Shown: one piece after another, positions 1-64,000 of the stretch
Layout: each line of letters starts with the position of its first letter
Position numbering within the stretch: the first letter of the stretch is position 1
Origin: Catajapyx aquilonaris
Lineage: Eukaryota
Reading direction: 5' to 3'
Assembly: GCA_000934665.2 (NCBI GenBank)
Contig: KZ538087.1
Span: 1-64,000, forward strand
Length of the DNA: 64,000 nucleotides
Made by a program: the position numbers and the translations under genes
The notes under the pieces: model-generated
The model's input: only the letters and a program-made list of their open reading frames with translations
What the model was told of the DNA's origin: nothing
The model's database searches: none

Positions 1-418
1 TATACATGGACAGTTTCACATGTTGAAAACATGAACAACTTTACTAAATAAAAATAAATGTTGAAAAAGTGTTCCATGGTACAGCACTCTCCCCTACATA
101 TAATGTAGATTATATAAGTTCTTAAATTCGGTGGTCTTTTATGGTACACCCTGTATGTACAGGTTCCAAATAACCTAAAAATTGAAATCAACGACCCCTA
201 AAACATGGGCAGACAGGTGTTTTGCGTACTTAGACGGTTTAGTTGAGGAGCTATCATTTTCGACCGTGTTTTTTTCTGATATCAAACACTGTGCAGGTGT
301 GCCAACGCAATTTTCTCAAGTTGTCGGGCCTTCAAATGTACTAGAATGTATACAGTGGTTCCATATTCATCAATACATCAGTACTGTAAATCTGGACAGC
401 TCTCTCTAATTACAATTA

Positions 419-562
419 CAGTTGAATCCTGATATAACAGACTTCAAGGGATCGCGACAACCAGAATGTTATAACCCAGGTCTGCTACAGCCGAATACAC
501 AAACCAGATATGGAAGTATGTCGGGACTGGCCTTTCGAGTCTGTTATATCCGGATTCAACTG
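419..562. mobile_element. pogo/Tc1-type MITE with about 25-bp TIRs and TA target duplication
   Basis: TA|CAGTTGAATCCTGATATAACAGACT ... AGTCTGTTATATCCGGATTCAACTG|TA. Confidence 0.8.
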
Positions 563-837
563 TATTATTGTAATTCCAAGTAGGCTAATAAGCTTGCTAA
601 TAAGCATCACTATAATATACTGGTACCTCACCTTTTCAGATAAGTGTTCTGATGATGTCTCCTTGCACAGTCGAAACTGGGCTCGACTCTGGGCTCTGAA
701 TCTGTGTGAGATGACGACGAGAAGGGATGGTGATGTGACGATGCCCCGAACGGAGGTCAAAGGTCAAACCAGAGAAGGACGGGGGTAAAGAGGAGTTCCA
801 ACCAGTTCCAATCAACAAAAGGCGAAAGATTTACATG

Positions 838-984
838 AGGATTGAAGAGGAACCAGAGGAACCAGAGAGAGGAACCAGAGAGGAACCAGAGAGGAACCAG
901 AGAGGAACCAGAGAGGAACAAGAGAGAGGAACCAGAGAGGAACAAGAGAGAGGAACCAGAGACAGGATTGAAGAGGAACCAGAG
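838..984. repeat. Minisatellite, about 11-bp unit GAGGAACCAGA with variants
   Basis: Roughly a dozen tandem GAGGAAC(C/A)AGA(GA) units bounded by AGGATTGAAGAGGAACCAGAG at both ends. Absent from duplicate copy 2. Confidence 0.9.
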
Positions 985-1012
985 TAACAGAATGGCCAAC
1001 GGACAAAAGGTG

Positions 1013-1034
1013 AAAATGGCCGTTGGTGACGTCA
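1013..1034 (-). promoter_or_regulatory. Putative core promoter in copy 1: CRE palindrome plus YY1-like motif
   Basis: AAAATGGCC (GGCCATTTT on minus) at 1013-1021 and TGACGTCA at 1027-1034, conserved in copy 2. Confidence 0.4.
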
Positions 1035-1204
1035 CATCTGGTCGGTTAGTCAGGCTTGGAAACATGGTCTTTATTCACAACAGGGCTTGTGATTAGGAAA
1101 AACCATTTCCGTGTGTCCAAATCATACAAAAAGCGATTGTAGCGGATTGTAGAAATCAATAGCGTGATTTTATTATCCACAAGTATACATTAGTAACTCA
1201 GGTC

Positions 1205-1714
1205 CAAGGTGTGGCTCCTCTCCGGTTTTTTTTGTGATGCCCGTCAGCAAGGCAAAAGCGGGTTCAAATTTTCTCCGCCAGAGAGCACTTGCGTCGACAT
1301 TAGGTCGAGGCTGAGGCCCAGGCGTTGATAAATATGTTCACTTCTCTACTTTCAGTCTATGGTTCTAGGCCTGGTCAAGCGTCTGTGGTGTCAAAGATTA
1401 GAGAATAGAAGAGAGCCTATTAACTTTTTGGGGGGGGGGTCGCCCTAATGCCGATCGTCGCGCGCTCTGTCGGCAGATTTCTAAGCTGATTTCTCCTTCG
1501 AGAGGGGCTTCACGAATAAGCAGCTATTTTGGCCCAAGTGGAGGCACCGCTGTATCATCAGTCCAAAAAGAATTGTCCCTCGCGTCGAGCGGGCAGCCAC
1601 GCGTCAGGATGAAAGGAACCAGTTAACTGGTTGCTTTCATCCTGACGCGTGGCTGCCCGCTCGACGCGAGGGACAATTCTTTTGGAACTGTTGATACTTG
1701 ATACCTGCACCGTG
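1205..1714. mobile_element. Non-autonomous hAT-like element with 8-bp TSD
   Basis: Present in copy 1 and absent in copy 2. Flanked by CTCAGGTC (1197-1204 and 1715-1722), with imperfect TIRs CAAGGTGTGG ... CCTGCACCGTG. Confidence 0.75.
1552..1697. repeat. Spacerless near-perfect palindrome (73-bp arms)
   Basis: Centred on AGTT|AACT at 1624/1625, with about 4 mismatches between arms. Confidence 0.95.
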
Positions 1715-2540
1715 CTCAGGTCTTGTAATAAATAAGATAGCTATTTTCCAGTATAGCCAGTTATCTGCGGCTCTTTTTTCTAACGCTATACGTGATTTCC
1801 GGCCCTCCCTCTTCCGGCGGCAATCTTTTCGTTTTGTTCTTTCTTTAGAAGACAAGAGTCGCCTATTTCCCACTCTCCATCTCCTCACGTCTTGGCCTGG
1901 CTGGACACTGGACTAGAGACGACTGTGGGGGAAAGGCGTACGGTAGTTGCCCCTTCATGTGTTGTTGAACGAGGCGTTTGCCCCTGTCCAGGGGTGGCGT
2001 GAGAGGGGAAGAAACTAGAATCGACTGGACTGAATCGACTGATACACAGACTGACTGGTAATGATAATCAGATGCTTGGAGAGGTGTATTCCAAATCAAA
2101 AGGTTCACTAGCATTAGCACGAGATCACATTCATAAGAGTGTCAATGTACAGAAGTTAAAGTTTTCTCGATGCTGGTCAAAGTTAGCATAGTATTTTTGG
2201 GGGGAATTGTCTTCTCCAGTTGACAGAATCTGTAAACGGAGCTGAAGCTAATGGTCTCATACTTCCTTATTGTTATTGTGATAGTTTATGCCAGCAAATA
2301 ATGGAAGAGGCCTCACTAATACACTCATTTTTGCATTGGAAAATTTTCCTTGTTAGGCTGCTGGCATAATGTAAAATCTGTGTAAAATATACCAATTCAG
2401 ATAAACGTCTAAAATTTAATTCTCTGCCGAACTCTCTCTAACACCAATTGTAACAAAAAACAGCTGGCAGCCTTCCAGGAAAAGCAAGAGACTGTTTTCC
2501 CTGTCAATGAACTTCAAAGAGATATCACAACTAAAATTAA

Positions 2541-2890
2541 TGGCCTTTTCCCAGTATGTTCTCATGTGTGCCTGTTTAACCTACACCCCACATTAAACCT
2601 TGATCCACAAAATGTGGGGAATATATGCTTTCATTACTGTCCGTAGTTTCATGAGAATTTTCTCAATTATTAAGCTTAATTTTTTTTTTCATGTAGTGTA
2701 TGATATTGGCTCGGCATATATGGAATTTCGCCTTTGAATGGTTTTTCTCCCATATGTATGTGCATGCGATTTCTCAATGTTCAGGCCTGTCTAAAAGGTT
2801 TCTTACAAACCACACAAGTGAATGGCTTATCTCCAGTTTGGAATTCTCCTTAGCATTACATATATGGGCAATTCGTAACCCCGTGTGCGT
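2541..2890 (-). pseudogene. Degenerate C2H2 (Kruppel-type) zinc-finger array relic
   Basis: Minus strand 2840-2720 translates [37 protein letters not shown]. Further linker relics near 2890 (HTGLRIAHIC) and 2570-2541 (frameshifted HMRT..GKRP). Contains an in-frame stop and frameshifts. Confidence 0.8.
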
Positions 2891-3060
2891 GTAGACCTAC
2901 CTGTCTGAACCACATATTATGCCAGTGCCATATAGCTTCAGAATGGCCATTGTCGCTGTCGCGAATAAAAAACACAACAACCAAACCATTAATCTATCTT
3001 TCCATCGTCAATATACCCTTTCCAGCTAGCAGTCCGGCATCAACTTTCGTGGTATACCAG

Positions 3061-3272
3061 CAGTGGCGGATCCAGAAATTTTTTCAGGGGGGTGGGTGGC
3101 ACAAGGGTATAGGTGGGGTGGGGGGGAGGGGTTATAAAGATCTGTGCAGACTGGTGTCTTTGGGCCCACATTTGTCGCTGTTAGTGGTGCATGCAGAAAT
3201 TTCTCTGAGGGAGGGGGGAAATTTTTCCAGCTTGTCACAANGGGGGGGGGGCACCCCCTGAATCAGCGCCTG
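3061..3272. mobile_element. hAT-like MITE with 8-bp TSD
   Basis: TATACCAG|CAGTGGCGGATCCAG ... CTGAATCAGCGCCTG|TATACCAG; G-rich interior. Confidence 0.85.
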
Positions 3273-5817
3273 TATACCAGACATACAGACGATACAGTAA
3301 TATTCCAGGGTCTTCTCCCGAGACCTAGGGGGCGGATTCTCGGGGACTTTACGGGAGGCCCGCAAGTCGCAAACGCCCGTAAACGTGACGTCACGCCCCG
3401 GCGGGAAGGAAAGGCCCGCAAAGATACGGGTGGGTGGCAGCACCTGTAAGTCGCCTGTCGCTCTCAAAAATGGCCCCTTCCCCGACAGCAGCTGTGTGTC
3501 CGTAAGGCGGGGATCGAATTATTTACGGATACCCAGGTCCTTTGATTGGGCTCACGGGACGTGCACATAAACGTAAGTATTTCGCCACTAGTGACGCCAC
3601 TACTAGGGTTGGATTCACAAATAACGGAAAGCACTTGACGGGACATCGTATTGTTGAGCCAGGGATGGGAAACCCGAGGCCGAATCTGATCGAAAAGCTG
3701 GTCAATGGGAAAACCTGTTTCATGTATGGATGCTTACAATGTACCACACACTGGTAATAGTTTGGTTCATGAGAGTTAGGAAGTGTTGAGAGTGATGAAA
3801 TGTGACGGCTGCCAGAAAATTGGGAGCTAATATTATCTATTGTTGTTATTATTTTGTTTGGATGCTGCTTAAAAGTAGCCTTATAACTAATGTACCATGA
3901 TAATTTTGTTCAATTTCAGGTTGTATGAATGTAATTATTGTAAAGCAAGGGAAATTAAAAATAAATTATTGTAACACATTTCAACATCTCATGCACTTTG
4001 AAACCGGGTGACTGAAGACCCATATACCACCCCACAAGGAAAGAACTGCACTTGCATCCTTTTGCTTCTGTGCATGAGATAGCTCCTCCCTACCTAAATC
4101 ATAGGGGCCTAATTAAGTAATTAATAGCGAAACCCGAATTCGTATGCAGGCACCTGGTACGATCAGTAGTAGTTACTTATTCTCGCTGTGATTTTCTCAA
4201 TAGCGTTTAATCCCGTCGCCGTCCATTGTACGGCGGTGGGAATGCACCCTTTTCCTCTGGGCCATTGGCTCCTGTCCTATTCCGGTGGGCGGAGCTCCAA
4301 GAACCCCCATATCTCCCCCCTACTTTCAATTCTTCCTTGTATGGACTTACGGGGTACCGTTGGTCCTGAAGGAAGTGTCCTCGGAAGTATTGTTGTTAAG
4401 GGACGCAAGAGGTAGAAAGGGACTTGTTGTGGCGGGTAGTGAGGTGACCTCCCCGAGAGAGGTTCCTGCGTGAGGCCACGCATAATCCGCCGACAAAGCA
4501 TTCCATGGACCATGGTTACCGAATACCGCTGCTGTAAATGGGACGCAACATTGAAGAGGCTTCATTGTTGTGGCAGGCCGTGGGTGTCACCTCCCTAGGA
4601 GGAACCCTACGTGTCCGGGCAGTATCCGCCAGCAGTTGGAGATAACAAGTAGAAGGCGTGTGCATCCAGAAGAGTGTCCACATCATCACAGTATCGTACA
4701 GGAATGAAAGACAAGGCCAGCTTTCACCTTCTCCTGACAACCCAGAGGAGTGCCATTAAACGACGACAGACGTGTCAATGTAATGAGTGAGCTGTGAAGA
4801 TCGTTAGAGGTCAAGAAGGTACCTTGCGACTGACGATGGGTTTTGTGTGCGAGAAAGTGTATTGTTATTTGAAGGGTCGATGTGTGTGTGATGCAGAGGA
4901 GAGAAGGTGAAAAGGAATGAGGGTATATATACTTTTGCATTTACTGTATTATGTTGAAATGGCATACCTGCTCTGTCATTGACTTCCTTCACTGCCACAC
5001 AAAGGGGGGGGGGGGGGGGGGTGNNNNNNNGGTGACCAGGCACCTCACCTAAATTAAAACCTCACAACCCTCTATTTCGACCACTCTGTGACAAGGAATA
5101 AGGTTTTTCTTGGAATCCCGAATGGCAACACCATTTATGCAAATGTCTGGTTTTGAGCGTGGTATTTAATGTTTAATCATTCACTTGTTTCCTGCATACC
5201 AAAAAGGCCTTTCCGGTTCTGACAACAATTGCCATATAAAGCGCAAGAATTATTAAGGTAATAAAAGAAATCTGAAGGTAGATACCATTTTACTCATGGT
5301 CCGATGGTACGGTACTGTTCAAAATTAGTAAAGGGCTGCCAGCTGTGTCGGAAGTAGTTGAACTTGATATTCCGGCGCGTGATTTCATATTCAAAAAAGG
5401 TGCCGACGCGACGTCCAGCCGTCTAATCCTCTGCTCTGCCCGATATTGTTGCGTATGTTACCATTGTTGTGATCAACAGACACGGACCATGTAAGAAGGG
5501 GTTCTTCCTATCCTATCTGACCACTTCCCCGCATCACACTCCGGTTCAATTTCCCATGATGCATAGTCTCCCTTACACCAGCTGAGAAGGGAGGGTCGAC
5601 GTGGAGAGAGAGAAGCGGACGAATCAGCGAGCAAGCAGGTTGGTCCCGGGCTGTGCTCCGGGACTTACGTCTACTACCAGTCGGACTACGACTTGCGACC
5701 ACGAGCAGCCTCTTACGTCTACTACCGGTCTGACCCTGACATCCCATTGCGAGCAGTCCACGAGTATCAACGATCAACTTACATGTCTGAACTCTGAAGA
5801 GTACTGACCCCCACCGA

Positions 5818-5998
5818 AGCAGGTTGGTGGAGGGGATAAGGCGTCCGACTGCTAATCGGGAGGTATTGGGTTCGAGTCCCGGGGCCGGCGATCCTGACTG
5901 TGGTTTTCTGTGGTTTCCCACGGTCTTCCCAGGAAAATTCCGGGGTCGCTTCCGTAAATAATAGGCCAAAGTCTTCCTTTCCTATCCTTGACCCATCC
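5818..5998 (+). mobile_element. tRNA-derived SINE (family 1)
   Basis: A box TGGTGGAGGGG (5825-5835), anticodon-like arm TCCGA-CTGCTAA-TCGGG and B box GGTTCGAGTCC (5869-5879). These are followed by a GGTTTTCTGTGGTTTCCC...CCAGGAAAATTCCGGG body resembling arthropod SINEs. The 3' end is approximate. Confidence 0.8.
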
Positions 5999-6774
5999 AT
6001 GGGGAGGTGCGGTGTCGGTGGGGTGTTTCTGCCCCGCACGGAGGAACTGCAACCTGACCCCCTGGGTGACTGCACACGACCCCCAACATTAAGACAACGC
6101 ACTTGCACAAGTGTCCCCTCCTCACAAATCCCTATCCTGATCCCTGCACCGCACAGGAGAGAAAAATGCGAAAGAAAATTCGTAAGAAAAAATGGTGGTA
6201 ATCTACCCCCCNNNNNCCCCCCCCCCCCCTAAAATGAGTTCGTTCCCTCCAATGGGGCAAAAAGAAAAGGAGTACCGCGATCGTCCTTCAGCAGTTGACA
6301 TCGTTCGCAGAAGAGTAACATTTCCTGTCCTTCTGCAGTTCATCTGTCCGTATGCAAAGAGTACCTATCCTGTCCTTTAGTATCAACGGTCCTGTTGCAC
6401 CTTAGTGCCAAGCTGACCTTTACCGAAGGACTAATCCGGTATGCCCAAATGATCCACTTGTCCTTGTGCATCAACAATCTGTACTTCGACGTGTACTACC
6501 CAATTGTCCTTGACCCTTGTCAAGATATCCAGAAGAAGAGGACCAGCCCGTCCTTCCTCCGACTGACAACAGTCCAGCAGAAGCGGACACTAAACCCCTG
6601 CAGTCAAGTAGCAGGACCTGCAGTCCAATCCTGCCGAGCAGACATTCACACGTACAGCCCACGACGTGTACAGTGCAGTCCAGCAGAGGCATCATCTGGC
6701 CGTACTGCCCACGACGCATCCATTCCAGTGGAAGACCAGGTAGAACCGTTTTTCCACTGACCAACCTGTACACC

Positions 6775-8254
6775 TGTCACGAGGTCAAATTCAAGAGGCC
6801 CCAAAAGCAGAGAGTGACGTACTAAGGTGCAATTTAAAGAGAGAATTTATTCTCAAAAATAAACAACTGTTCAGGAAAAGAAAGGACCAAGTCCGCAAAA
6901 ATTAAAGGTTCACAATAAATTGGGATGTGGATAATGGACGGCTAGGAAGGTCAGATTAACAATCATAACAATCCTGAACAAAATATCCAAATCATGTTTA
7001 CAACCAGAGTCATAACCAACACACTTGGCACTCATGGAAATAACACTCCACACTCACTTTCACTTTCTACGCCCGCTTCACTCTCCACTAGCCCGGAGCG
7101 ATAAAGAAGAGCAGGCCCAAAAAAAAAGGGTATGCACTGGCGTAACTAAGCAACACGCACCGACACACACATACGTTCTATAGAAGATCCAGGTCCGGAT
7201 CTCCAGAGTTGAACAAACACTCCGGTGAGATGACAAATCCTCGTTGGTGTCCTTGATAACGAGAGTCCAACTTCACCACTGTCGTTGAACACCGGCATCT
7301 ACAGCCCAGTGTCAAACAGTGCGACACTTCCCCAATAAAAAGGGGAAGGGAGGGAAGGCAAAGGAAACGACCGTGTACAATTTTACCACGGCCTCCAAAC
7401 CTTCAAACCACTGACAAGTAACGGGAACCCACCCGTACCACAGTAACTCCCCAGAATTACGTACAAGTACCTTTTACTCGTACAACCCAAAAGGGGGGAA
7501 AATAGCAAGTCACCCAGCGTACACAGAGCATACCAGCTCCGCTGAGGAGACGCCACATACTGACCACGCAGGGCCAGAAAAACTCTTCAAGAAAAAAAAA
7601 TCCTAGCGACTAAGCAATTCCATTTTACAAGCCGAGTCCGTGAGACAGGCCAGTCAAAAGTCACACGCGACAACACCCAAGTTATTCCTGCCCATCAGCA
7701 ACTTTCCTGCCCTCAGAGAAACGGTCCACGCGCAGTAATTGGACCAGAGTGTGATTGAATAAATAACTGGTCAAACAAGACAAGTGTGTCGACCTTGATA
7801 AAACCTTGCACCTTCTGGGTCAAGCATCCTTACAGACCACGCGACGGGTCTCCCTGCCAATGTACGTGATCTAGGTTGGCCAGACGTTCTTCTTTAAGAT
7901 GGACAGTCTATCTTTCGAGCACTCTGTCGTTCTTCCTTCTTCACCTAAAGAAGGACGCTCATTTGCCCCTTTTGGGTCCAGTCAATTTCCTTGACCTGTA
8001 CTAGAACATCGGAAAATTTGGGAGTTGAAGCCCACAATAACAAGCACCCCTGGAGACGGCTAATAAAGGATAGAAACACACACACGAAAAAAACTTACCT
8101 ACCTTCAATTCAATGCTCTTCACAGTGCCTTTGCAGTGAAACCCACAATACCTGTTACCTAAAAATGTTCCATTCAGAGAGATATATTGTAAAAGGGGTA
8201 ACAATTCATCCCATATTTCCAGCTCGTTCTAATTACATCCCTGGCGCAGTTACA
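6775..8254 (-). mobile_element. Possible solo LTR (Gypsy-like)
   Basis: Minus strand begins TGTAAC and ends CGTGACA, with AATAAA about 70 nt before the end and no ORF. No matching TSD or PBS seen. Confidence 0.3.
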
Positions 8255-9067
8255 GTGTAGAATGAAAAGGATTCGTTATTTTCAGTTCAGTATTTAAGGT
8301 AATTTCATTCTTGTCGACATGTTTTTGCAGAGTCACAAGGAGGGCAGTAAGACATGTGTCATATATGTTTTTGTTCTTGTTTTTGATGAAACACATAATA
8401 TTGGTGTTCACGCTCCCTGATCTGCTTGTATTCCACACATTGCAGTGCGTGAAAGTGTGGCACCAACCAGGTCATTTAGCATACCAGTATACTGCAATAA
8501 TTGGTGATAGGTTGAACCAACAAGATGTCTAGACACTCAACTGAAATTGGCATAAACGAGGAATGGTGAAAATTGTCACAATAAGGTGCGAATAGTCATG
8601 AGAACAGGATTATTTGGCCCTGATCTAGGCAAGTAAAGGTCAGAGAACTCGGCCAATCATCAATGACAAAGCAACCAAACTTGATTAAATGTACGAGTAT
8701 AATGCTACTGCATATTTGAATTTCAGTAAAGGTTTTCGGGTAATTGATGAATAGACAACACCTTATTGCCATATTCAGGTCCTTTGCATTTATATGTACT
8801 CACCAATCTGAATCTACATCAACGCACAGAGATGATGGACATGGATAATTATACTGTACAAATCTATTGGTACAGGCTCGGGTCCAGCAGGGCATGCAAG
8901 TTCAGGAAATATTGAGAGCTACTGATGGGAGAGAAATACTAACACAAAACGTAGTTTGTCAGCTATGTATTTTTTCGGTGTCAGAGTACAAAAGCACATG
9001 TACATATTAGGCAGGAGCATTTACTCCAGCAGGAGCTTTTACTCCAGCTCGAGCAATTATTCTAGCA

Positions 9068-10168
9068 TCATTCGGAAAAGAGCATAGGTCTCCCTTCAAG
9101 CCTATCATACCTCAGGAAGAAGTTTCTTTGAACTTCCTTCCAGCTCTTGCGATGAAAGACACAGTAGGTGCCCCTCTCATACTTAGGCGTCCTCTCAGTG
9201 GGTTCCACCCCTGGCAGACAGGTCATCCAAAACTTCTTTGTAGTGTGGTACCGCCAGCCTCGATCGTACAGCTCTGCAGCTGCCCCTAACTGCACGGTGT
9301 CTCCAGGGAAAAGATAAAAGAATGAGAACATCTGGTCGTCGTTGTAACGATCAAACCGAATGGGAGGGAGTCTGTGCCCGATCGTCGACTTGATGCCATA
9401 TGGTTTTGAACAGTCCCATTCGAAATACCGTGGTGGGGACTTGCGTCTTATTGCAAATAGCACCTCTACACTGCTGACCTTTACACTTGGTCCCTTGACA
9501 GCTGATGCTTCATCACCTTCCATGGTATTTGGAAGTGCTGGAAAGTCGTCCTCCTTCAGAATGGACTCAGATGATTCCATTACTGGCTGCTTCACATCCG
9601 CCTTCAGTTCGAGCTGCATAGCAGGAGGGGGGCTAGCTGAGGTCAAGTCCATGACACTTGCCACCGAAGAACCAAATGTAGGGGCCTCCACCTGCCCCAT
9701 GTACAGATCAGAGGCTGAACCTGTCAGCATGGACAACACATCTAGTGATGAGCCATCAACTCCAGAAGCAACACGATGCTCCACTCCTCCTGCCACAGCA
9801 TCTGCTGCTGTCATTGCTGCTGGACCGTTGAATGACAGCAGTTGTTGGGGCCCCTCAAGATGCATCATCCCCACTAGCCCCTGCTGGTGATCCTGGTCAG
9901 TAGAGTCATCAGGCCCCCGGCTCATGTCCTTTGCTTCTGGACCAGATCCATCTGCATACTGAGCCACACCAGAAGCAGGATTCTTGGGAAACATGTTGTG
10001 CTGGCTCAAGGTTCTCCAAATCCAGACAACAGCAACACCTCCAGGCACCACCCACCTGTTCCTCCAAAAGGTCTCCTCCAACTTACCAACTTCCAAACGT
10101 GACCCCACTTGGCCCTTGGTAGAAGCTGGGTCAGGCAGCAGCTGAAATGTCGGTAAAGAGCTCATCAT
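9068..10168 (-). CDS. CNOT2: Divergent CCR4-NOT subunit 2 (CNOT2/NOT2/Regena)-like protein, 366 aa from first ATG, single coding exon
   Basis: EDDFPALP motif and C-terminal NOT2/3/5 NOT-box (IRFDRYNDDQMFSFFYLFPGDTVQLGAAAELYDRGWRYH...ERGTYCVFHRKSWKEVQRNFFLRYDRLEGRP). The ORF track start at 10180 is TTG; first ATG is at 10168. Probably a paralog rather than the canonical ortholog. Confidence 0.9.
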   Translation of the reverse strand: MMSSLPTFQLLPDPASTKGQVGSRLEVGKLEETFWRNRWVVPGGVAVVWIWRTLSQHNMFPKNPASGVAQYADGSGPEAKDMSRGPDDSTDQDHQQGLVGMMHLEGPQQLLSFNGPAAMTAADAVAGGVEHRVASGVDGSSLDVLSMLTGSASDLYMGQVEAPTFGSSVASVMDLTSASPPPAMQLELKADVKQPVMESSESILKEDDFPALPNTMEGDEASAVKGPSVKVSSVEVLFAIRRKSPPRYFEWDCSKPYGIKSTIGHRLPPIRFDRYNDDQMFSFFYLFPGDTVQLGAAAELYDRGWRYHTTKKFWMTCLPGVEPTERTPKYERGTYCVFHRKSWKEVQRNFFLRYDRLEGRPMLFSE

Positions 10169-10195
10169 GTTCGGTTTCAAATCTGGTATCTCTCA

Positions 10196-10808
10196 CTGCA
10201 TGAAAGAATTGGTAAGTCAGGAGGAATACATGGAATATCTACTAGTGCAGTGCTCGCCCTCCTGCAGCAAGAAATGATTGACTGTCATATTGTTATTGCA
10301 TGTTCGTGTATGTAACACCACCTGCAATTGAACCATTGTTGAAAGCAATAATGCCAAGCGAGGTAATGAAACATTGTCAACAATGAAGTGGTACAATATA
10401 TTCAATGCAGCAAGTGGGAATTAAGTACGTGCAGATATTATTCACCACTATTGGCTTGCCTTGGATAAGAGAGCAGGGGTGCCAACGTAATTTTCTCAAG
10501 TTGTCGGGCCTTCAAATATACAAGTATGTAAAGTGGTGCCATATTCATCAATACATATCAGTACTGCAAATCTCGACTGCTCACTTTTATTACAATTACA
10601 GTTGAATCCGGATATAACGGACTTCAAGGGACTGCCTATAAGGTCTGCTATAGCCGATGACACAAACCATATAATTATTATTTAATTATGTCGTCGGGAT
10701 TGGCCTTTCGAGTGTGTTATAACCGAGTCTGTTATATCCGGATTCAACTGTACTATTGTAATTCCAACATAGGCTAATAACCATCACTATAAGATACCGG
10801 TACCTCAC
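10196..10808 (-). other. Predicted 5'-UTR intron of the CNOT2-like gene
   Basis: Donor AAAG|GTGAGG at 10808, branch-like CCTGAC and acceptor TTCTTTCATGCAG| at 10196, 27 nt upstream of the ATG. Confidence 0.55.
10599..10750. mobile_element. pogo/Tc1-type MITE (paralogous copy of 419-562)
   Basis: TA|CAGTTGAATCCGGATATAACGGACT ... AGTCTGTTATATCCGGATTCAACTG|TA. Confidence 0.8.
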
Positions 10809-11023
10809 CTTTTCAAATAAGTGGAATAAGTGTTATGATCAGGTCTCCTTGCACAGTCGAAACTGGGCTCGACTCTTGGTCCAGCTCTGACTCCGTGTGA
10901 GATGACGATGGAAGGGCAGGATGCTGTGACGATGCCCCGAACGAAGGTCAAAGGTCAACCCAGAGAAGGACGAGGAAAAATAGCGTCCCAACCAAGACAA
11001 TATTGGCAAACGGACAAAAGGAG

Positions 11024-11045
11024 AAAATGGCCGTTGGTGACGTCA
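11024..11045 (-). promoter_or_regulatory. Putative core promoter of the CNOT2-like gene (CRE plus YY1-like motif)
   Basis: Minus strand TGACGTCA-CCAAC-GGCCATTTT about 220 nt upstream of the predicted splice donor; ETS-like TTCCGG motifs near 11310-11330. Confidence 0.45.
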
Positions 11046-12082
11046 CATCTTGTCGGTTAGTCAGGCTTGGAAACAAGGTCTTTATTCACAACAGGGCTTG
11101 TAATTAGGAAAAACATTTTCCGTGTGTCCAAATAATACAAAAAGCGATTGTAGAATAAAAATTGTAGAATTAAAATCAATAGCGTGATTTTATTATCCAC
11201 AAGTATACATTAGTAACTCAGGCAGAACTCAGGTCTTGTAATAAATAAGATAGCTATTTTCCCGTATAGCCAGTTATCTGCGGCTCTTTTTCCTAACGCT
11301 ATACGTGATTTCCGGCCCTCCCTCTTCCGGCGGCAATCTTTTCTTTTGTTCTTTCTTTAGAAGACAAGAGTCGTCTCTTTTTCGAGGATTCCCACTCTCC
11401 ATCTCCTCACGTCTTGGCCTGGACACTGGACTAGAGACGACTGTGGGGGAAAGGCGTACGGTAGTTGCCCCTTCATGTGCTGTTGAACGAGGCGTGTGCC
11501 CCTGTCCAGTGGTGGCGTGAGAGGGCAAGAAACTAGAATCAACTGGACTAAATCGACTGATACACAGACTGACTGGTAATGATAATCAGAAGCTTGGAGA
11601 GGTGTATTCCAAATCAAAAGGTTCACTAGCATTAGCACGAGATCACATTCATAAGAGTGTTAATGAACGGCAGAAGTTAAAATTTTGTGGATGCTTGGCA
11701 AGGTTACAATAGTATTTGGGGGAGGGGGGGAGGGGGAGGGGAAGGGGGGGGGAGGGAATTGTCTTCTCTAGTGGGCAGAATCTGTAAAAGGAGCAGAAGC
11801 TATTGGTCTGATACTTCCTTATTGTTATTGTGATAGTATAAGCCAGCAAATAATGGAAAAGGCCTCATTAATGGACTCATTTTTGCATTGGAAAATTTTC
11901 CTTGTTAGGCTGCTGGCATAATGTAAAATCTGTGTAAAATATACCAATTCAGATAAACATCTAAAATTTAATTCTCTGCCGAACTCTTACATGACATTTT
12001 ATCTTTTATTATGATTTTTTATTTTTTACTGATCATTGAACATTGTATTACTGACATATGTGCACGTGTTGCCATTTTTACA

Positions 12083-12550
12083 GATACTTGGACACCCACC
12101 AATTGGAACAATAAGCATCTGGCAGACTGGATGGAGAAGTAAGAGATTACCTTCCCTGAGAAGGAACTTGAAGAACCTCGTTGCACTGGCCATGATCCAC
12201 AAGGAGTCGTACATGGTGTATGCAGTGGCTAAGTGTCTGAGGAATGATCTCCATGAAGTAGTTCGACTTTCACTCTACTGTAATGTACTACTGCCACTTC
12301 CACCAGATCGAGTGGGAGTGGTCAAATGCCGAGAAGTACTCTCAAGACCATATGGATAAAAAGGTTTGGGGGAGGCAGTTTGGAGGGTGTGAGCTGAAGG
12401 TTTGACTAGAGCAACTTTCGTGGTGTGGTCCAACTATGTTTGACATGTGCCTTAGCTCTTGGACAAATGCTGGGATCAGTGGGATGCAGGAGTTTCTATA
12501 GACACCAGAGTCAAGCATTTGATTATTCACCTTGGTGAGGATGACTGTGA
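12083..12550 (+). pseudogene. Decayed IS630/Tc1-family (DDE_3-type) transposase, C-terminal part
   Basis: Across frameshifts: PTNWNNKHLADWMEK*EITFP / LVALAMIHKESYMVYAVAKCLRNDLHEVVRLSLY / YCHFHQIEWEWSNAEKY ... LIIHLGEDD. This matches the HEVLRLPPYHCELNPIELIW pattern. Confidence 0.65.
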
Positions 12551-13983
12551 TGGAAAGGAGCGGACTCAGATGATTATTAGTGCAGAAGACGAGGCAGGCA
12601 AGTGGAATATGACCATCTCACCATCTGTCAGATGAAGCCAGTGGTGAAGTTGGGATGGGTGACTCTGTGGAAACAGCTGATGTGGATATATTATACTTGA
12701 TGACCGTGAGTTGGACATAAAATTATTTAATTTTGCCACTAATACGTATACATGTCTGATCCTACACTTACCGTATTAATGTATTGTGGAATACTTTTGG
12801 TGCATATACACAGTATTGTGAATCGCATATTTCCTTTCAAATTAGAATGGAATCTGGGTCGCTCCCAATCAGAGTGCAATTGAGAGCTTGGATTTATTAT
12901 TCCATTCGGCCTAATATTAGTTTCTAATATTTTAATAGCCACTCAAAGTAACCTTCAAGAGTAACTGATTAAAGCAGGTTAGTGCCGAAAGATAGCTAAG
13001 AACTCCGTACATTCAACTGGATCACCTGTATACTCAGCAGTCAGCAGTGATAACTCTATTTATTTCAGTTGGAAAGTACGGTAGGCCTATTAGATAATAT
13101 TATTTTTATTTAGGTCAGCCTATCCCAACCTTTTTTTTCGGGTGTATCACTTCTCGTGATCGAATAAGTGTACCACCAATACCATGGAAAATAATGTTGT
13201 AAAGACGGAATCGTATTGTGAAACACAATGCAGCTCCCGACGGAAAAGTTGAGCAGCGCTCTATCCGCTTTCTGCCCGCTTTTAGGGGTTGGTTCAAGAC
13301 TTTGAATGGATAGAAAACCTTGACATTTGATAGTGGCCTTTATCCACCCTTCTCGTGTACTAATGTACAACATCTCGCGTGCCACCGCACCGGTTGAAAG
13401 CTTTAGGCCTATGGTCGATTTTATTTAAAGTGATTGTCACATGTAATTTTTCGAAATGGATAGGAAGTTGCCGTACTTATTCATTAGGAGGCTTGGAACA
13501 AGGGTGTTCAAGGTTAGCGATGGAGAAGGCTACTAACGGTTTTTTTAAATACTTAAGAGGAGAAACTAAACCCATGAGATATAATAACTGGTTTATAGGT
13601 GTGATATTGGGTACTGTACTGCAGGGTAACCTCCATGAGTGCCTCCCCCACCTAGAGAGGGTATTGTCTCTCCGACATATTGGACCTAAATCAGATTGGA
13701 TCTGCATGCAGTGAAAAAATGTCCTTGGAAAAAAAAATTGACGCTTGCCAATTTCCTATCCTCCAGCATGCAATCTAGATCCAATATGGACGCCCCATAA
13801 GGACTACGTGGAGCCAATACCCTGGTTAGGGTGGGGGAGGCAACCATGTAGGGGACCCTGCTGTACAGTAGCGTCTTGCTACCTACAGTATATCTCCTGG
13901 CGTTACTGTAGGAACTTTTGATCTTTCCATGACCAGTCGTCGCCAGCATTTTGATCATAATATTACATTCAATACTAGTTTAC

Positions 13984-14104
13984 TCAAGGGGGTAACAATA
14001 CTTGGTAGAACTGGTGCACAGGGTTCCTGTGGAACAAGCCTGGAACCGGGTGGAACCAGCTTGGAACTGGTGTACACTTCTTTGGGGAGTTGTTACCCCC
14101 TTGA
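13984..14104. mobile_element. Small MITE-like element with perfect 15-bp TIRs
   Basis: TCAAGGGGGTAACAA ... TTGTTACCCCCTTGA with internal TGGAAC repeats; no clear TSD. Confidence 0.6.
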
Positions 14105-17100
14105 TCTGATGGATCTGAGACATCTTTATGAAAAAAATTGTTACTATCATCAATGAGTTAACGAAGAAACGCAGAGTAAATCAGAGAGAAAATTACAACT
14201 GAAGCTGCTGTATACAGTACGGTATATTAGGTTCAAAAAGGCATAATAAATCCTTCATTATGAAGACTTTATATGGGCAAAGGTTGCTTAGCTTAATTAT
14301 CAGCTGTGAAAATAGATAGAGGCACTTCACGTCCCTCCATGATGCACGATCTACGTCATAAATTGCGAAATTTCTTGATAACGACGTCGTACATTATGAT
14401 AATTGGCCCTGGATGGATTGGAATCGCAAAAGATGAAGTGGGGCTCCAAATATGTAAGTTACTCTCTGGGCCTAAAAAGTTTGGATGGATGGGTATAATT
14501 TCCATGGAAAGGGAAGTGTCAAGCCAGGACGGTCCGAGTTCAATTCGTGTGCCCTTTCGATATTAAAATGGTGTGAATAAATCAGGCCACAATCTCTCGG
14601 GTCACAAGTACGCCATTATTCACCGGTATATGACTGCAGGAAGATTCGAACCCTCCGATCGTAATAATAATAGGACTACGTCCCCCTGGCAAGTGGCTGC
14701 AAAGTTGTTTGTGAATCAGGAACAGATCGATTCTTGATATTTTTTCTGGGGGACCTACATAAGTGATGGGGGAACGCTAAAAACGTAATACAGGAAATGG
14801 AGGAACATTTATCAAGATTTCCGTTTTCTTTTCCTTTTTTGCTAGGTCCTAATCCACTTTGTTATGACACTTGGCTCCAAATAGTTTCGCTTCGGGATCA
14901 AAGCAAGCATCATTTGATCATTAATGGAAATTACATTGATGAAAGTCACTCTTTATATCTGAAACTAGGATATTCAAGGCACAATTGGACGATAAATCAA
15001 TGCAGCAAAGCAATGATTAGAAAATCAGTAACAAATATGTTTGCAGCAAGGTGAAGTTTGACAACTTCATTCCACTGCACTGGCCTATTTGGCATTGTTG
15101 TAGAGCGTGAGTCTGTTCCTGGCTGCTGGGATACAGTGTGGATCAGATGGGGCTTGGTAGGGTTAATCCAGTCACTGCTCTGAGGTACTCCTTCCTCCGG
15201 CTTAATAGAGGCTGTGCAAAGGACTTGGTATTTAACTTAACGTCAAAGTTTCTGTCGGAGAATACCTTCGAATAACTTCCCCCGCCACCGCCACTTCCCT
15301 CACTTCGTTAACTTTTCTCTCTATTAATTTTTTTGACCTGCAATAGTTGTGCACGATGCACAGTATTTAAGCATGGAAAGAAGCTCTAAGTGAAAAAATA
15401 ATTAAATTCTAGATGCCCTTGGCTTCTATTTTCAATGCGTTTTTTTCCCAGAATGGCACATAAAATGATGAATTATAATTTGTGTGTAACCACTTTTGGT
15501 ATATTCTTTATTCAGACCTTGTTTGGCATGATACAAGGTAAGTATACATGTTAATTTTCATCTGGAACCATACCATAGTTAAAAAGTTATTGAGGAATGT
15601 TTGGGTTTCCATTCGAGAGAATCACCCTGTACATAGCACATATTTAAATACATAAAAATATTTAATTGAAATTTCGGATAGGTGAATGAAGTGAATGTTG
15701 TTTCATGCAGAAAAGTGCACAAATAAATGCATCTGAGTGAATAATTATTATTCAAATGGAGTATTATAGCTACAAAATTATAATAACACATTATTTTCAA
15801 TGTTACACATGTGCACAAATACTTCCACACATGTGGGCAAATGGCATAATTTTTCAACTTTGAATGTACCTAATTGTCGTTCACAAGTATCGGGGTCACT
15901 GAATCAATATTTCTACATAATTGAATGGGAATTAAATAACATTTCTGATTCACACTGAATTCCTAACCTCGGAGATTTTTTGTTGAATCGTAATCATTAA
16001 TAAGGTAATATTTAACGACGTAATTTAAATTTTTTATGGCATAACTAACCTCCAGCATTCAGAAACAAAGGAGTCAATATATGACGCTAATGTCCCTAGA
16101 TAATACCATTCAACCTTGCGAAAATGATGTAACTAATAGGTTGAAACCATCACGCATAGTGATAAATTTTGTTAATTGACGTACAATACTTTTCCACATA
16201 AAATTACTATTCCGGTCTAAAAATTATGAAGCTAAATCAGTAATGTTTCCATTTCTAATTAGCACTAAAAATAGTAAAAGCCTACATTTAGATTTCAAGT
16301 ATCAAACTTCATTCACACCGGTGTTATTGCCGTAATTACATCCCTACTAAATTAGCTGTGATATTCCAAAGCATTTCACTAGGCATATACTAAGGCCGTA
16401 AACAAGATTTCATTTGGGGGGGGGGACTTTTTCTGTTAGCTCTCTTCCCCTATACAACCCTCCCCCTCGCTTAGTTTAAAATGCCATGAATAAGGTAGGC
16501 TAATATCGGTGGGTTTGGGGCTCTCCCTCATACTTTTCTTCTGCAATTAACAGCACCAATATGAATTTTGGAACAGAGTTGGAGAAGTTTGGGAATTACG
16601 TCCTCATATGTTAATAATAGCTTATTGTAGAGTTTCTTGCTATAGCCAAGAGGTTAGCGACTGAGGACTCTCATATGACCATGTTTCGGCGAGTCAGTTT
16701 TCCTTTTCTGACCTTAGCAGGCCAACTGATATGCTACATAAATATCGACATGGAACTTGATTGCCCTATATATATATATGCTTTCCACTTTTTCATGAGA
16801 AACCTGGACGAATTGTCAGCACAAAAAGCGACTTAAGAGGCCAGTTTCGACCGATGTCAATATAACGTGAGCCATATATAGAGTATGGGGAACTAAGCTG
16901 GGAGCTTTTTTGTGTATTCTCACCACGGCTTCGTTCTGCAGCTTTGCCATCGAGAAAGATTTCCCCTACTTTTCCTATATTTGAAGGGGAGTCGCTCTTT
17001 TCAAAAACGGTTTGCGCTGCCTGAAAGTGGGGGTAGGGGAATCCACATGCTAGGGAATACCATAGTCAGATTTGGTGCTTTACATGTGTTTACAATATTT

Positions 17101-17787
17101 ATTGGGTGTTACTGTCTTTGAAATATTTGAGTGCATACGTGCAAAAAATGTTTGATAAGTATTTCATTCAATATTATTATACTGTCTATATGGGAGGGCT
17201 CAACACTGCGGGTTTTGAATGGTATGAAGTTTTCAAACATTGCGCAACCAAAATCACATTGATGATACATTCACACTTTTTTTTTCTTTCATTTTGTATG
17301 AGTGAGGGGTTGGATTATCCCACGCTCGAATTTCAGAATTATCAATATTCCGTCCGGCATATTCCAAACCCCTCCCCATACTATGCCTACCACGACCACA
17401 TCCACCCATCCTCCCCACATCCACACTCCCCCCCCCTCCCACCCTCTTCTCCCTTTTGTGAATGTCTGCTGATGATTTCCAGCGTGACCCCTTTCCATTT
17501 CCATGGAGCCAGATTTATGGAAAATATTTGCTGCATGAGAGGTATCCTATTTCATCGGGAGTATAGCTGCATGAAGAGCGTCTGGCAACGAAAAAAAAAA
17601 AAATCAAAGTTTGAGCACCACACAGAGGAGAAGGGAAAGACCAACTATGAATGATTCATGCTTGACTTTTACACATCGTCTCCCATGCCCTCCTTCCGAG
17701 TTGCGCTAGTCAAAATGGACGTTTTTTCCCGCGTCCATTTCCTGGAGATTGAAGGGGAGTTTCTTCTCCTCGGCTCTTTTCTTCTTT

Positions 17788-17814
17788 TTCTTCTTCTTCT
17801 TCTTCTTCTTCTTC
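17788..17814. repeat. (TTC)n microsatellite
   Basis: About 9 TTC units. Confidence 0.9.
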
Positions 17815-20800
17815 GTTTTTTTTGTACCTCAGGGGTCTCTCCTCCGGCATGATTTCTCAATAACAGGGGCGCGTCAGCGTTTTGTTTGATGGCCGTTCCT
17901 TCTTCCCCTTCACCTCTTGCGCTTTTTACAGCTGCCCATGGCGGTAATGAAATCCACGCAGCTGCGATCTCCTCGCCGATTCCGGGGCAAAAATATCCGA
18001 TATGAAGCATCCCCTGCACCAATCACAATTCCAAACGGACACTTCCTTTCCCTTGTCCCTTCCTTCCGCCCATCCCTTCCGTTTCTTCCTATCTGTCCAC
18101 TTGTCAAACAGAAAATATCTCGGACACGAAGCTCTGAAATGGAGCCAGGCCTTTCTGGACTAGGCACCACGTGTAGGTAACTTCAGCAACATATTTTGCA
18201 AACCGATTTTATTTTTTAAAATGAATAATTATAATATTTTCTGCAACATTTTGCACGTTTGTTCATACACTTTCAGATGAGTAGATAATGATTATGAAAA
18301 CAACATCTGAGGGTTAACCGACACTGCTATTTTAGTTGAGGGAGATGACGGCAGCAGGTTCGCTTTTGAAATGCGGTCCGATCGCACTCGGTGGGGCAGC
18401 CGTGTTTAATTGCGTCGAAATCGTCACTCGGGGGTTCCAAATTTATGCGCGGTTCATGTCGTGTTGGTGGTGCAAAAAAAAATGTACTCTAATGAGAAAC
18501 GCTGGTGCCACGGAAGCGGTGATGTCCCCTCCTCTTTTATGCAGCATCCCCTGAGTGTGTGCCCTTTCCGCAATGAGCACGGATCCATTAGACATTCCTC
18601 GTGTTTGTATCCTCAAGGTAAACACGCGGCTTTCCTTCTATTTTCAGCGCAAACCTGCGGGTTGACTGCTCCAGTTTGCATAGAGACCGACGTTTTCTTG
18701 CCTACCCCGGTTTGATCCGCGGCTTTTATACGCCTTCCTCTGTGCTGCAGTGGCTTCATATACAGTATGTCACTGTTAACTACCAAACGACTCTGTGGGT
18801 ATCGGCATGTGCACTGCATTTTTAGTTACAGGTAGAGTATGTAGTGCACTTGCAGTTACGTGCGAAGAATATTCGGGCGCAGTTGAAAACCCTGAAGGAC
18901 CAATTTGACCTAACTTATCCTTGTTATCGGTAGTGTTGTCTGAAAGCGGATCCGGGAAGAAGTCAAGGTCTCTGGGGGTGGGTGGTCCTTTTGGAGAGGC
19001 ATTGATCGGGTGTAGCCCCCAGCAGCGGTCACAAGTGTATTAGCTTACCGTCTTTCGGACTACCAGAGTGGCCCCAGGTGCCTCTTGTGCCAACCGCTGC
19101 TCAGCAAATCAGTCGATACCCCCTATACCCCTAACCACACTTCCCTTCCAATATTGGAGTGCCTATAGTGTGGACAGATTACCTACAAGCTGGGATAACC
19201 TCACCTAAAGTTTTGGGGATGTTGCCAGGACTAGTGCGTCTACTTTGTGGATGGATTGAATAGTGCTGCTGTTAAGTATACTCCAACTTATAACTGCCGT
19301 AGTATAGCACTTTTTACGCCACACAAATGCAGGGAATTTGTATAGAAAACTGTGTGAAATCCCAATTAAGCAACAAGTGTTCCGTGGGCCATAATGTATG
19401 GGCACATTTGTTTCAACCGGAGCAATTAGCCTATGCGAAATTCCCCACATGCTTGCACCATGTATTAGAAAGTGCAGCGTGCGAATCGCCATGCATAACT
19501 TGATCTCCACCTCAGTTGCGTGCGTGACGGCGATAATTTTCAACAATTATTAGGGGCGGGAGGAATTGGGAGGGTGGGGGGTGTAAAGAGGGAGGAGGAA
19601 ACCTGAATGAAACCAATTGAATCGGAGTAATCTACATATGACGCCACGTAAATTTCATGTTAGCCGGGGGGGAAAACAGTTACAGGGAAATAGTCCCTTC
19701 ATCAAATGAATAGCTTTGGAAAATGGGGAGGAAAGCAATGCAAAGGCGAATTCTCTTATTCGGATGGCACCGTTTTATCCCCAGTCCACTTGTAAAAGGA
19801 CGGTAGTGCATTTTGTATCATAAACTGTCGGAAGATGACTTCAACGGCAGTTGTAAAACATCCTTTTTTTGTCAAGTGCAATAACACTGAGCGGGTTCGT
19901 TTCGTTAAGCTTTTGTAAAATTGTCCTCTGATAGCCTCTTTGAATTTGCTTTTCCTCAGCCCGAGGATTGTTGATTTTTCAGCAATTAATATTGGAAAGA
20001 GGTGAACGAGAGGAATGTAAGGGGGGAATCGAAGACAATGAATTTATGTTATCAAGCAAATGTTGGCAGTGAAGTGGTTTGGAGAGCACTGATTGCCAAT
20101 CTTATGAAAATTACACGGGTTCCCTTTGGAACAGGGCAAGCAGAAAGGCATTCACTCAGCACGACTGGAAAGTTTTGAGAAGAGATGAGGTTTCGTCAAT
20201 TTAATGACTCGGGAGAGTACTTTGCAAGAGTGATGAAAACTTCCAAATACCGCACAATGCATTTTTAATGCTCACGAGGAAGCCATGGAAAATAAGGTAC
20301 ATATGAATTTCAATTAAGGCCAACCTGCTGCTTAGAAACGTATAATTATGTTCTCAGTCGCAAACAACAGAAATTCGGGAAAGTAATATGCAGCCTGTAC
20401 ATGCTTGTATACAATATTGAAATAAGTGAGCAGAAAACCAGAAATAATCGAATTAATCGACTAATGCGCAAATTGCCGAGAGTGATTATTATTAACTCTG
20501 AACGGTCAAATAAACATTGATTATGTGTGACATTGTTGGCAATTATTGCACGCTGTTTTGAATCGTGGAAATGGCATAGCATTTAAATACTATTTTCGTG
20601 CCGGTGTTTAATGGATGAATTATCCCCTTGCTGTTAGCATAACAAAAGCGGTTAATTGTACACCTACGTAAGTGTTTGATCCCGTTTTGTCGCACATGCC
20701 ACATTACGCAGGTCAGGAGCGAGGTCACAGACCATTACAAGCGCAAGCACTACCCCTTCAAATCACAACAGCAGGCTCTGCACTTTTTTCCTCCCTAAAT

Positions 20801-22599
20801 ATTGCATAGTAAGTTCTCATAATAGTCCTATATGCAGCGAGGATGCCTCGCTGGGAAAATGTCTTGAAAGGAGTCTAATCTGGAGGACGATAACACCTTC
20901 CCATCCGACTTCCATTTTGTGCCCCCCCCNCCCCCCCCCCTCCTCTAGATGCACGCGTGTCGTACTGGAGCAGCAGGAGCCAGGTCCTTATATCCGCGCT
21001 CCATTTGACCCGTCCTCATTTGAAACAGGCTGTTGCTTAGCAAAGGGACCCAAGGGAGGACACGGGGGCAGGGGAGGAGGAACAAGTTTCTTCAGACTGA
21101 TTCTTTCTTCCAGGGGTGCAGTAGGGAAGAATGAGGATGACGTTGATGAGAGAGACTACACGATTTGATTATCCTCTTTTTGGCCCGCCTGATCCGGACC
21201 CATTTGTTGGAACAGGAATTAAGGTAAGGGGATCCATTATTTGCCCGAGCCGGAAAACCTGAAGTCTCCCAAGTGCTCTCACAAGTCAGACACGTTCGGA
21301 GGGCTCCGTGCTCATACCGCTTTTGCGATGCACCAAATGCATACCAAATAAGTGCCTAATACACAGTATCAAAACATCCTTGCGGTTCGCAACAAAAAAA
21401 AAGTATATTGCAAAATTTTAGGTAGGCGATGGTTTCGCAGTGGAAAGCAAAAGATACATTTACCCACCGAAATGTCCACAGAGCCACTGATGGCAGTTGC
21501 GTTCCATCACATAGATAGGCTGTAATTATAACAATAACAAAATGATTCGCTTCGCTGTGCAAAGTTGTTCCAGCGCATCGGGTTTGATCGTGTGAACGTG
21601 GGCCTGGGTTCAGGAGTATATAAAACAATGATTCTAGAGCACACTGCCGCGTCATGTTTGCTGCCGACCACACAACGGTGTTTGATAAAGCGCTTCCAGG
21701 GGCGCAAGAAACATCCGCGAGTAATGAAGTAATTATAACATTTTGGCAGTTGATGTCATAAACCTCCATTATTGGTGACACTGACATGAAAGACCGGATA
21801 CTAACCCAGGTTGTGAGGGGCAGGGAAAAGCCGTGTTACTCATTGAAACTGGTTTGACACTAGGGACCATGTAGTACCTCTAGTGAGTATGGAAGAAACT
21901 AACCCCTCCTTTACAAAACGTCAGAATTTATTTATTTATTTACCCCCTGAAGGTTGAATTGCCATTTGGGGACCATTCCAAAAATGACTTGACATAAGTG
22001 GTGAAGGAACATCCGAGATTCTACGCCACTCTTAGAGAATGGGTTCAGACGACGCCAATCCAGGGAAGAATGTATGAGGGAAAAACGTTCCCCCCTATAG
22101 CTTCCCCTATTGACTAACTAGGAATATAATTGCGAGCCGGGGAATTGAATGAAGATGATGCACTTAATCACGAGCGGGCCCAGCTATTTTGATATGCACG
22201 GCAAGAAACAAAGATTGTGAAGTGGATGGTTCGCTGAAGTTTCACTCAAGGGACTTGGGGAAATCCACGGAGACTGGTGGGGAGGGAATTTTATTACCAA
22301 CTTTGTGATTGAGGCGTATCAACTTTTATTTTTTTGCAAGGGGAAGGGGGGAAAAAACGGAACGAGAAGAGTTTCTCTGATAATAAAAAAACGGGGAAAG
22401 ATCTGTTGTGTCAATTATCATTTCTTGCTTCCCCGACGTTGGGGAGGAACAAACAGCTTGACAAATTGCTAATTGTGCTAGCGGAGAAATCTCCGGAGTC
22501 TCTTTTCCCCCCCGCTGTGCCATGGCCAGAATTTACATGACATACACGCGTCATCTAGTCTCGTTTTCTCCACCTATGCGGACGTGACATGGGTGTTGC

Positions 22600-22870
22600 A
22601 GGGCGACCGGGTTACCTGAAGCAAATTAGACTTAACTCCTCTAACCCAATTGCTCTCATTACGTATGTGCGGCGATGCGCTCCACGCACTGTATTCAATT
22701 ACAGGCGCTGGGCAAATTCTTTGGGGGATGTAGATGCGTGTCCTCACTCTGCAGGGGTCAGTAATGCAATTGACAAGTTCATGAGAGGTACATGTCGTGG
22801 GAGCAGGACAAATGATTGGGAATGTTGCGCCAAACTGGATGTAAGCACTGTTCAACCGTGACCAATATCG
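22600..22870 (-). mobile_element. Ancient non-LTR retrotransposon (CR1/L2/Jockey-like) ORF2 fragment, post-RT region
   Basis: PVIEYSAWSASPHIRNESNWVRGVKSNLLQ resembles the conserved RPxLEYAxxVWSPHxxxxIxxLExVQ segment. Confidence 0.45.
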
Positions 22871-25800
22871 CGTGTCACTAGCGCGACAACTACGGTTCAA
22901 CGACGCCATCTAGCCCAGATTAAACAATGAGTGCAATCAGCAAGGTTGAATAACATTATTAATCATCCCTGTGCTTGTAATTCATTCACTTTTATCGCAG
23001 TATGGATGTGAGCTTTCGGGTTGTCCGCGGGTGGAGACAGTAATTACTTGATGAAGATGCGAAGCGATAAGAGGACCAGCAATTTGTAATTACCGTGTAG
23101 CAGAGGTTCACTGAGGAAGAGATAATGTTTACACCAGAACGTTTGCCTCTGCGGGGAATGACAAATTGAACTGTGAAGAACAAAGAAAAATACCGCATGC
23201 TGCTGTCGGGAAATAAAAGGCTAACTAACGCATCATTATCTACATACAAAACTTGGACGATATGTACAGTGCTGAGTCATTATAAATTTAAATTAACAAC
23301 TACTAAGAGAAATGCTGTAAAAACGAAATTAATGAAAACAGAAGAGCAAATTAAAAGTAAAACATAAACATGGACCAATTATTCTACCCTAGTCACTGTA
23401 ATCAGAGGTGCAATAGTATTTTACTTCCGCTTCTAAAACAGGTATGTAAGCAGGCATGTAATGATTTCTAATTACAGGTGGTTTGGGACTCTTGGTCCGC
23501 CGCGTTCCCCCACCAGATTCGCTGTGTGCCGACTATGACTTAAAGTAACTGACGGAAGGGGCCAGCGCCGGCACTAAAGCCTAGCGGCACCCTACATAAC
23601 TACGATATGTCACACCATCACGGGGGTCGGAGGGGGAAACCTACATGAAAAAAACGGAGTTGCACCGGGGTGGGTAGACCTACTTGTATATATAATGAGA
23701 CTTATGGAAAACTTTTTCAGTGTGACATAGCAATTAAATAATGTCAAAATAATGATATAAACTAACATACGCGGAGTGACTGCCTCAAAAACAGTCACAA
23801 ATTCAATCTCAGCTCTCGGGCATAATTATTGTAATGATGCATTTAAAAAACCGATGCCACATGCCATACAGTAAACTCCCTCTCGACTTATTGTGCCCAG
23901 AAGGCCAGCCAGCGATAGAATCCTCGACATCCTTCGTAAATTTATTCTTCAACTATCGAAGGGCACGCCAAAGTTTGGCCTCCCAACTTGGAAAATAGCA
24001 AGGATAAGATGTTATCAGTTGGCCCACTTTGGCCCCATAAGCGTACATGTAGGGCCCTTGCCTTATGCTATCGGAACTGCAGAAAGTTCGGCAGCTACAC
24101 TTTATTAACATCCGAAAAAAAGAGGGGAAAGGGAAGTGATAAATCAGAATCTCGCTTCTTTACGTAATCAGTTCGTTAAAAATATGCTTCGGAAAATTAC
24201 GCTTTCGTTACCTCCAGGCTATTGGATAATGCTGGCAACTCCTTTAGGAGCTTTATCTGCGCAATAAATTCGATGAGCCAGGAAAAGTGAATGGAGCGTT
24301 GCTTGTAATTGGATTCGCGATCACACTTGGGAATTGTCTTTCAAGTGTACCTTACCCGGGTATTGGTGTGTATATCATATTAAGAGGGAGAGAGAGCGTG
24401 GGAGAGACGGGCTCGATGAACCCGAGTTTTGGGTAATGAGCCCGAGTTATACAACTTGAAAAGTTTGTCTTGCGCTTTTTTTTCCAAGGTTTTCTTGCAA
24501 GTAGGTTGACGTGATTTACTGAGGACTATGGCTTTTTTTTGGTATAGTTGCCCAGGTCAGTACACCCACAATCCAACTCCAGTAAATCCCAACAGCGTGA
24601 CCTCTCTGCTGCTCTTCTCGGCTCTTCTCGTCCGAAACTCCTATACCGACACATGCACTAGGACATGGCAGATCCGCAAAACGTGAGGCATTCGATCCAC
24701 TTACAAAGAGCATGCGCAAACGGACGCATTTTTTTAAACAACATATGTTGAGGTGACAATACTCTTGTGCTGTACCAGGGCAGCCAGCTTGTCACTCTCA
24801 TAGGCAATGGCTGCCCTTTTGTGGAGAGATCGGGGACTAGAGAGTGATATTTTGGATTGATGTCTAATCATAATTACTTTGGTAATCAAACGTATTAGCT
24901 GCGAAGATTAGGTTGTGCGGACCACCCCTTTTAAAGTCTGCAAAAATGAATTCTACAATATCGTGGACATTCCATGCCAATATTATTGTTCCAATGGGCC
25001 ATTCCTGATTGGGAATTCATTTCAATGTTGCAGCTTGCTTCTTCGGCTTATTATCAGCTAATACTTTCAATAACCACTATAACATCTTAGAAGCAAACAG
25101 CTTAGTGCAAAAACCTATAACTGAAATGGCCAATTTAATTGACTGACCCTGTTTAAACATTGTAATGTAAATTATCCCAGTTTATTGCACTTACTGTATA
25201 CATGCATAGAGACTTAGCAAGTGATGTTTACTGCTACACACAAAATAATATTGGGCTACATCGTCTTTTAACCACCAGTATATAAACCCGCATCCAATGT
25301 TTATACTCTGCAATACTGGATACATCCTGCTGCAAGTTACACCAATCTGCGGATTTGTCCGCTTTTACTGGCTGTGCTCCCGAGTGAAGTTTGGGACCAG
25401 CGGATTTGTTGTAATGGTTTATCAACACAAGAATCCACTTTTAGGATTATCCTGGGGATACTGACCTCAGGATGGATAATAACCCGACGCTAAGCGGACC
25501 CATCTCCCTAAAAAACTGCTATGGACGAAATGCATAAAGTTATTCACATTTTATACTTGCAGCCATACTTTTTTTTTTGTGAACGAGCCAAATCCATCCT
25601 AAAAACGCAAGTATACAACCGTCGTATATATTTTATTAAGTCTATAATTGGAGATTGTTTTATAAATTCGCAATGAAAATAGTTGATGCGGGAGAAGTGG
25701 TTATGATGCGGCTAGGGAGCCAGTGTGATCAAATCAAATCAGATATGCACGATGATCAAGCCGGAACATCCTTCCGGCTATAACATTTTCCTCCATCGGC

Positions 25801-28347
25801 ACTAAAGCTTGTTCCTAGTCGACCTCCACCACTCCACCATTTATACGCCCAATCATGGTCTACGGTTATGTACCTTGACGCAAATTCCAACAGCCCGGCA
25901 CGAGAAGACGAGCTCCTTGAAAGAATTTGGAGGGCATTGGGGAGTCATTTCCTTCTCAGCAATGTGTGGCGCCCTCGTTGGAATCGATGGCGTAAGGGGG
26001 CATCCCCAAGTGTAGTACACAAGGGCCGTTATTAGCACGACATGAAAAGCAGGGCCAGAATAGGCCAAACTCAATCTGTATACCTGTGCGTTTCGCGACG
26101 TGTTCCGCATGGACGGCGCTTCTGGGAACAATGTGTTTTGGTGCTTTGCGGGGGCTAATGGCTCGGCTTTACAGGTTTCACCACCGACATGGTTCGTGTG
26201 ACTAGCTCGCCGCCGTCCTCTATAGCCTAACCTGCTGGCCATGTTGCAAAAATAAGCTTACACCCATAGACAGGAGGCGCATTGATGTTCGTTTCGTATT
26301 ACAGGTTGCGCTTTTCAGTCTGATTCTAGTCAACTATTTAGCGCTGAATGTTATTCTCTTGCATTTTTACAACCATCGGTGTCTTGCACTTGAAAATGTT
26401 AAGGAGGAATGTCTGAAACTGGATTGTGTTTTTAAAACCATTGCGGTGGAAAATTACTGTAATTTAGCATATATGTATTCTGCTTATTTTGAAATATTTC
26501 TTCATACAGGTATTTTGGCATAAAGTGAAGTCTACAAACTTGTTAGTCCTATTTTGGTGGTTTTGAGTAATTTGCATCACTATCGCCTGGTGAAGTTCAT
26601 TTAGTCCAAAAGATTCATGAGGAGCCAACAAACCAGGATTTTCTGTCTTTACTAGCATGTATACAAGTGCAATGTCAAGTGCATTATCTCCAACCTGGGT
26701 GCGGTGGTTTGAACTTTGTGTGTTCATTTGTATCCCGAAGATATTTTGAGTCTGCCATTTGAATGCGTTGTAGTTACAAATGCGCATCGTCAGTGTGATG
26801 ACTGAATCATTGGGAACAAAAGGTTGGCGCCTCTAAAGAGCCTATATGAAAACAGGTTTATGGCAATGCAGTGCCAAATGCATTTTTAGTTGTTGGGGGT
26901 GGACATGTTTTCGTGTACCAGTTTGTTTACATGCACCCTCTTTCTTCTCAGGTCGGTAAACTAATCCCATATTTTCATTTTCAAATTCAGTTCCCACAAT
27001 TCCACCATATGATTTGATTGATTATTTTTTTCAAATTCAATATTTACATACTAATTGGTACTGCAGTAACGGATTTCTCGTTAATGCATGGGTTACGATT
27101 GAAATTAAATTAGTGGTCAGAGATTTTGGCACTAAGCTGTTTATTTTTAAGCAATAATTTTTTGGTCGTTTTAGTGGTTATCAAATGTATTGACTGCTAA
27201 TATTATGCAGCATTGAATCATGTATCAGAGCTCTAAATTGTAAGTAATTTAAGATTGGGAATGGCCCACATGGAACAAGAAAATTAACATCGGATATCAA
27301 TCATTGAACCTATTATTTTGCAGGCCAGACTCCCTAGCAAGAGTTAAACAGGGGTGATCTACAAACCTAATATTAGTTTCTAATAATTTTGATAACCGCT
27401 GTGTAATTAGAATTTTCAGCTTAGTGCCAAAAATCGCCAATAATAATTTAATATGAATACTCTGTATATGTAACCATTGCCCCCCTCACAATTCACTTCA
27501 GGAGCACCAAAGCTTCCATATAACTTAAAGGCTCCACGAACTTTGAGACATCTAAGCCTTTTTTGCCACAATATCTCAAGCAGTAGCTGGTAGCCTCAGA
27601 ATCATTTTTCACGGACTTGCCAAGCCTTGGAAATGAGGTCCTCATATAATTGACATTATGGATGAGTGTGTTGAAAGTGTCTGGAATCCCTGGGCTTCAG
27701 GTTAAGAGACATGAAATTTTGATCCGTGGCATTCTGCTCTTCCATCCCGGGCTCATGTTTCCACAAACTCTCCGCCGAGACCCGAACAAGCAGAGCTCCC
27801 AAAGGCGATATCCCATTGTGTTGTATACGGGTAATACATCAAAGAGGAGAGGGCGGAGGAGAAGACTGGAAAAAATTCCCCCTACTCTGGAGTCAAGTCA
27901 CTGGCTGAGCTATTTATGAGGGTAAAGGATGACTGGCTGAGTGAAATATATGACCAGCCTTTACCGGAGGCTAAGGAGGGAATAGCAAGGAATAAATCGA
28001 GCGAGTAGTGAATATATGGTATCGTCTTTTTCTGGTAGTGGAGAAGAAGGGGGGTGGGGAAGAGGCAAAAGTCCTGTGTGGCTGTGAGAGAAGTTACTAT
28101 TCATGCATTGTGGCCCTGGAAGGATTCTAGTGATATACTGAGAACTACAGCTATGGGAATCTCCAGTCTGGTTATACGAGGAGATATAGCATCTTGAGTG
28201 CCACGAAGTGCATACACGTTGCCACCTTTGTGATTCCCAGAATAGATATTTGCAGCTGATATTTATGTACTGGCAATGCAAGCACCGCGACCTAGGACTC
28301 AACTCGCGTTAGACTCGAACCGTTGAACGTTCTATGGTCTATGAAAC

Positions 28348-28480
28348 CTATCGGATGAGCCCAAAACTTTTCACTTTTGTCCAACTACTACGAGGGCCAA
28401 TTGCCAGCTGACAAAAGTGTACGCATTCACTTTGAGCCCAACTTTGCAAGTTGTTTGAACCTATTTCTGACAGGCAATGG
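28348..28480 (-). mobile_element. Possible mariner transposase C-terminal relic
   Basis: FHCLSEIGSNNLQSWAQSECVHFCQLAIGPRSSWTKVKSFG follows the mariner F...W.....F...GI..L..RW.K....G spacing; very degenerate. Confidence 0.3.
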
Positions 28481-31400
28481 AAGCATTCAAGTGGGCGTAT
28501 TTCGGACTCTCTAAAAGAAGTGTTCCACACTGTCGAGCTATATTAGTCGTGTAGACGAAGTGCGCTGCTGACAGCCGCAAACGAGAAGAACACCCTGTTT
28601 TAAACTTCGCTTTTCTCTGAAAGTTTATACGATCCAGTCACGGACCGTCAACTCGAAAGGCGCGCTATTCAAACGCTTAAAATTGAAGTATTCGCTAACC
28701 CAGCTGTCCAAGTTTGAGCCAAATTCGGTCCACAGTTAATATAGGACGACTACCCGACGTCCTAGCGACCTTAGTAGTGCTTCCTGTCATTTGTCAACGT
28801 ATTGTTTTTGTGACTTTAAAACTGTCCCCGGCTGCTTTTTTTGCGGCAGGGTTATATGATTATGTGATTATGGCTGCGGTGGAACGTTTCGCAATTTTTT
28901 ACGCTGAAAAGCAGGCCTTGCATGGCGGTATTTTAATCCGCTGCTACATCCGCTATTGGTTAAGCATTAAGTCGTATGTCATTTTTTTGGGGGGCCCGGT
29001 TTTGTTACCAGGTGAGTCGTGTGCGGCCAGCTACATTTTTTCGGTTTTACACGCGGCCTCGTTAGCCGAACGTATTAAGCTGTGCCACTGTGCATGTGCT
29101 TTTTTTACGTGATGAGAAAGCGGAAAAACAGCCTAGTTGAGGCAAAAGTTGGGACAGAAAAATAATGCAAGTATTGATAATCGTGCTTAGGGTTTGTCAG
29201 CAATTAATAATAAAAGTTGATTATTTGCGTTGGTTCACGAAATCACTCTAGCTGTCCCACTGCATGTAGAGGTAAATGAACCGCATTGGCATTTGCTCGA
29301 TTTGTCATCTAGACAGCACCTTTCACTTCTGACTAACAGCGTGCGTGGAAACAATGCCAACTAAAATATGAACATATCGTTATGCACTAGGAAGACCTCG
29401 GTCGTTGTTCTGGACCAAGGACTTCCGTACTCACACATTGTATATCGTATTTTTTGGGATTATCTTTCTCCCTTCACGCGCAAAGTTAGTTGGTCAGCTG
29501 CAAGTGAGAAGCGTTGATTTGGTCCCGTCAGCTGCCAAGTTTATGCCAAAAAATGCTTTATGCACCCGTGGCACCCGATCGACTCTGGCAGTGTGGAGTG
29601 TAGAGCCGTACACAGTGCATATGTAATGAGATCGACCCAAAGGGAGAGAGAGAGAGAGAGAGGCTGGTATATATACCAACGCCAATCTGCATTGTGTTTT
29701 GTTAAGCCCTCCACGTCCATATCCACTTTATGTCTTTGTCCAAGTTAACTTGGTTAGGTGTGACAACAGCGTACCAATCCATTGTATAACGTTATTTTTT
29801 GGGGGAGAACAAAACCGCGGGAGTCTGTAAATATAAAAAAAATGAACAGAGCCATTTTGACAAGAGAAAATTCAACACCAATTAATGGATGTGTACCCCC
29901 TAGGGAGAGGGTCTTCATGGTCGTTCCGACCATTATGGCCATTGGCACACTACAACTGTCCCGGCATGTGACCTGAATGCCGGTGCTCTGTTCTCAGAAA
30001 TGACAAGGATTCGAGCACCAGAGGGATGTACCGAGAGGAATGCGCCGTTGCACATTGCATCCGTCGGAGATTTAAAAAAACCAAAAAAAAGGAAGAGAGA
30101 GGGGTTGGATACAACGACCGTCCCATATAAATGCAATCTCACAAACTCGATCCCCTTTCTATATAATTTGCATCCAGAATGTAGCAAATGGGATTTCGCC
30201 AAATTAAAACGCGGACATGTGCGACGCTCCATAGAGGAATAATAGGATCTGTTTGTTTCTTCCTATACAAAGGACACATATAAAGTAAATGGTTTATATA
30301 TTTTTTTTCTTCCAATCAATAACCGCCACAGCGGCTCTGGAGTCTCCAGTCCACAAATTTATCTGGCCAACCCTATTGGATTTTCAATCCAGAAATTGTA
30401 GGACAGGAAGAGCACAACCTATAGCTGCACACGTACGGTAATGCGGATTTGCATGATGAGCATGATTAGGTGAAGCTGAGGTGGCGTCTCTAGGGAAGTC
30501 TAGTATCTATTGATGGGATGTCGAGACGAGCCAAGATGAGTAGGCATCCTAATAATTGCACGAGTGACGTTGATCCCCCAGCAGAGGCTTGGTCGACAAG
30601 AAGCTGTGGAAAGATGGAGTGGAGTCGGGAAGAGAGACATGGGCGGAGTCGACATGTCTCGTGGAATCTGTAGGGTCTGCCTAATGGCCAAATCCTAGCA
30701 TCCAGAGAAACGATTCTTCATGCAAACGAAGTGTGACGGCAAAAGGCGTCGGAACGGGGGGTGAAAAAGAGGACCCCCCCCAGCCCAGCCCAAGGCGCTT
30801 TTTGCTTCTTTCACTCCACACTTTCCGCTAGTTCACGACTCCCTGCTTCTTGTTGCAAGAAATTTTCACGCGGTATGGGGGCGGACTTGGAATCAGGTTT
30901 CAGGATGAAGAGATCTTGTGGGCATATCTTTTTCTAGGGTCATGAACAATTCGAGGTTTTAGATTATACGCAGCGTACTTATTGCTCACTCTTGCGGCAG
31001 CCAAACTATTTGTTATGCTACGAATACAGTATCTACGCAGTGTGCTTGAAACTATTCGGGAAAAATCTGGATTTTGTTCGCTTCAGGATATATGAGGTTG
31101 TGCAATTGGTACTTTTTGGCCTAAAATTCAGTGTATGAGTTGTATGGTTCCTAAGGAGAAAAGAAAAGGGCAGCAATTTCTAAGAAATAATTAACCTTCC
31201 CAATAATTGTCACTCGAGGTCTCTCGAGGTTTTCATGCGAAAAACTGATTATTCAGATTTATAATTTATTATGACTAACTTTTTCATATCGGACTCGAAA
31301 AATTACTGCAAATTTTTACCTGGCAACCACTGCTGCATAGTGCGGAAAACAGATCTCACAGTAGCACTGTACAATTTCACAATATTATGCACCCATTTGC

Positions 31401-32346
31401 ATTATCTTGCTCGCTTTTTTAGAAGAGCCGATATAGGCCTGTATACTTTAGTATGAGAAAGTTTTAAGAGTAAGCCTATACCTTGAGAAGAAAATGTGAC
31501 GTTTTTAAAATGGGCCTTCCATAATTTGATAGCAGCGATACTTTCCCTACGTATAGGCTTTTGGTTTCTGCTTGTAGATTCAAAGCTTTACGCAAGTGTC
31601 ATGTGGTTGACATGATGTCAATAATTCAACATTCTTCAACACTCATTCAATATTCAACATGTGCTGCATAGACTATGGGTCATTACATTACACTGTATGA
31701 CACTGGCGCGTTACCTGGCGCAGATCTAATTCCCACACCTTGGGCATACACGTCAACACGTAGGACGTTTTCTCATCCATGCGGGAGTAGAAAATGACAA
31801 CACACAACTTGGCCGTACAGTGTGTAGGTGTCAAACTATCACCAACCACTCTAGTTGCACCAGGTAACATCGAATAGTTTAAAATTAGGTCGGTTTCGCC
31901 GCGTGAGCCATAACCTGACCATAACGTAGTCATAAAATATAACAGTTTTACCTACCTGCAGTAAGCGTGTTTACTTCTACGTTCATGTGGAATAGACATG
32001 GCATGTGCAGAGGTGTCACATCAGGGCGTGGGGGGTCAAAATTATCGATCATTCTTCAGTCATCGCTGATCGATGTGCATGTAACCACCTGAAATGGCCA
32101 TAAATTCCCCATATGTGTACCACGGGTGCAACCAATACAGCCGTTTCGAATTCAATCTTTTCCTCGATGTAACAACGCGCGTTTTATGTTTTACGCCAGT
32201 CCAGTAAAACCTCTGCATACCATTAAACGAAAGTATCGCCGATATTTGCCCGCAAAAAAAACAACGAGAGGCAAAATCCACATTTAATTCCTCAACTCAT
32301 ACACTGCAATTGAACATCCTTTGAAGCTGTGAATACATAAATGGCT

Positions 32347-34167
32347 CTATCGCACAAATTCCATTGGCTGCTCTACCGGTAAATAAGTTTCGACCAGAAA
32401 AGCAAAGAATGCCGAAGCACTTCCTACCAGCAAAATGTAAAAGGCCCCTTCAAATGTCTTGAGCGAGAATCGCAGCAGTGTTTCCTCGCTGCCGCTTTTG
32501 ACTTGCCTGGCAACCCTCCAAGTACTAATGTAAGTGGATAGCCTGTCGGTCTTTTGCCCCAACCCAATGGCGTTGTACATTTGAATCCAGCGGTTGAAGT
32601 TGTCCGTGTAGAGGCTGCCTTTAGGGAATATCATCGAGGAGAACAAGGACACAAAGTTGTCGTCGGCAATTCGCACTTTGTATGCACCATACTCATCTAT
32701 GAAATGGTTCGCCTCATTGCGCAGAGCAGTCTCTGTGGTGATGCAAGCGTTGTCACCCTCGAAAAGCCGCTCGATGCAATCGCGTCTGCTGCCGCCCCGC
32801 GACCCTTTGGACAGGAAGTACGACAGCGACGAATCGTTTAATTTCACGAACGTGTTGAGAAATATGTAGTCGTCCTGGGAGAAGACGGCCCGGAAGGATG
32901 AGGTCTTCAGGTCCTGGATAGAATCCGGGAGAGTTTCCATCGGCGGAGAGGTCAGGAACGAGTATAGTTTGGACTTATACCCGGTGCCCACTACCATCCC
33001 GAAAAACACCCAGAAGATAAACAGAATCCGCGAAGACGACTTCGAAGACTGCATCGGTGGCGGTTGGTCCACCAGCACCTGTCCGAAATGGGCTAGGGAT
33101 ATACATAAGGACGAACCGCTAGCCAGAAGCACGTGCAACATGCTGGCACATATGAGGGCTGACAAAAAGAGAATCCAGGGCAGCAGTTGGTATGGCAGAA
33201 AGAAGAGCAGTGGCGTCACTTGGCGTCGCGGTTGACGTGTGGCGAAAGTCAGGCGTCCAAACTTGTGGCACGTAATGTAGTCCATTACGGGGTAATACTG
33301 CGGGGACAAGTTGAGCATCATGTAGAACGGCATGTGCCCCGATGTCAGCCGGCGCACTGCCTGCATGGCAACGGTGTAGTTGTACATGTCCTGCTCCGTG
33401 ATTTTCCAGGTGAAATTCAAGGCCTGTTGCGCAAAGCAGAGGGGTTGAATGTCGTGGTGCGCCCAGTAGTTGCAATGCGATTTATTAGGACCCCATTCTA
33501 GGACACTTTCTAGTAGCTTTCCATGGAAGTTGCTGGCAGTGTCTTGAAACAGGGTGGTTGAATCGGGCTGTTCGATCGTGGGATTACCGTCGTCGCAATA
33601 AAGACATACCGAGTGCAGCTGGAATCCCTGCTGTGTCGTGATTGCTGCTTTCATCTTGATTCGTGAAGCTGGCGGTTTTAACAAATAGTCTGTGGTTGCA
33701 CTATCGCGTATCCATGTCAGGTGGAAATGTTTGGTGGGGCTCCCGACAGCTGCCGCCGCTGTCGCTTCAAAGTTCTGGCTGCAACTGACAATGAATTGCA
33801 TCGAACATGTTGATGTCCACTGATATTTCAACTGATCGCGGTTGAGATCACTGGGTGAGTTACACTGCCAGTTGCTGCGTTTCCGGGAAGCTGTCAGTAT
33901 TATTGGTCTCCCACTGCCTTCCGTGCGGCCCAATAATTGTTGCACAGGTAGTGGTATATCGGCAGCATCATGAGTCAGCACCAGTGGGCAGTATATGGGA
34001 ATGTTACTTACGTTTAACAACAGTTTGTCCACAAATAGAGACACTAGTGAAGCCTCACTATCCAAGTTTGATAGGTATGTAACGACTGAAAGTAAGTTGA
34101 AGATGCTCATCATGGACGGACTGCGGGGACAAAGTGGGTCGTCGTAAATAGTCGACAACGACGTCAT
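32347..34167 (-). CDS. Divergent ionotropic receptor (IR; iGluR-related chemoreceptor), 606 aa, intronless
   Basis: Pre-M1/M1 LTFATRQP...FFLPYQLLPWILF, M3 SSRILFIFWVFFGMVVGTGYKSKLYSFLTSP followed by PDSIQDL, S2 FPKGSLYTDNFNRWI, M4 SLKTFEGAFYILLVG...FLVE. The true start may be Met19/20, which precedes a hydrophobic signal-like stretch. Confidence 0.93.
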   Translation of the reverse strand: MTSLSTIYDDPLCPRSPSMMSIFNLLSVVTYLSNLDSEASLVSLFVDKLLLNVSNIPIYCPLVLTHDAADIPLPVQQLLGRTEGSGRPIILTASRKRSNWQCNSPSDLNRDQLKYQWTSTCSMQFIVSCSQNFEATAAAAVGSPTKHFHLTWIRDSATTDYLLKPPASRIKMKAAITTQQGFQLHSVCLYCDDGNPTIEQPDSTTLFQDTASNFHGKLLESVLEWGPNKSHCNYWAHHDIQPLCFAQQALNFTWKITEQDMYNYTVAMQAVRRLTSGHMPFYMMLNLSPQYYPVMDYITCHKFGRLTFATRQPRRQVTPLLFFLPYQLLPWILFLSALICASMLHVLLASGSSLCISLAHFGQVLVDQPPPMQSSKSSSRILFIFWVFFGMVVGTGYKSKLYSFLTSPPMETLPDSIQDLKTSSFRAVFSQDDYIFLNTFVKLNDSSLSYFLSKGSRGGSRRDCIERLFEGDNACITTETALRNEANHFIDEYGAYKVRIADDNFVSLFSSMIFPKGSLYTDNFNRWIQMYNAIGLGQKTDRLSTYISTWRVARQVKSGSEETLLRFSLKTFEGAFYILLVGSASAFFAFLVETYLPVEQPMEFVR

Positions 34168-34327
34168 GTGTCACCTAGGCCTACTTTTACTGCGCGTTGA
34201 GTCCGGTTCTAAGCAGGTCGATTGTTTTATTATTTATTTAAGCCTTCATTTGTCATTATGCCCTTCAGAGTTGATTCTCCAGAACTTTGGTGCAACTAAA
34301 CCGTAAATAATTCGACACCACCGTGAG

Positions 34328-34330
<3 letters not shown>

Positions 34331-34397
<67 letters not shown>
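34331..34397. repeat. (AG)n microsatellite, about 33 units
   Basis: Perfect dinucleotide run about 165 bp upstream of the IR start codon. Confidence 0.97.
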
Positions 34398-34400
<3 letters not shown>

Positions 34401-35599
34401 GTAATTTTCGTTGCATTGTTGCAAGCTTCTTGTCATCAGATGAATTCACGTCACTCTCTGCATATGCAATATCCAGGTCTACACCCGTGTATCCGCATGT
34501 GTCAGACTTGAAATCCTTCACCTGCGCCAAAAATTCTGGTAGCGTAAAATAAATCCAATCAGCAAAAAAGCAGTGACAGGTTCCTGCCGAAGGGCACTTT
34601 CAGCGCTTCATTTTGTTATAATCAAACGGTAATTAAGTGTCATAACATGAATAGGCCAGTGAGCATTTTCCTGAGTAATTAATGATGCACGTACTGGTCT
34701 GTCGCCGTATATACAGTGCTCGTTTGCAAACACCATTTCACGCGGCCGAGCTATATGAAGTGCAAACGGGTGACAAATCATTGTTGTTTTTTTTACTCCC
34801 TCCCACAACAAAAAAATGGCATCCATGCAGGCGGAGTGGAACTTTTTGGACTGCTCTTGCTGCCGTCTTCCGGACTACAAATTTTCAGGTTTTCCATTTA
34901 CAATTCGGGCGCATTTGATTCCGGCCCAAATCGAAATGTTGCCCCCATGTTATTCCGCGTAGGCAAAGGAAAGGAAGCGCATTTGTCTCGGTTTCAATCT
35001 TCTGCAGGAAATGGCCCTCTTAAGATGCTTCTTTCTTCGGCCAAACTCGTTCCAGGCAAACTTGGTGCATTGGAGGAGATTATGAGAAGGGAAGTGATGG
35101 GTCTGGTACGCCCCAATAAATAGGGAGCTAGCTAGGATAGATAAAAGTATAGAGGAAGACGTTCCAATGGCTATTGATTATTATTATATTGGACCATGGG
35201 CCGGATTTGGCCCCTGGAGTGTATCAAGCCACTGGGATGCGGCAGGTAACGTGTCGAGACTTGAATGAAACGTCAGGTGGCGCTGATGATAATTCCTCCA
35301 ACTGACAGAGCGCATGATATGAGTGTGGAACCGGCAGGCCCCTTTTTGGCCGTATCTGCATGGCAGCAGATCACGTATAGCACAAAGGCTCAATTGCACT
35401 CCGCGCATAAACGCCCCCTTTAATGAGCCGCAAGCACACGTGCATGGATATCGGGAATGTACGGGGAAAAATGCAGGACTGTGCTCTACTCGCCAGGTTA
35501 TGGCCCAAAATGTTGTTAGACAAGATAGCAGTAGCATATATCAGTCAATAGATTTGTTTAGGAAGAGAGGAAGCGTTTGTACAGATTAGCTTGACGATT

Positions 35600-35941
35600 T
35601 ATTTTTTTATTTTTTTATTTTTTTATTGTACCCCGTTGGGAGTTAATTTCCATTAGGGGGGTGGAATTACCACCATTTGGGTGGAACTGGTGTACTGTGT
35701 GATAGTACTTAGTGTGTTCCAAGGGTAGGTAGGAGGGGATGTGCAAAGTGCGTGTGCACAGACGTTGTATTTGCCGTTTTGTGAACTCCCCCGGGTGGCT
35801 TATGTGCAAGGATCGCCACCCGAAACGAAGCCAGAGACGGTCTCACTCTGCACGAAAGAAGGTGGGACCCCGGGTGGGGATTGAACCCGGGACCTTAACT
35901 TCCGTGGGCGCACGCGTTACCACGGCGCCACTCCGTCTCCC
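35600..35941 (-). mobile_element. tRNA-derived SINE (family 2), copy A
   Basis: Minus strand GGGAGACGGAGTGGCGCCGTGGTAACG...GGTCCCGGGTTCAATCC (A/B boxes). 35732-35941 is similar to 49252-49466. A-rich tail near 35600-35627. Confidence 0.8.
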
Positions 35942-35961
35942 TAGCTTGACGATTTAGCGGA

Positions 35962-36026
35962 ATCCACAGTCTGTATCATACAGACTGTGGATAGATGGTC
36001 CACAATTAGTAATTGTGGACCATCTA
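35962..36026. repeat. Two abutting perfect palindromes (15-bp and 17-bp arms, 1-nt spacers)
   Basis: ATCCACAGTCTGTAT-C-ATACAGACTGTGGAT and TAGATGGTCCACAATTA-G-TAATTGTGGACCATCTA. Confidence 0.95.
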
Positions 36027-36093
36027 AGTTAACATAAATGCAATGTGAATTCAGCTGAATAATTTTTCCATGTCATCCGCATTGTGGCATATA

Positions 36094-36549
36094 CAGGGTG
36101 TTCCAAGTTCTTGTGGCCTTTTAGTTATACATCATAGGAAATTTCGCTATAATCTGTTTTTTGTAACTTGTTTTGCCCCGATCTAGCTGCTATATTAGAC
36201 CACCTGGTAGTACTGAGACACCTGGATCTGGGCACAACAATTCATCATTCATTCATTCGTTGTACATCACGGCGTTGTCCCATAATGGGGGTAGCCAGCG
36301 ATGAACTAGGTCATATAACCTATAGGCATTTCATTCGACCTATACATGAGAACCCACTGGTGACTGATCAGGTTCACGCAGAGGATATGATGAGTTTGAT
36401 GATAATGAATTCGATGAAATGAGAACAATACGACAAGCACAACACACACATACCGATACATCAAGAAGGCACAACAAGCGACACAAAAATAACTACTTCG
36501 GTCTATATTAATGATAAGTAAAAACGGCCCAGGAACTTGGAACACCCTG
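36094..36549. mobile_element. Tc1/mariner MITE with TA TSD
   Basis: TA|CAGGGTGTTCCAAGTTCTTG ... CAGGAACTTGGAACACCCTG|TA. Confidence 0.85.
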
Positions 36550-39500
36550 TATGTGTTCTGTTGCTCAGATGTTCCACAATGATCCAATCGGATAGTTCTC
36601 CAGGTCTAACGTCCTTCGACGATAAATCCATTCTTTGTCGGGCTTCTTGCATCCATCATGACAAATCCACGTCACGTATCGTGCCATGAACTGCTAGATG
36701 TGCTGAGCATGCCGAAGAAGTCCTATAGCCACGAATAGAAGTCATCAGAGAGTCTGCAAAAAAAAAAAGGCAGGGAAGACTAGTATGTAATTAAAAGCCG
36801 GTAAAGATGGGCGAGCTTAGAATGAGATTAGTATCAGATTGCGACTTGTTGTAGAGTCAGCAGAGATTACGTCTGTTCCTGTTGCGCGTGTAATTAGGAC
36901 AAGGACGGAAGGGTTTAGTACGGCAACTTGATTTGCTCCCCATACCACACACTAAAGTTCTGCCAGAGAAGTTGCTGGGGAGTAGAGGCGGAAAAGCACT
37001 TTTCATATTGGGGAGGGGAGTGGGAGGGTAAAGCGGGGGAGGGAATTGCGCAGGAAGTTTCTGATTGCAAGCCGAGCAAGAGAGGAAGAAAATAATGTCG
37101 TCGTTGCCGCGTCTCATCTTCAATGCATCACCGCAGCTTCTCTGGCGGTATTGTCAACCGCCTCCTCCTATTGTTTCCTACTCTATCTTTTCATTATTAC
37201 CCCCGGAACTTTGCAGCCGGAGTCTCATATTTCTGATGCTACGCCCCTTCGAGCGGTTGTTGTCGGAGGGAGGGGGGGGAGGGACTCCCGGATATTCAGG
37301 CATCGGGTTAGTCCTCCCCCACATCTCCTCCACCCCCCTTCATCATGGCTCGTTTTGTAGCTTTGCTGCCTGGAAAACCCGGAATCGGAATGTCTGCATC
37401 AATTGCCTGTTAACACGCCATTGCTTTTAACATTCACATTGTCAACTAGCACGGTTTGTGCTGCCGAACAATAAGCCGCATGCTATGCAAACTGGATTTT
37501 TACCCGGATGAATAAAATTGTTCCGTGCCCCGGATCACTTGGGCATGCAAGTAACATTGTGTGTAACCTTTTGTTTTGTCTCAAAGGCATGTAATGAGGG
37601 AGTATATGTGGCCCCCACCAGGGTTAGCTCTCTCTTTTCTATAAGCCTTACAGGGGGGGGGGGGGGGGGGNGGGGGGGAGGCACATCATGAACATGGGGG
37701 TGTTGTGAAAAGAATAAAAAAAACTTTGAATATTCCGTGTGCCCTTTATGTATAGGCGTAGGGCTTGAATTGATTCGGCCAGTTTTCCCCATTTAGCCAC
37801 ATTCATAGAGCAAGTTGGAAAAAAAAAGTGTTAGAGCTAGGGCTGGAAATGGATCTGGTGCGTGCTGCGTGGAGCGTGAAACGCAAACGCACGAATTGGA
37901 AGGGTCCACGTGACTTGGGCATCAGTCGCCGATTCCAGACCAATTTTCTGTCGCCTCATATGTCTAAACCGCACACTTCTTTGTAATCCATGTGGGAACG
38001 GGGTGTCCAATTCCGGCCGGCTTTTCCAACCCGAGTTTCAAATCCCATCGTGGCGTGTATTCCATCGTAATTAGCCCTGGCCGCCGCTTTGAATTGTAGC
38101 CAGTTTTCAGGAAAGGTCCTGGGCTCGTTGTATTTACTTTGAACGTGACAAATTGCAGGCTGGGAAAAAGAAATAACTGTAAAGGCGGAGTCGACGACCT
38201 TTTTATCAAGCGAATTAAATTTTATAATGAATCTACTCTTCTTGGCCGCTCTTTATTCCTCCACCACCCAAAGCACGCATGAGCTCCAAGCTCCAGGAGA
38301 AACATGATTCGGCCCTGAAAAATTCAGGATCCAGTCAAAATACACCTTACCTTCTTTTGTCGTCGCCAGTCCTTGTTGCATAATTCATATCTGCCCTTGC
38401 TCTACAGTAGAATTGGTCCTGCGTATAATAATTTCAGATGCGGTAATGGTGGACACATTGACTCCCGGAAGGAACCTTAAAAAAAAGGAACGTCCAGTTT
38501 TGGTCCCACATATACACTGTATGGGAACCTTCACTTAACCTGTAAGCTCGTGTCCATTCCATAATTTGCAGTGTAATTTTTTTCCGGGTATAGGGGGAGG
38601 GGGGGTGCGCAGCCATTTCAGCAAAGTGCATTTTACACTCGGCCAGAGTTACCCGGATTCATCCGGAGGCTATGCCGAGAGCTTTTCGGCCGGCTGACAC
38701 GCAGGTAATTTTTCATGGAATCTCACGAATTTGAGACTAAAAGCAAAAACGGGTGTCCCTCGGTCTCTGCCTCCGACTTTACCGAATATTTCATCAGCAA
38801 TGGGATTTCCTGCTGTTGGAGAAGAAGGGGCGGGCTGGGTGGGGATGGAGTTGGCAAAGTGAAGCAGTCATTTCCGTCTTAAGGGAAGAAGTTTTTTTTC
38901 TTCTTCTTCTTCTCTCTTCCCGCTTCTTGCCACTCATCGATTACAACTCTAGGGAAGGGAGGAAAATCAATTGGCTCTCTCTTTTTTTCTACATTTACGA
39001 TGCATTTCAGGGGGAGTGCCTACGGCAATGAGCCCATGCCGAGTGATGTAAACAGGGATGTAATCCACACAGTCATTTTGGGCCGGAGTGGATTATGCGG
39101 ATTCAAACGAGCTGTTGAAACGGATCATTCAATTTGTTTCAACATACCCGAGCTGGCCTGTACAGCAATACCGCCCGGATATATAACCCAGCTTGGTGAC
39201 AGTTGCCAGAGCCCATGGAGCAAAGAAGTTCCCGTCAGAAGACAAACACCAATATTATGAGCCTTCCCTGCAGCCTATTTGGCCAACTTTTGTGTGGCTC
39301 TGGAAATGCCTTTTGTTTCTCAGCAAACACTAGCGCTCCCGACAAATCTCCTCTGAAGGAAGACATGTGAGAGATATACTCTGGCTCGTATATAGCCCGC
39401 GATAAGGGGCATCGCCTTCCAGCTATATACCAACAACTCCTCCAGGATGTGGCTGGCGATGTTAACCAGCCAGGCACATTTCCGTCTTCCTTGTAATGCT

Positions 39501-40862
39501 TCTCAAAACGTGACAACATCGCCGAGGCATCATTAGCTCTTCTTGGCTCCCCCCAACGGACCTCGTTACCCTTTCGGTCCCTGCTATCTTATAACCGCGC
39601 TCCTAATTCAAGCCTTAATGTCATTTTCATCCTACAGCAATATGCAACCCAAGAGCCTGGTGGTACCTAGTAGCTGAGAGAATTTTAAACAGCACGATTG
39701 GTAGACCAACGACTGCAAAAAAAAAAAAAAAAAAAAAAAAATCAGGGAGCGATGATTCGCAGTGGCTAGTCGTGAATCCCTCCCCTTATTTGTCAGAGGC
39801 ATACCTGCGGAGATTTCCATTCATAATGAGGGAATGAGAGGCCAAAAAAGAGATATGGGTGGGGCCGTTTCCACTCAGGGGCGGGAGGGGGTAAAAATGG
39901 CAGAGGGACAGAGGGCCATATGGCTTAAGGCCAAAGATCCAGCCTTCATTGGATCATTTGGAAGCATGGAGAGTTAGGTGCGGAGCAAGTTTTTCTCGCC
40001 ATATTTTGCCTCTAGGAAGGCCGCCTCATTAAGCGGACCGTAATTATTAGAATTGGTATAAAAAAATTATTGAAGTAGGCTAATTGCCATTGGGCATTCA
40101 GATACGCATGAGCAATAAGTGCTCGTTTGCTAGTGAAATGATGTACTGTATAGGGTGTGGGGGAAAAGGTTGTTGGAGTATATGATGCGCACCTTAAAAT
40201 ATATTAATTTATAATGTATACTGTACAAATCCGTCGCCTAAATATACCGCAAAAAACTCGGCAAATAACCAACTGAGCATTCGAGAGCCACAGGTGCGAA
40301 AAGACAACCCCAGCTGGCTTGGCCCGGTCTTTCATCCCATCAGTTACACCAACATCACTCCGATTTTTGCAAAGACTCTCCCATAACTCTATTAGTTTCA
40401 GCCAAAGGTCAACGACTGAAGAAAAGGCGCCAAGTTTTATAAGCTTCGGCATTTTTTTCTTCTTCTTCCTCGCCTGTTTTTCCGAGTTGATTTCGGGATG
40501 GCCCACCACAACCCCTCTCTCCCTCTAAAAAAGACCGGACCATATCGGCCTTAATGCAACTTGTCTGGCAATAATACAGCTCGAGGCTCTTCTATCCTTT
40601 TCTTCCAAGTTTCCGCCTCCCTGCCCCGCCAAACCCATCCACCACCCTCGACTTCACCCCCCATCCAAGCCCAAGCCCTCCCAACAAGCACCGTGGCTTC
40701 CGAGCCAATGGCAGTTTTGGCGGAGCACTCTAGTCTTTCTTTTGTTATCAGCTCGGGTGCTTAAAAGTTTTCTTTATGAATAAGCTTATTTACGAGTTGT
40801 TTTGCTTCTGCAATGCGGGGATTTGAATGTGCAAGTTTCCCCGAGGTTCCATTTTACTTTCT

Positions 40863-40894
<32 letters not shown>

Positions 40895-43800
40895 NCTGAG
40901 AAAATGAATTGGGACCCAACTACCCATTACTTCTTTTTTATGGCTTTTAGGGGGCGGGCGTTGCAATATGCACATAATAGAACGCGACTCTCTCCGTCCG
41001 TCGTCTGTCAGCCTAAATGTCGACATTTTTTTCCCCTTCCTCCCCTCCTTTACACTTATCTCCCAGAAAATTTTAAGCTCTACAAAAAAAAAAAAAAGTT
41101 AGACATTCTTGCACAAAGGTTCTAGGGCGATAACAGGAGAAAAAACGGGCGTCACACCGCTTTAATTAGTACGCCACTCTCCCATCAAATTTTAGTAAAT
41201 TTCTAGGACAATCGTGCAATGTGATCTCTGTATCGCTATGTACAATCACACAAGTCTTTTACTCTTTGACAGCCCGCACACTATCCGTAATGCAGTGATT
41301 AATTATGCACCGGATCGGAATACATTTCCCCCACTATGTCTGACATATCATTTGATTTTTGGAAATCGCAGTTAACCCTGCCGACGTAATTTTCTTCTGA
41401 ACGAATTGGTGTAAATTAGTGCAAAGATGCCACGATTAAATTGTGTTGATACACCCTGCTCTCAGAGTGTACATTTCAATTAATGCACAATTAATGCACC
41501 ATTCTGCTAATAAAATGCACGTAATTGCATGGTTGTCAAAATTGTTTGCTTGTTAATTTGTTGACCCATTTGGTTGTTCCACATAATACAGGCTAGTATT
41601 TTAGGCATGTGTGTAGTAATTCTGGCACCAAGATTTGAGTGTTATATATTAATATTTGTTTATTTTTTTATTTTTGTTACCCCGTTACAGGGCGGAGGCC
41701 TTTTGGAGGGGGAGGGTTATATATTAATATATTAATCATAAATAAAAAATATATTTTTGCCACGTGAGAGTCATTATAGCATATAGCCTTAAGGTGAATG
41801 TATTGAGGACGACGTTGGCAACGTTTGGAATTCTTGGCCCGTTTGGTTATTTCAAATTGGTTCAAGGGGGGACAAGAGCGTGGATTCCGAAGGATGGGAG
41901 GGGGAAAAAAGTATATAAGTTATGTGTAGGGAAAGGGCGGTTGCACATCAGAGGAGAAGAATGACGAAATCCTTCAGGCCTGCTTTTCAGCAGCGAAAAT
42001 TTCATTGTTCCCGAAAGGAAAGAGGGGGGGGGGAGGGGGGGGGCACCTGCAGACCTTTAGCATTCATTCGCTCCCCCAAACTCCCATTCTTTAGGTGCAT
42101 TTGAATGCTGCGGCAACAGAAGGAAAATGACATGCGTGGAAGGGACCGGATTAGATTAGACCTCCGGAGGCCCATAAATCTGCATAAAAAGGGAGAATCC
42201 TGGACAGCGTACAGGGGATATACAGCGATAGACGCCCGTGTTTGTAAACACCGGGGATGAATCGGTTTTTTGGGGGATTCCGAATGGCCCATTTCGATTT
42301 GCTGTTGTTCAAGCCAGGATTTCTCGCCGGATATTTCAACCGGGGGTGTCGAGCAAACAAAAAATATAGATGGTATACTGTAGCGCAGCTAGGCTTGTAT
42401 AAACTCAGGTGGAAGAGCCAGACTCTAATCCTGCAGGGTGCCATGGCATGCCAAGCACTGTCTCCCAGGCCTTCTCTCAGATATTGCAATTGAGCCTCAA
42501 ATGACGCTGCAACTGCCTGTCCCAGATTGCAGTAGAGAGCGTTCTGTGTACCAGATACTGTGCCACCGAATATCTACGATAATGAATGCATGCCGGAACC
42601 AACAGCATAGAAAATGAGATGCTCTTGGAGCCGCTTTTCCAAGCTAGCTCTACTGAAACATGTAAAAGGCCTAAATTGCCCATGTATTCCCCAGTATAAT
42701 TTAAGCTCCTTTGTCAGTATCTTCTGCAGACAGTTTATAGCCATGTAGAATCCTGATATAATGCTCGATAAATCAACTACACTAAACTCCAGGCAAAATC
42801 TGGACTCCTTTTTGCTTCTCACAGGAAATCACATTTGGAATTGCAAATGGGAGTTGGTTTCGGGAGCCTCTAGGAAAAGTGGGTGGGTAGGAAAGTTTAA
42901 AAAAAAAATCTGTGAAAATATATACGCCTAGTTCTGCAGCTAACTGCACTAATAGGTGCATTTCTAGGGAAAAAAGATGGCTGCGGATGCAATACGAATG
43001 TGACGCTTCTCGCATTACGCTCTCCTTACGACGCCATATCCAAACAGGGCTTGGCGGGCTCCGGATTAAGCAGCAGGACAGTTCTTAATCGCTACAATTT
43101 CTTGGTTATGCCTTCCAGAATGGTGTCGTTTACATTATACGAGCAAGCCAATCCCGTTTCATGTACATCATCCTCCAACCCCCCCCCCCCTCCTCCTCCT
43201 CCAACTTTGGAGGCGCCTTGCATAAAGCCAAACCAGAGCACCGTCCTTGTAACCATAGGAGCAAAAAAAAAAATAACACGTCTGAAGCCCGACGCTGTCG
43301 AGAAAATTATATGCAAGAAAGCGGAGGTCGTTCCTTGTTATCTAGACGAGGATAAAAACGCGGTTAGAATAAGACATATTTGGGCCAGGATCGAAACCGC
43401 AATAACCGCGCAGCATTATTTCCCGGGAGGTGATTCACGGCGCTTTTCACATGTTCCTCCCTTTTCCCTAATGAAGAGTGGAAAATTTACGCGAAATGGC
43501 CGCAGTTTTAACATCCACTGTGCGCTCGAGATAGCAGCTACCCTCCCTCCCCCCTCTTCCTCCTCCTCTCTATTGCAATTCTGGGCTCACCTCGTCCTAT
43601 CAGCTTTTTCTCGTAAAGCACAAGACGAGCTCACTATGCCCCCAACAACACTGGGAGCTACATGCATGTTTTCCATTTTTTTTTCCAGGGGAAGCCCCCC
43701 CCCCCCCCNACAACCATCATCCTCCCTTCTTGCTCCCTGGCTAATGGAATCGCGGGGGAAAAATGAAGAGATATGGAATGCGTTCAGCAGGATGGCCGGC

Positions 43801-44407
43801 AGGGGGAGAAAGTGAGTCCTCTTCATCGCTTGGTAGCTGGCCGTAGAGATGGCGCTTTTTTATATTATGAAACCTCCCCCGCACCATCCTTGGCTAATGG
43901 TCCTAAACCGGATGAGACTAGTCTTGGTCCGTCGCCTTTGCTAAGCAAAAGGACACCAGGGGTTACACAAGACCTGTCCTTCCCAGGCGTTGTGGTGTCA
44001 AATATGGCGACCCTTTTTGAGGGGATGGGGGAGGACTAATGTCATGAAAGGGAGGAGAAAGAATTTGTGAAGATCTGATTTACCGCTAGTGTAAATTGAT
44101 GTAAGCTTGACTATGGTGTCAGACGGGGGGTGTATATTTTTTGGGGAGTATACGTGTGGGCGGTACACTTCAGACGCATTACGGATTACTAGGCTGTGAC
44201 TCATATGTGCAGTGCGGCGAGAGACCCTGAATTAACGGATAAAAATGAGCTTGCTCTTGTGTATACCTTGCAGAAATTTATTACGTTATAGGTAGCAGGC
44301 TACTGTACAATCAATTTCGGTTGAAAATCCTTTTTTGTGTGTGAATACAGGGAAGCATGTTCGGACACCTGACGTGTTCCGGTTAATCATTCTTACCTGT
44401 GGAAGCA

Positions 44408-44580
44408 GGGGGCGACACGGTGGTATAGTGGTTAACGCCACAGCCTGCCACCTCTGAGGTCCCGAGTTCGATCCCCGGGTCGGACAGAGGACACTTATGT
44501 GGAAGAGTTTCGGTGGGTTCTCGCCGTGTTTGCGTGGGTTTTCTCGGGTTTCTCCCGTTTCCTCCCACTACCAAAAACCC
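44408..44580 (+). mobile_element. tRNA-derived SINE with V-domain-like core (V-SINE)
   Basis: A box TGGTATAGTGG and B box GAGTTCGATCC, then TGTGGAAGAGTTT...GTTCTCGCCGTGTTTGCGTGGGTTTTCTCGGGTTTCTCCCGTTTCCTCCCAC. Confidence 0.8.
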
Positions 44581-44601
44581 ATCTCTACCAGATAGCCTTA
44601 A

Positions 44602-45014
44602 AGGGACACTCCACTCAAAAAACAAGTTTGGCTCTAAAAATCTGGCAAAAATCATGAATCCGAAGGTGCAATCCGTTTTTCGCTACGCGGAACGATAATC
44701 CCAGGACGATGGGTCAAAGTGGGGAAATTCAAATAGTGCGCTAGAAGCTGGCCGTCCGCCAGCGACGCCCTCGGGACCTTGGGAACTGGAGGGCTGCTCC
44801 CGCCTGCCCGCGCGCTTAGGCCCATCCCAGAGCGGTGCAGCCCTCCAGTTCCCTTGTTCCCCGCGTGGCGGCGCCGCTCATTAGCAGACGACACACTTTG
44901 ACACCTCGCCCTGGGATTACCGTTCCGCGTAGCGAAAAACGAATTGCACCGTCGGATTCCGGATTTTTTGCCAGATTTTTAGAGTCGAACTGGTTTTTTA
45001 AGTGGAGTGTCCCT
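44602..45014. mobile_element. Kolobok-like MITE with TTAA TSD and about 120-bp TIRs
   Basis: TTAA|AGGGACACTCCACT ... AGTGGAGTGTCCCT|TTAA; arms 44602-44721 and 44894-45014 are complementary with mismatches. Confidence 0.85.
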
Positions 45015-45018
45015 TTAA

Positions 45019-45453
45019 GTGGGTTCTACACAGTCGATCCGACTCCGCCTCTCTCCGACTCGGAGGCCTCGGACACCCTGTTCAGACAGAGGTCTGCTGT
45101 TCGATGTCCGATGCTCGATGTTCGATGTTGGAAGGTGGGGGGACACATTTTTGTGGAGGGGGGTGGAGGGGGGGGGGGTGAAGTTTGTTTACTTAGAAAA
45201 GGTGGAGGTGAAGGTGGTGTGGAGGGCAGCGAGTTCGACTAGAAGACCCCACTAGCCAATCAGAGAGCCGGGATGAGTCGAACAGTGATTCACACAGTCA
45301 ATCCGACGTTTTGCCTCGCCCATTCTTCCGTCTCTGACCTGCCTAGGTGACTTGAGCTGGCCTCCCTGGCTCCGACGTCGGATCCGACATGGAATGCCAT
45401 TTACACAGAAGGTTCGATAGTCGAATTCGGTCGAAGTAGGAGTCGGATCGACT
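45019..45453. mobile_element. MITE-like element (possibly PIF/Harbinger), right end truncated
   Basis: Perfect 15-bp inverted repeat AGTCGATCCGACTCC (45032-45046) / GGAGTCGGATCGACT (45439-45453), with internal ACACAG and TCCGAC repeats. Confidence 0.55.
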
Positions 45454-45540
45454 TAAGTTGGTTTGGCACAACCAACAAACCTTACTTATGGAAGTCAATA
45501 ATGCTACATAGTGCTTTGTTACAAGAAAGCCTTTTAATGT

Positions 45541-45578
45541 CTAACCTAACCTAACCTAACCTAACCTAACCTAACCTA
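45541..45578 (-). repeat. Interstitial (TTAGG)n arthropod-telomere-type repeat
   Basis: (CTAAC)7 CTA on the plus strand. Confidence 0.9.
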
Positions 45579-46305
45579 TTTGGCTGAATTTATATTTTAT
45601 CTCTTGATTACTCCCATCCAGACAAGTTTGACTTGCTTCGTTAGAGCTACGTACAAACAGTGGAAAGAGCTCATTCACATTTTTCGCCGCTCCTAGTGTG
45701 TATAGGCCGGAATTTCAATTGCCATGACAGCAGTTCCGCAACAGTTTCGTCCAAGATTCACTAATGTTTGCGGATCCCCATCACGCTGCGAAGGCGGCAG
45801 ATGACAGAAAATGCCGACAGTAATGTACCGGTACGTCAAGGAAGAAACGCAACTGTGGCGTCATGGCATTTCTATTCTTGGTCTCCATAAAGTAGAGAGG
45901 TGATACCTATAATAAGCACGCAGATTTGATACAGTTTGGTACACCTGTACACAAAATGGGCCTCCATGTTGTGGGAGCCTCCGACTTAGTGTTTGACGGG
46001 ATATAATTAAGCCGTAAAAATCTATGAGACACTAGCTGTTTTTTTGTTCTGAAAAAGAATTGGCCATGCAAATGTGGGTTCTCAGTGTCGTTAAAACGTT
46101 CGATGCCAATTGTTCCAAAGAGCCATTCTCAATTAGAAATTAATTGCAATTCACAGCTTGGTTAGATAATTTAATTCGGCCCAAGATTAGTAGTTAACTT
46201 AATACTTTTGAAAACAAATAAAAGTAACTCCTTACAAATAGGCATCTCATTAACAAATATTGCTAACTGAATAATGCAATTGACCTCTCCTGCTATACAT
46301 ATCTG

Positions 46306-46420
46306 GGGGTGGAGCCATCAAATGTCGTAAGTCAAATTTTCGTCGTAACCATAGTTAGTTAATTATTGTAACTATGGTTACGACGAAATTTTGATTTACG
46401 GCATTTGATGAATCCACCCT
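46306..46420. mobile_element. PIF/Harbinger-like hairpin MITE with CTG TSD
   Basis: CTG|GGGGTGGAGCCATCAAATGTCGTAAGTCAAATTTTCGTCGTAACCATAGTTA ... TAACTATGGTTACGACGAAATTTTGATTTACGGCATTTGATGAATCCACCCT|CTG. Confidence 0.8.
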
Positions 46421-49209
46421 CTGGTCGACAACTAGACGTATAGATCGACTACTACACAGGGCTGTCTCTCTTATGAAGCAAACTGTTATCAAAATACTCG
46501 ACCAGGGGCATGTCGACAGGATTTCTGAAGACCATTATCAACTGTTTTTTGTTTTTTACTTTGAAGTAACGGTTACTGTCAGATGAACTCGAAACGGAGC
46601 AATAGATCATACTGGTTCTTTGTAACGTATCTTTAGAGGTATCAGTTATGGCTAAGGGCAAAACAAGGGCAGGTACATTACAACACCGAGGCAAGAGTAG
46701 TCAAGAATATACAGAATAGAGCATACAAATATACCACCTTGACTACGGTTCTTTTCTGAGTGCCGATGACACGCCAAGATGAAAACCTCTCCTTTGTTTC
46801 AAGCCCTATTCAAAAACAAAAAAAACCAGACCCCGCCAAACGCTACAGTGTACATTCTATGCAGCCCAGCTTGTGTACAAAAACCTCATAGAATGAAGAT
46901 TGTTCATAGCAGACGGCACCAGTTGTGAAAGCAGGTTATAGCCACAGAAAAGCGCAATGGCAGGCAGTGAAGAGGTAGGCGAGCATCAGTAGCTCCCCCT
47001 TTTCAGCTCTCCTGGAAATAATGGTTTCCCGACACGCGCCGGAGATCCCAGCTGCTAGACCCCCACTCTCAAACATCCATAAATCGCCCGCTTGTTTTCA
47101 AGTGACTCTTGAGCCGTGCGGGAGGATTCCAGAGTGACCCGGCCGCCCCTTTGAGCCAAGGAGGGAGGCCCAAATGAAGAGCGGCGTCAGGTTGGATTTC
47201 CCCAGTCTGCAGCCGCATGCATGCTCAAAGAATATAAAAAGAGTCCGGTGCTAGCTGCAGGCGACATCCCCGAAAACCAGGAACCTAAATTAAAATTCTG
47301 CTGCTCGACTTGTGTCCGAATTTTATGCTAATGATTCATTCTGGCGGTCAACTTTACGCTCGGTCGGTTTTCCACATTTCCAACCAGATTTTACGGCATC
47401 TAGTCGCCAGACGTGGCGATAAAGAGGCGGCAAGTCGACACCATGTCAATTTCATGAAGGACTATCCAGCTCTCCCACGACAATCAACTTGGGGACACCA
47501 ATAACCCAGACACCCTAAATCTGCAGATATGCCCGAATGATTTTTTGCCGAATTTTCTTTTTTACGAACAAATTAAGAACACTGAACAAAATGTAACATT
47601 TGTAAAAGTGTCCTATATATAGAATTCTAGGTATGTCTGGGTTAATGGTTTCAAATTGTATGAATGATCTACTGTATTTTACTCCCGCTTTTCCTTGTTC
47701 ATTCCACCAAAGCTTCCCCCATGTAATTTATAGAGACAGTGGTTCAATTCCCCCCCCCTGTCTTTTTTTTTTTTTTTTGCAGATTGTTGCTTACCTATAC
47801 GGACGGATTTATCGACCATGATCTTTCTCTAGACAGTAATTTATTCCGAGTGATTTGGGCTGTAACCGGAATGGGCCATGCATACAGTTCTATCTTATTG
47901 TGGAATCAACGGGCGCCTCGATCAACGAGGATGAACCTCGTGTACATCGGATTTCGTGTAAACTGAGGGTGGGTTTTGGCCTGATTTCCTTGTGTACTGG
48001 ACCAAGCCAAAAGGGAAAGGGGGAGGCGGGGTGGTTCATAAATACTCCAGCAATGACGCCGACGGACTTGATTTACATTAACTTTTGTGTTTGCAGTTAA
48101 AAGCTCATTACGCGTCTATTATGAATTATTAGTGCTGTTAAGGAGGGGACTGAATGGAGGGAGGGCGGTGCAGGCGACCTTAAATGCATGCATGAAGTGA
48201 TTATGAGACCCTCTAGTCTGTTATATTGCACTGCGTAAAATTGGGTTTCGCATACATATTTCATGCATTGCTCAGTACAAACAGCCCCTCCACACTTGTT
48301 AGCAGGGAAGCCGTCATTTTCTCTATAAAAACGTGGACCCACTCCACTAAGAGCTCTAATTTTGATTATTCATAATGCATTTCCCAGACTTCTTTTGATC
48401 TGCATTAACGCTGACAGCTTTTCCCGTGTTCAGCTTTACACAATCAAAAGGACAAGGGGAGCTGGAAAAATACATGTAGTGTTTCAAACTTATTTGGTAA
48501 TGTTGTTACTACTGCTGTTATTGTTGGTATAATAGTATTGTTGTTGTTGTTATTCTTATTAAATGGTGGAAGCCAAGAAATAAGTCAGAAACATTTTAAA
48601 GTAGTGATCTAGCCGCAGGCCATTTCGTCTTCAACTCAACCCAACCCAACTGCATTCTACGAGTTTCGTATTTACAGTGCAGTAATTAATATTATTAAAT
48701 GATATAATTATTAGGTGAAAATTGTTAAATTTTGAAAGACAAACTAGTTATTTTGGTCCTAGCTCGATAGTGATTTGATTTTCATATTCCTCTGAATGAT
48801 GACACAGCGTGATCAAAGGCTTTGTCCACAATTCCTTCATGGTCCAAGCGAATACTGTACAGGTATCTATAAATTGCTGTAAAATAATGAGTTCATATAT
48901 CCTTAGGCAAGATATTATTTTTTTTGTAGATCGACATGAAACAGCTCTCTGTGAAGTTCGATATGTGCCGTTACATTCTCGATTTAATAATAAAAGTTGT
49001 AATGAGACGCAATCAATTCCACATGGCACGGATTTAAATATAAGCAAATTTTTAAATCCATCATTAATTTTTCTGTAAGGCGGCTGAAATGGGTCTTAAA
49101 AGTACTGGTAATAATAATATAATCATAATTGGGTTTAGTGCTCCGCCCGTTGAGGGCATCTGGCATAGTACCTTATTATTTGCTTTTCCGATGTTACAAG
49201 CTTGGTCCT

Positions 49210-49466
49210 TTTACGTAACGCCCGGGTACCGCGAGCGAAGGGGGATGAGTCGGAGGGGATGTGGAATGTGCAGTGCAGTACAGTTGCTATGGTCATTTTG
49301 TGAACTCCCCCGGGTGGTTGGTCTACGGAAATCCCACCCGAGACGAAGCCAGAGATGACCCCGAACTCTGCACGAGCTGAAGGGGGGAATGCCCGAGTTT
49401 GGTATCGAACCCGGGACCCTTACATCCGTGGGCGCATACGTTACCGCAGCGCCACTCCGCCTCCCC
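49210..49466 (-). mobile_element. tRNA-derived SINE (family 2), copy B
   Basis: A box TGGCGCTGCGG and B box GGTTCGATACC on minus; shares TTTTGTGAACTCCCCCGGGTGG and ACGAAGCCAGAGA with copy A. Confidence 0.8.
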
Positions 49467-51037
49467 TTTTAAAAGTACTAGCAAGAGCTAATAATGGTAC
49501 TAGTAAACATGCGTTAAGTAGCTTATTAAGATTTTTGAATGAATAATGTGCCCATATTCCTTTTTGAGTAAGCAGTAGAACTACTTGTATATGACTCCTT
49601 GCGCCAGTGATGATAGGCCGTGGAAGTATTAATGCTCGTTGTGTTTATTATTGGCAACAATGGCGTGGAAAAATGCTTATCAATGATCTACACGTACAGT
49701 GATGTATCTGAGCCTTATGCCTATAGATAGTGTAGAATAAAGATGAAGATGCGTAATTAATTTGTGACAATCATAATTATGGTACTAAATGTACAACCTG
49801 CACGCTTGGTAACGTGCAATAAGGCAACAAATAATGCAATGTGGAAGTTTCAACTGCATGATACCACGTCGCGTCGTGGTACTGGATATGCTAGCAATTG
49901 CTGAGTGCTCCCCCCCCCCCCCCNCCCCCACTCATCCACTATATCCATTATTGAAAGCCAAGGTTTTTGTACCTGGCAGCACGACTACACTAACCGTCAG
50001 GGTCCACGTGTTATTATTGGATAGTTCAAATTGACCGAATGATTCGCCACAATAGTCAAAAAGCTGCCAGTCAACTCGGGAGCCAGTATGATAGATTGAC
50101 TTTTCAGTCGCATGAGTGAAGCAAGAACCCTATAACTTGACTGGAAATATTAACCGTATAGTTGAAATACTGTACAAACAACTTTCTCTCTCAGAAATAG
50201 GTGGAATAACAGTGGAACTGTTTAAACTAATAATATGAAACGCTTAAAAGGCCCGTGTTGACTTACGTTATATTTATATAAGGACTCCTGGGAGCAGACT
50301 ATTTCAATGGGAAAATAATAAAATATACATAATATTATAATAACGCTATTTAATTATACGTATACGCAAAATTTATTATGTACTGTACTGCTGCATGGCA
50401 TTATTAAAATAGGGGGCAGTAACATACTCATTGTTATGTAAAGATGTTTTGGTGCGCGCCACAACATGAAATTGTGGCTAGCCCGCTTGTTTTTCTTGCG
50501 TCAGTTGAAAAGATTTGTAATCCAATTCTTGTAAAAGTCTTCCAGCCCTGCAGACTATTACGTTGCACAATCTCTCTCCGACTGTTACTCTCCTCCACTA
50601 TACATGAGGTTGTTAAACGGGTTCAAGCAGATTTATTGCACTGAAATAATTAATTGTACACTCTCCGCCAGTAACAGCACCACCACTGCGCTTCATTTTG
50701 CATGTTAAAACTATACAGTAACTCAACTTTAAAGATAAAATTCAATTTTTGAAGGTGTAGAGTGGTACTACATGGTGGTATGTACACGTACACATCAATC
50801 TTGCATTAATCGTGCAAGGTCGGAAATTATTCTTTTTTGGAACATGGAAGCCAAATGCGGAAACGGGTAAATAGCGGAAAAACCCGCAATTTCATGTCCC
50901 AGCTCATTTCTGGACTTAATATAACATCTGAAAACCAGATAACATGCAAAGAAATAATATTGCAACTTGCGGAATACGGGGCGCATAACAAATATGTAAT
51001 GAGAGAATTCTTTCATATTTTTCTTTAGGTCGCAGAG

Positions 51038-51627
51038 CGTGACATGTCACGTCCGTGGCTTGTCCCAACCTTCACTTTCGTAGTTTTGTCAATTTTTATG
51101 CAAGGCATAAGAAGTTATTTCACTTTTTATATTAGAGTAATGGAGAAAGGAATACTGAAGGTAAAGGCTAGTACATTCTTTGTCCTGAAGTTCCAAATTG
51201 CATCGATTTTATTGCAAGAGTAATTTTGTCCCAAGGTTTCTCATCAAGTCAGTGGACAAAAACAAAAAATTGTTATAAAATCATCCAGGAAGCAGCAATG
51301 TGCAGGATTTTTGTCTTTTTGCTTGCTGATGCAGCCATATTGAGAAGCTGAATCAAAAACCTGCTGGGTTGGTTGCTTGAAGGCGTGTAATTCTGCTCTA
51401 AACGTCAGATTGAGTGAAGTGTCGAGATCAGTGCGTCACGTCTGTGGCACCTGCTAAATGTAGGTAAGCACTTCATTTCAATTTTTGCTCAAGTACGTGT
51501 GCTATTAGGTAAAAAGAGCTTACTCATTTTAACTAAAAGTTTATAACCTAAACTTACCACGTTTTACGTGGAATAAACAGAGAGTTTGTCACATCAGTGG
51601 TTGTCACGTCCGTGGACACTACCCGTC
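51038..51627. repeat. Four dispersed copies of a TGTCACGTCCGTGG motif; probable subterminal repeats of a DNA transposon
   Basis: Copies at about 51045, 51435, 51587 and 51602. Confidence 0.55.
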
Positions 51628-54600
51628 CACAGGCGCCCCTAGGCGGGGTCAGATGTTCAAGGACATCATTTTAATAACCTATTTGAATGTTTTGGACCAT
51701 CTATACGATGTTTCTAATGCCCTCATAGCTGTACACTACTTATTGTCAGATGTAAGCATACAGATAGGTTTCGAGTAAGTATACTCTGAATTTCCAAATT
51801 TCTTGTTTCATTGCACTTGAAGCGATTTGAAGTATTACTTACATTTATATTGCGAACTGTGCTAGCCACTTGGTTCGGTTCTACACCCTGTGCCACACCT
51901 AGTTCGTCAAGGTCAAGTAGACTCTGTATTCTTAACTGTGTGTATACAGCGGTAGATACAGCATTTTTATAATTTATAAACAAATGTGAAATATAAGTCG
52001 ACGATCTCGGCCGTTATTTTTGTGGGAACACCAGAGGTAATAACTATTTTTATTAAAAAAATTCTTTCTTTAAAGGACATTTACTCTTTTTTTGGGAAAT
52101 GAAATAGCACCTTTTTTCACTACTGACCCAAACACGTCACAATTATTTTATGGTCTTTATTGTTACTACTTTTGGATGAGTATATCGCATTTATGTGCAT
52201 ATTCACAGTTTTCCCAACCTTTGTAACAGTACATTAAAACCTAACCGAAGTTGAGTGCCACATAAAAAACTAACATACCTGTTGTCAGCTTTTAATGGTC
52301 CATTACAATGGCTGGAGAAACTGGAGAGTGATCACGTGTTATGAACAACCCCTGAGATATTTACAGCATGAATAATCTGACTTCCATACACAGAAGCTTG
52401 GTCCTTTGGCACCATAGAAATAGACAATAGTGGTCGGTTACTTTGGACTTTACAGTCGATACACATACGTATACTTGAAGCGTGTTAAAGCCAATCAGAG
52501 GATGAGCAATGTACGAGTTACTACTTTCAGTAGTGCTATTCATCAGGGCATAATATTACGCGCATATCCTGCCCAGAATGCATCATAAACGTTCGATATC
52601 TGTCAATCAAACTCGACGTAATTCCACCTAGGTAATTATTTTTTTGTTATTATCTTGAGTAAATAATGTTCCGTAACAAACCTAACGGAGTGTTTCGTAA
52701 CAAACCTATAGACCAATCTCTGAATGAATTCACTACAAACTATATTGGACTCAGGATTACAGAGCCATATTTCTCTATTTACCACCGACAATATGCAGAT
52801 CCGCTTTCAAATACGTCTAGTCGAGCAGGTTGCGTGGTCACTTTCATTAGTGATTAATGATTATCGTCACCAGTGAAAGGATGAAACAAGGTGTATAATC
52901 ATGATCATATTCTGTTCATCTGTTCACGATTTACAGGCCAATATTACGGGTTACATCATAACACCATCACCGTATCATTCATCAAAAAACTTTGGCTTTC
53001 TACTTGAACTTATTTAATGTCACCTTCGAACAATATGAGCATCAAAAACATCGCGTCTAATATTAGGCTGAATAAAAAAACATACTTGCTGACCACTGCA
53101 GAGTTAGTCTCTGAAAATGGGGATAGATCCATATGACTTATCAAACCAGTGGTTCCAAGCGAGGTTCCAACTGGGTTTCAATTCATCAGGGACTGACAGG
53201 ATGCTTCCATACTACGTATAATATTAGTAGTAATTTCTGCTTCCTTTAGAAGTAACTGTTCCAACTGAAGTAACTCCTCAATAATAATGATGCCAAAATT
53301 ACTTGTATAACAAATGAGAGGAATTCAGTTGGAACAACCTGTGTACCTAAAGTCATTAACCAAAATGTAATGACTGTAGTTATCCTTCCCATAATATGTA
53401 CGTATAATATTTAATATAAGTTAATATATTAAAAATTAATATCCTTCCCATAATTATGTGAAAGCTTCGTATTTTTGCCATTGTGGCGGTCCCATACGCA
53501 TTTGAATCTAGTCATGTCCAAGGAGCATAAACTCGACTTCCACTTTGTGTTTTGTGCAACTCCTTACAGCACAGTAGCACGACTGTTGGGGGGGGGGGGA
53601 TATTTTAATAATTCAATTAAAACCATCGTAATGAGGGTGTGAATGACCAAGCTAATGTCATTCATCACCCTGCATCGTATAGTCAATATCAATATATGTC
53701 ACGACCACCGGAAACCTTTTGCTCCAATAAGAAACCTCCAAATACTGGAGGACTGGACCAACCTTCCTATTAGTTGTGCAGTTTGTTAGCTAATTCCACT
53801 TTCGTCGATTAAGTTCCTAGTCTAGAGAAAGTGCGTTCGACCAACCCTTTTTAAACAGTGACTGTTGGTTAGGGAGCGGCGTTGTCGGATTTATTTTTCG
53901 TAATAGTGGTCGAAAATAGCAGTGTTACCAATGGAAAGGCTTACTTCTCATTTCCAGTCCCAAGCAGATAATTCCGTTACGAGAAATCACGGCAGTGTGT
54001 CCAGCATTTATTGTTATTATTGTGGCTTAAGTATTATACCTTAGTAGCTCAAAGCTTCTGTCGACATCTATCTCAACTGATAGTGGGAGTAAACTGAAGA
54101 ACATATTTGGCCCGAAACGAGACATATTTCTTTTATCCTAGCATGTTAGGCTATTTGTGAACTCCGATTGTTCGTCAGAAAGTGGGTCTTCCAGGGGCAA
54201 AACCCTGCGGCTATGACTCACCCGATCCGGTGAAAACTCATCGGGTTTTCCGATAAGCTGAAAAATATGCGGGCATGACAAGTTTTTTCGACAAATAATT
54301 CTGTCCTCACTAGTAATGCATCATAAGTCCTGACAAAAATTGACTTACGCTTTTCTTTCCTACTCATCGAGCCAAATATTGCTCAAGTTTACTACCAGCT
54401 CCATTATAGTCAGGAGGTGCGTTTTATGCTTCGAAACGGAATCAGGGAGAACCCTGTTTACGATAAATTTTTATAAGCAGCAAAGAAGGGTCGCGGACCA
54501 TATAAGAAAGCAGTCAGCGTGCCAGCAATTGTGCTGAAAATTGAGCGAAAGATGAGAAAAAGAATAAGCAAAAGCGTGCCTAGAGAGGGGGAGAGTCAGT

Positions 54601-57600
54601 CGGCAGCAGTTTTGGCAGCCACAAACATGCCAATTCCTCCACTTGGGAGACAATAAAGCCGAGCCACCCCCAAGACAATTATATTCAGCGTGATTATCTC
54701 CTAACTAGGAGGCTCCCTGGGGCAAATGGCCGCTTAACTGGCTGATACTCGAGGGAGAGAAGGTGCTTCCATTTCACAGGCCACAAGCTCCGACGAGGGA
54801 GTAAAGTTCTTCAGAAAGGTGGCTGAAAAGTGCCAACGGTGGTGACCGGTTGTCGTTGCCTCCGGGCATTTAATTGTCGGAGGCAAATTGCTGGCGGGGG
54901 AGGAAGCAGGGAGACTAATGGGGTTATATGGCGAGAGAGCGCGGTGAGCATCCATCAAATCAACAGCTTCATTAGTTGGCCAATTGGCAACCGGGCCACA
55001 CGGCCTATTAGAACATGATTTACCGACCTAGCACGGCTCAGCGTGTATGCATTGTGTTTTAACACCCGCACTTGGCGGATAATAGGGTATTACTCGGGGC
55101 TTGTCAAAATGTCGGGAGGCCCCCCCTGGCCCAATCTCAAGCTTTGGAACTATCATGTGACCAGGTCCATCACCCTGACGGGTCTAATGGTTTGGGGCGG
55201 ATTCGCTTCATTTGGGATGGTAGGGGTATGTGTGTATGGTTCGAACTTTGTATGGTGTATGGCTAGGTCGTTGTGGTCTAAAGCAGGTAGGGCGATAGAT
55301 CCCTGCCAGGATCGTTGTCTGCTCTAATCGCGATAATTTATAGCGAGAATGTCCCTAATAACATTAGGTAACAAAGTTGTTCTTGCCTACTAAGATCCTT
55401 AAACGAGAAAACTATAAATTAAAAATTGATTGGCAATTTTTCCAAGTGCATGTGGCCACAGCAGTGGAGAATTTTTCTATTATTTTTTGAGTTCCATGTT
55501 GTTTGAAAATAGTAATATTGCATACGGTAAAATGTAAGTGATAGTGCAACCCTGTTTGCATAATGTGGCAATCATTGTAATGGACAATGCAATGGGATGA
55601 TTCACACACATTAACTCCATTAATATCAATTTTAGTGGACAATGTGCAACCCTAAAAACTGGTCATCTTCTACCAATAAAAATAAAATAATTTTATAATG
55701 ATCCTGACGCCTTCTATGGCCACTTTAAGTTTGAAAAGGTTAATTTTCATATCAAAAATTCTCAGTTGGATATCTAAGTAGGCAAAAACTGAATTTCACT
55801 ATTTTCATGCGATATTATTGGGAACAACGTTACTAAAATTATTGCTATTGAGCCTACAGCGATACTGGTGGGGATCCTTTGTTATGATCAGCAGAACACG
55901 TCACTTGTTTAACTCAGGCGGAACCCTGTTGCCCGCATATTCGGAATTTTAAATTCCTGTTCGATCATGGACGGTATAATGCTGAAGGACCGCCTGACTT
56001 TGTTAAATACTTTGCCAAATACGCTTCGATTGTGGTCAGCTTCTGCATCCTGTTTATAGTCAGCACTGTATGTCCTTGGTGTCTAGACCATCGCATCGAG
56101 AGAGGAACAATAGTGCAAACTCCGATATGAGAAATGTCTGAAATGTTGCGCAAACCAAAAGTCATTATTTGCCTGACCTTTTGAGAGATGTTCACAGATG
56201 TTGACTCACGAAACAGGCCCAGCATTGTTGGAATTTCTCGTACCAGGCCTCTATTCATCATAAGGATTCATAACATGTAATCTCGACTGTATGGCCGCCT
56301 CGCTCCAAGAACATTCTGGATCAAAAATGTCGCCTCTCGTTGGGAACCTTCTACTAAAGTAGTCCCACGAACATTTAATAAGGGTACTCATATGCTCTTT
56401 GATGATACACTGTTGTCATACAGGCATGTAATTTACATAATCTGACGTTATCATATACGCTTTTGCAATTTGCGACAAGAGAATCCCACATTTTAGAGCT
56501 CATTTATTAAAGATGCGATTAGATAAATGATTAGCCAAATAATTGCATCGCCAATATCTGATTTGGAATAATGACTTTGAGTGAACCAGCCTTCAGTGTA
56601 GTCCCACTATATATACAGTATACAAGCCAGTGAACGAGCCTTAATTGGGAGGTCATCACAAACCCAGCGGACTGAGCGTGTAAAGTACACACAGCATCGG
56701 CGACTATGGTGGGTGGCGCTCTGAGCTGGATGTATGCACAATATTGACCGAAACCCGAAACAAAACCCGATTTCCGCCCCGTATTCCGTGGGAATAATGA
56801 GCAGCAAGAGGCTATTTGCGATATCCTAGGCCACACCATTGCCAGGCTCTCTATTATTTGATTAGAGCTAATTTCTCCCTAATCGCTACTTGAAAATCAA
56901 TTTACACAGACAGTGGACCGCAAGAGAGGGGCAAGGCGAGATTTCCGTTTCAAGCCGCTTTTGTACACAATTATAGGATTTCCTATAGGCCGTCAGTCGG
57001 GTGCAGATGAGACAGGGCTAGGAGGAGGGTAGAATAGGGCGAATATTTCATGGGAGTACCGGACTTTGTCAAGGCTGACACTACACGGGCCCATGATGGG
57101 CTTCCCGGGACACTAATGAGGACGACGGTTTTGTGGCCGAATAGGCCGAAATGGAGACTTAAAAATAAAGCGGCGGTAATTTGGGAAAGAAGGAGAGAGG
57201 AAGGGTCAGCACTTTGATCCAGTAATGGCCAAGCGCGTCCGTCTGTTCGGACGTGAAATGAGATAAGGTGATTTATTACCTGCACGAAGGTTTCCAGGTT
57301 AGACTTGAAGCTGTAATTTGGAGTTGAAGCCAACTGATGGAAGAGTGCTTGCGATTATTAAGATCAGCTGAACCCCCACCAACTTTTCGCGTGCGGCTGA
57401 CCAGTGTTACGTACTTGATACTGCGCCTATACCGGACAACACATTTGGTTATCAGTCAACACACTATACGAGCCCACTGATGGCGGAACATATATGTAGT
57501 AACAAGTTTAGGGTCATCCATCATCAGCACGGGACGCACTGAATGGATAATGAAATAACGGACCAGGATGAACAGTGAGGATGCTGGCCCACACTGTTCA

Positions 57601-57859
57601 TATCCAGACTTGGAGACTGAAGTTTCTTGACATCAAAATGAAAGAGCGATCAGAAATTTAGTTTTAAAAATGTGTAACGTAACCAATAAAGTTTTCAGCT
57701 GCAAGGACCCCCATAGCTGAGAATGTTCACATAATATCCCCGTCTCCAAGCCAGGTCCATGCACTGGAGAGAAACAGAGCAGAAAATGAGAACCGGCTTT
57801 CTGATCAGCCCTTGTTCATTGTGCACGTGGAGCAATTTCATAGTTGGCAAAGGCCTCCC

Positions 57860-58720
57860 CCCTCTGAGGATTGAGTCGGACTTGGGTAAGGTCTGACCAG
57901 TTTTGACTAGATTGAGAGGTGTTAAGCACCGAGGGGCGGATTGTCTGGACCCGGAGCCAACTTGATGTGCAGAATAGTTGGCAGTGGAGTGTTCTTGGAG
58001 GGGGCCCCACGTGGAAAATTGATTTCTGGCCGAGTAATCCGGAGCATAAAGTGGAGGAAATAAGTGGTAGAGGGTGTGGAGTAGGCGGGCAGGCGGCGAG
58101 ATGAATATCCAGGAGACTTATAGACCTGTCGGAATTGCTTACCTTGGCGGGCCCCCGGCCACACTCATCGGTCCGAAACCCTTGCAGTCTGCAATCATCC
58201 CGGTATACCGCCGCTCCCGGTATAAATCCTTCCCGGATATCCAATTAAGGGCTTAACGCAACTACTTGTACTCTGCACAACCGCCATCCATTACAGCCCT
58301 CCCAAGTTTTCCTGCTTGCACTGACTAATACTGCACGGATTCAATTACACCGCGCGGGTTGACCTTCTCGCAGGATATTGGATTATACCCGCTTTTCTAG
58401 CCTCCCCCACACCTAAATGTCGCTCCGAATTATTCCCGAGTGTCAAAGATTGGCGAAAGAGTTGGCACAGGATGTGTGTGAAATGAAGCCATGTCGACGT
58501 CCGGGAACTTCATATCTGCAGTTGGGGCTTGGTGACAGCGACCAAGACCGGAGATGAGCATGGGGGGAACGGAACGAAACAGAAGGACCTAGGAAGAAAA
58601 ACTGGGTGGGGCACGTGCTTCCTCTCAACTCTTATCTCTGGCAGGGAGGGTTTTAGCTGCAGATCTTGGATGTTGCACACAGCCAGATGAAAAGGGTGTG
58701 CCAGCAGCCAGCGGGGTCCA
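57860..58720 (-). mobile_element. Highly decayed LINE (CR1/L2/Jockey-like) endonuclease/RT relic
   Basis: Ordered motif relics on minus across frames: VCNIQDLQLKPSLP (cf. IxxQETWLKP), GIPG*LQTARV (cf. GxxPxxWKxAxV), VSNSDRSISLL (cf. SNYRPISLL), NWSDLTQVRLNP (cf. W....L.LNP). Confidence 0.45.
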
Positions 58721-61700
58721 GCAAGGGGGAAAAGGGAATGAGAGAGCAAAATGACCCAGCCATGGAGACCGGTATAGCCCAGTCACTCCGGGGAATAGTC
58801 TCGCGGAGTCATTTGACAGCGAGAGAGAGAGAGAGGGGGGGGGGGGGGGNGGGGGGGGGGGACACTCTCTGGAGACCCCACGTTGGCTGCCCAACTTCCT
58901 TTTCACTATTTTATTACCACCCACTTCTATGCATCCGAACCCCACGGTTCTTTGTGGCGAGGCTTAATTAGGAAGCGTGGGTGTACGAATTGCTAATGAA
59001 TTGGTCAGAGCCGGAGAGAAACTGTTGGGGCCTTCTTTTCATACAAGGAGGGTGGAAAAATGCAGTCGTCATGCAGGTAGGGAAGTGTGAGTGGCTGGTT
59101 CTTTCAGTTCTTCAGGTGCATCATATAATGAAGTTTCCCGTAGGTATACTCGTACAGTATGGATAATTATGAAACTTTTGTCAGTGGTCCTTTGAATATG
59201 TGCAACTGCTGCCCGAGCACCTTTTTTCTCCCTAATAATGAGCTCATTTCGAACTAGTTTCCGGGCGGCTATTGGTTTGCAGAAGTGTTCAGTGCTCTCA
59301 TTTCGCACGCAGTTCACGTTCCCTTTCTTCATATTCTAGTTATAGGGACGTTAGTGTGCAATCCAGAGAGCGGCGCTTCCGATAGTAAAGTGTCTTTACG
59401 CATCCCACTTTTCTGCTCCAAATGCTATTTCACTCCTAAAAAGGATCTACCTACACCGCATACAACTTGAGAGGCCGGTCGTTTCGCATTTGAAAAGAAG
59501 TTGGCTCATTAGAGCACCTTTCATGAGTCTAAGAGAGCGTTAGGAGTGCCGAACTACGGGCCTTATAAGCCTTTCAGAAAGTAATGATCTCTCTAGCTGT
59601 GCCCCTCTTCTCATTGTTTCGAAGCAAGGTGTGACCACGGCCACATGAAAATGTTCTATAACCACTAATTGCCATAGTATGGCTTATAGGCGGAATTCAT
59701 ACCAGCTTCTGGAAGTATCACATTTAAGCATTTTGTGTAGGGCAGCCAGAAAGTATTTAAAAAAAATTATTGCCTCACAATTTGCGGTTGGAAAATTTTG
59801 TCAGCTTAACCTCGCAGTATAGCCAACTCAGTCATAATTAGGAGGGGGGGAACAGATGACTTCGACTATACAAAAAGTTGCAGGTTATACAGCATTAAAG
59901 TGGTATCCAGCAGGTAATAGTTATCCAAGTGAATGATGGCATTCCCTCGCCCCAGGTTCATCGCCGGATTATTTAGTAATTCTTTTTCTGGAGTTTTCCA
60001 ACATGTAAAGTATACATGTGCGTGCCCGAGGCAAAAGATGCTGGAAAAGATATTGACGAAAGCCCAGTAAGTGCTCCCCCATCTTTATGTTAATCACTAC
60101 CTACGTACTTGTCGATTCATAAAATTCCTCCCCTCTTTCCTCTTTAGGGTAAATTATATCCCAAGAGCCCAAGTCACGAGCAAAGTTCGATCAACGTTCA
60201 CTTTTAATTACCCGCAAACCTTCCGTCCGTCAATCAGTAATGAGGCCCAACGTGCAAAAGCCGATATTAACTCGACCAGTAATACAAAAGGAATGAATAT
60301 TCACTCTGTATTTAGCTGCTTTCAGACTCAACTAGCGTAAATGATAACGACCATTTTTTTTAGCAGCCGCCTATAGTCGAATTGAGGCAATTGTGAAAGA
60401 AAAAGGAACTGTCGTGATGGTGATGATACATCTAGCAAGTGTCGCTTTGTACAACGTATGAAAACTTGTCCCCCNAAAAAAAAAAAAACGCTGGTGGTTT
60501 AACTTTGATCTTTCAACGGAAGGACTCAATTTGCCTGCGCCCATTGATCCAGACCGCGCTTGTGCAGAAATGTGCTTTTTTTCACCAACTTTTTCGTCAT
60601 TCGACCTAGCAGCAGCAGCCACCCTGTGCATATTAGGTGGCTGCATAGCCGGCCCAAAAATTATAGCGCATCCCCTACATGCTGCTGGGCGGTGCAAACC
60701 AGGGAGTTTAATACTGATATACAGTTAGGAGGAAAGGCATATGTGGATTGTTCATATCATCGCAATGAATCACGCATTTAAATTACATTTAGGCCACCAT
60801 TCGCCGCTGGAAACTTGTATTGCACGTTTGGGAAATAAGCAAGCAGTTGGGCTGGATGCAAATGTTGTGGTCCTCTGCAACAAGGCAAATGCTTCGTGTC
60901 CAACACTGGGAAACCCTGGTTAGACGTGCGCTTTTGGATTCACATAATACACTGATGGTGTGTGCTATATACAGACTGACCAAAAAAAAAGTACTGTCCA
61001 GTAATAATAAAAAAAATAAAAATCGGACTTTTTCTTCCATCACCTTTCCCCCTCTCCCGTCTGTTTATCTCCAGTTCCATCCCTAGCTGGTTCCGGCACC
61101 AAGGGTGGGCATAATCTCTGGAAATTTTCCACGCCATTCCCTGCTTTATTTCAACCCATTGGGCCAGCAATATGGAGCTAGGACGGGCTCGAGACTATCG
61201 GGCATAAAGCAAAAGAGAGAGGGGGGAAAAACTGGAGAGGCGAGCAGGCGAGGTGTGTGGGGACGGGGGGGAGGCCATGATGCACTACTGCCGGAGATAT
61301 ATGTCATCGCTGGGACTTGTTACCAGGCAGAAACATGGCAAGTGCCCTTTACGCTCCTGCCAAATGGATGCTTGCGAAAGGAAACGGTTTTGCGAGTCGG
61401 CTCCAGATGTAACTCCACAGAGGGGCTTCACTCTGGCCAATCTGCCAAACTGCACTTGAAACGCCACAATGGTTCATCTTCAGCCAGCAAAAATGTGCCA
61501 CATGTATCTGATAAAAAATAATATCCAGTGTAGCCATTAATCTCGACAGCTACCCTCGCCTAAGCTAATTAGGCTGGCATGCTATAACAAAGCACACCAG
61601 CCAAGTTAAAAACTAGATTAACATCTGGCATATAGGTGTAATGCACAAATTTTGCTTTCTTTTTTTAAGGGGAATGAGGGGCTGTAAATATAGGTGCAGT

Positions 61701-64000
61701 ACTGCAATTAGCGAAGGCTACTTGCATTTATATTAAATCGTTCAGCGCTAATATTTCCCAGATCAGCGTTTCGGGGGGCCTGGCCAAAATCAGCACAGAT
61801 GAACGTGATTTTAATCGAGCCGCGCCTTCCATAATTCATCTCTCAGGAAACAGGGTACTTAATATGGAAACCATGGATAGGCAGCAGGGAGAACCGGGGG
61901 GGGAAAAACTAGAACTATCTTGCACGTTGGGGAAGTGAAAAGATAGCTGACGTAAGGCGGCAACCTTAGGAAACAAACAGCACCTAAGTTATGCGCACTA
62001 CTTGATATTCAGAATGCTATCATGATCTGGGAGTTTCCGTGTACAGGGTGGTTTGGCGAATGGCTTTAAAATGCTATATCGACACTGTAGCGCCAACTGT
62101 TGTACGTGTAAATCCTACCAAGTATTTTTAGCAGAGATTATTAATGCTGATGATATTCGTTTAAGCTGTTATCTGCTCAATTTATCCACTTGAAAGTGAA
62201 AATTGACGCAATCTATAAATTCTTGAAGTTTTCCGCCAATTGAGTAAAATATTTAATTATATTAGCATTTTGCTTTTTAGTAGGTTGGAAAATCGTCTCT
62301 TTAAACCATTAGCACCATTTCAAGCACATATAGTTTGGAAAATAATTTACGAGAGCAGTTAATTCAGCATTATACAGTACTAGCCTGTTACATCAGTTTG
62401 AACTGATTCGCTGAATCGTCCTGTATATATAGCCTATGCGTATTGATTCAACCCGCTCTGGTGTCTACCGCGATGGAGACAACCTGAGGAAACCAGCTCG
62501 CTATTAAACAAGGTCGGATAAGAAATCCCACCTGAGATTGCGAATTAGTTTCGCTCCTTCCTCGCGAGGTTTCTCTCCGACAGCTTCGGAATTTGTTTGC
62601 GAGCCACGCATTGTTGCCAAAGGTCGCCAAGAAATAATCTGGAAGCCGACTTGCATATACACCCTTGATTTATTTCTGAACCCTAGCCAAGCATTGTTTC
62701 TGAAAATAAAAAAAAGCGAACTAAGTTGCATCCTAGCGTAATAAGTAGAAATGAAGAACGTGCCAGGGGTAGATCTGGGTCGCACTTGTTTTCAGTGGCG
62801 CCAGTAACTTAATTGGGCTGGTTGGATTCAGCACGAGGAAGTGAGCTCAGGAGTGCAGGCCCCGTATCTCCAAGTGGCGTGAATAGACTGCTGCTGTTTG
62901 TAAGAGTAGAAATTGCCGCCTCGCCTTCTGTGCTCATTGATTTTCTGCTCCGTCTCAAGTGCGCTAACTAACTTCTAGAATTCAAGAATCTTTGCTGGCT
63001 AGGCCTGAATCCACAAAGTTGATGAAAAGCATACACCTACCCCAAGTTACTTTAAATTACACTATGACAGAAGCAGATGCTCATATGCACTTTTTCTGAG
63101 GACCAAATCTGGGACAGGGAAAATTGAACTGAAGAACTTTGGGGGTTGGGTGGGAGAGAAGACAAGGTGTGGCTAAATGATAGTTTCCTAATGGTTAAGT
63201 TTGACGCTTTTCGTTGTTTTACAATTTGAAACTTTTTAATGGTACAGGGGCACAATTTATAGGGAGCGGCTGGTTGTGTGCATTCTCAGATGTTTCATTC
63301 CCAGGCATGATTAAAAACTTTGTACCACTCCTTCAGGGCTAGGACAGAGGGAATCACGGTTACCCCTTAGCAAACAGATAAAAATGTGAATTGTGTATAC
63401 CCAATGTCATGAACTTCTTGTCTCGGACAGTACATTGTGCAATATGAACATCGACCCGAATGAATCCCTCAAAGTAATTACCTCTCTCGTTACCTCATGC
63501 CGACTTTTCTTTTGTCTAGTGATCCCATGACGTCCCTTTCGTCATTACTGTCTCACCATGAAGTCTTCTGCTATATTACTTCTGATTAATTTTCTTCTGA
63601 AGCTAGAGTGTGTAAAAAGAGCAATCACTAGACTCTCACTAGTCATGTTTAGTATAAAAGACCTGCTGAAAGGTAGTCTATATAGGGTGTTTTATAATGA
63701 CACAAACTTGAGCTGAACTCTTGGGCACCATGGAATCACTTCGCATAGAGGTGTCATTTGGTCTCCGCAGCCTCGTTACTCGTTATGCGTTACGTTAATG
63801 GGCTGCAAACACGGGGGTGTAAAATATCCTGGCAGTTACGCATCCCTCACCTTTGGCTTTTTAAATTAGTATCTAGGTGTTACCTTGCAACTTTAAGGTG
63901 AAATCTCATCCAGTGTAACAGTCAGGGGTCGATGCTATGGAAGTGCCGCAGGCTATATCAGCCACATTGAAAATGGTACATTGAACTCTTTGTTTTTGTT

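Follow-up and report, generated by a model that had tools for sequence, protein, structure and literature searches.

A NOT2-like open reading frame without the NOT1-anchor region: a putative fast-evolving paralog of a CCR4-NOT core subunit

NOT2 (CNOT2, Regena) is a core part of the CCR4-NOT mRNA-decay machine, whose integrity depends centrally on the NOT1-anchor region (NAR) that holds NOT2 to the scaffold protein NOT1. A 2025 review lists one NOT2 gene for each of the five model species that it tabulates (PMC12746107). The connector that precedes its NOT-box extends the NOT2-NOT3 interface (PMC4032980). A study of the Drosophila protein describes a fragment, NOT2 436-585, that failed to bind NOT1-C and retained only residual NOT3 binding, and an N-terminal region that was active in tethering assays with no detectable core-subunit binding (Bawankar et al. 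2013, PMC3594282). A rapidly diverging duplicate has been described for another very conserved CCR4-NOT core subunit: Zeus, the Drosophila retrogene of Caf40/CNOT9, is described as retroposed and has documented male-reproductive expression and a knockout phenotype (PMC8774992).

The stretch of DNA analysed here (64,000 nucleotides, hereafter the window) holds an intact NOT2-like open reading frame (ORF), which we regard with moderate confidence as a lineage-specific, fast-evolving NOT2 paralog, most likely retroposed and kept as a protein-coding gene, in a genome that is probably an arthropod's. It shares with CNOT2/Not2/Regena (4C0D, 5FU6, 4BY6) a NOT2-type NOT-box, both in sequence and in predicted fold, a disordered N-terminal region with an FPALP motif and a connector-length segment before the box, but it differs from them in having neither NAR nor VPxEY motif, in the identity of its box to the family consensus (46%, the median of 70 relatives being 72%) and in being a single uninterrupted frame on a long branch. 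The likeness to Zeus would lie in rapid divergence from a very conserved parent, although the parent subunit is another one and retroposition is inferred here instead of described. The Drosophila fragment resembles it roughly in keeping connector and NOT-box while the upstream anchor is gone (a comparison mapped through a 572-aa Drosophila Rga relative, with a numbering offset of 0-13 allowed); the fragment, however, is a laboratory construct without the N-terminal region, part of which the ORF keeps.

Integrity and layout of the open reading frame

The locus comprises the following features:

9068..10168, minus strand: whole NOT2-like ORF, 366 codons plus TGA stop
9995..10168, minus strand: first 58 codons, Trp-rich, without NOT2 similarity; coding status uncertain; pLDDT 33-45
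9545..9994, minus strand: N-terminal region, aa 59-208, predicted to be disordered, with NOT2-collinear remnants
9530..9553, minus strand: EDDFPALP, aa 206-213, corresponding to the second, conserved FPALP motif of NOT2 (alignment and profile)
9440..9529, minus strand: linker of 30 residues, aa 214-243, in place of the roughly 110-150 residues, NAR among them, of canonical NOT2; pLDDT 50-57
9368..9439, minus strand: connector-like segment SPPRYFEWDCSKPYGIKSTIGHRL, aa 244-267, of the right place and length, weakly conserved
9080..9367, minus strand: NOT-box, aa 268-363 (Pfam, PDB sequence search, AlphaFold2, Foldseek)
10417..10818, no strand: repeat of high copy number, 250-650 bp ahead of the ORF's ATG (contig depth)

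A sequence-only reading of the window had reported an open 366-aa frame carrying an FPALP motif and a full NOT-box, and all three were recovered. The stop-to-stop stretch around the ORF measures 374 codons (10192..9071) and is the second longest in the window; across 40 shuffled versions of the window, the longest run free of stops had a mean of 165 codons and a maximum of 209. The ORF is real, and its length is far above chance expectation.

The NOT-box is well supported. Pfam PF04153 matches aa 253-357 at E 1.2e-23 (84 bits, the cut-off being 27), and the PDB sequence search finds the human CNOT2 chain 4c0d_B over aa 250-363 at 3.2e-27, ahead of yeast Not2 (2.8e-13) and CNOT3 (8.4e-8). AlphaFold2 predicts aa 271-360 at a pLDDT of 96-98, with helices at 277-286 and 291-302 and strands at 306-308, 313-317, 330-339 and 344-353, in agreement with the N-terminal helices and bent beta-sheet of a NOT-box; a Foldseek search with this model returns CNOT2 chains first, the best again being 4c0d_B (1.3e-13). 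Since 27 of the 30 Atlas matches also fall in PF04153/CNOT2 clusters, the ORF is of the NOT2 and not of the NOT3 type. Upstream of the box, the FPALP region matches positions 159-198 of the NOT2 profile (domain E 0.012), and F, P, A, L and P of the motif are invariant in a 6-sequence alignment. The same alignment sets EAPTFGSS (9665-9688) against D/EFPxLG, the first D/EFPxL motif being degenerate, and DVKQP (9584-9598) against GMVKQP; tblastn with NOT2 proteins reaches 9485-9595, with a best E of 1.2e-5 from P0010, which is named a damselfly CNOT2.

The extreme N-terminus is of a different nature. The first 58 codons do not appear protein-like, and the profile of 45 canonical NOT2 proteins gives no match before residue 191 of the 374-codon stretch; the true start may be M59 (ATG at 9992-9994). 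Sites resembling splice acceptors occur at about 10141-10159 and, immediately ahead of the ORF, at about 10196-10205, the latter of which would imply a 5' exon. An intron in the 5' part was considered and rejected, as no acceptor would keep the frame with the GGTAAGT-like donor at about 10086 (candidate introns of 86, 73 and 41 nt). Over these 58 codons a deeper variant contig carries a net 6-nt deletion at 10072-10080, an indication that similar sequence occurs at other places in the genome. Three bins of the ORF show extra contig depth, which might reflect further copies. Further upstream, the repeat at 10417..10818 reaches a summed contig depth of 2,000-15,000, compared with about 25 for unique flanking contigs, and shows many joints and loose ends; it is probably not part of the gene and, lying upstream of the ATG, limits the room for a promoter or 5' exon.

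The read data also bear on whether a collapsed or chimeric contig simply dropped the NAR-coding part, as the 10 short N runs of the window and the nearby high-copy repeat might suggest. The stretch is present in four DNA runs of one sample, and a fifth run, of a kind not stated, contains next to none of it and touches little except the upstream repeat. Positions 9255-9611, which include the junction between FPALP and NOT-box, are identical in single contigs from three DNA runs of that sample, which may be the assembly's own data and hence not independent support. Moreover, the deletion of the NAR region is in frame and its flanks are highly diverged from canonical NOT2, unlike those of a collapsed canonical gene, making such an artefact extremely improbable. 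Within the ORF the run contigs differ from the window at two positions, 9631 and 9756, both nonsynonymous (P180S and D138G); two differences are too few to weigh, yet strong constraint would lead one to expect otherwise.

The missing anchor and the degenerate connector

The absence of the NAR, together with a spacing of about 30 residues between FPALP and connector, had been the central proposal of the sequence-only reading, and both parts hold: the spacing is exactly 30 residues, and the NAR is missing whether the ORF is aligned with NOT2 relatives (in 6-sequence and 72-sequence alignments), compared with the full-length profile or searched with a NAR-only profile. The full-length profile, built from 45 canonical NOT2 proteins, has just two matching blocks, at positions 159-198 and 326-434 out of 476, with about 33 ORF residues between them and profile positions 199-325 unmatched. 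The NAR-only profile (73 positions) reports nothing in the ORF at E<=1000, whereas at E<1e-5 it recognises the NAR in 117 of the 125 relatives in which one would fit, among them named proteins from insects, nematodes and cnidarians. The distance from FPALP to WRYH, 97 in the ORF, is the shortest among 103 proteins with both motifs (median 207) and is at least 139 in every NAR-bearing protein. A single frame runs unbroken through FPALP, linker and NOT-box, so there is no place for an additional spliced exon, and neither profile finds a NAR-coding piece elsewhere in the window. The stretch VKVSSVEVLF in the linker may be a relic of LNLNSxENLY.

Several weak matches were dismissed as chance. A possible NAR relic at 39069-39296 (plus strand) was reached by one tblastn query at E 0.002, did not return when tblastn was run again at E<=0.1, and is also unmatched by the 45-sequence NOT2 profile at E<=50; the weak tblastn matches at 38333-38386, 61684-61743 and 12283-12396 were judged likewise.

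The claim of a connector-like segment stands as regards place and length, whereas its sequence is degenerate. Only 6 of 24 positions of SPPRYFEWDCSKPYGIKSTIGHRL are identical to the human segment quoted in the sequence-only reading, and the VPxEY motif is lost through V253C, P254S and E256P at near-invariant columns; the Pfam match begins at aa 253, corresponding to profile position 22, compared with position 3 in two NAR-bearing relatives.

These data also speak to the idea that the ORF is the organism's sole NOT2, anchored to NOT1 through an unrecognisable, lineage-specific sequence. The yeast Not2 anchor sequence likewise differs from the animal NAR, and the ORF joins no supported group in the NOT2 tree, having no supported sister group; its best-matching named proteins come from one cnidarian, one nematode and insects and so carry no taxonomic signal. 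We nevertheless judge this idea very unlikely, considering how widely relatives with room for a NAR possess one, that 30 linker residues fall well short of the spacing in every NAR-bearing protein, and that a branch five times as long as the median would be surprising for an essential, universal subunit. In addition, the neighbouring gene points to an arthropod, and arthropod NOT2 proteins carry the NAR: the nearest clusters of this ionotropic-receptor-like ORF are all commonest in Arthropoda. A homolog search with the receptor-like ORF gave no match.

A NAR is also lacking in a NOT-box family among the matches (P0099, P0134, P0155, P0118, P0146, P0139 and P0145), one member of which comes from a copepod transcriptome. 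Like the ORF, whose Pfam match begins at profile position 22, these proteins have no NAR and match Pfam from positions 16-21, and both have RGWRYH where canonical NOT2 has RDWRYH. They nevertheless form a separate 7-row clade with 100% SH-aLRT from which the ORF is excluded, and they have no FPALP but carry the N-terminal motifs STLDPNxRPFTP and PLLPTPxNFPPFGP, absent from the ORF. The family may bear a likeness to PAM2; Pfam gave no PAM2 match in it. Neither this family nor a NAR-less NOT2 paralog was found described in the literature searched. Three further relatives show partial likeness, and none of them groups with the ORF in the tree. The tick model P0015 (201 aa) runs from KRGIQTSKD straight into DYHVPSEY, likewise without a NAR, but is otherwise near-canonical and so probably reflects a skipped exon or a gene model that is incomplete. 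The argonaut P0156 has LPP and ELYDRGWRYH in common with the ORF but retains recognisable NAR remnants (a weak, non-significant NAR-profile match, E 0.41), and the weevil P0041 differs in keeping its NAR.

Divergence, constraint and origin

The ORF may instead be a processed pseudogene or dying duplicate, its frame open by accident, in which the NAR loss and the substitutions mark decay and the locus yields no protein. Its terminal branch of 1.1 (median 0.2) and the low identity of its box would fit such decay, as would the change of 6 of 28 near-invariant positions (three of them within the connector VPxEY motif), an internal deletion that takes an essential region, the odd Trp-rich N-terminus and the nonsynonymous nature of both contig differences; furthermore, no ortholog was found among 5.8 billion word-indexed proteins or 1.84 billion representative proteins. 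An open frame under neutral decay is, however, unlikely. In simulations of neutral substitution that assume a consensus-like parent and leave out indels, the 366 codons stayed free of stops in 0.5% of 4000 runs when 0.15 changes per site were applied (leaving a box identity of 72%), in 0.125% with 0.2 changes per site (65%) and in no run with 0.3 or above. For a divergence like that of the ORF, this means an open frame in about 0.1-0.5% of runs at most.

The pattern of change likewise argues against decay. Consensus residues persist in the NOT-box at 22 of the 28 columns with at least 90% conservation and at 43 of the 65 with at least 70%, but at only 11 of 53 variable columns. Substitutions avoid conserved columns, with retention-to-expectation ratios of 0.77 against 0.42, a trend only (P about 0.075) and one that assumes an ancestor resembling the family consensus. 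Other divergent family members show the same retention pattern. Considering also the in-frame deletion and the very high confidence with which the NOT-box is predicted, we find the pseudogene account unlikely.

As to base composition, CpG observed/expected is 0.36 in the ORF compared with 0.74 for the window (1.4th percentile of 629 windows), and the ORF lies inside a low-CpG trough over about 8-12.5 kb. Such a trough is consistent with a transcribed unit under germline methylation, given a genome that is methylated in mosaic fashion, and provides a weak, indirect hint of a germline role.

As for its origin, the ORF was probably born by retroposition. The sequence-only reading had drawn this from the intronless coding sequence, and it remains plausible: the NOT2-homologous part is indeed uninterrupted, whereas the hallmarks of a retrocopy were not seen. 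There is no A-tract in the 3' flank that could be a poly(A) remnant, and a target-site duplication was rejected, the lone exact 11-mer pair (8767 and 10537) comparing with about 0.9 pairs expected by chance in 2.7 kb; absence of both marks is expected where an insertion is old. The copy at 10537 sits in the high-copy repeat. Elsewhere in the window, Pfam searches of 115 further open stretches gave only Lig_chan and one sub-threshold MIEAP match, and an Rfam search gave none.

Possible functions and significance

The favoured paralog would retain a disordered N-terminal region with FPALP and a NOT-box predicted to be well folded, and would have lost about 110-125 residues including the whole NAR, its connector having become degenerate. 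With the NAR missing, the protein would be unable to fasten to the C-terminal domain of NOT1 as NOT2 does. The dimerising helices of the NOT-box are conserved (DDQMFSFFY and QLGAAAELYDRGWRYH), so pairing with NOT3 or another NOT-box protein may persist. That this copy still binds NOT3, as proposed earlier, is nonetheless weakened by the degenerate connector and by the residual NOT3 binding described for the Drosophila 436-585 fragment (PMC3594282). If NOT3 pairing does persist, the paralog could act outside CCR4-NOT or compete for NOT3, the specific NOT3-decoy mechanism being rather unlikely; alternatively, its role may be a newly acquired one, in analogy to Zeus, the Caf40 retrogene.

A variant subunit inside CCR4-NOT could also be envisaged, its NOT-box pairing with NOT3 and riding on the anchor of NOT3 to give an alternative, perhaps tissue-specific complex. 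NOT3 has a short anchor of its own on NOT1 HEAT repeats 1-5 (PMC4032980); paralogs and isoforms yield several coexisting CCR4-NOT complexes, as the review stresses (PMC12746107); and the conservation of the dimerising helices would suit such pairing. On the other hand, the Drosophila fragment did not co-precipitate NOT1-C and bound NOT3 only residually, earlier studies cited in the same paper indicate that NOT2 mediates the NOT1-NOT3 interaction (PMC3594282), and the connector of the ORF is degenerate. We therefore consider a variant subunit quite unlikely.

A wider and rather speculative proposition, to which we give little credence, is that NOT-box proteins unable to dock on NOT1 have arisen repeatedly in arthropods and been kept there by selection. 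The ORF and the copepod-type family would then be independent cases, that is, natural separation-of-function versions of NOT2. Such proteins might titrate NOT3 off the scaffold or act as off-complex adaptors via NOT-box and FPALP tail, possibly in the germline.

Should the ORF be a dying copy instead, the finding would be an ordinary one. If, as we favour, this NOT2 copy without an anchor is maintained as a paralog, it would be a natural separation-of-function allele, showing what NOT-box and N-terminal tail can do away from NOT1, and NOT2 would become, after Caf40 with its duplicate Zeus, the second core CCR4-NOT subunit with a fast-evolving duplicate.

Architecture of the ORF and the missing anchor region

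The NOT2-like open reading frame (ORF) runs from ATG to TGA; its stop-to-stop length of 374 codons ranks second among the open stretches of the 64-kb window, which when shuffled (n = 40) gave a longest stop-free stretch of 165 codons on average and of at most 209. The layout described by the sequence-only reading (a 366-aa frame with FPALP, about 30 residues, a connector-like stretch and a NOT-box) is present.

Features of the ORF, read from the sequence (aa numbers are those of the ORF)
9068-10168, minus strand: ORF, 366 codons
aa 206-213, minus strand: EDDFPALP
exactly 30 residues after EDDFPALP: linker from FPALP to the connector
aa 244-267: connector-like segment SPPRYFEWDCSKPYGIKSTIGHRL
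to about aa 363: NOT-box

The NOT-box belongs to the NOT2 type, as follows from its Pfam, solved-structure, Foldseek and Atlas matches. Pfam NOT2_3_5_C was found at aa 253-357 (1.2e-23), and a sequence search of solved structures returned human CNOT2 chains at the top (3.2e-27 over aa 250-363), yeast Not2 second (2.8e-13) and CNOT3 at only about 1e-7. AlphaFold2, supplied with a 72-sequence alignment, modelled aa 271-360 as helices followed by strands (pLDDT 96-98), with everything N-terminal of aa 271 at low confidence, as expected for the disordered NOT2 tail. The closest structure in Foldseek is CNOT2 from the human NOT module (1.3e-13), ahead of yeast Not2 and, after that, CNOT3; of 30 feature-based Atlas matches, 27 lay within clusters carrying PF04153, the three clusters shown being CNOT2 or 'regulator of gene activity'.

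By four sequence-based tests the ORF lacks the NOT1-anchor region (NAR), by which canonical NOT2 binds the scaffold NOT1; the claim of the sequence-only reading is upheld. In alignments of 6 and of 72 sequences the NAR is not present: only the linker stands opposite the block '...GIQTxPDGxVTNIP..DQFGMxGLLTFIRAAExDPxLVxLALGxDLTTLGLNLNSxENLYxxFxxPW'. The window was translated in all six frames and compared with a full profile (476 positions, 45 canonical NOT2 proteins). Two parts of the profile matched the ORF, positions 159-198 around FPALP (domain E 0.012) and 326-434 (8e-44), and nothing between them did; since no other open stretch of the window scored better than E 6, there is no NAR-coding exon elsewhere in it, and no exon could be spliced in between FPALP and the box, which share one uninterrupted frame with the linker. 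A NAR-only profile of 73 positions reached E < 1e-5 in 117 of the 125 collected relatives with at least 150 residues before the WRYH motif, and gave no report on the ORF, although every filter was disabled and E values up to 1000 were allowed. The FPALP-to-WRYH spacing of the ORF (97) is the shortest among 103 proteins with both D/EFPxL and WRYH, followed by 110 in a tick gene model and then 139 upward (median 207). Within the linker, 'VKVSSVEVLF' could be what remains of 'LNLNSxENLY', judged from the 72-sequence alignment and not from a statistical match.

Divergence, probable origin and possible maintenance

A word-indexed search of 5.8 billion proteins yielded seven matches to the ORF, all canonical NOT2, with identities of at most 43%, that over one third of the query; an exhaustive search of 1.84 billion representatives yielded 966 at E <= 1e-3, none below 1e-30. 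The best 150 of these 966 were 31-51% identical; all but one were confined to the NOT-box, the exception being the tick NOT2 model P0015, whose alignment also starts just before FPALP. Compared over the 118 columns of connector plus box, the ORF shares 46% of residues with the family consensus (70 relatives: 42% to 92%, median 72%) and 47% with its closest relative in pairwise comparison. In a quick maximum-likelihood tree (132 rows) its end branch measures 1.1 (median 0.2), and it falls in no supported group. The named best matches (sea anemone, whipworm, damselfly, tick, weevil and Drosophila) hold no taxonomic signal, and 'DVKQP...EDDFPALP' resembles the 'GMVKQP' form of named insect and tick proteins. 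By these comparisons, the ORF is an orphan on a long branch.

Retroposition is its probable origin, because an uninterrupted frame spans motifs spread along NOT2 and the branch is long; no poly(A) remnant was found beside the ORF and only one flanking direct repeat, at chance level, and we therefore infer this origin without asserting it. An in-frame TGA directly upstream, just after the pyrimidine-rich '...ttctttcatgcag', suggests a 5'-UTR intron. Read by eye, the sequence past the ATG has a second acceptor-like site, and M59 offers an alternative start.

Just upstream of the ORF lies a very high-copy repeat (10417-10818) with a summed contig depth of 2,000-15,000 versus about 25 in unique flanks; it contains many contig joints and loose ends and most of the few matches of a further sequencing run, X5. 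Depth also reached 97-175 in the bins 8809-9009, 9211-9411, 9613-9813 and 10015-10215 versus 23-35 in the listed neighbouring bins, and one deeper variant contig carries a net 6-nt deletion at 10072-10080; the deeper bins in or beside the ORF could reflect further similar copies, alleles or an effect of depth summing. In the 3' flank, 22 nt past the stop codon, is an 18-nt tandem duplication (9011-9046, 94% identical).

The evidence, all of it indirect, tends to favour a maintained gene over a relic. In a neutral simulation (4000 runs, substitutions only, placed at random with transition:transversion 1:1), the share of runs in which no stop arose among the 366 codons was 13.6% for 0.05 changes per site, 1.9% for 0.1, 0.5% for 0.15 and 0.125% for 0.2, while from 0.3 upward every run acquired one; box identity was 72% at 0.15 and 65% at 0.2 against the 46% observed to the consensus, a comparison qualified by a parent that may itself have been divergent. 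The consensus residue is kept at 22 of 28 columns at least 90% conserved, 21 of 37 at 70-90%, 7 of 27 at 50-70% and 4 of 26 below 50%; with 43 of 65 high-conservation columns kept versus 36.8 expected under uniform loss (P about 0.075), this apparent favouring of conserved columns amounts to a trend, which other divergent members of the family show in the same form. We also counted the very high prediction confidence of the NOT-box towards a maintained gene. CpG observed/expected is 0.36 in the ORF (1.4th percentile among 629 overlapping segments of 1.1 kb) and 0.74 in the whole window, a moderate depletion that, set against typical values, does not resemble vertebrate DNA; the ORF lies within the window's deepest trough (about 8000-12500, 0.26-0.45). 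In genomes with mosaic gene-body methylation, CpG troughs mark germline-methylated, usually transcribed units; the low value may simply have been inherited from the parent mRNA. The trough also covers 11400-12200, a stretch of no recognisable coding content.

Against a maintained gene we counted the long branch and six changed near-invariant residues, a first stretch of 58 codons that do not look like protein, and two differences within the ORF between the window and the contigs of three DNA runs of one sample, both nonsynonymous: P180S at 9631, where one of the three runs keeps the window's base, and D138G at 9756.

The only other recognisable gene in the window is the following:
32347-34170, minus strand: ionotropic glutamate receptor-like gene, a divergent single ORF of 607 codons (Lig_chan 3.8e-10)
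Its GluA2 match reached only 6e-4 and a word-indexed protein search found no match; the Atlas clusters closest to it (score 0.97-0.98) all have Arthropoda as their commonest group, and one is named after ionotropic receptor 75a. An arthropod source of the window is taken as probable. Its local CpG observed/expected of 0.92 suggests an unmethylated, tissue-specific gene. A sub-threshold Pfam match to MIEAP (mitochondria-eating protein; 48751-49095, minus strand, E 0.007, 16.8 bits versus a cut-off of 27) may be an exon or chance.

Connector and possible mode of action

The connector proposed by the sequence-only reading is right in place and length but weaker in sequence than supposed: by hand count, 6 of 24 positions are identical to the human segment quoted there. 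Six columns that are at least 90% conserved are changed in the ORF, half of them in the connector's VPxEY motif (V253C, P254S, E256P; the others are L280M, R317C and D339H). The Pfam match begins at profile position 22 in the ORF. In two divergent relatives that have the NAR it begins at position 3, and in an unrelated NAR-less family at positions 16-21.

According to a structural review, connectors wrap the partner's NOT-box, extending the NOT2-NOT3 interface, and the long NOT2 anchor zigzags over the NOT1 HEAT repeats (PMC4032980). The closest experimental test comes from Drosophila, where NOT2 402-585 matched the full-length protein in binding NOT1-C and NOT3-C, 436-585 lost NOT1-C binding and kept only residual NOT3 binding, and tethering assays showed activity of the N-terminal region with no detectable core-subunit contact (Bawankar et al., 2013, PMC3594282). 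Mapped via a 572-residue Drosophila Rga relative (numbering offset of 0 to 13 allowed), 436-585 corresponds to about what the ORF retains C-terminally, and on this basis the ORF protein would not be expected to dock on NOT1 by itself. Whether NOT3 is bound, as the sequence-only reading thought possible, is uncertain: conservation of the dimerising helices speaks for it, but the connector appears degenerate and the Drosophila fragment bound only residually. The protein could compete weakly for NOT3, act off the complex as an adaptor by means of its NOT-box and FPALP-bearing tail, or be a duplicate neofunctionalised in the manner of Zeus, a fast-evolving Drosophila retrogene of Caf40 (PMC8774992).

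Other NOT2-like proteins and precedents

The arthropod NOT2 proteins compared carry the NAR; recorded separately as without it is P0015, a 201-aa model that jumps from 'KRGIQTSKD' to 'DYHVPSEY' and is possibly an exon-skipped isoform or incomplete. P0156, a 380-aa argonaut (cephalopod) protein on a very long branch, has a degenerate NAR and shares 'ELYDRGWRYH' with the ORF, and P0041, a 374-aa weevil protein, has an unrelated acidic N-terminus and an intact NAR.

Outside the window, P0099, P0134, P0155, P0118, P0146, P0139 and P0145 form a separate copepod-type NOT-box family with neither NAR nor FPALP, a clade of seven with 100% support; an Acartia copepod transcriptome is the source of one of these proteins, and 51 members belong to one of the clusters. 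Their N-termini carry 'STLDPNxRPFTP', 'RTLIEVP' and 'PLLPTPxNFPPFGP', and their box 'LLFERGWRYHK...WKRIPGWFRL'. The first motif is, we presume, reminiscent of the PABP-binding PAM2; Pfam gave no PAM2 match on the family, and our literature search listed no description of it. This well-supported family shows that NOT-box proteins without a NOT1 anchor can be conserved, and it is the basis of a reading that we consider unlikely, in which NOT1-undocked NOT-box proteins are recurrent and selectively kept in arthropods.

Our literature search found no NAR-less NOT2 paralog, and a 2025 review, in its available text, lists a single CNOT2 for each of five model species and treats paralogs for other subunits only (PMC12746107). 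A fast-diverging duplicate of a CCR4-NOT subunit is a known kind of event, of which anchor loss in a NOT2 copy would be a new variation.
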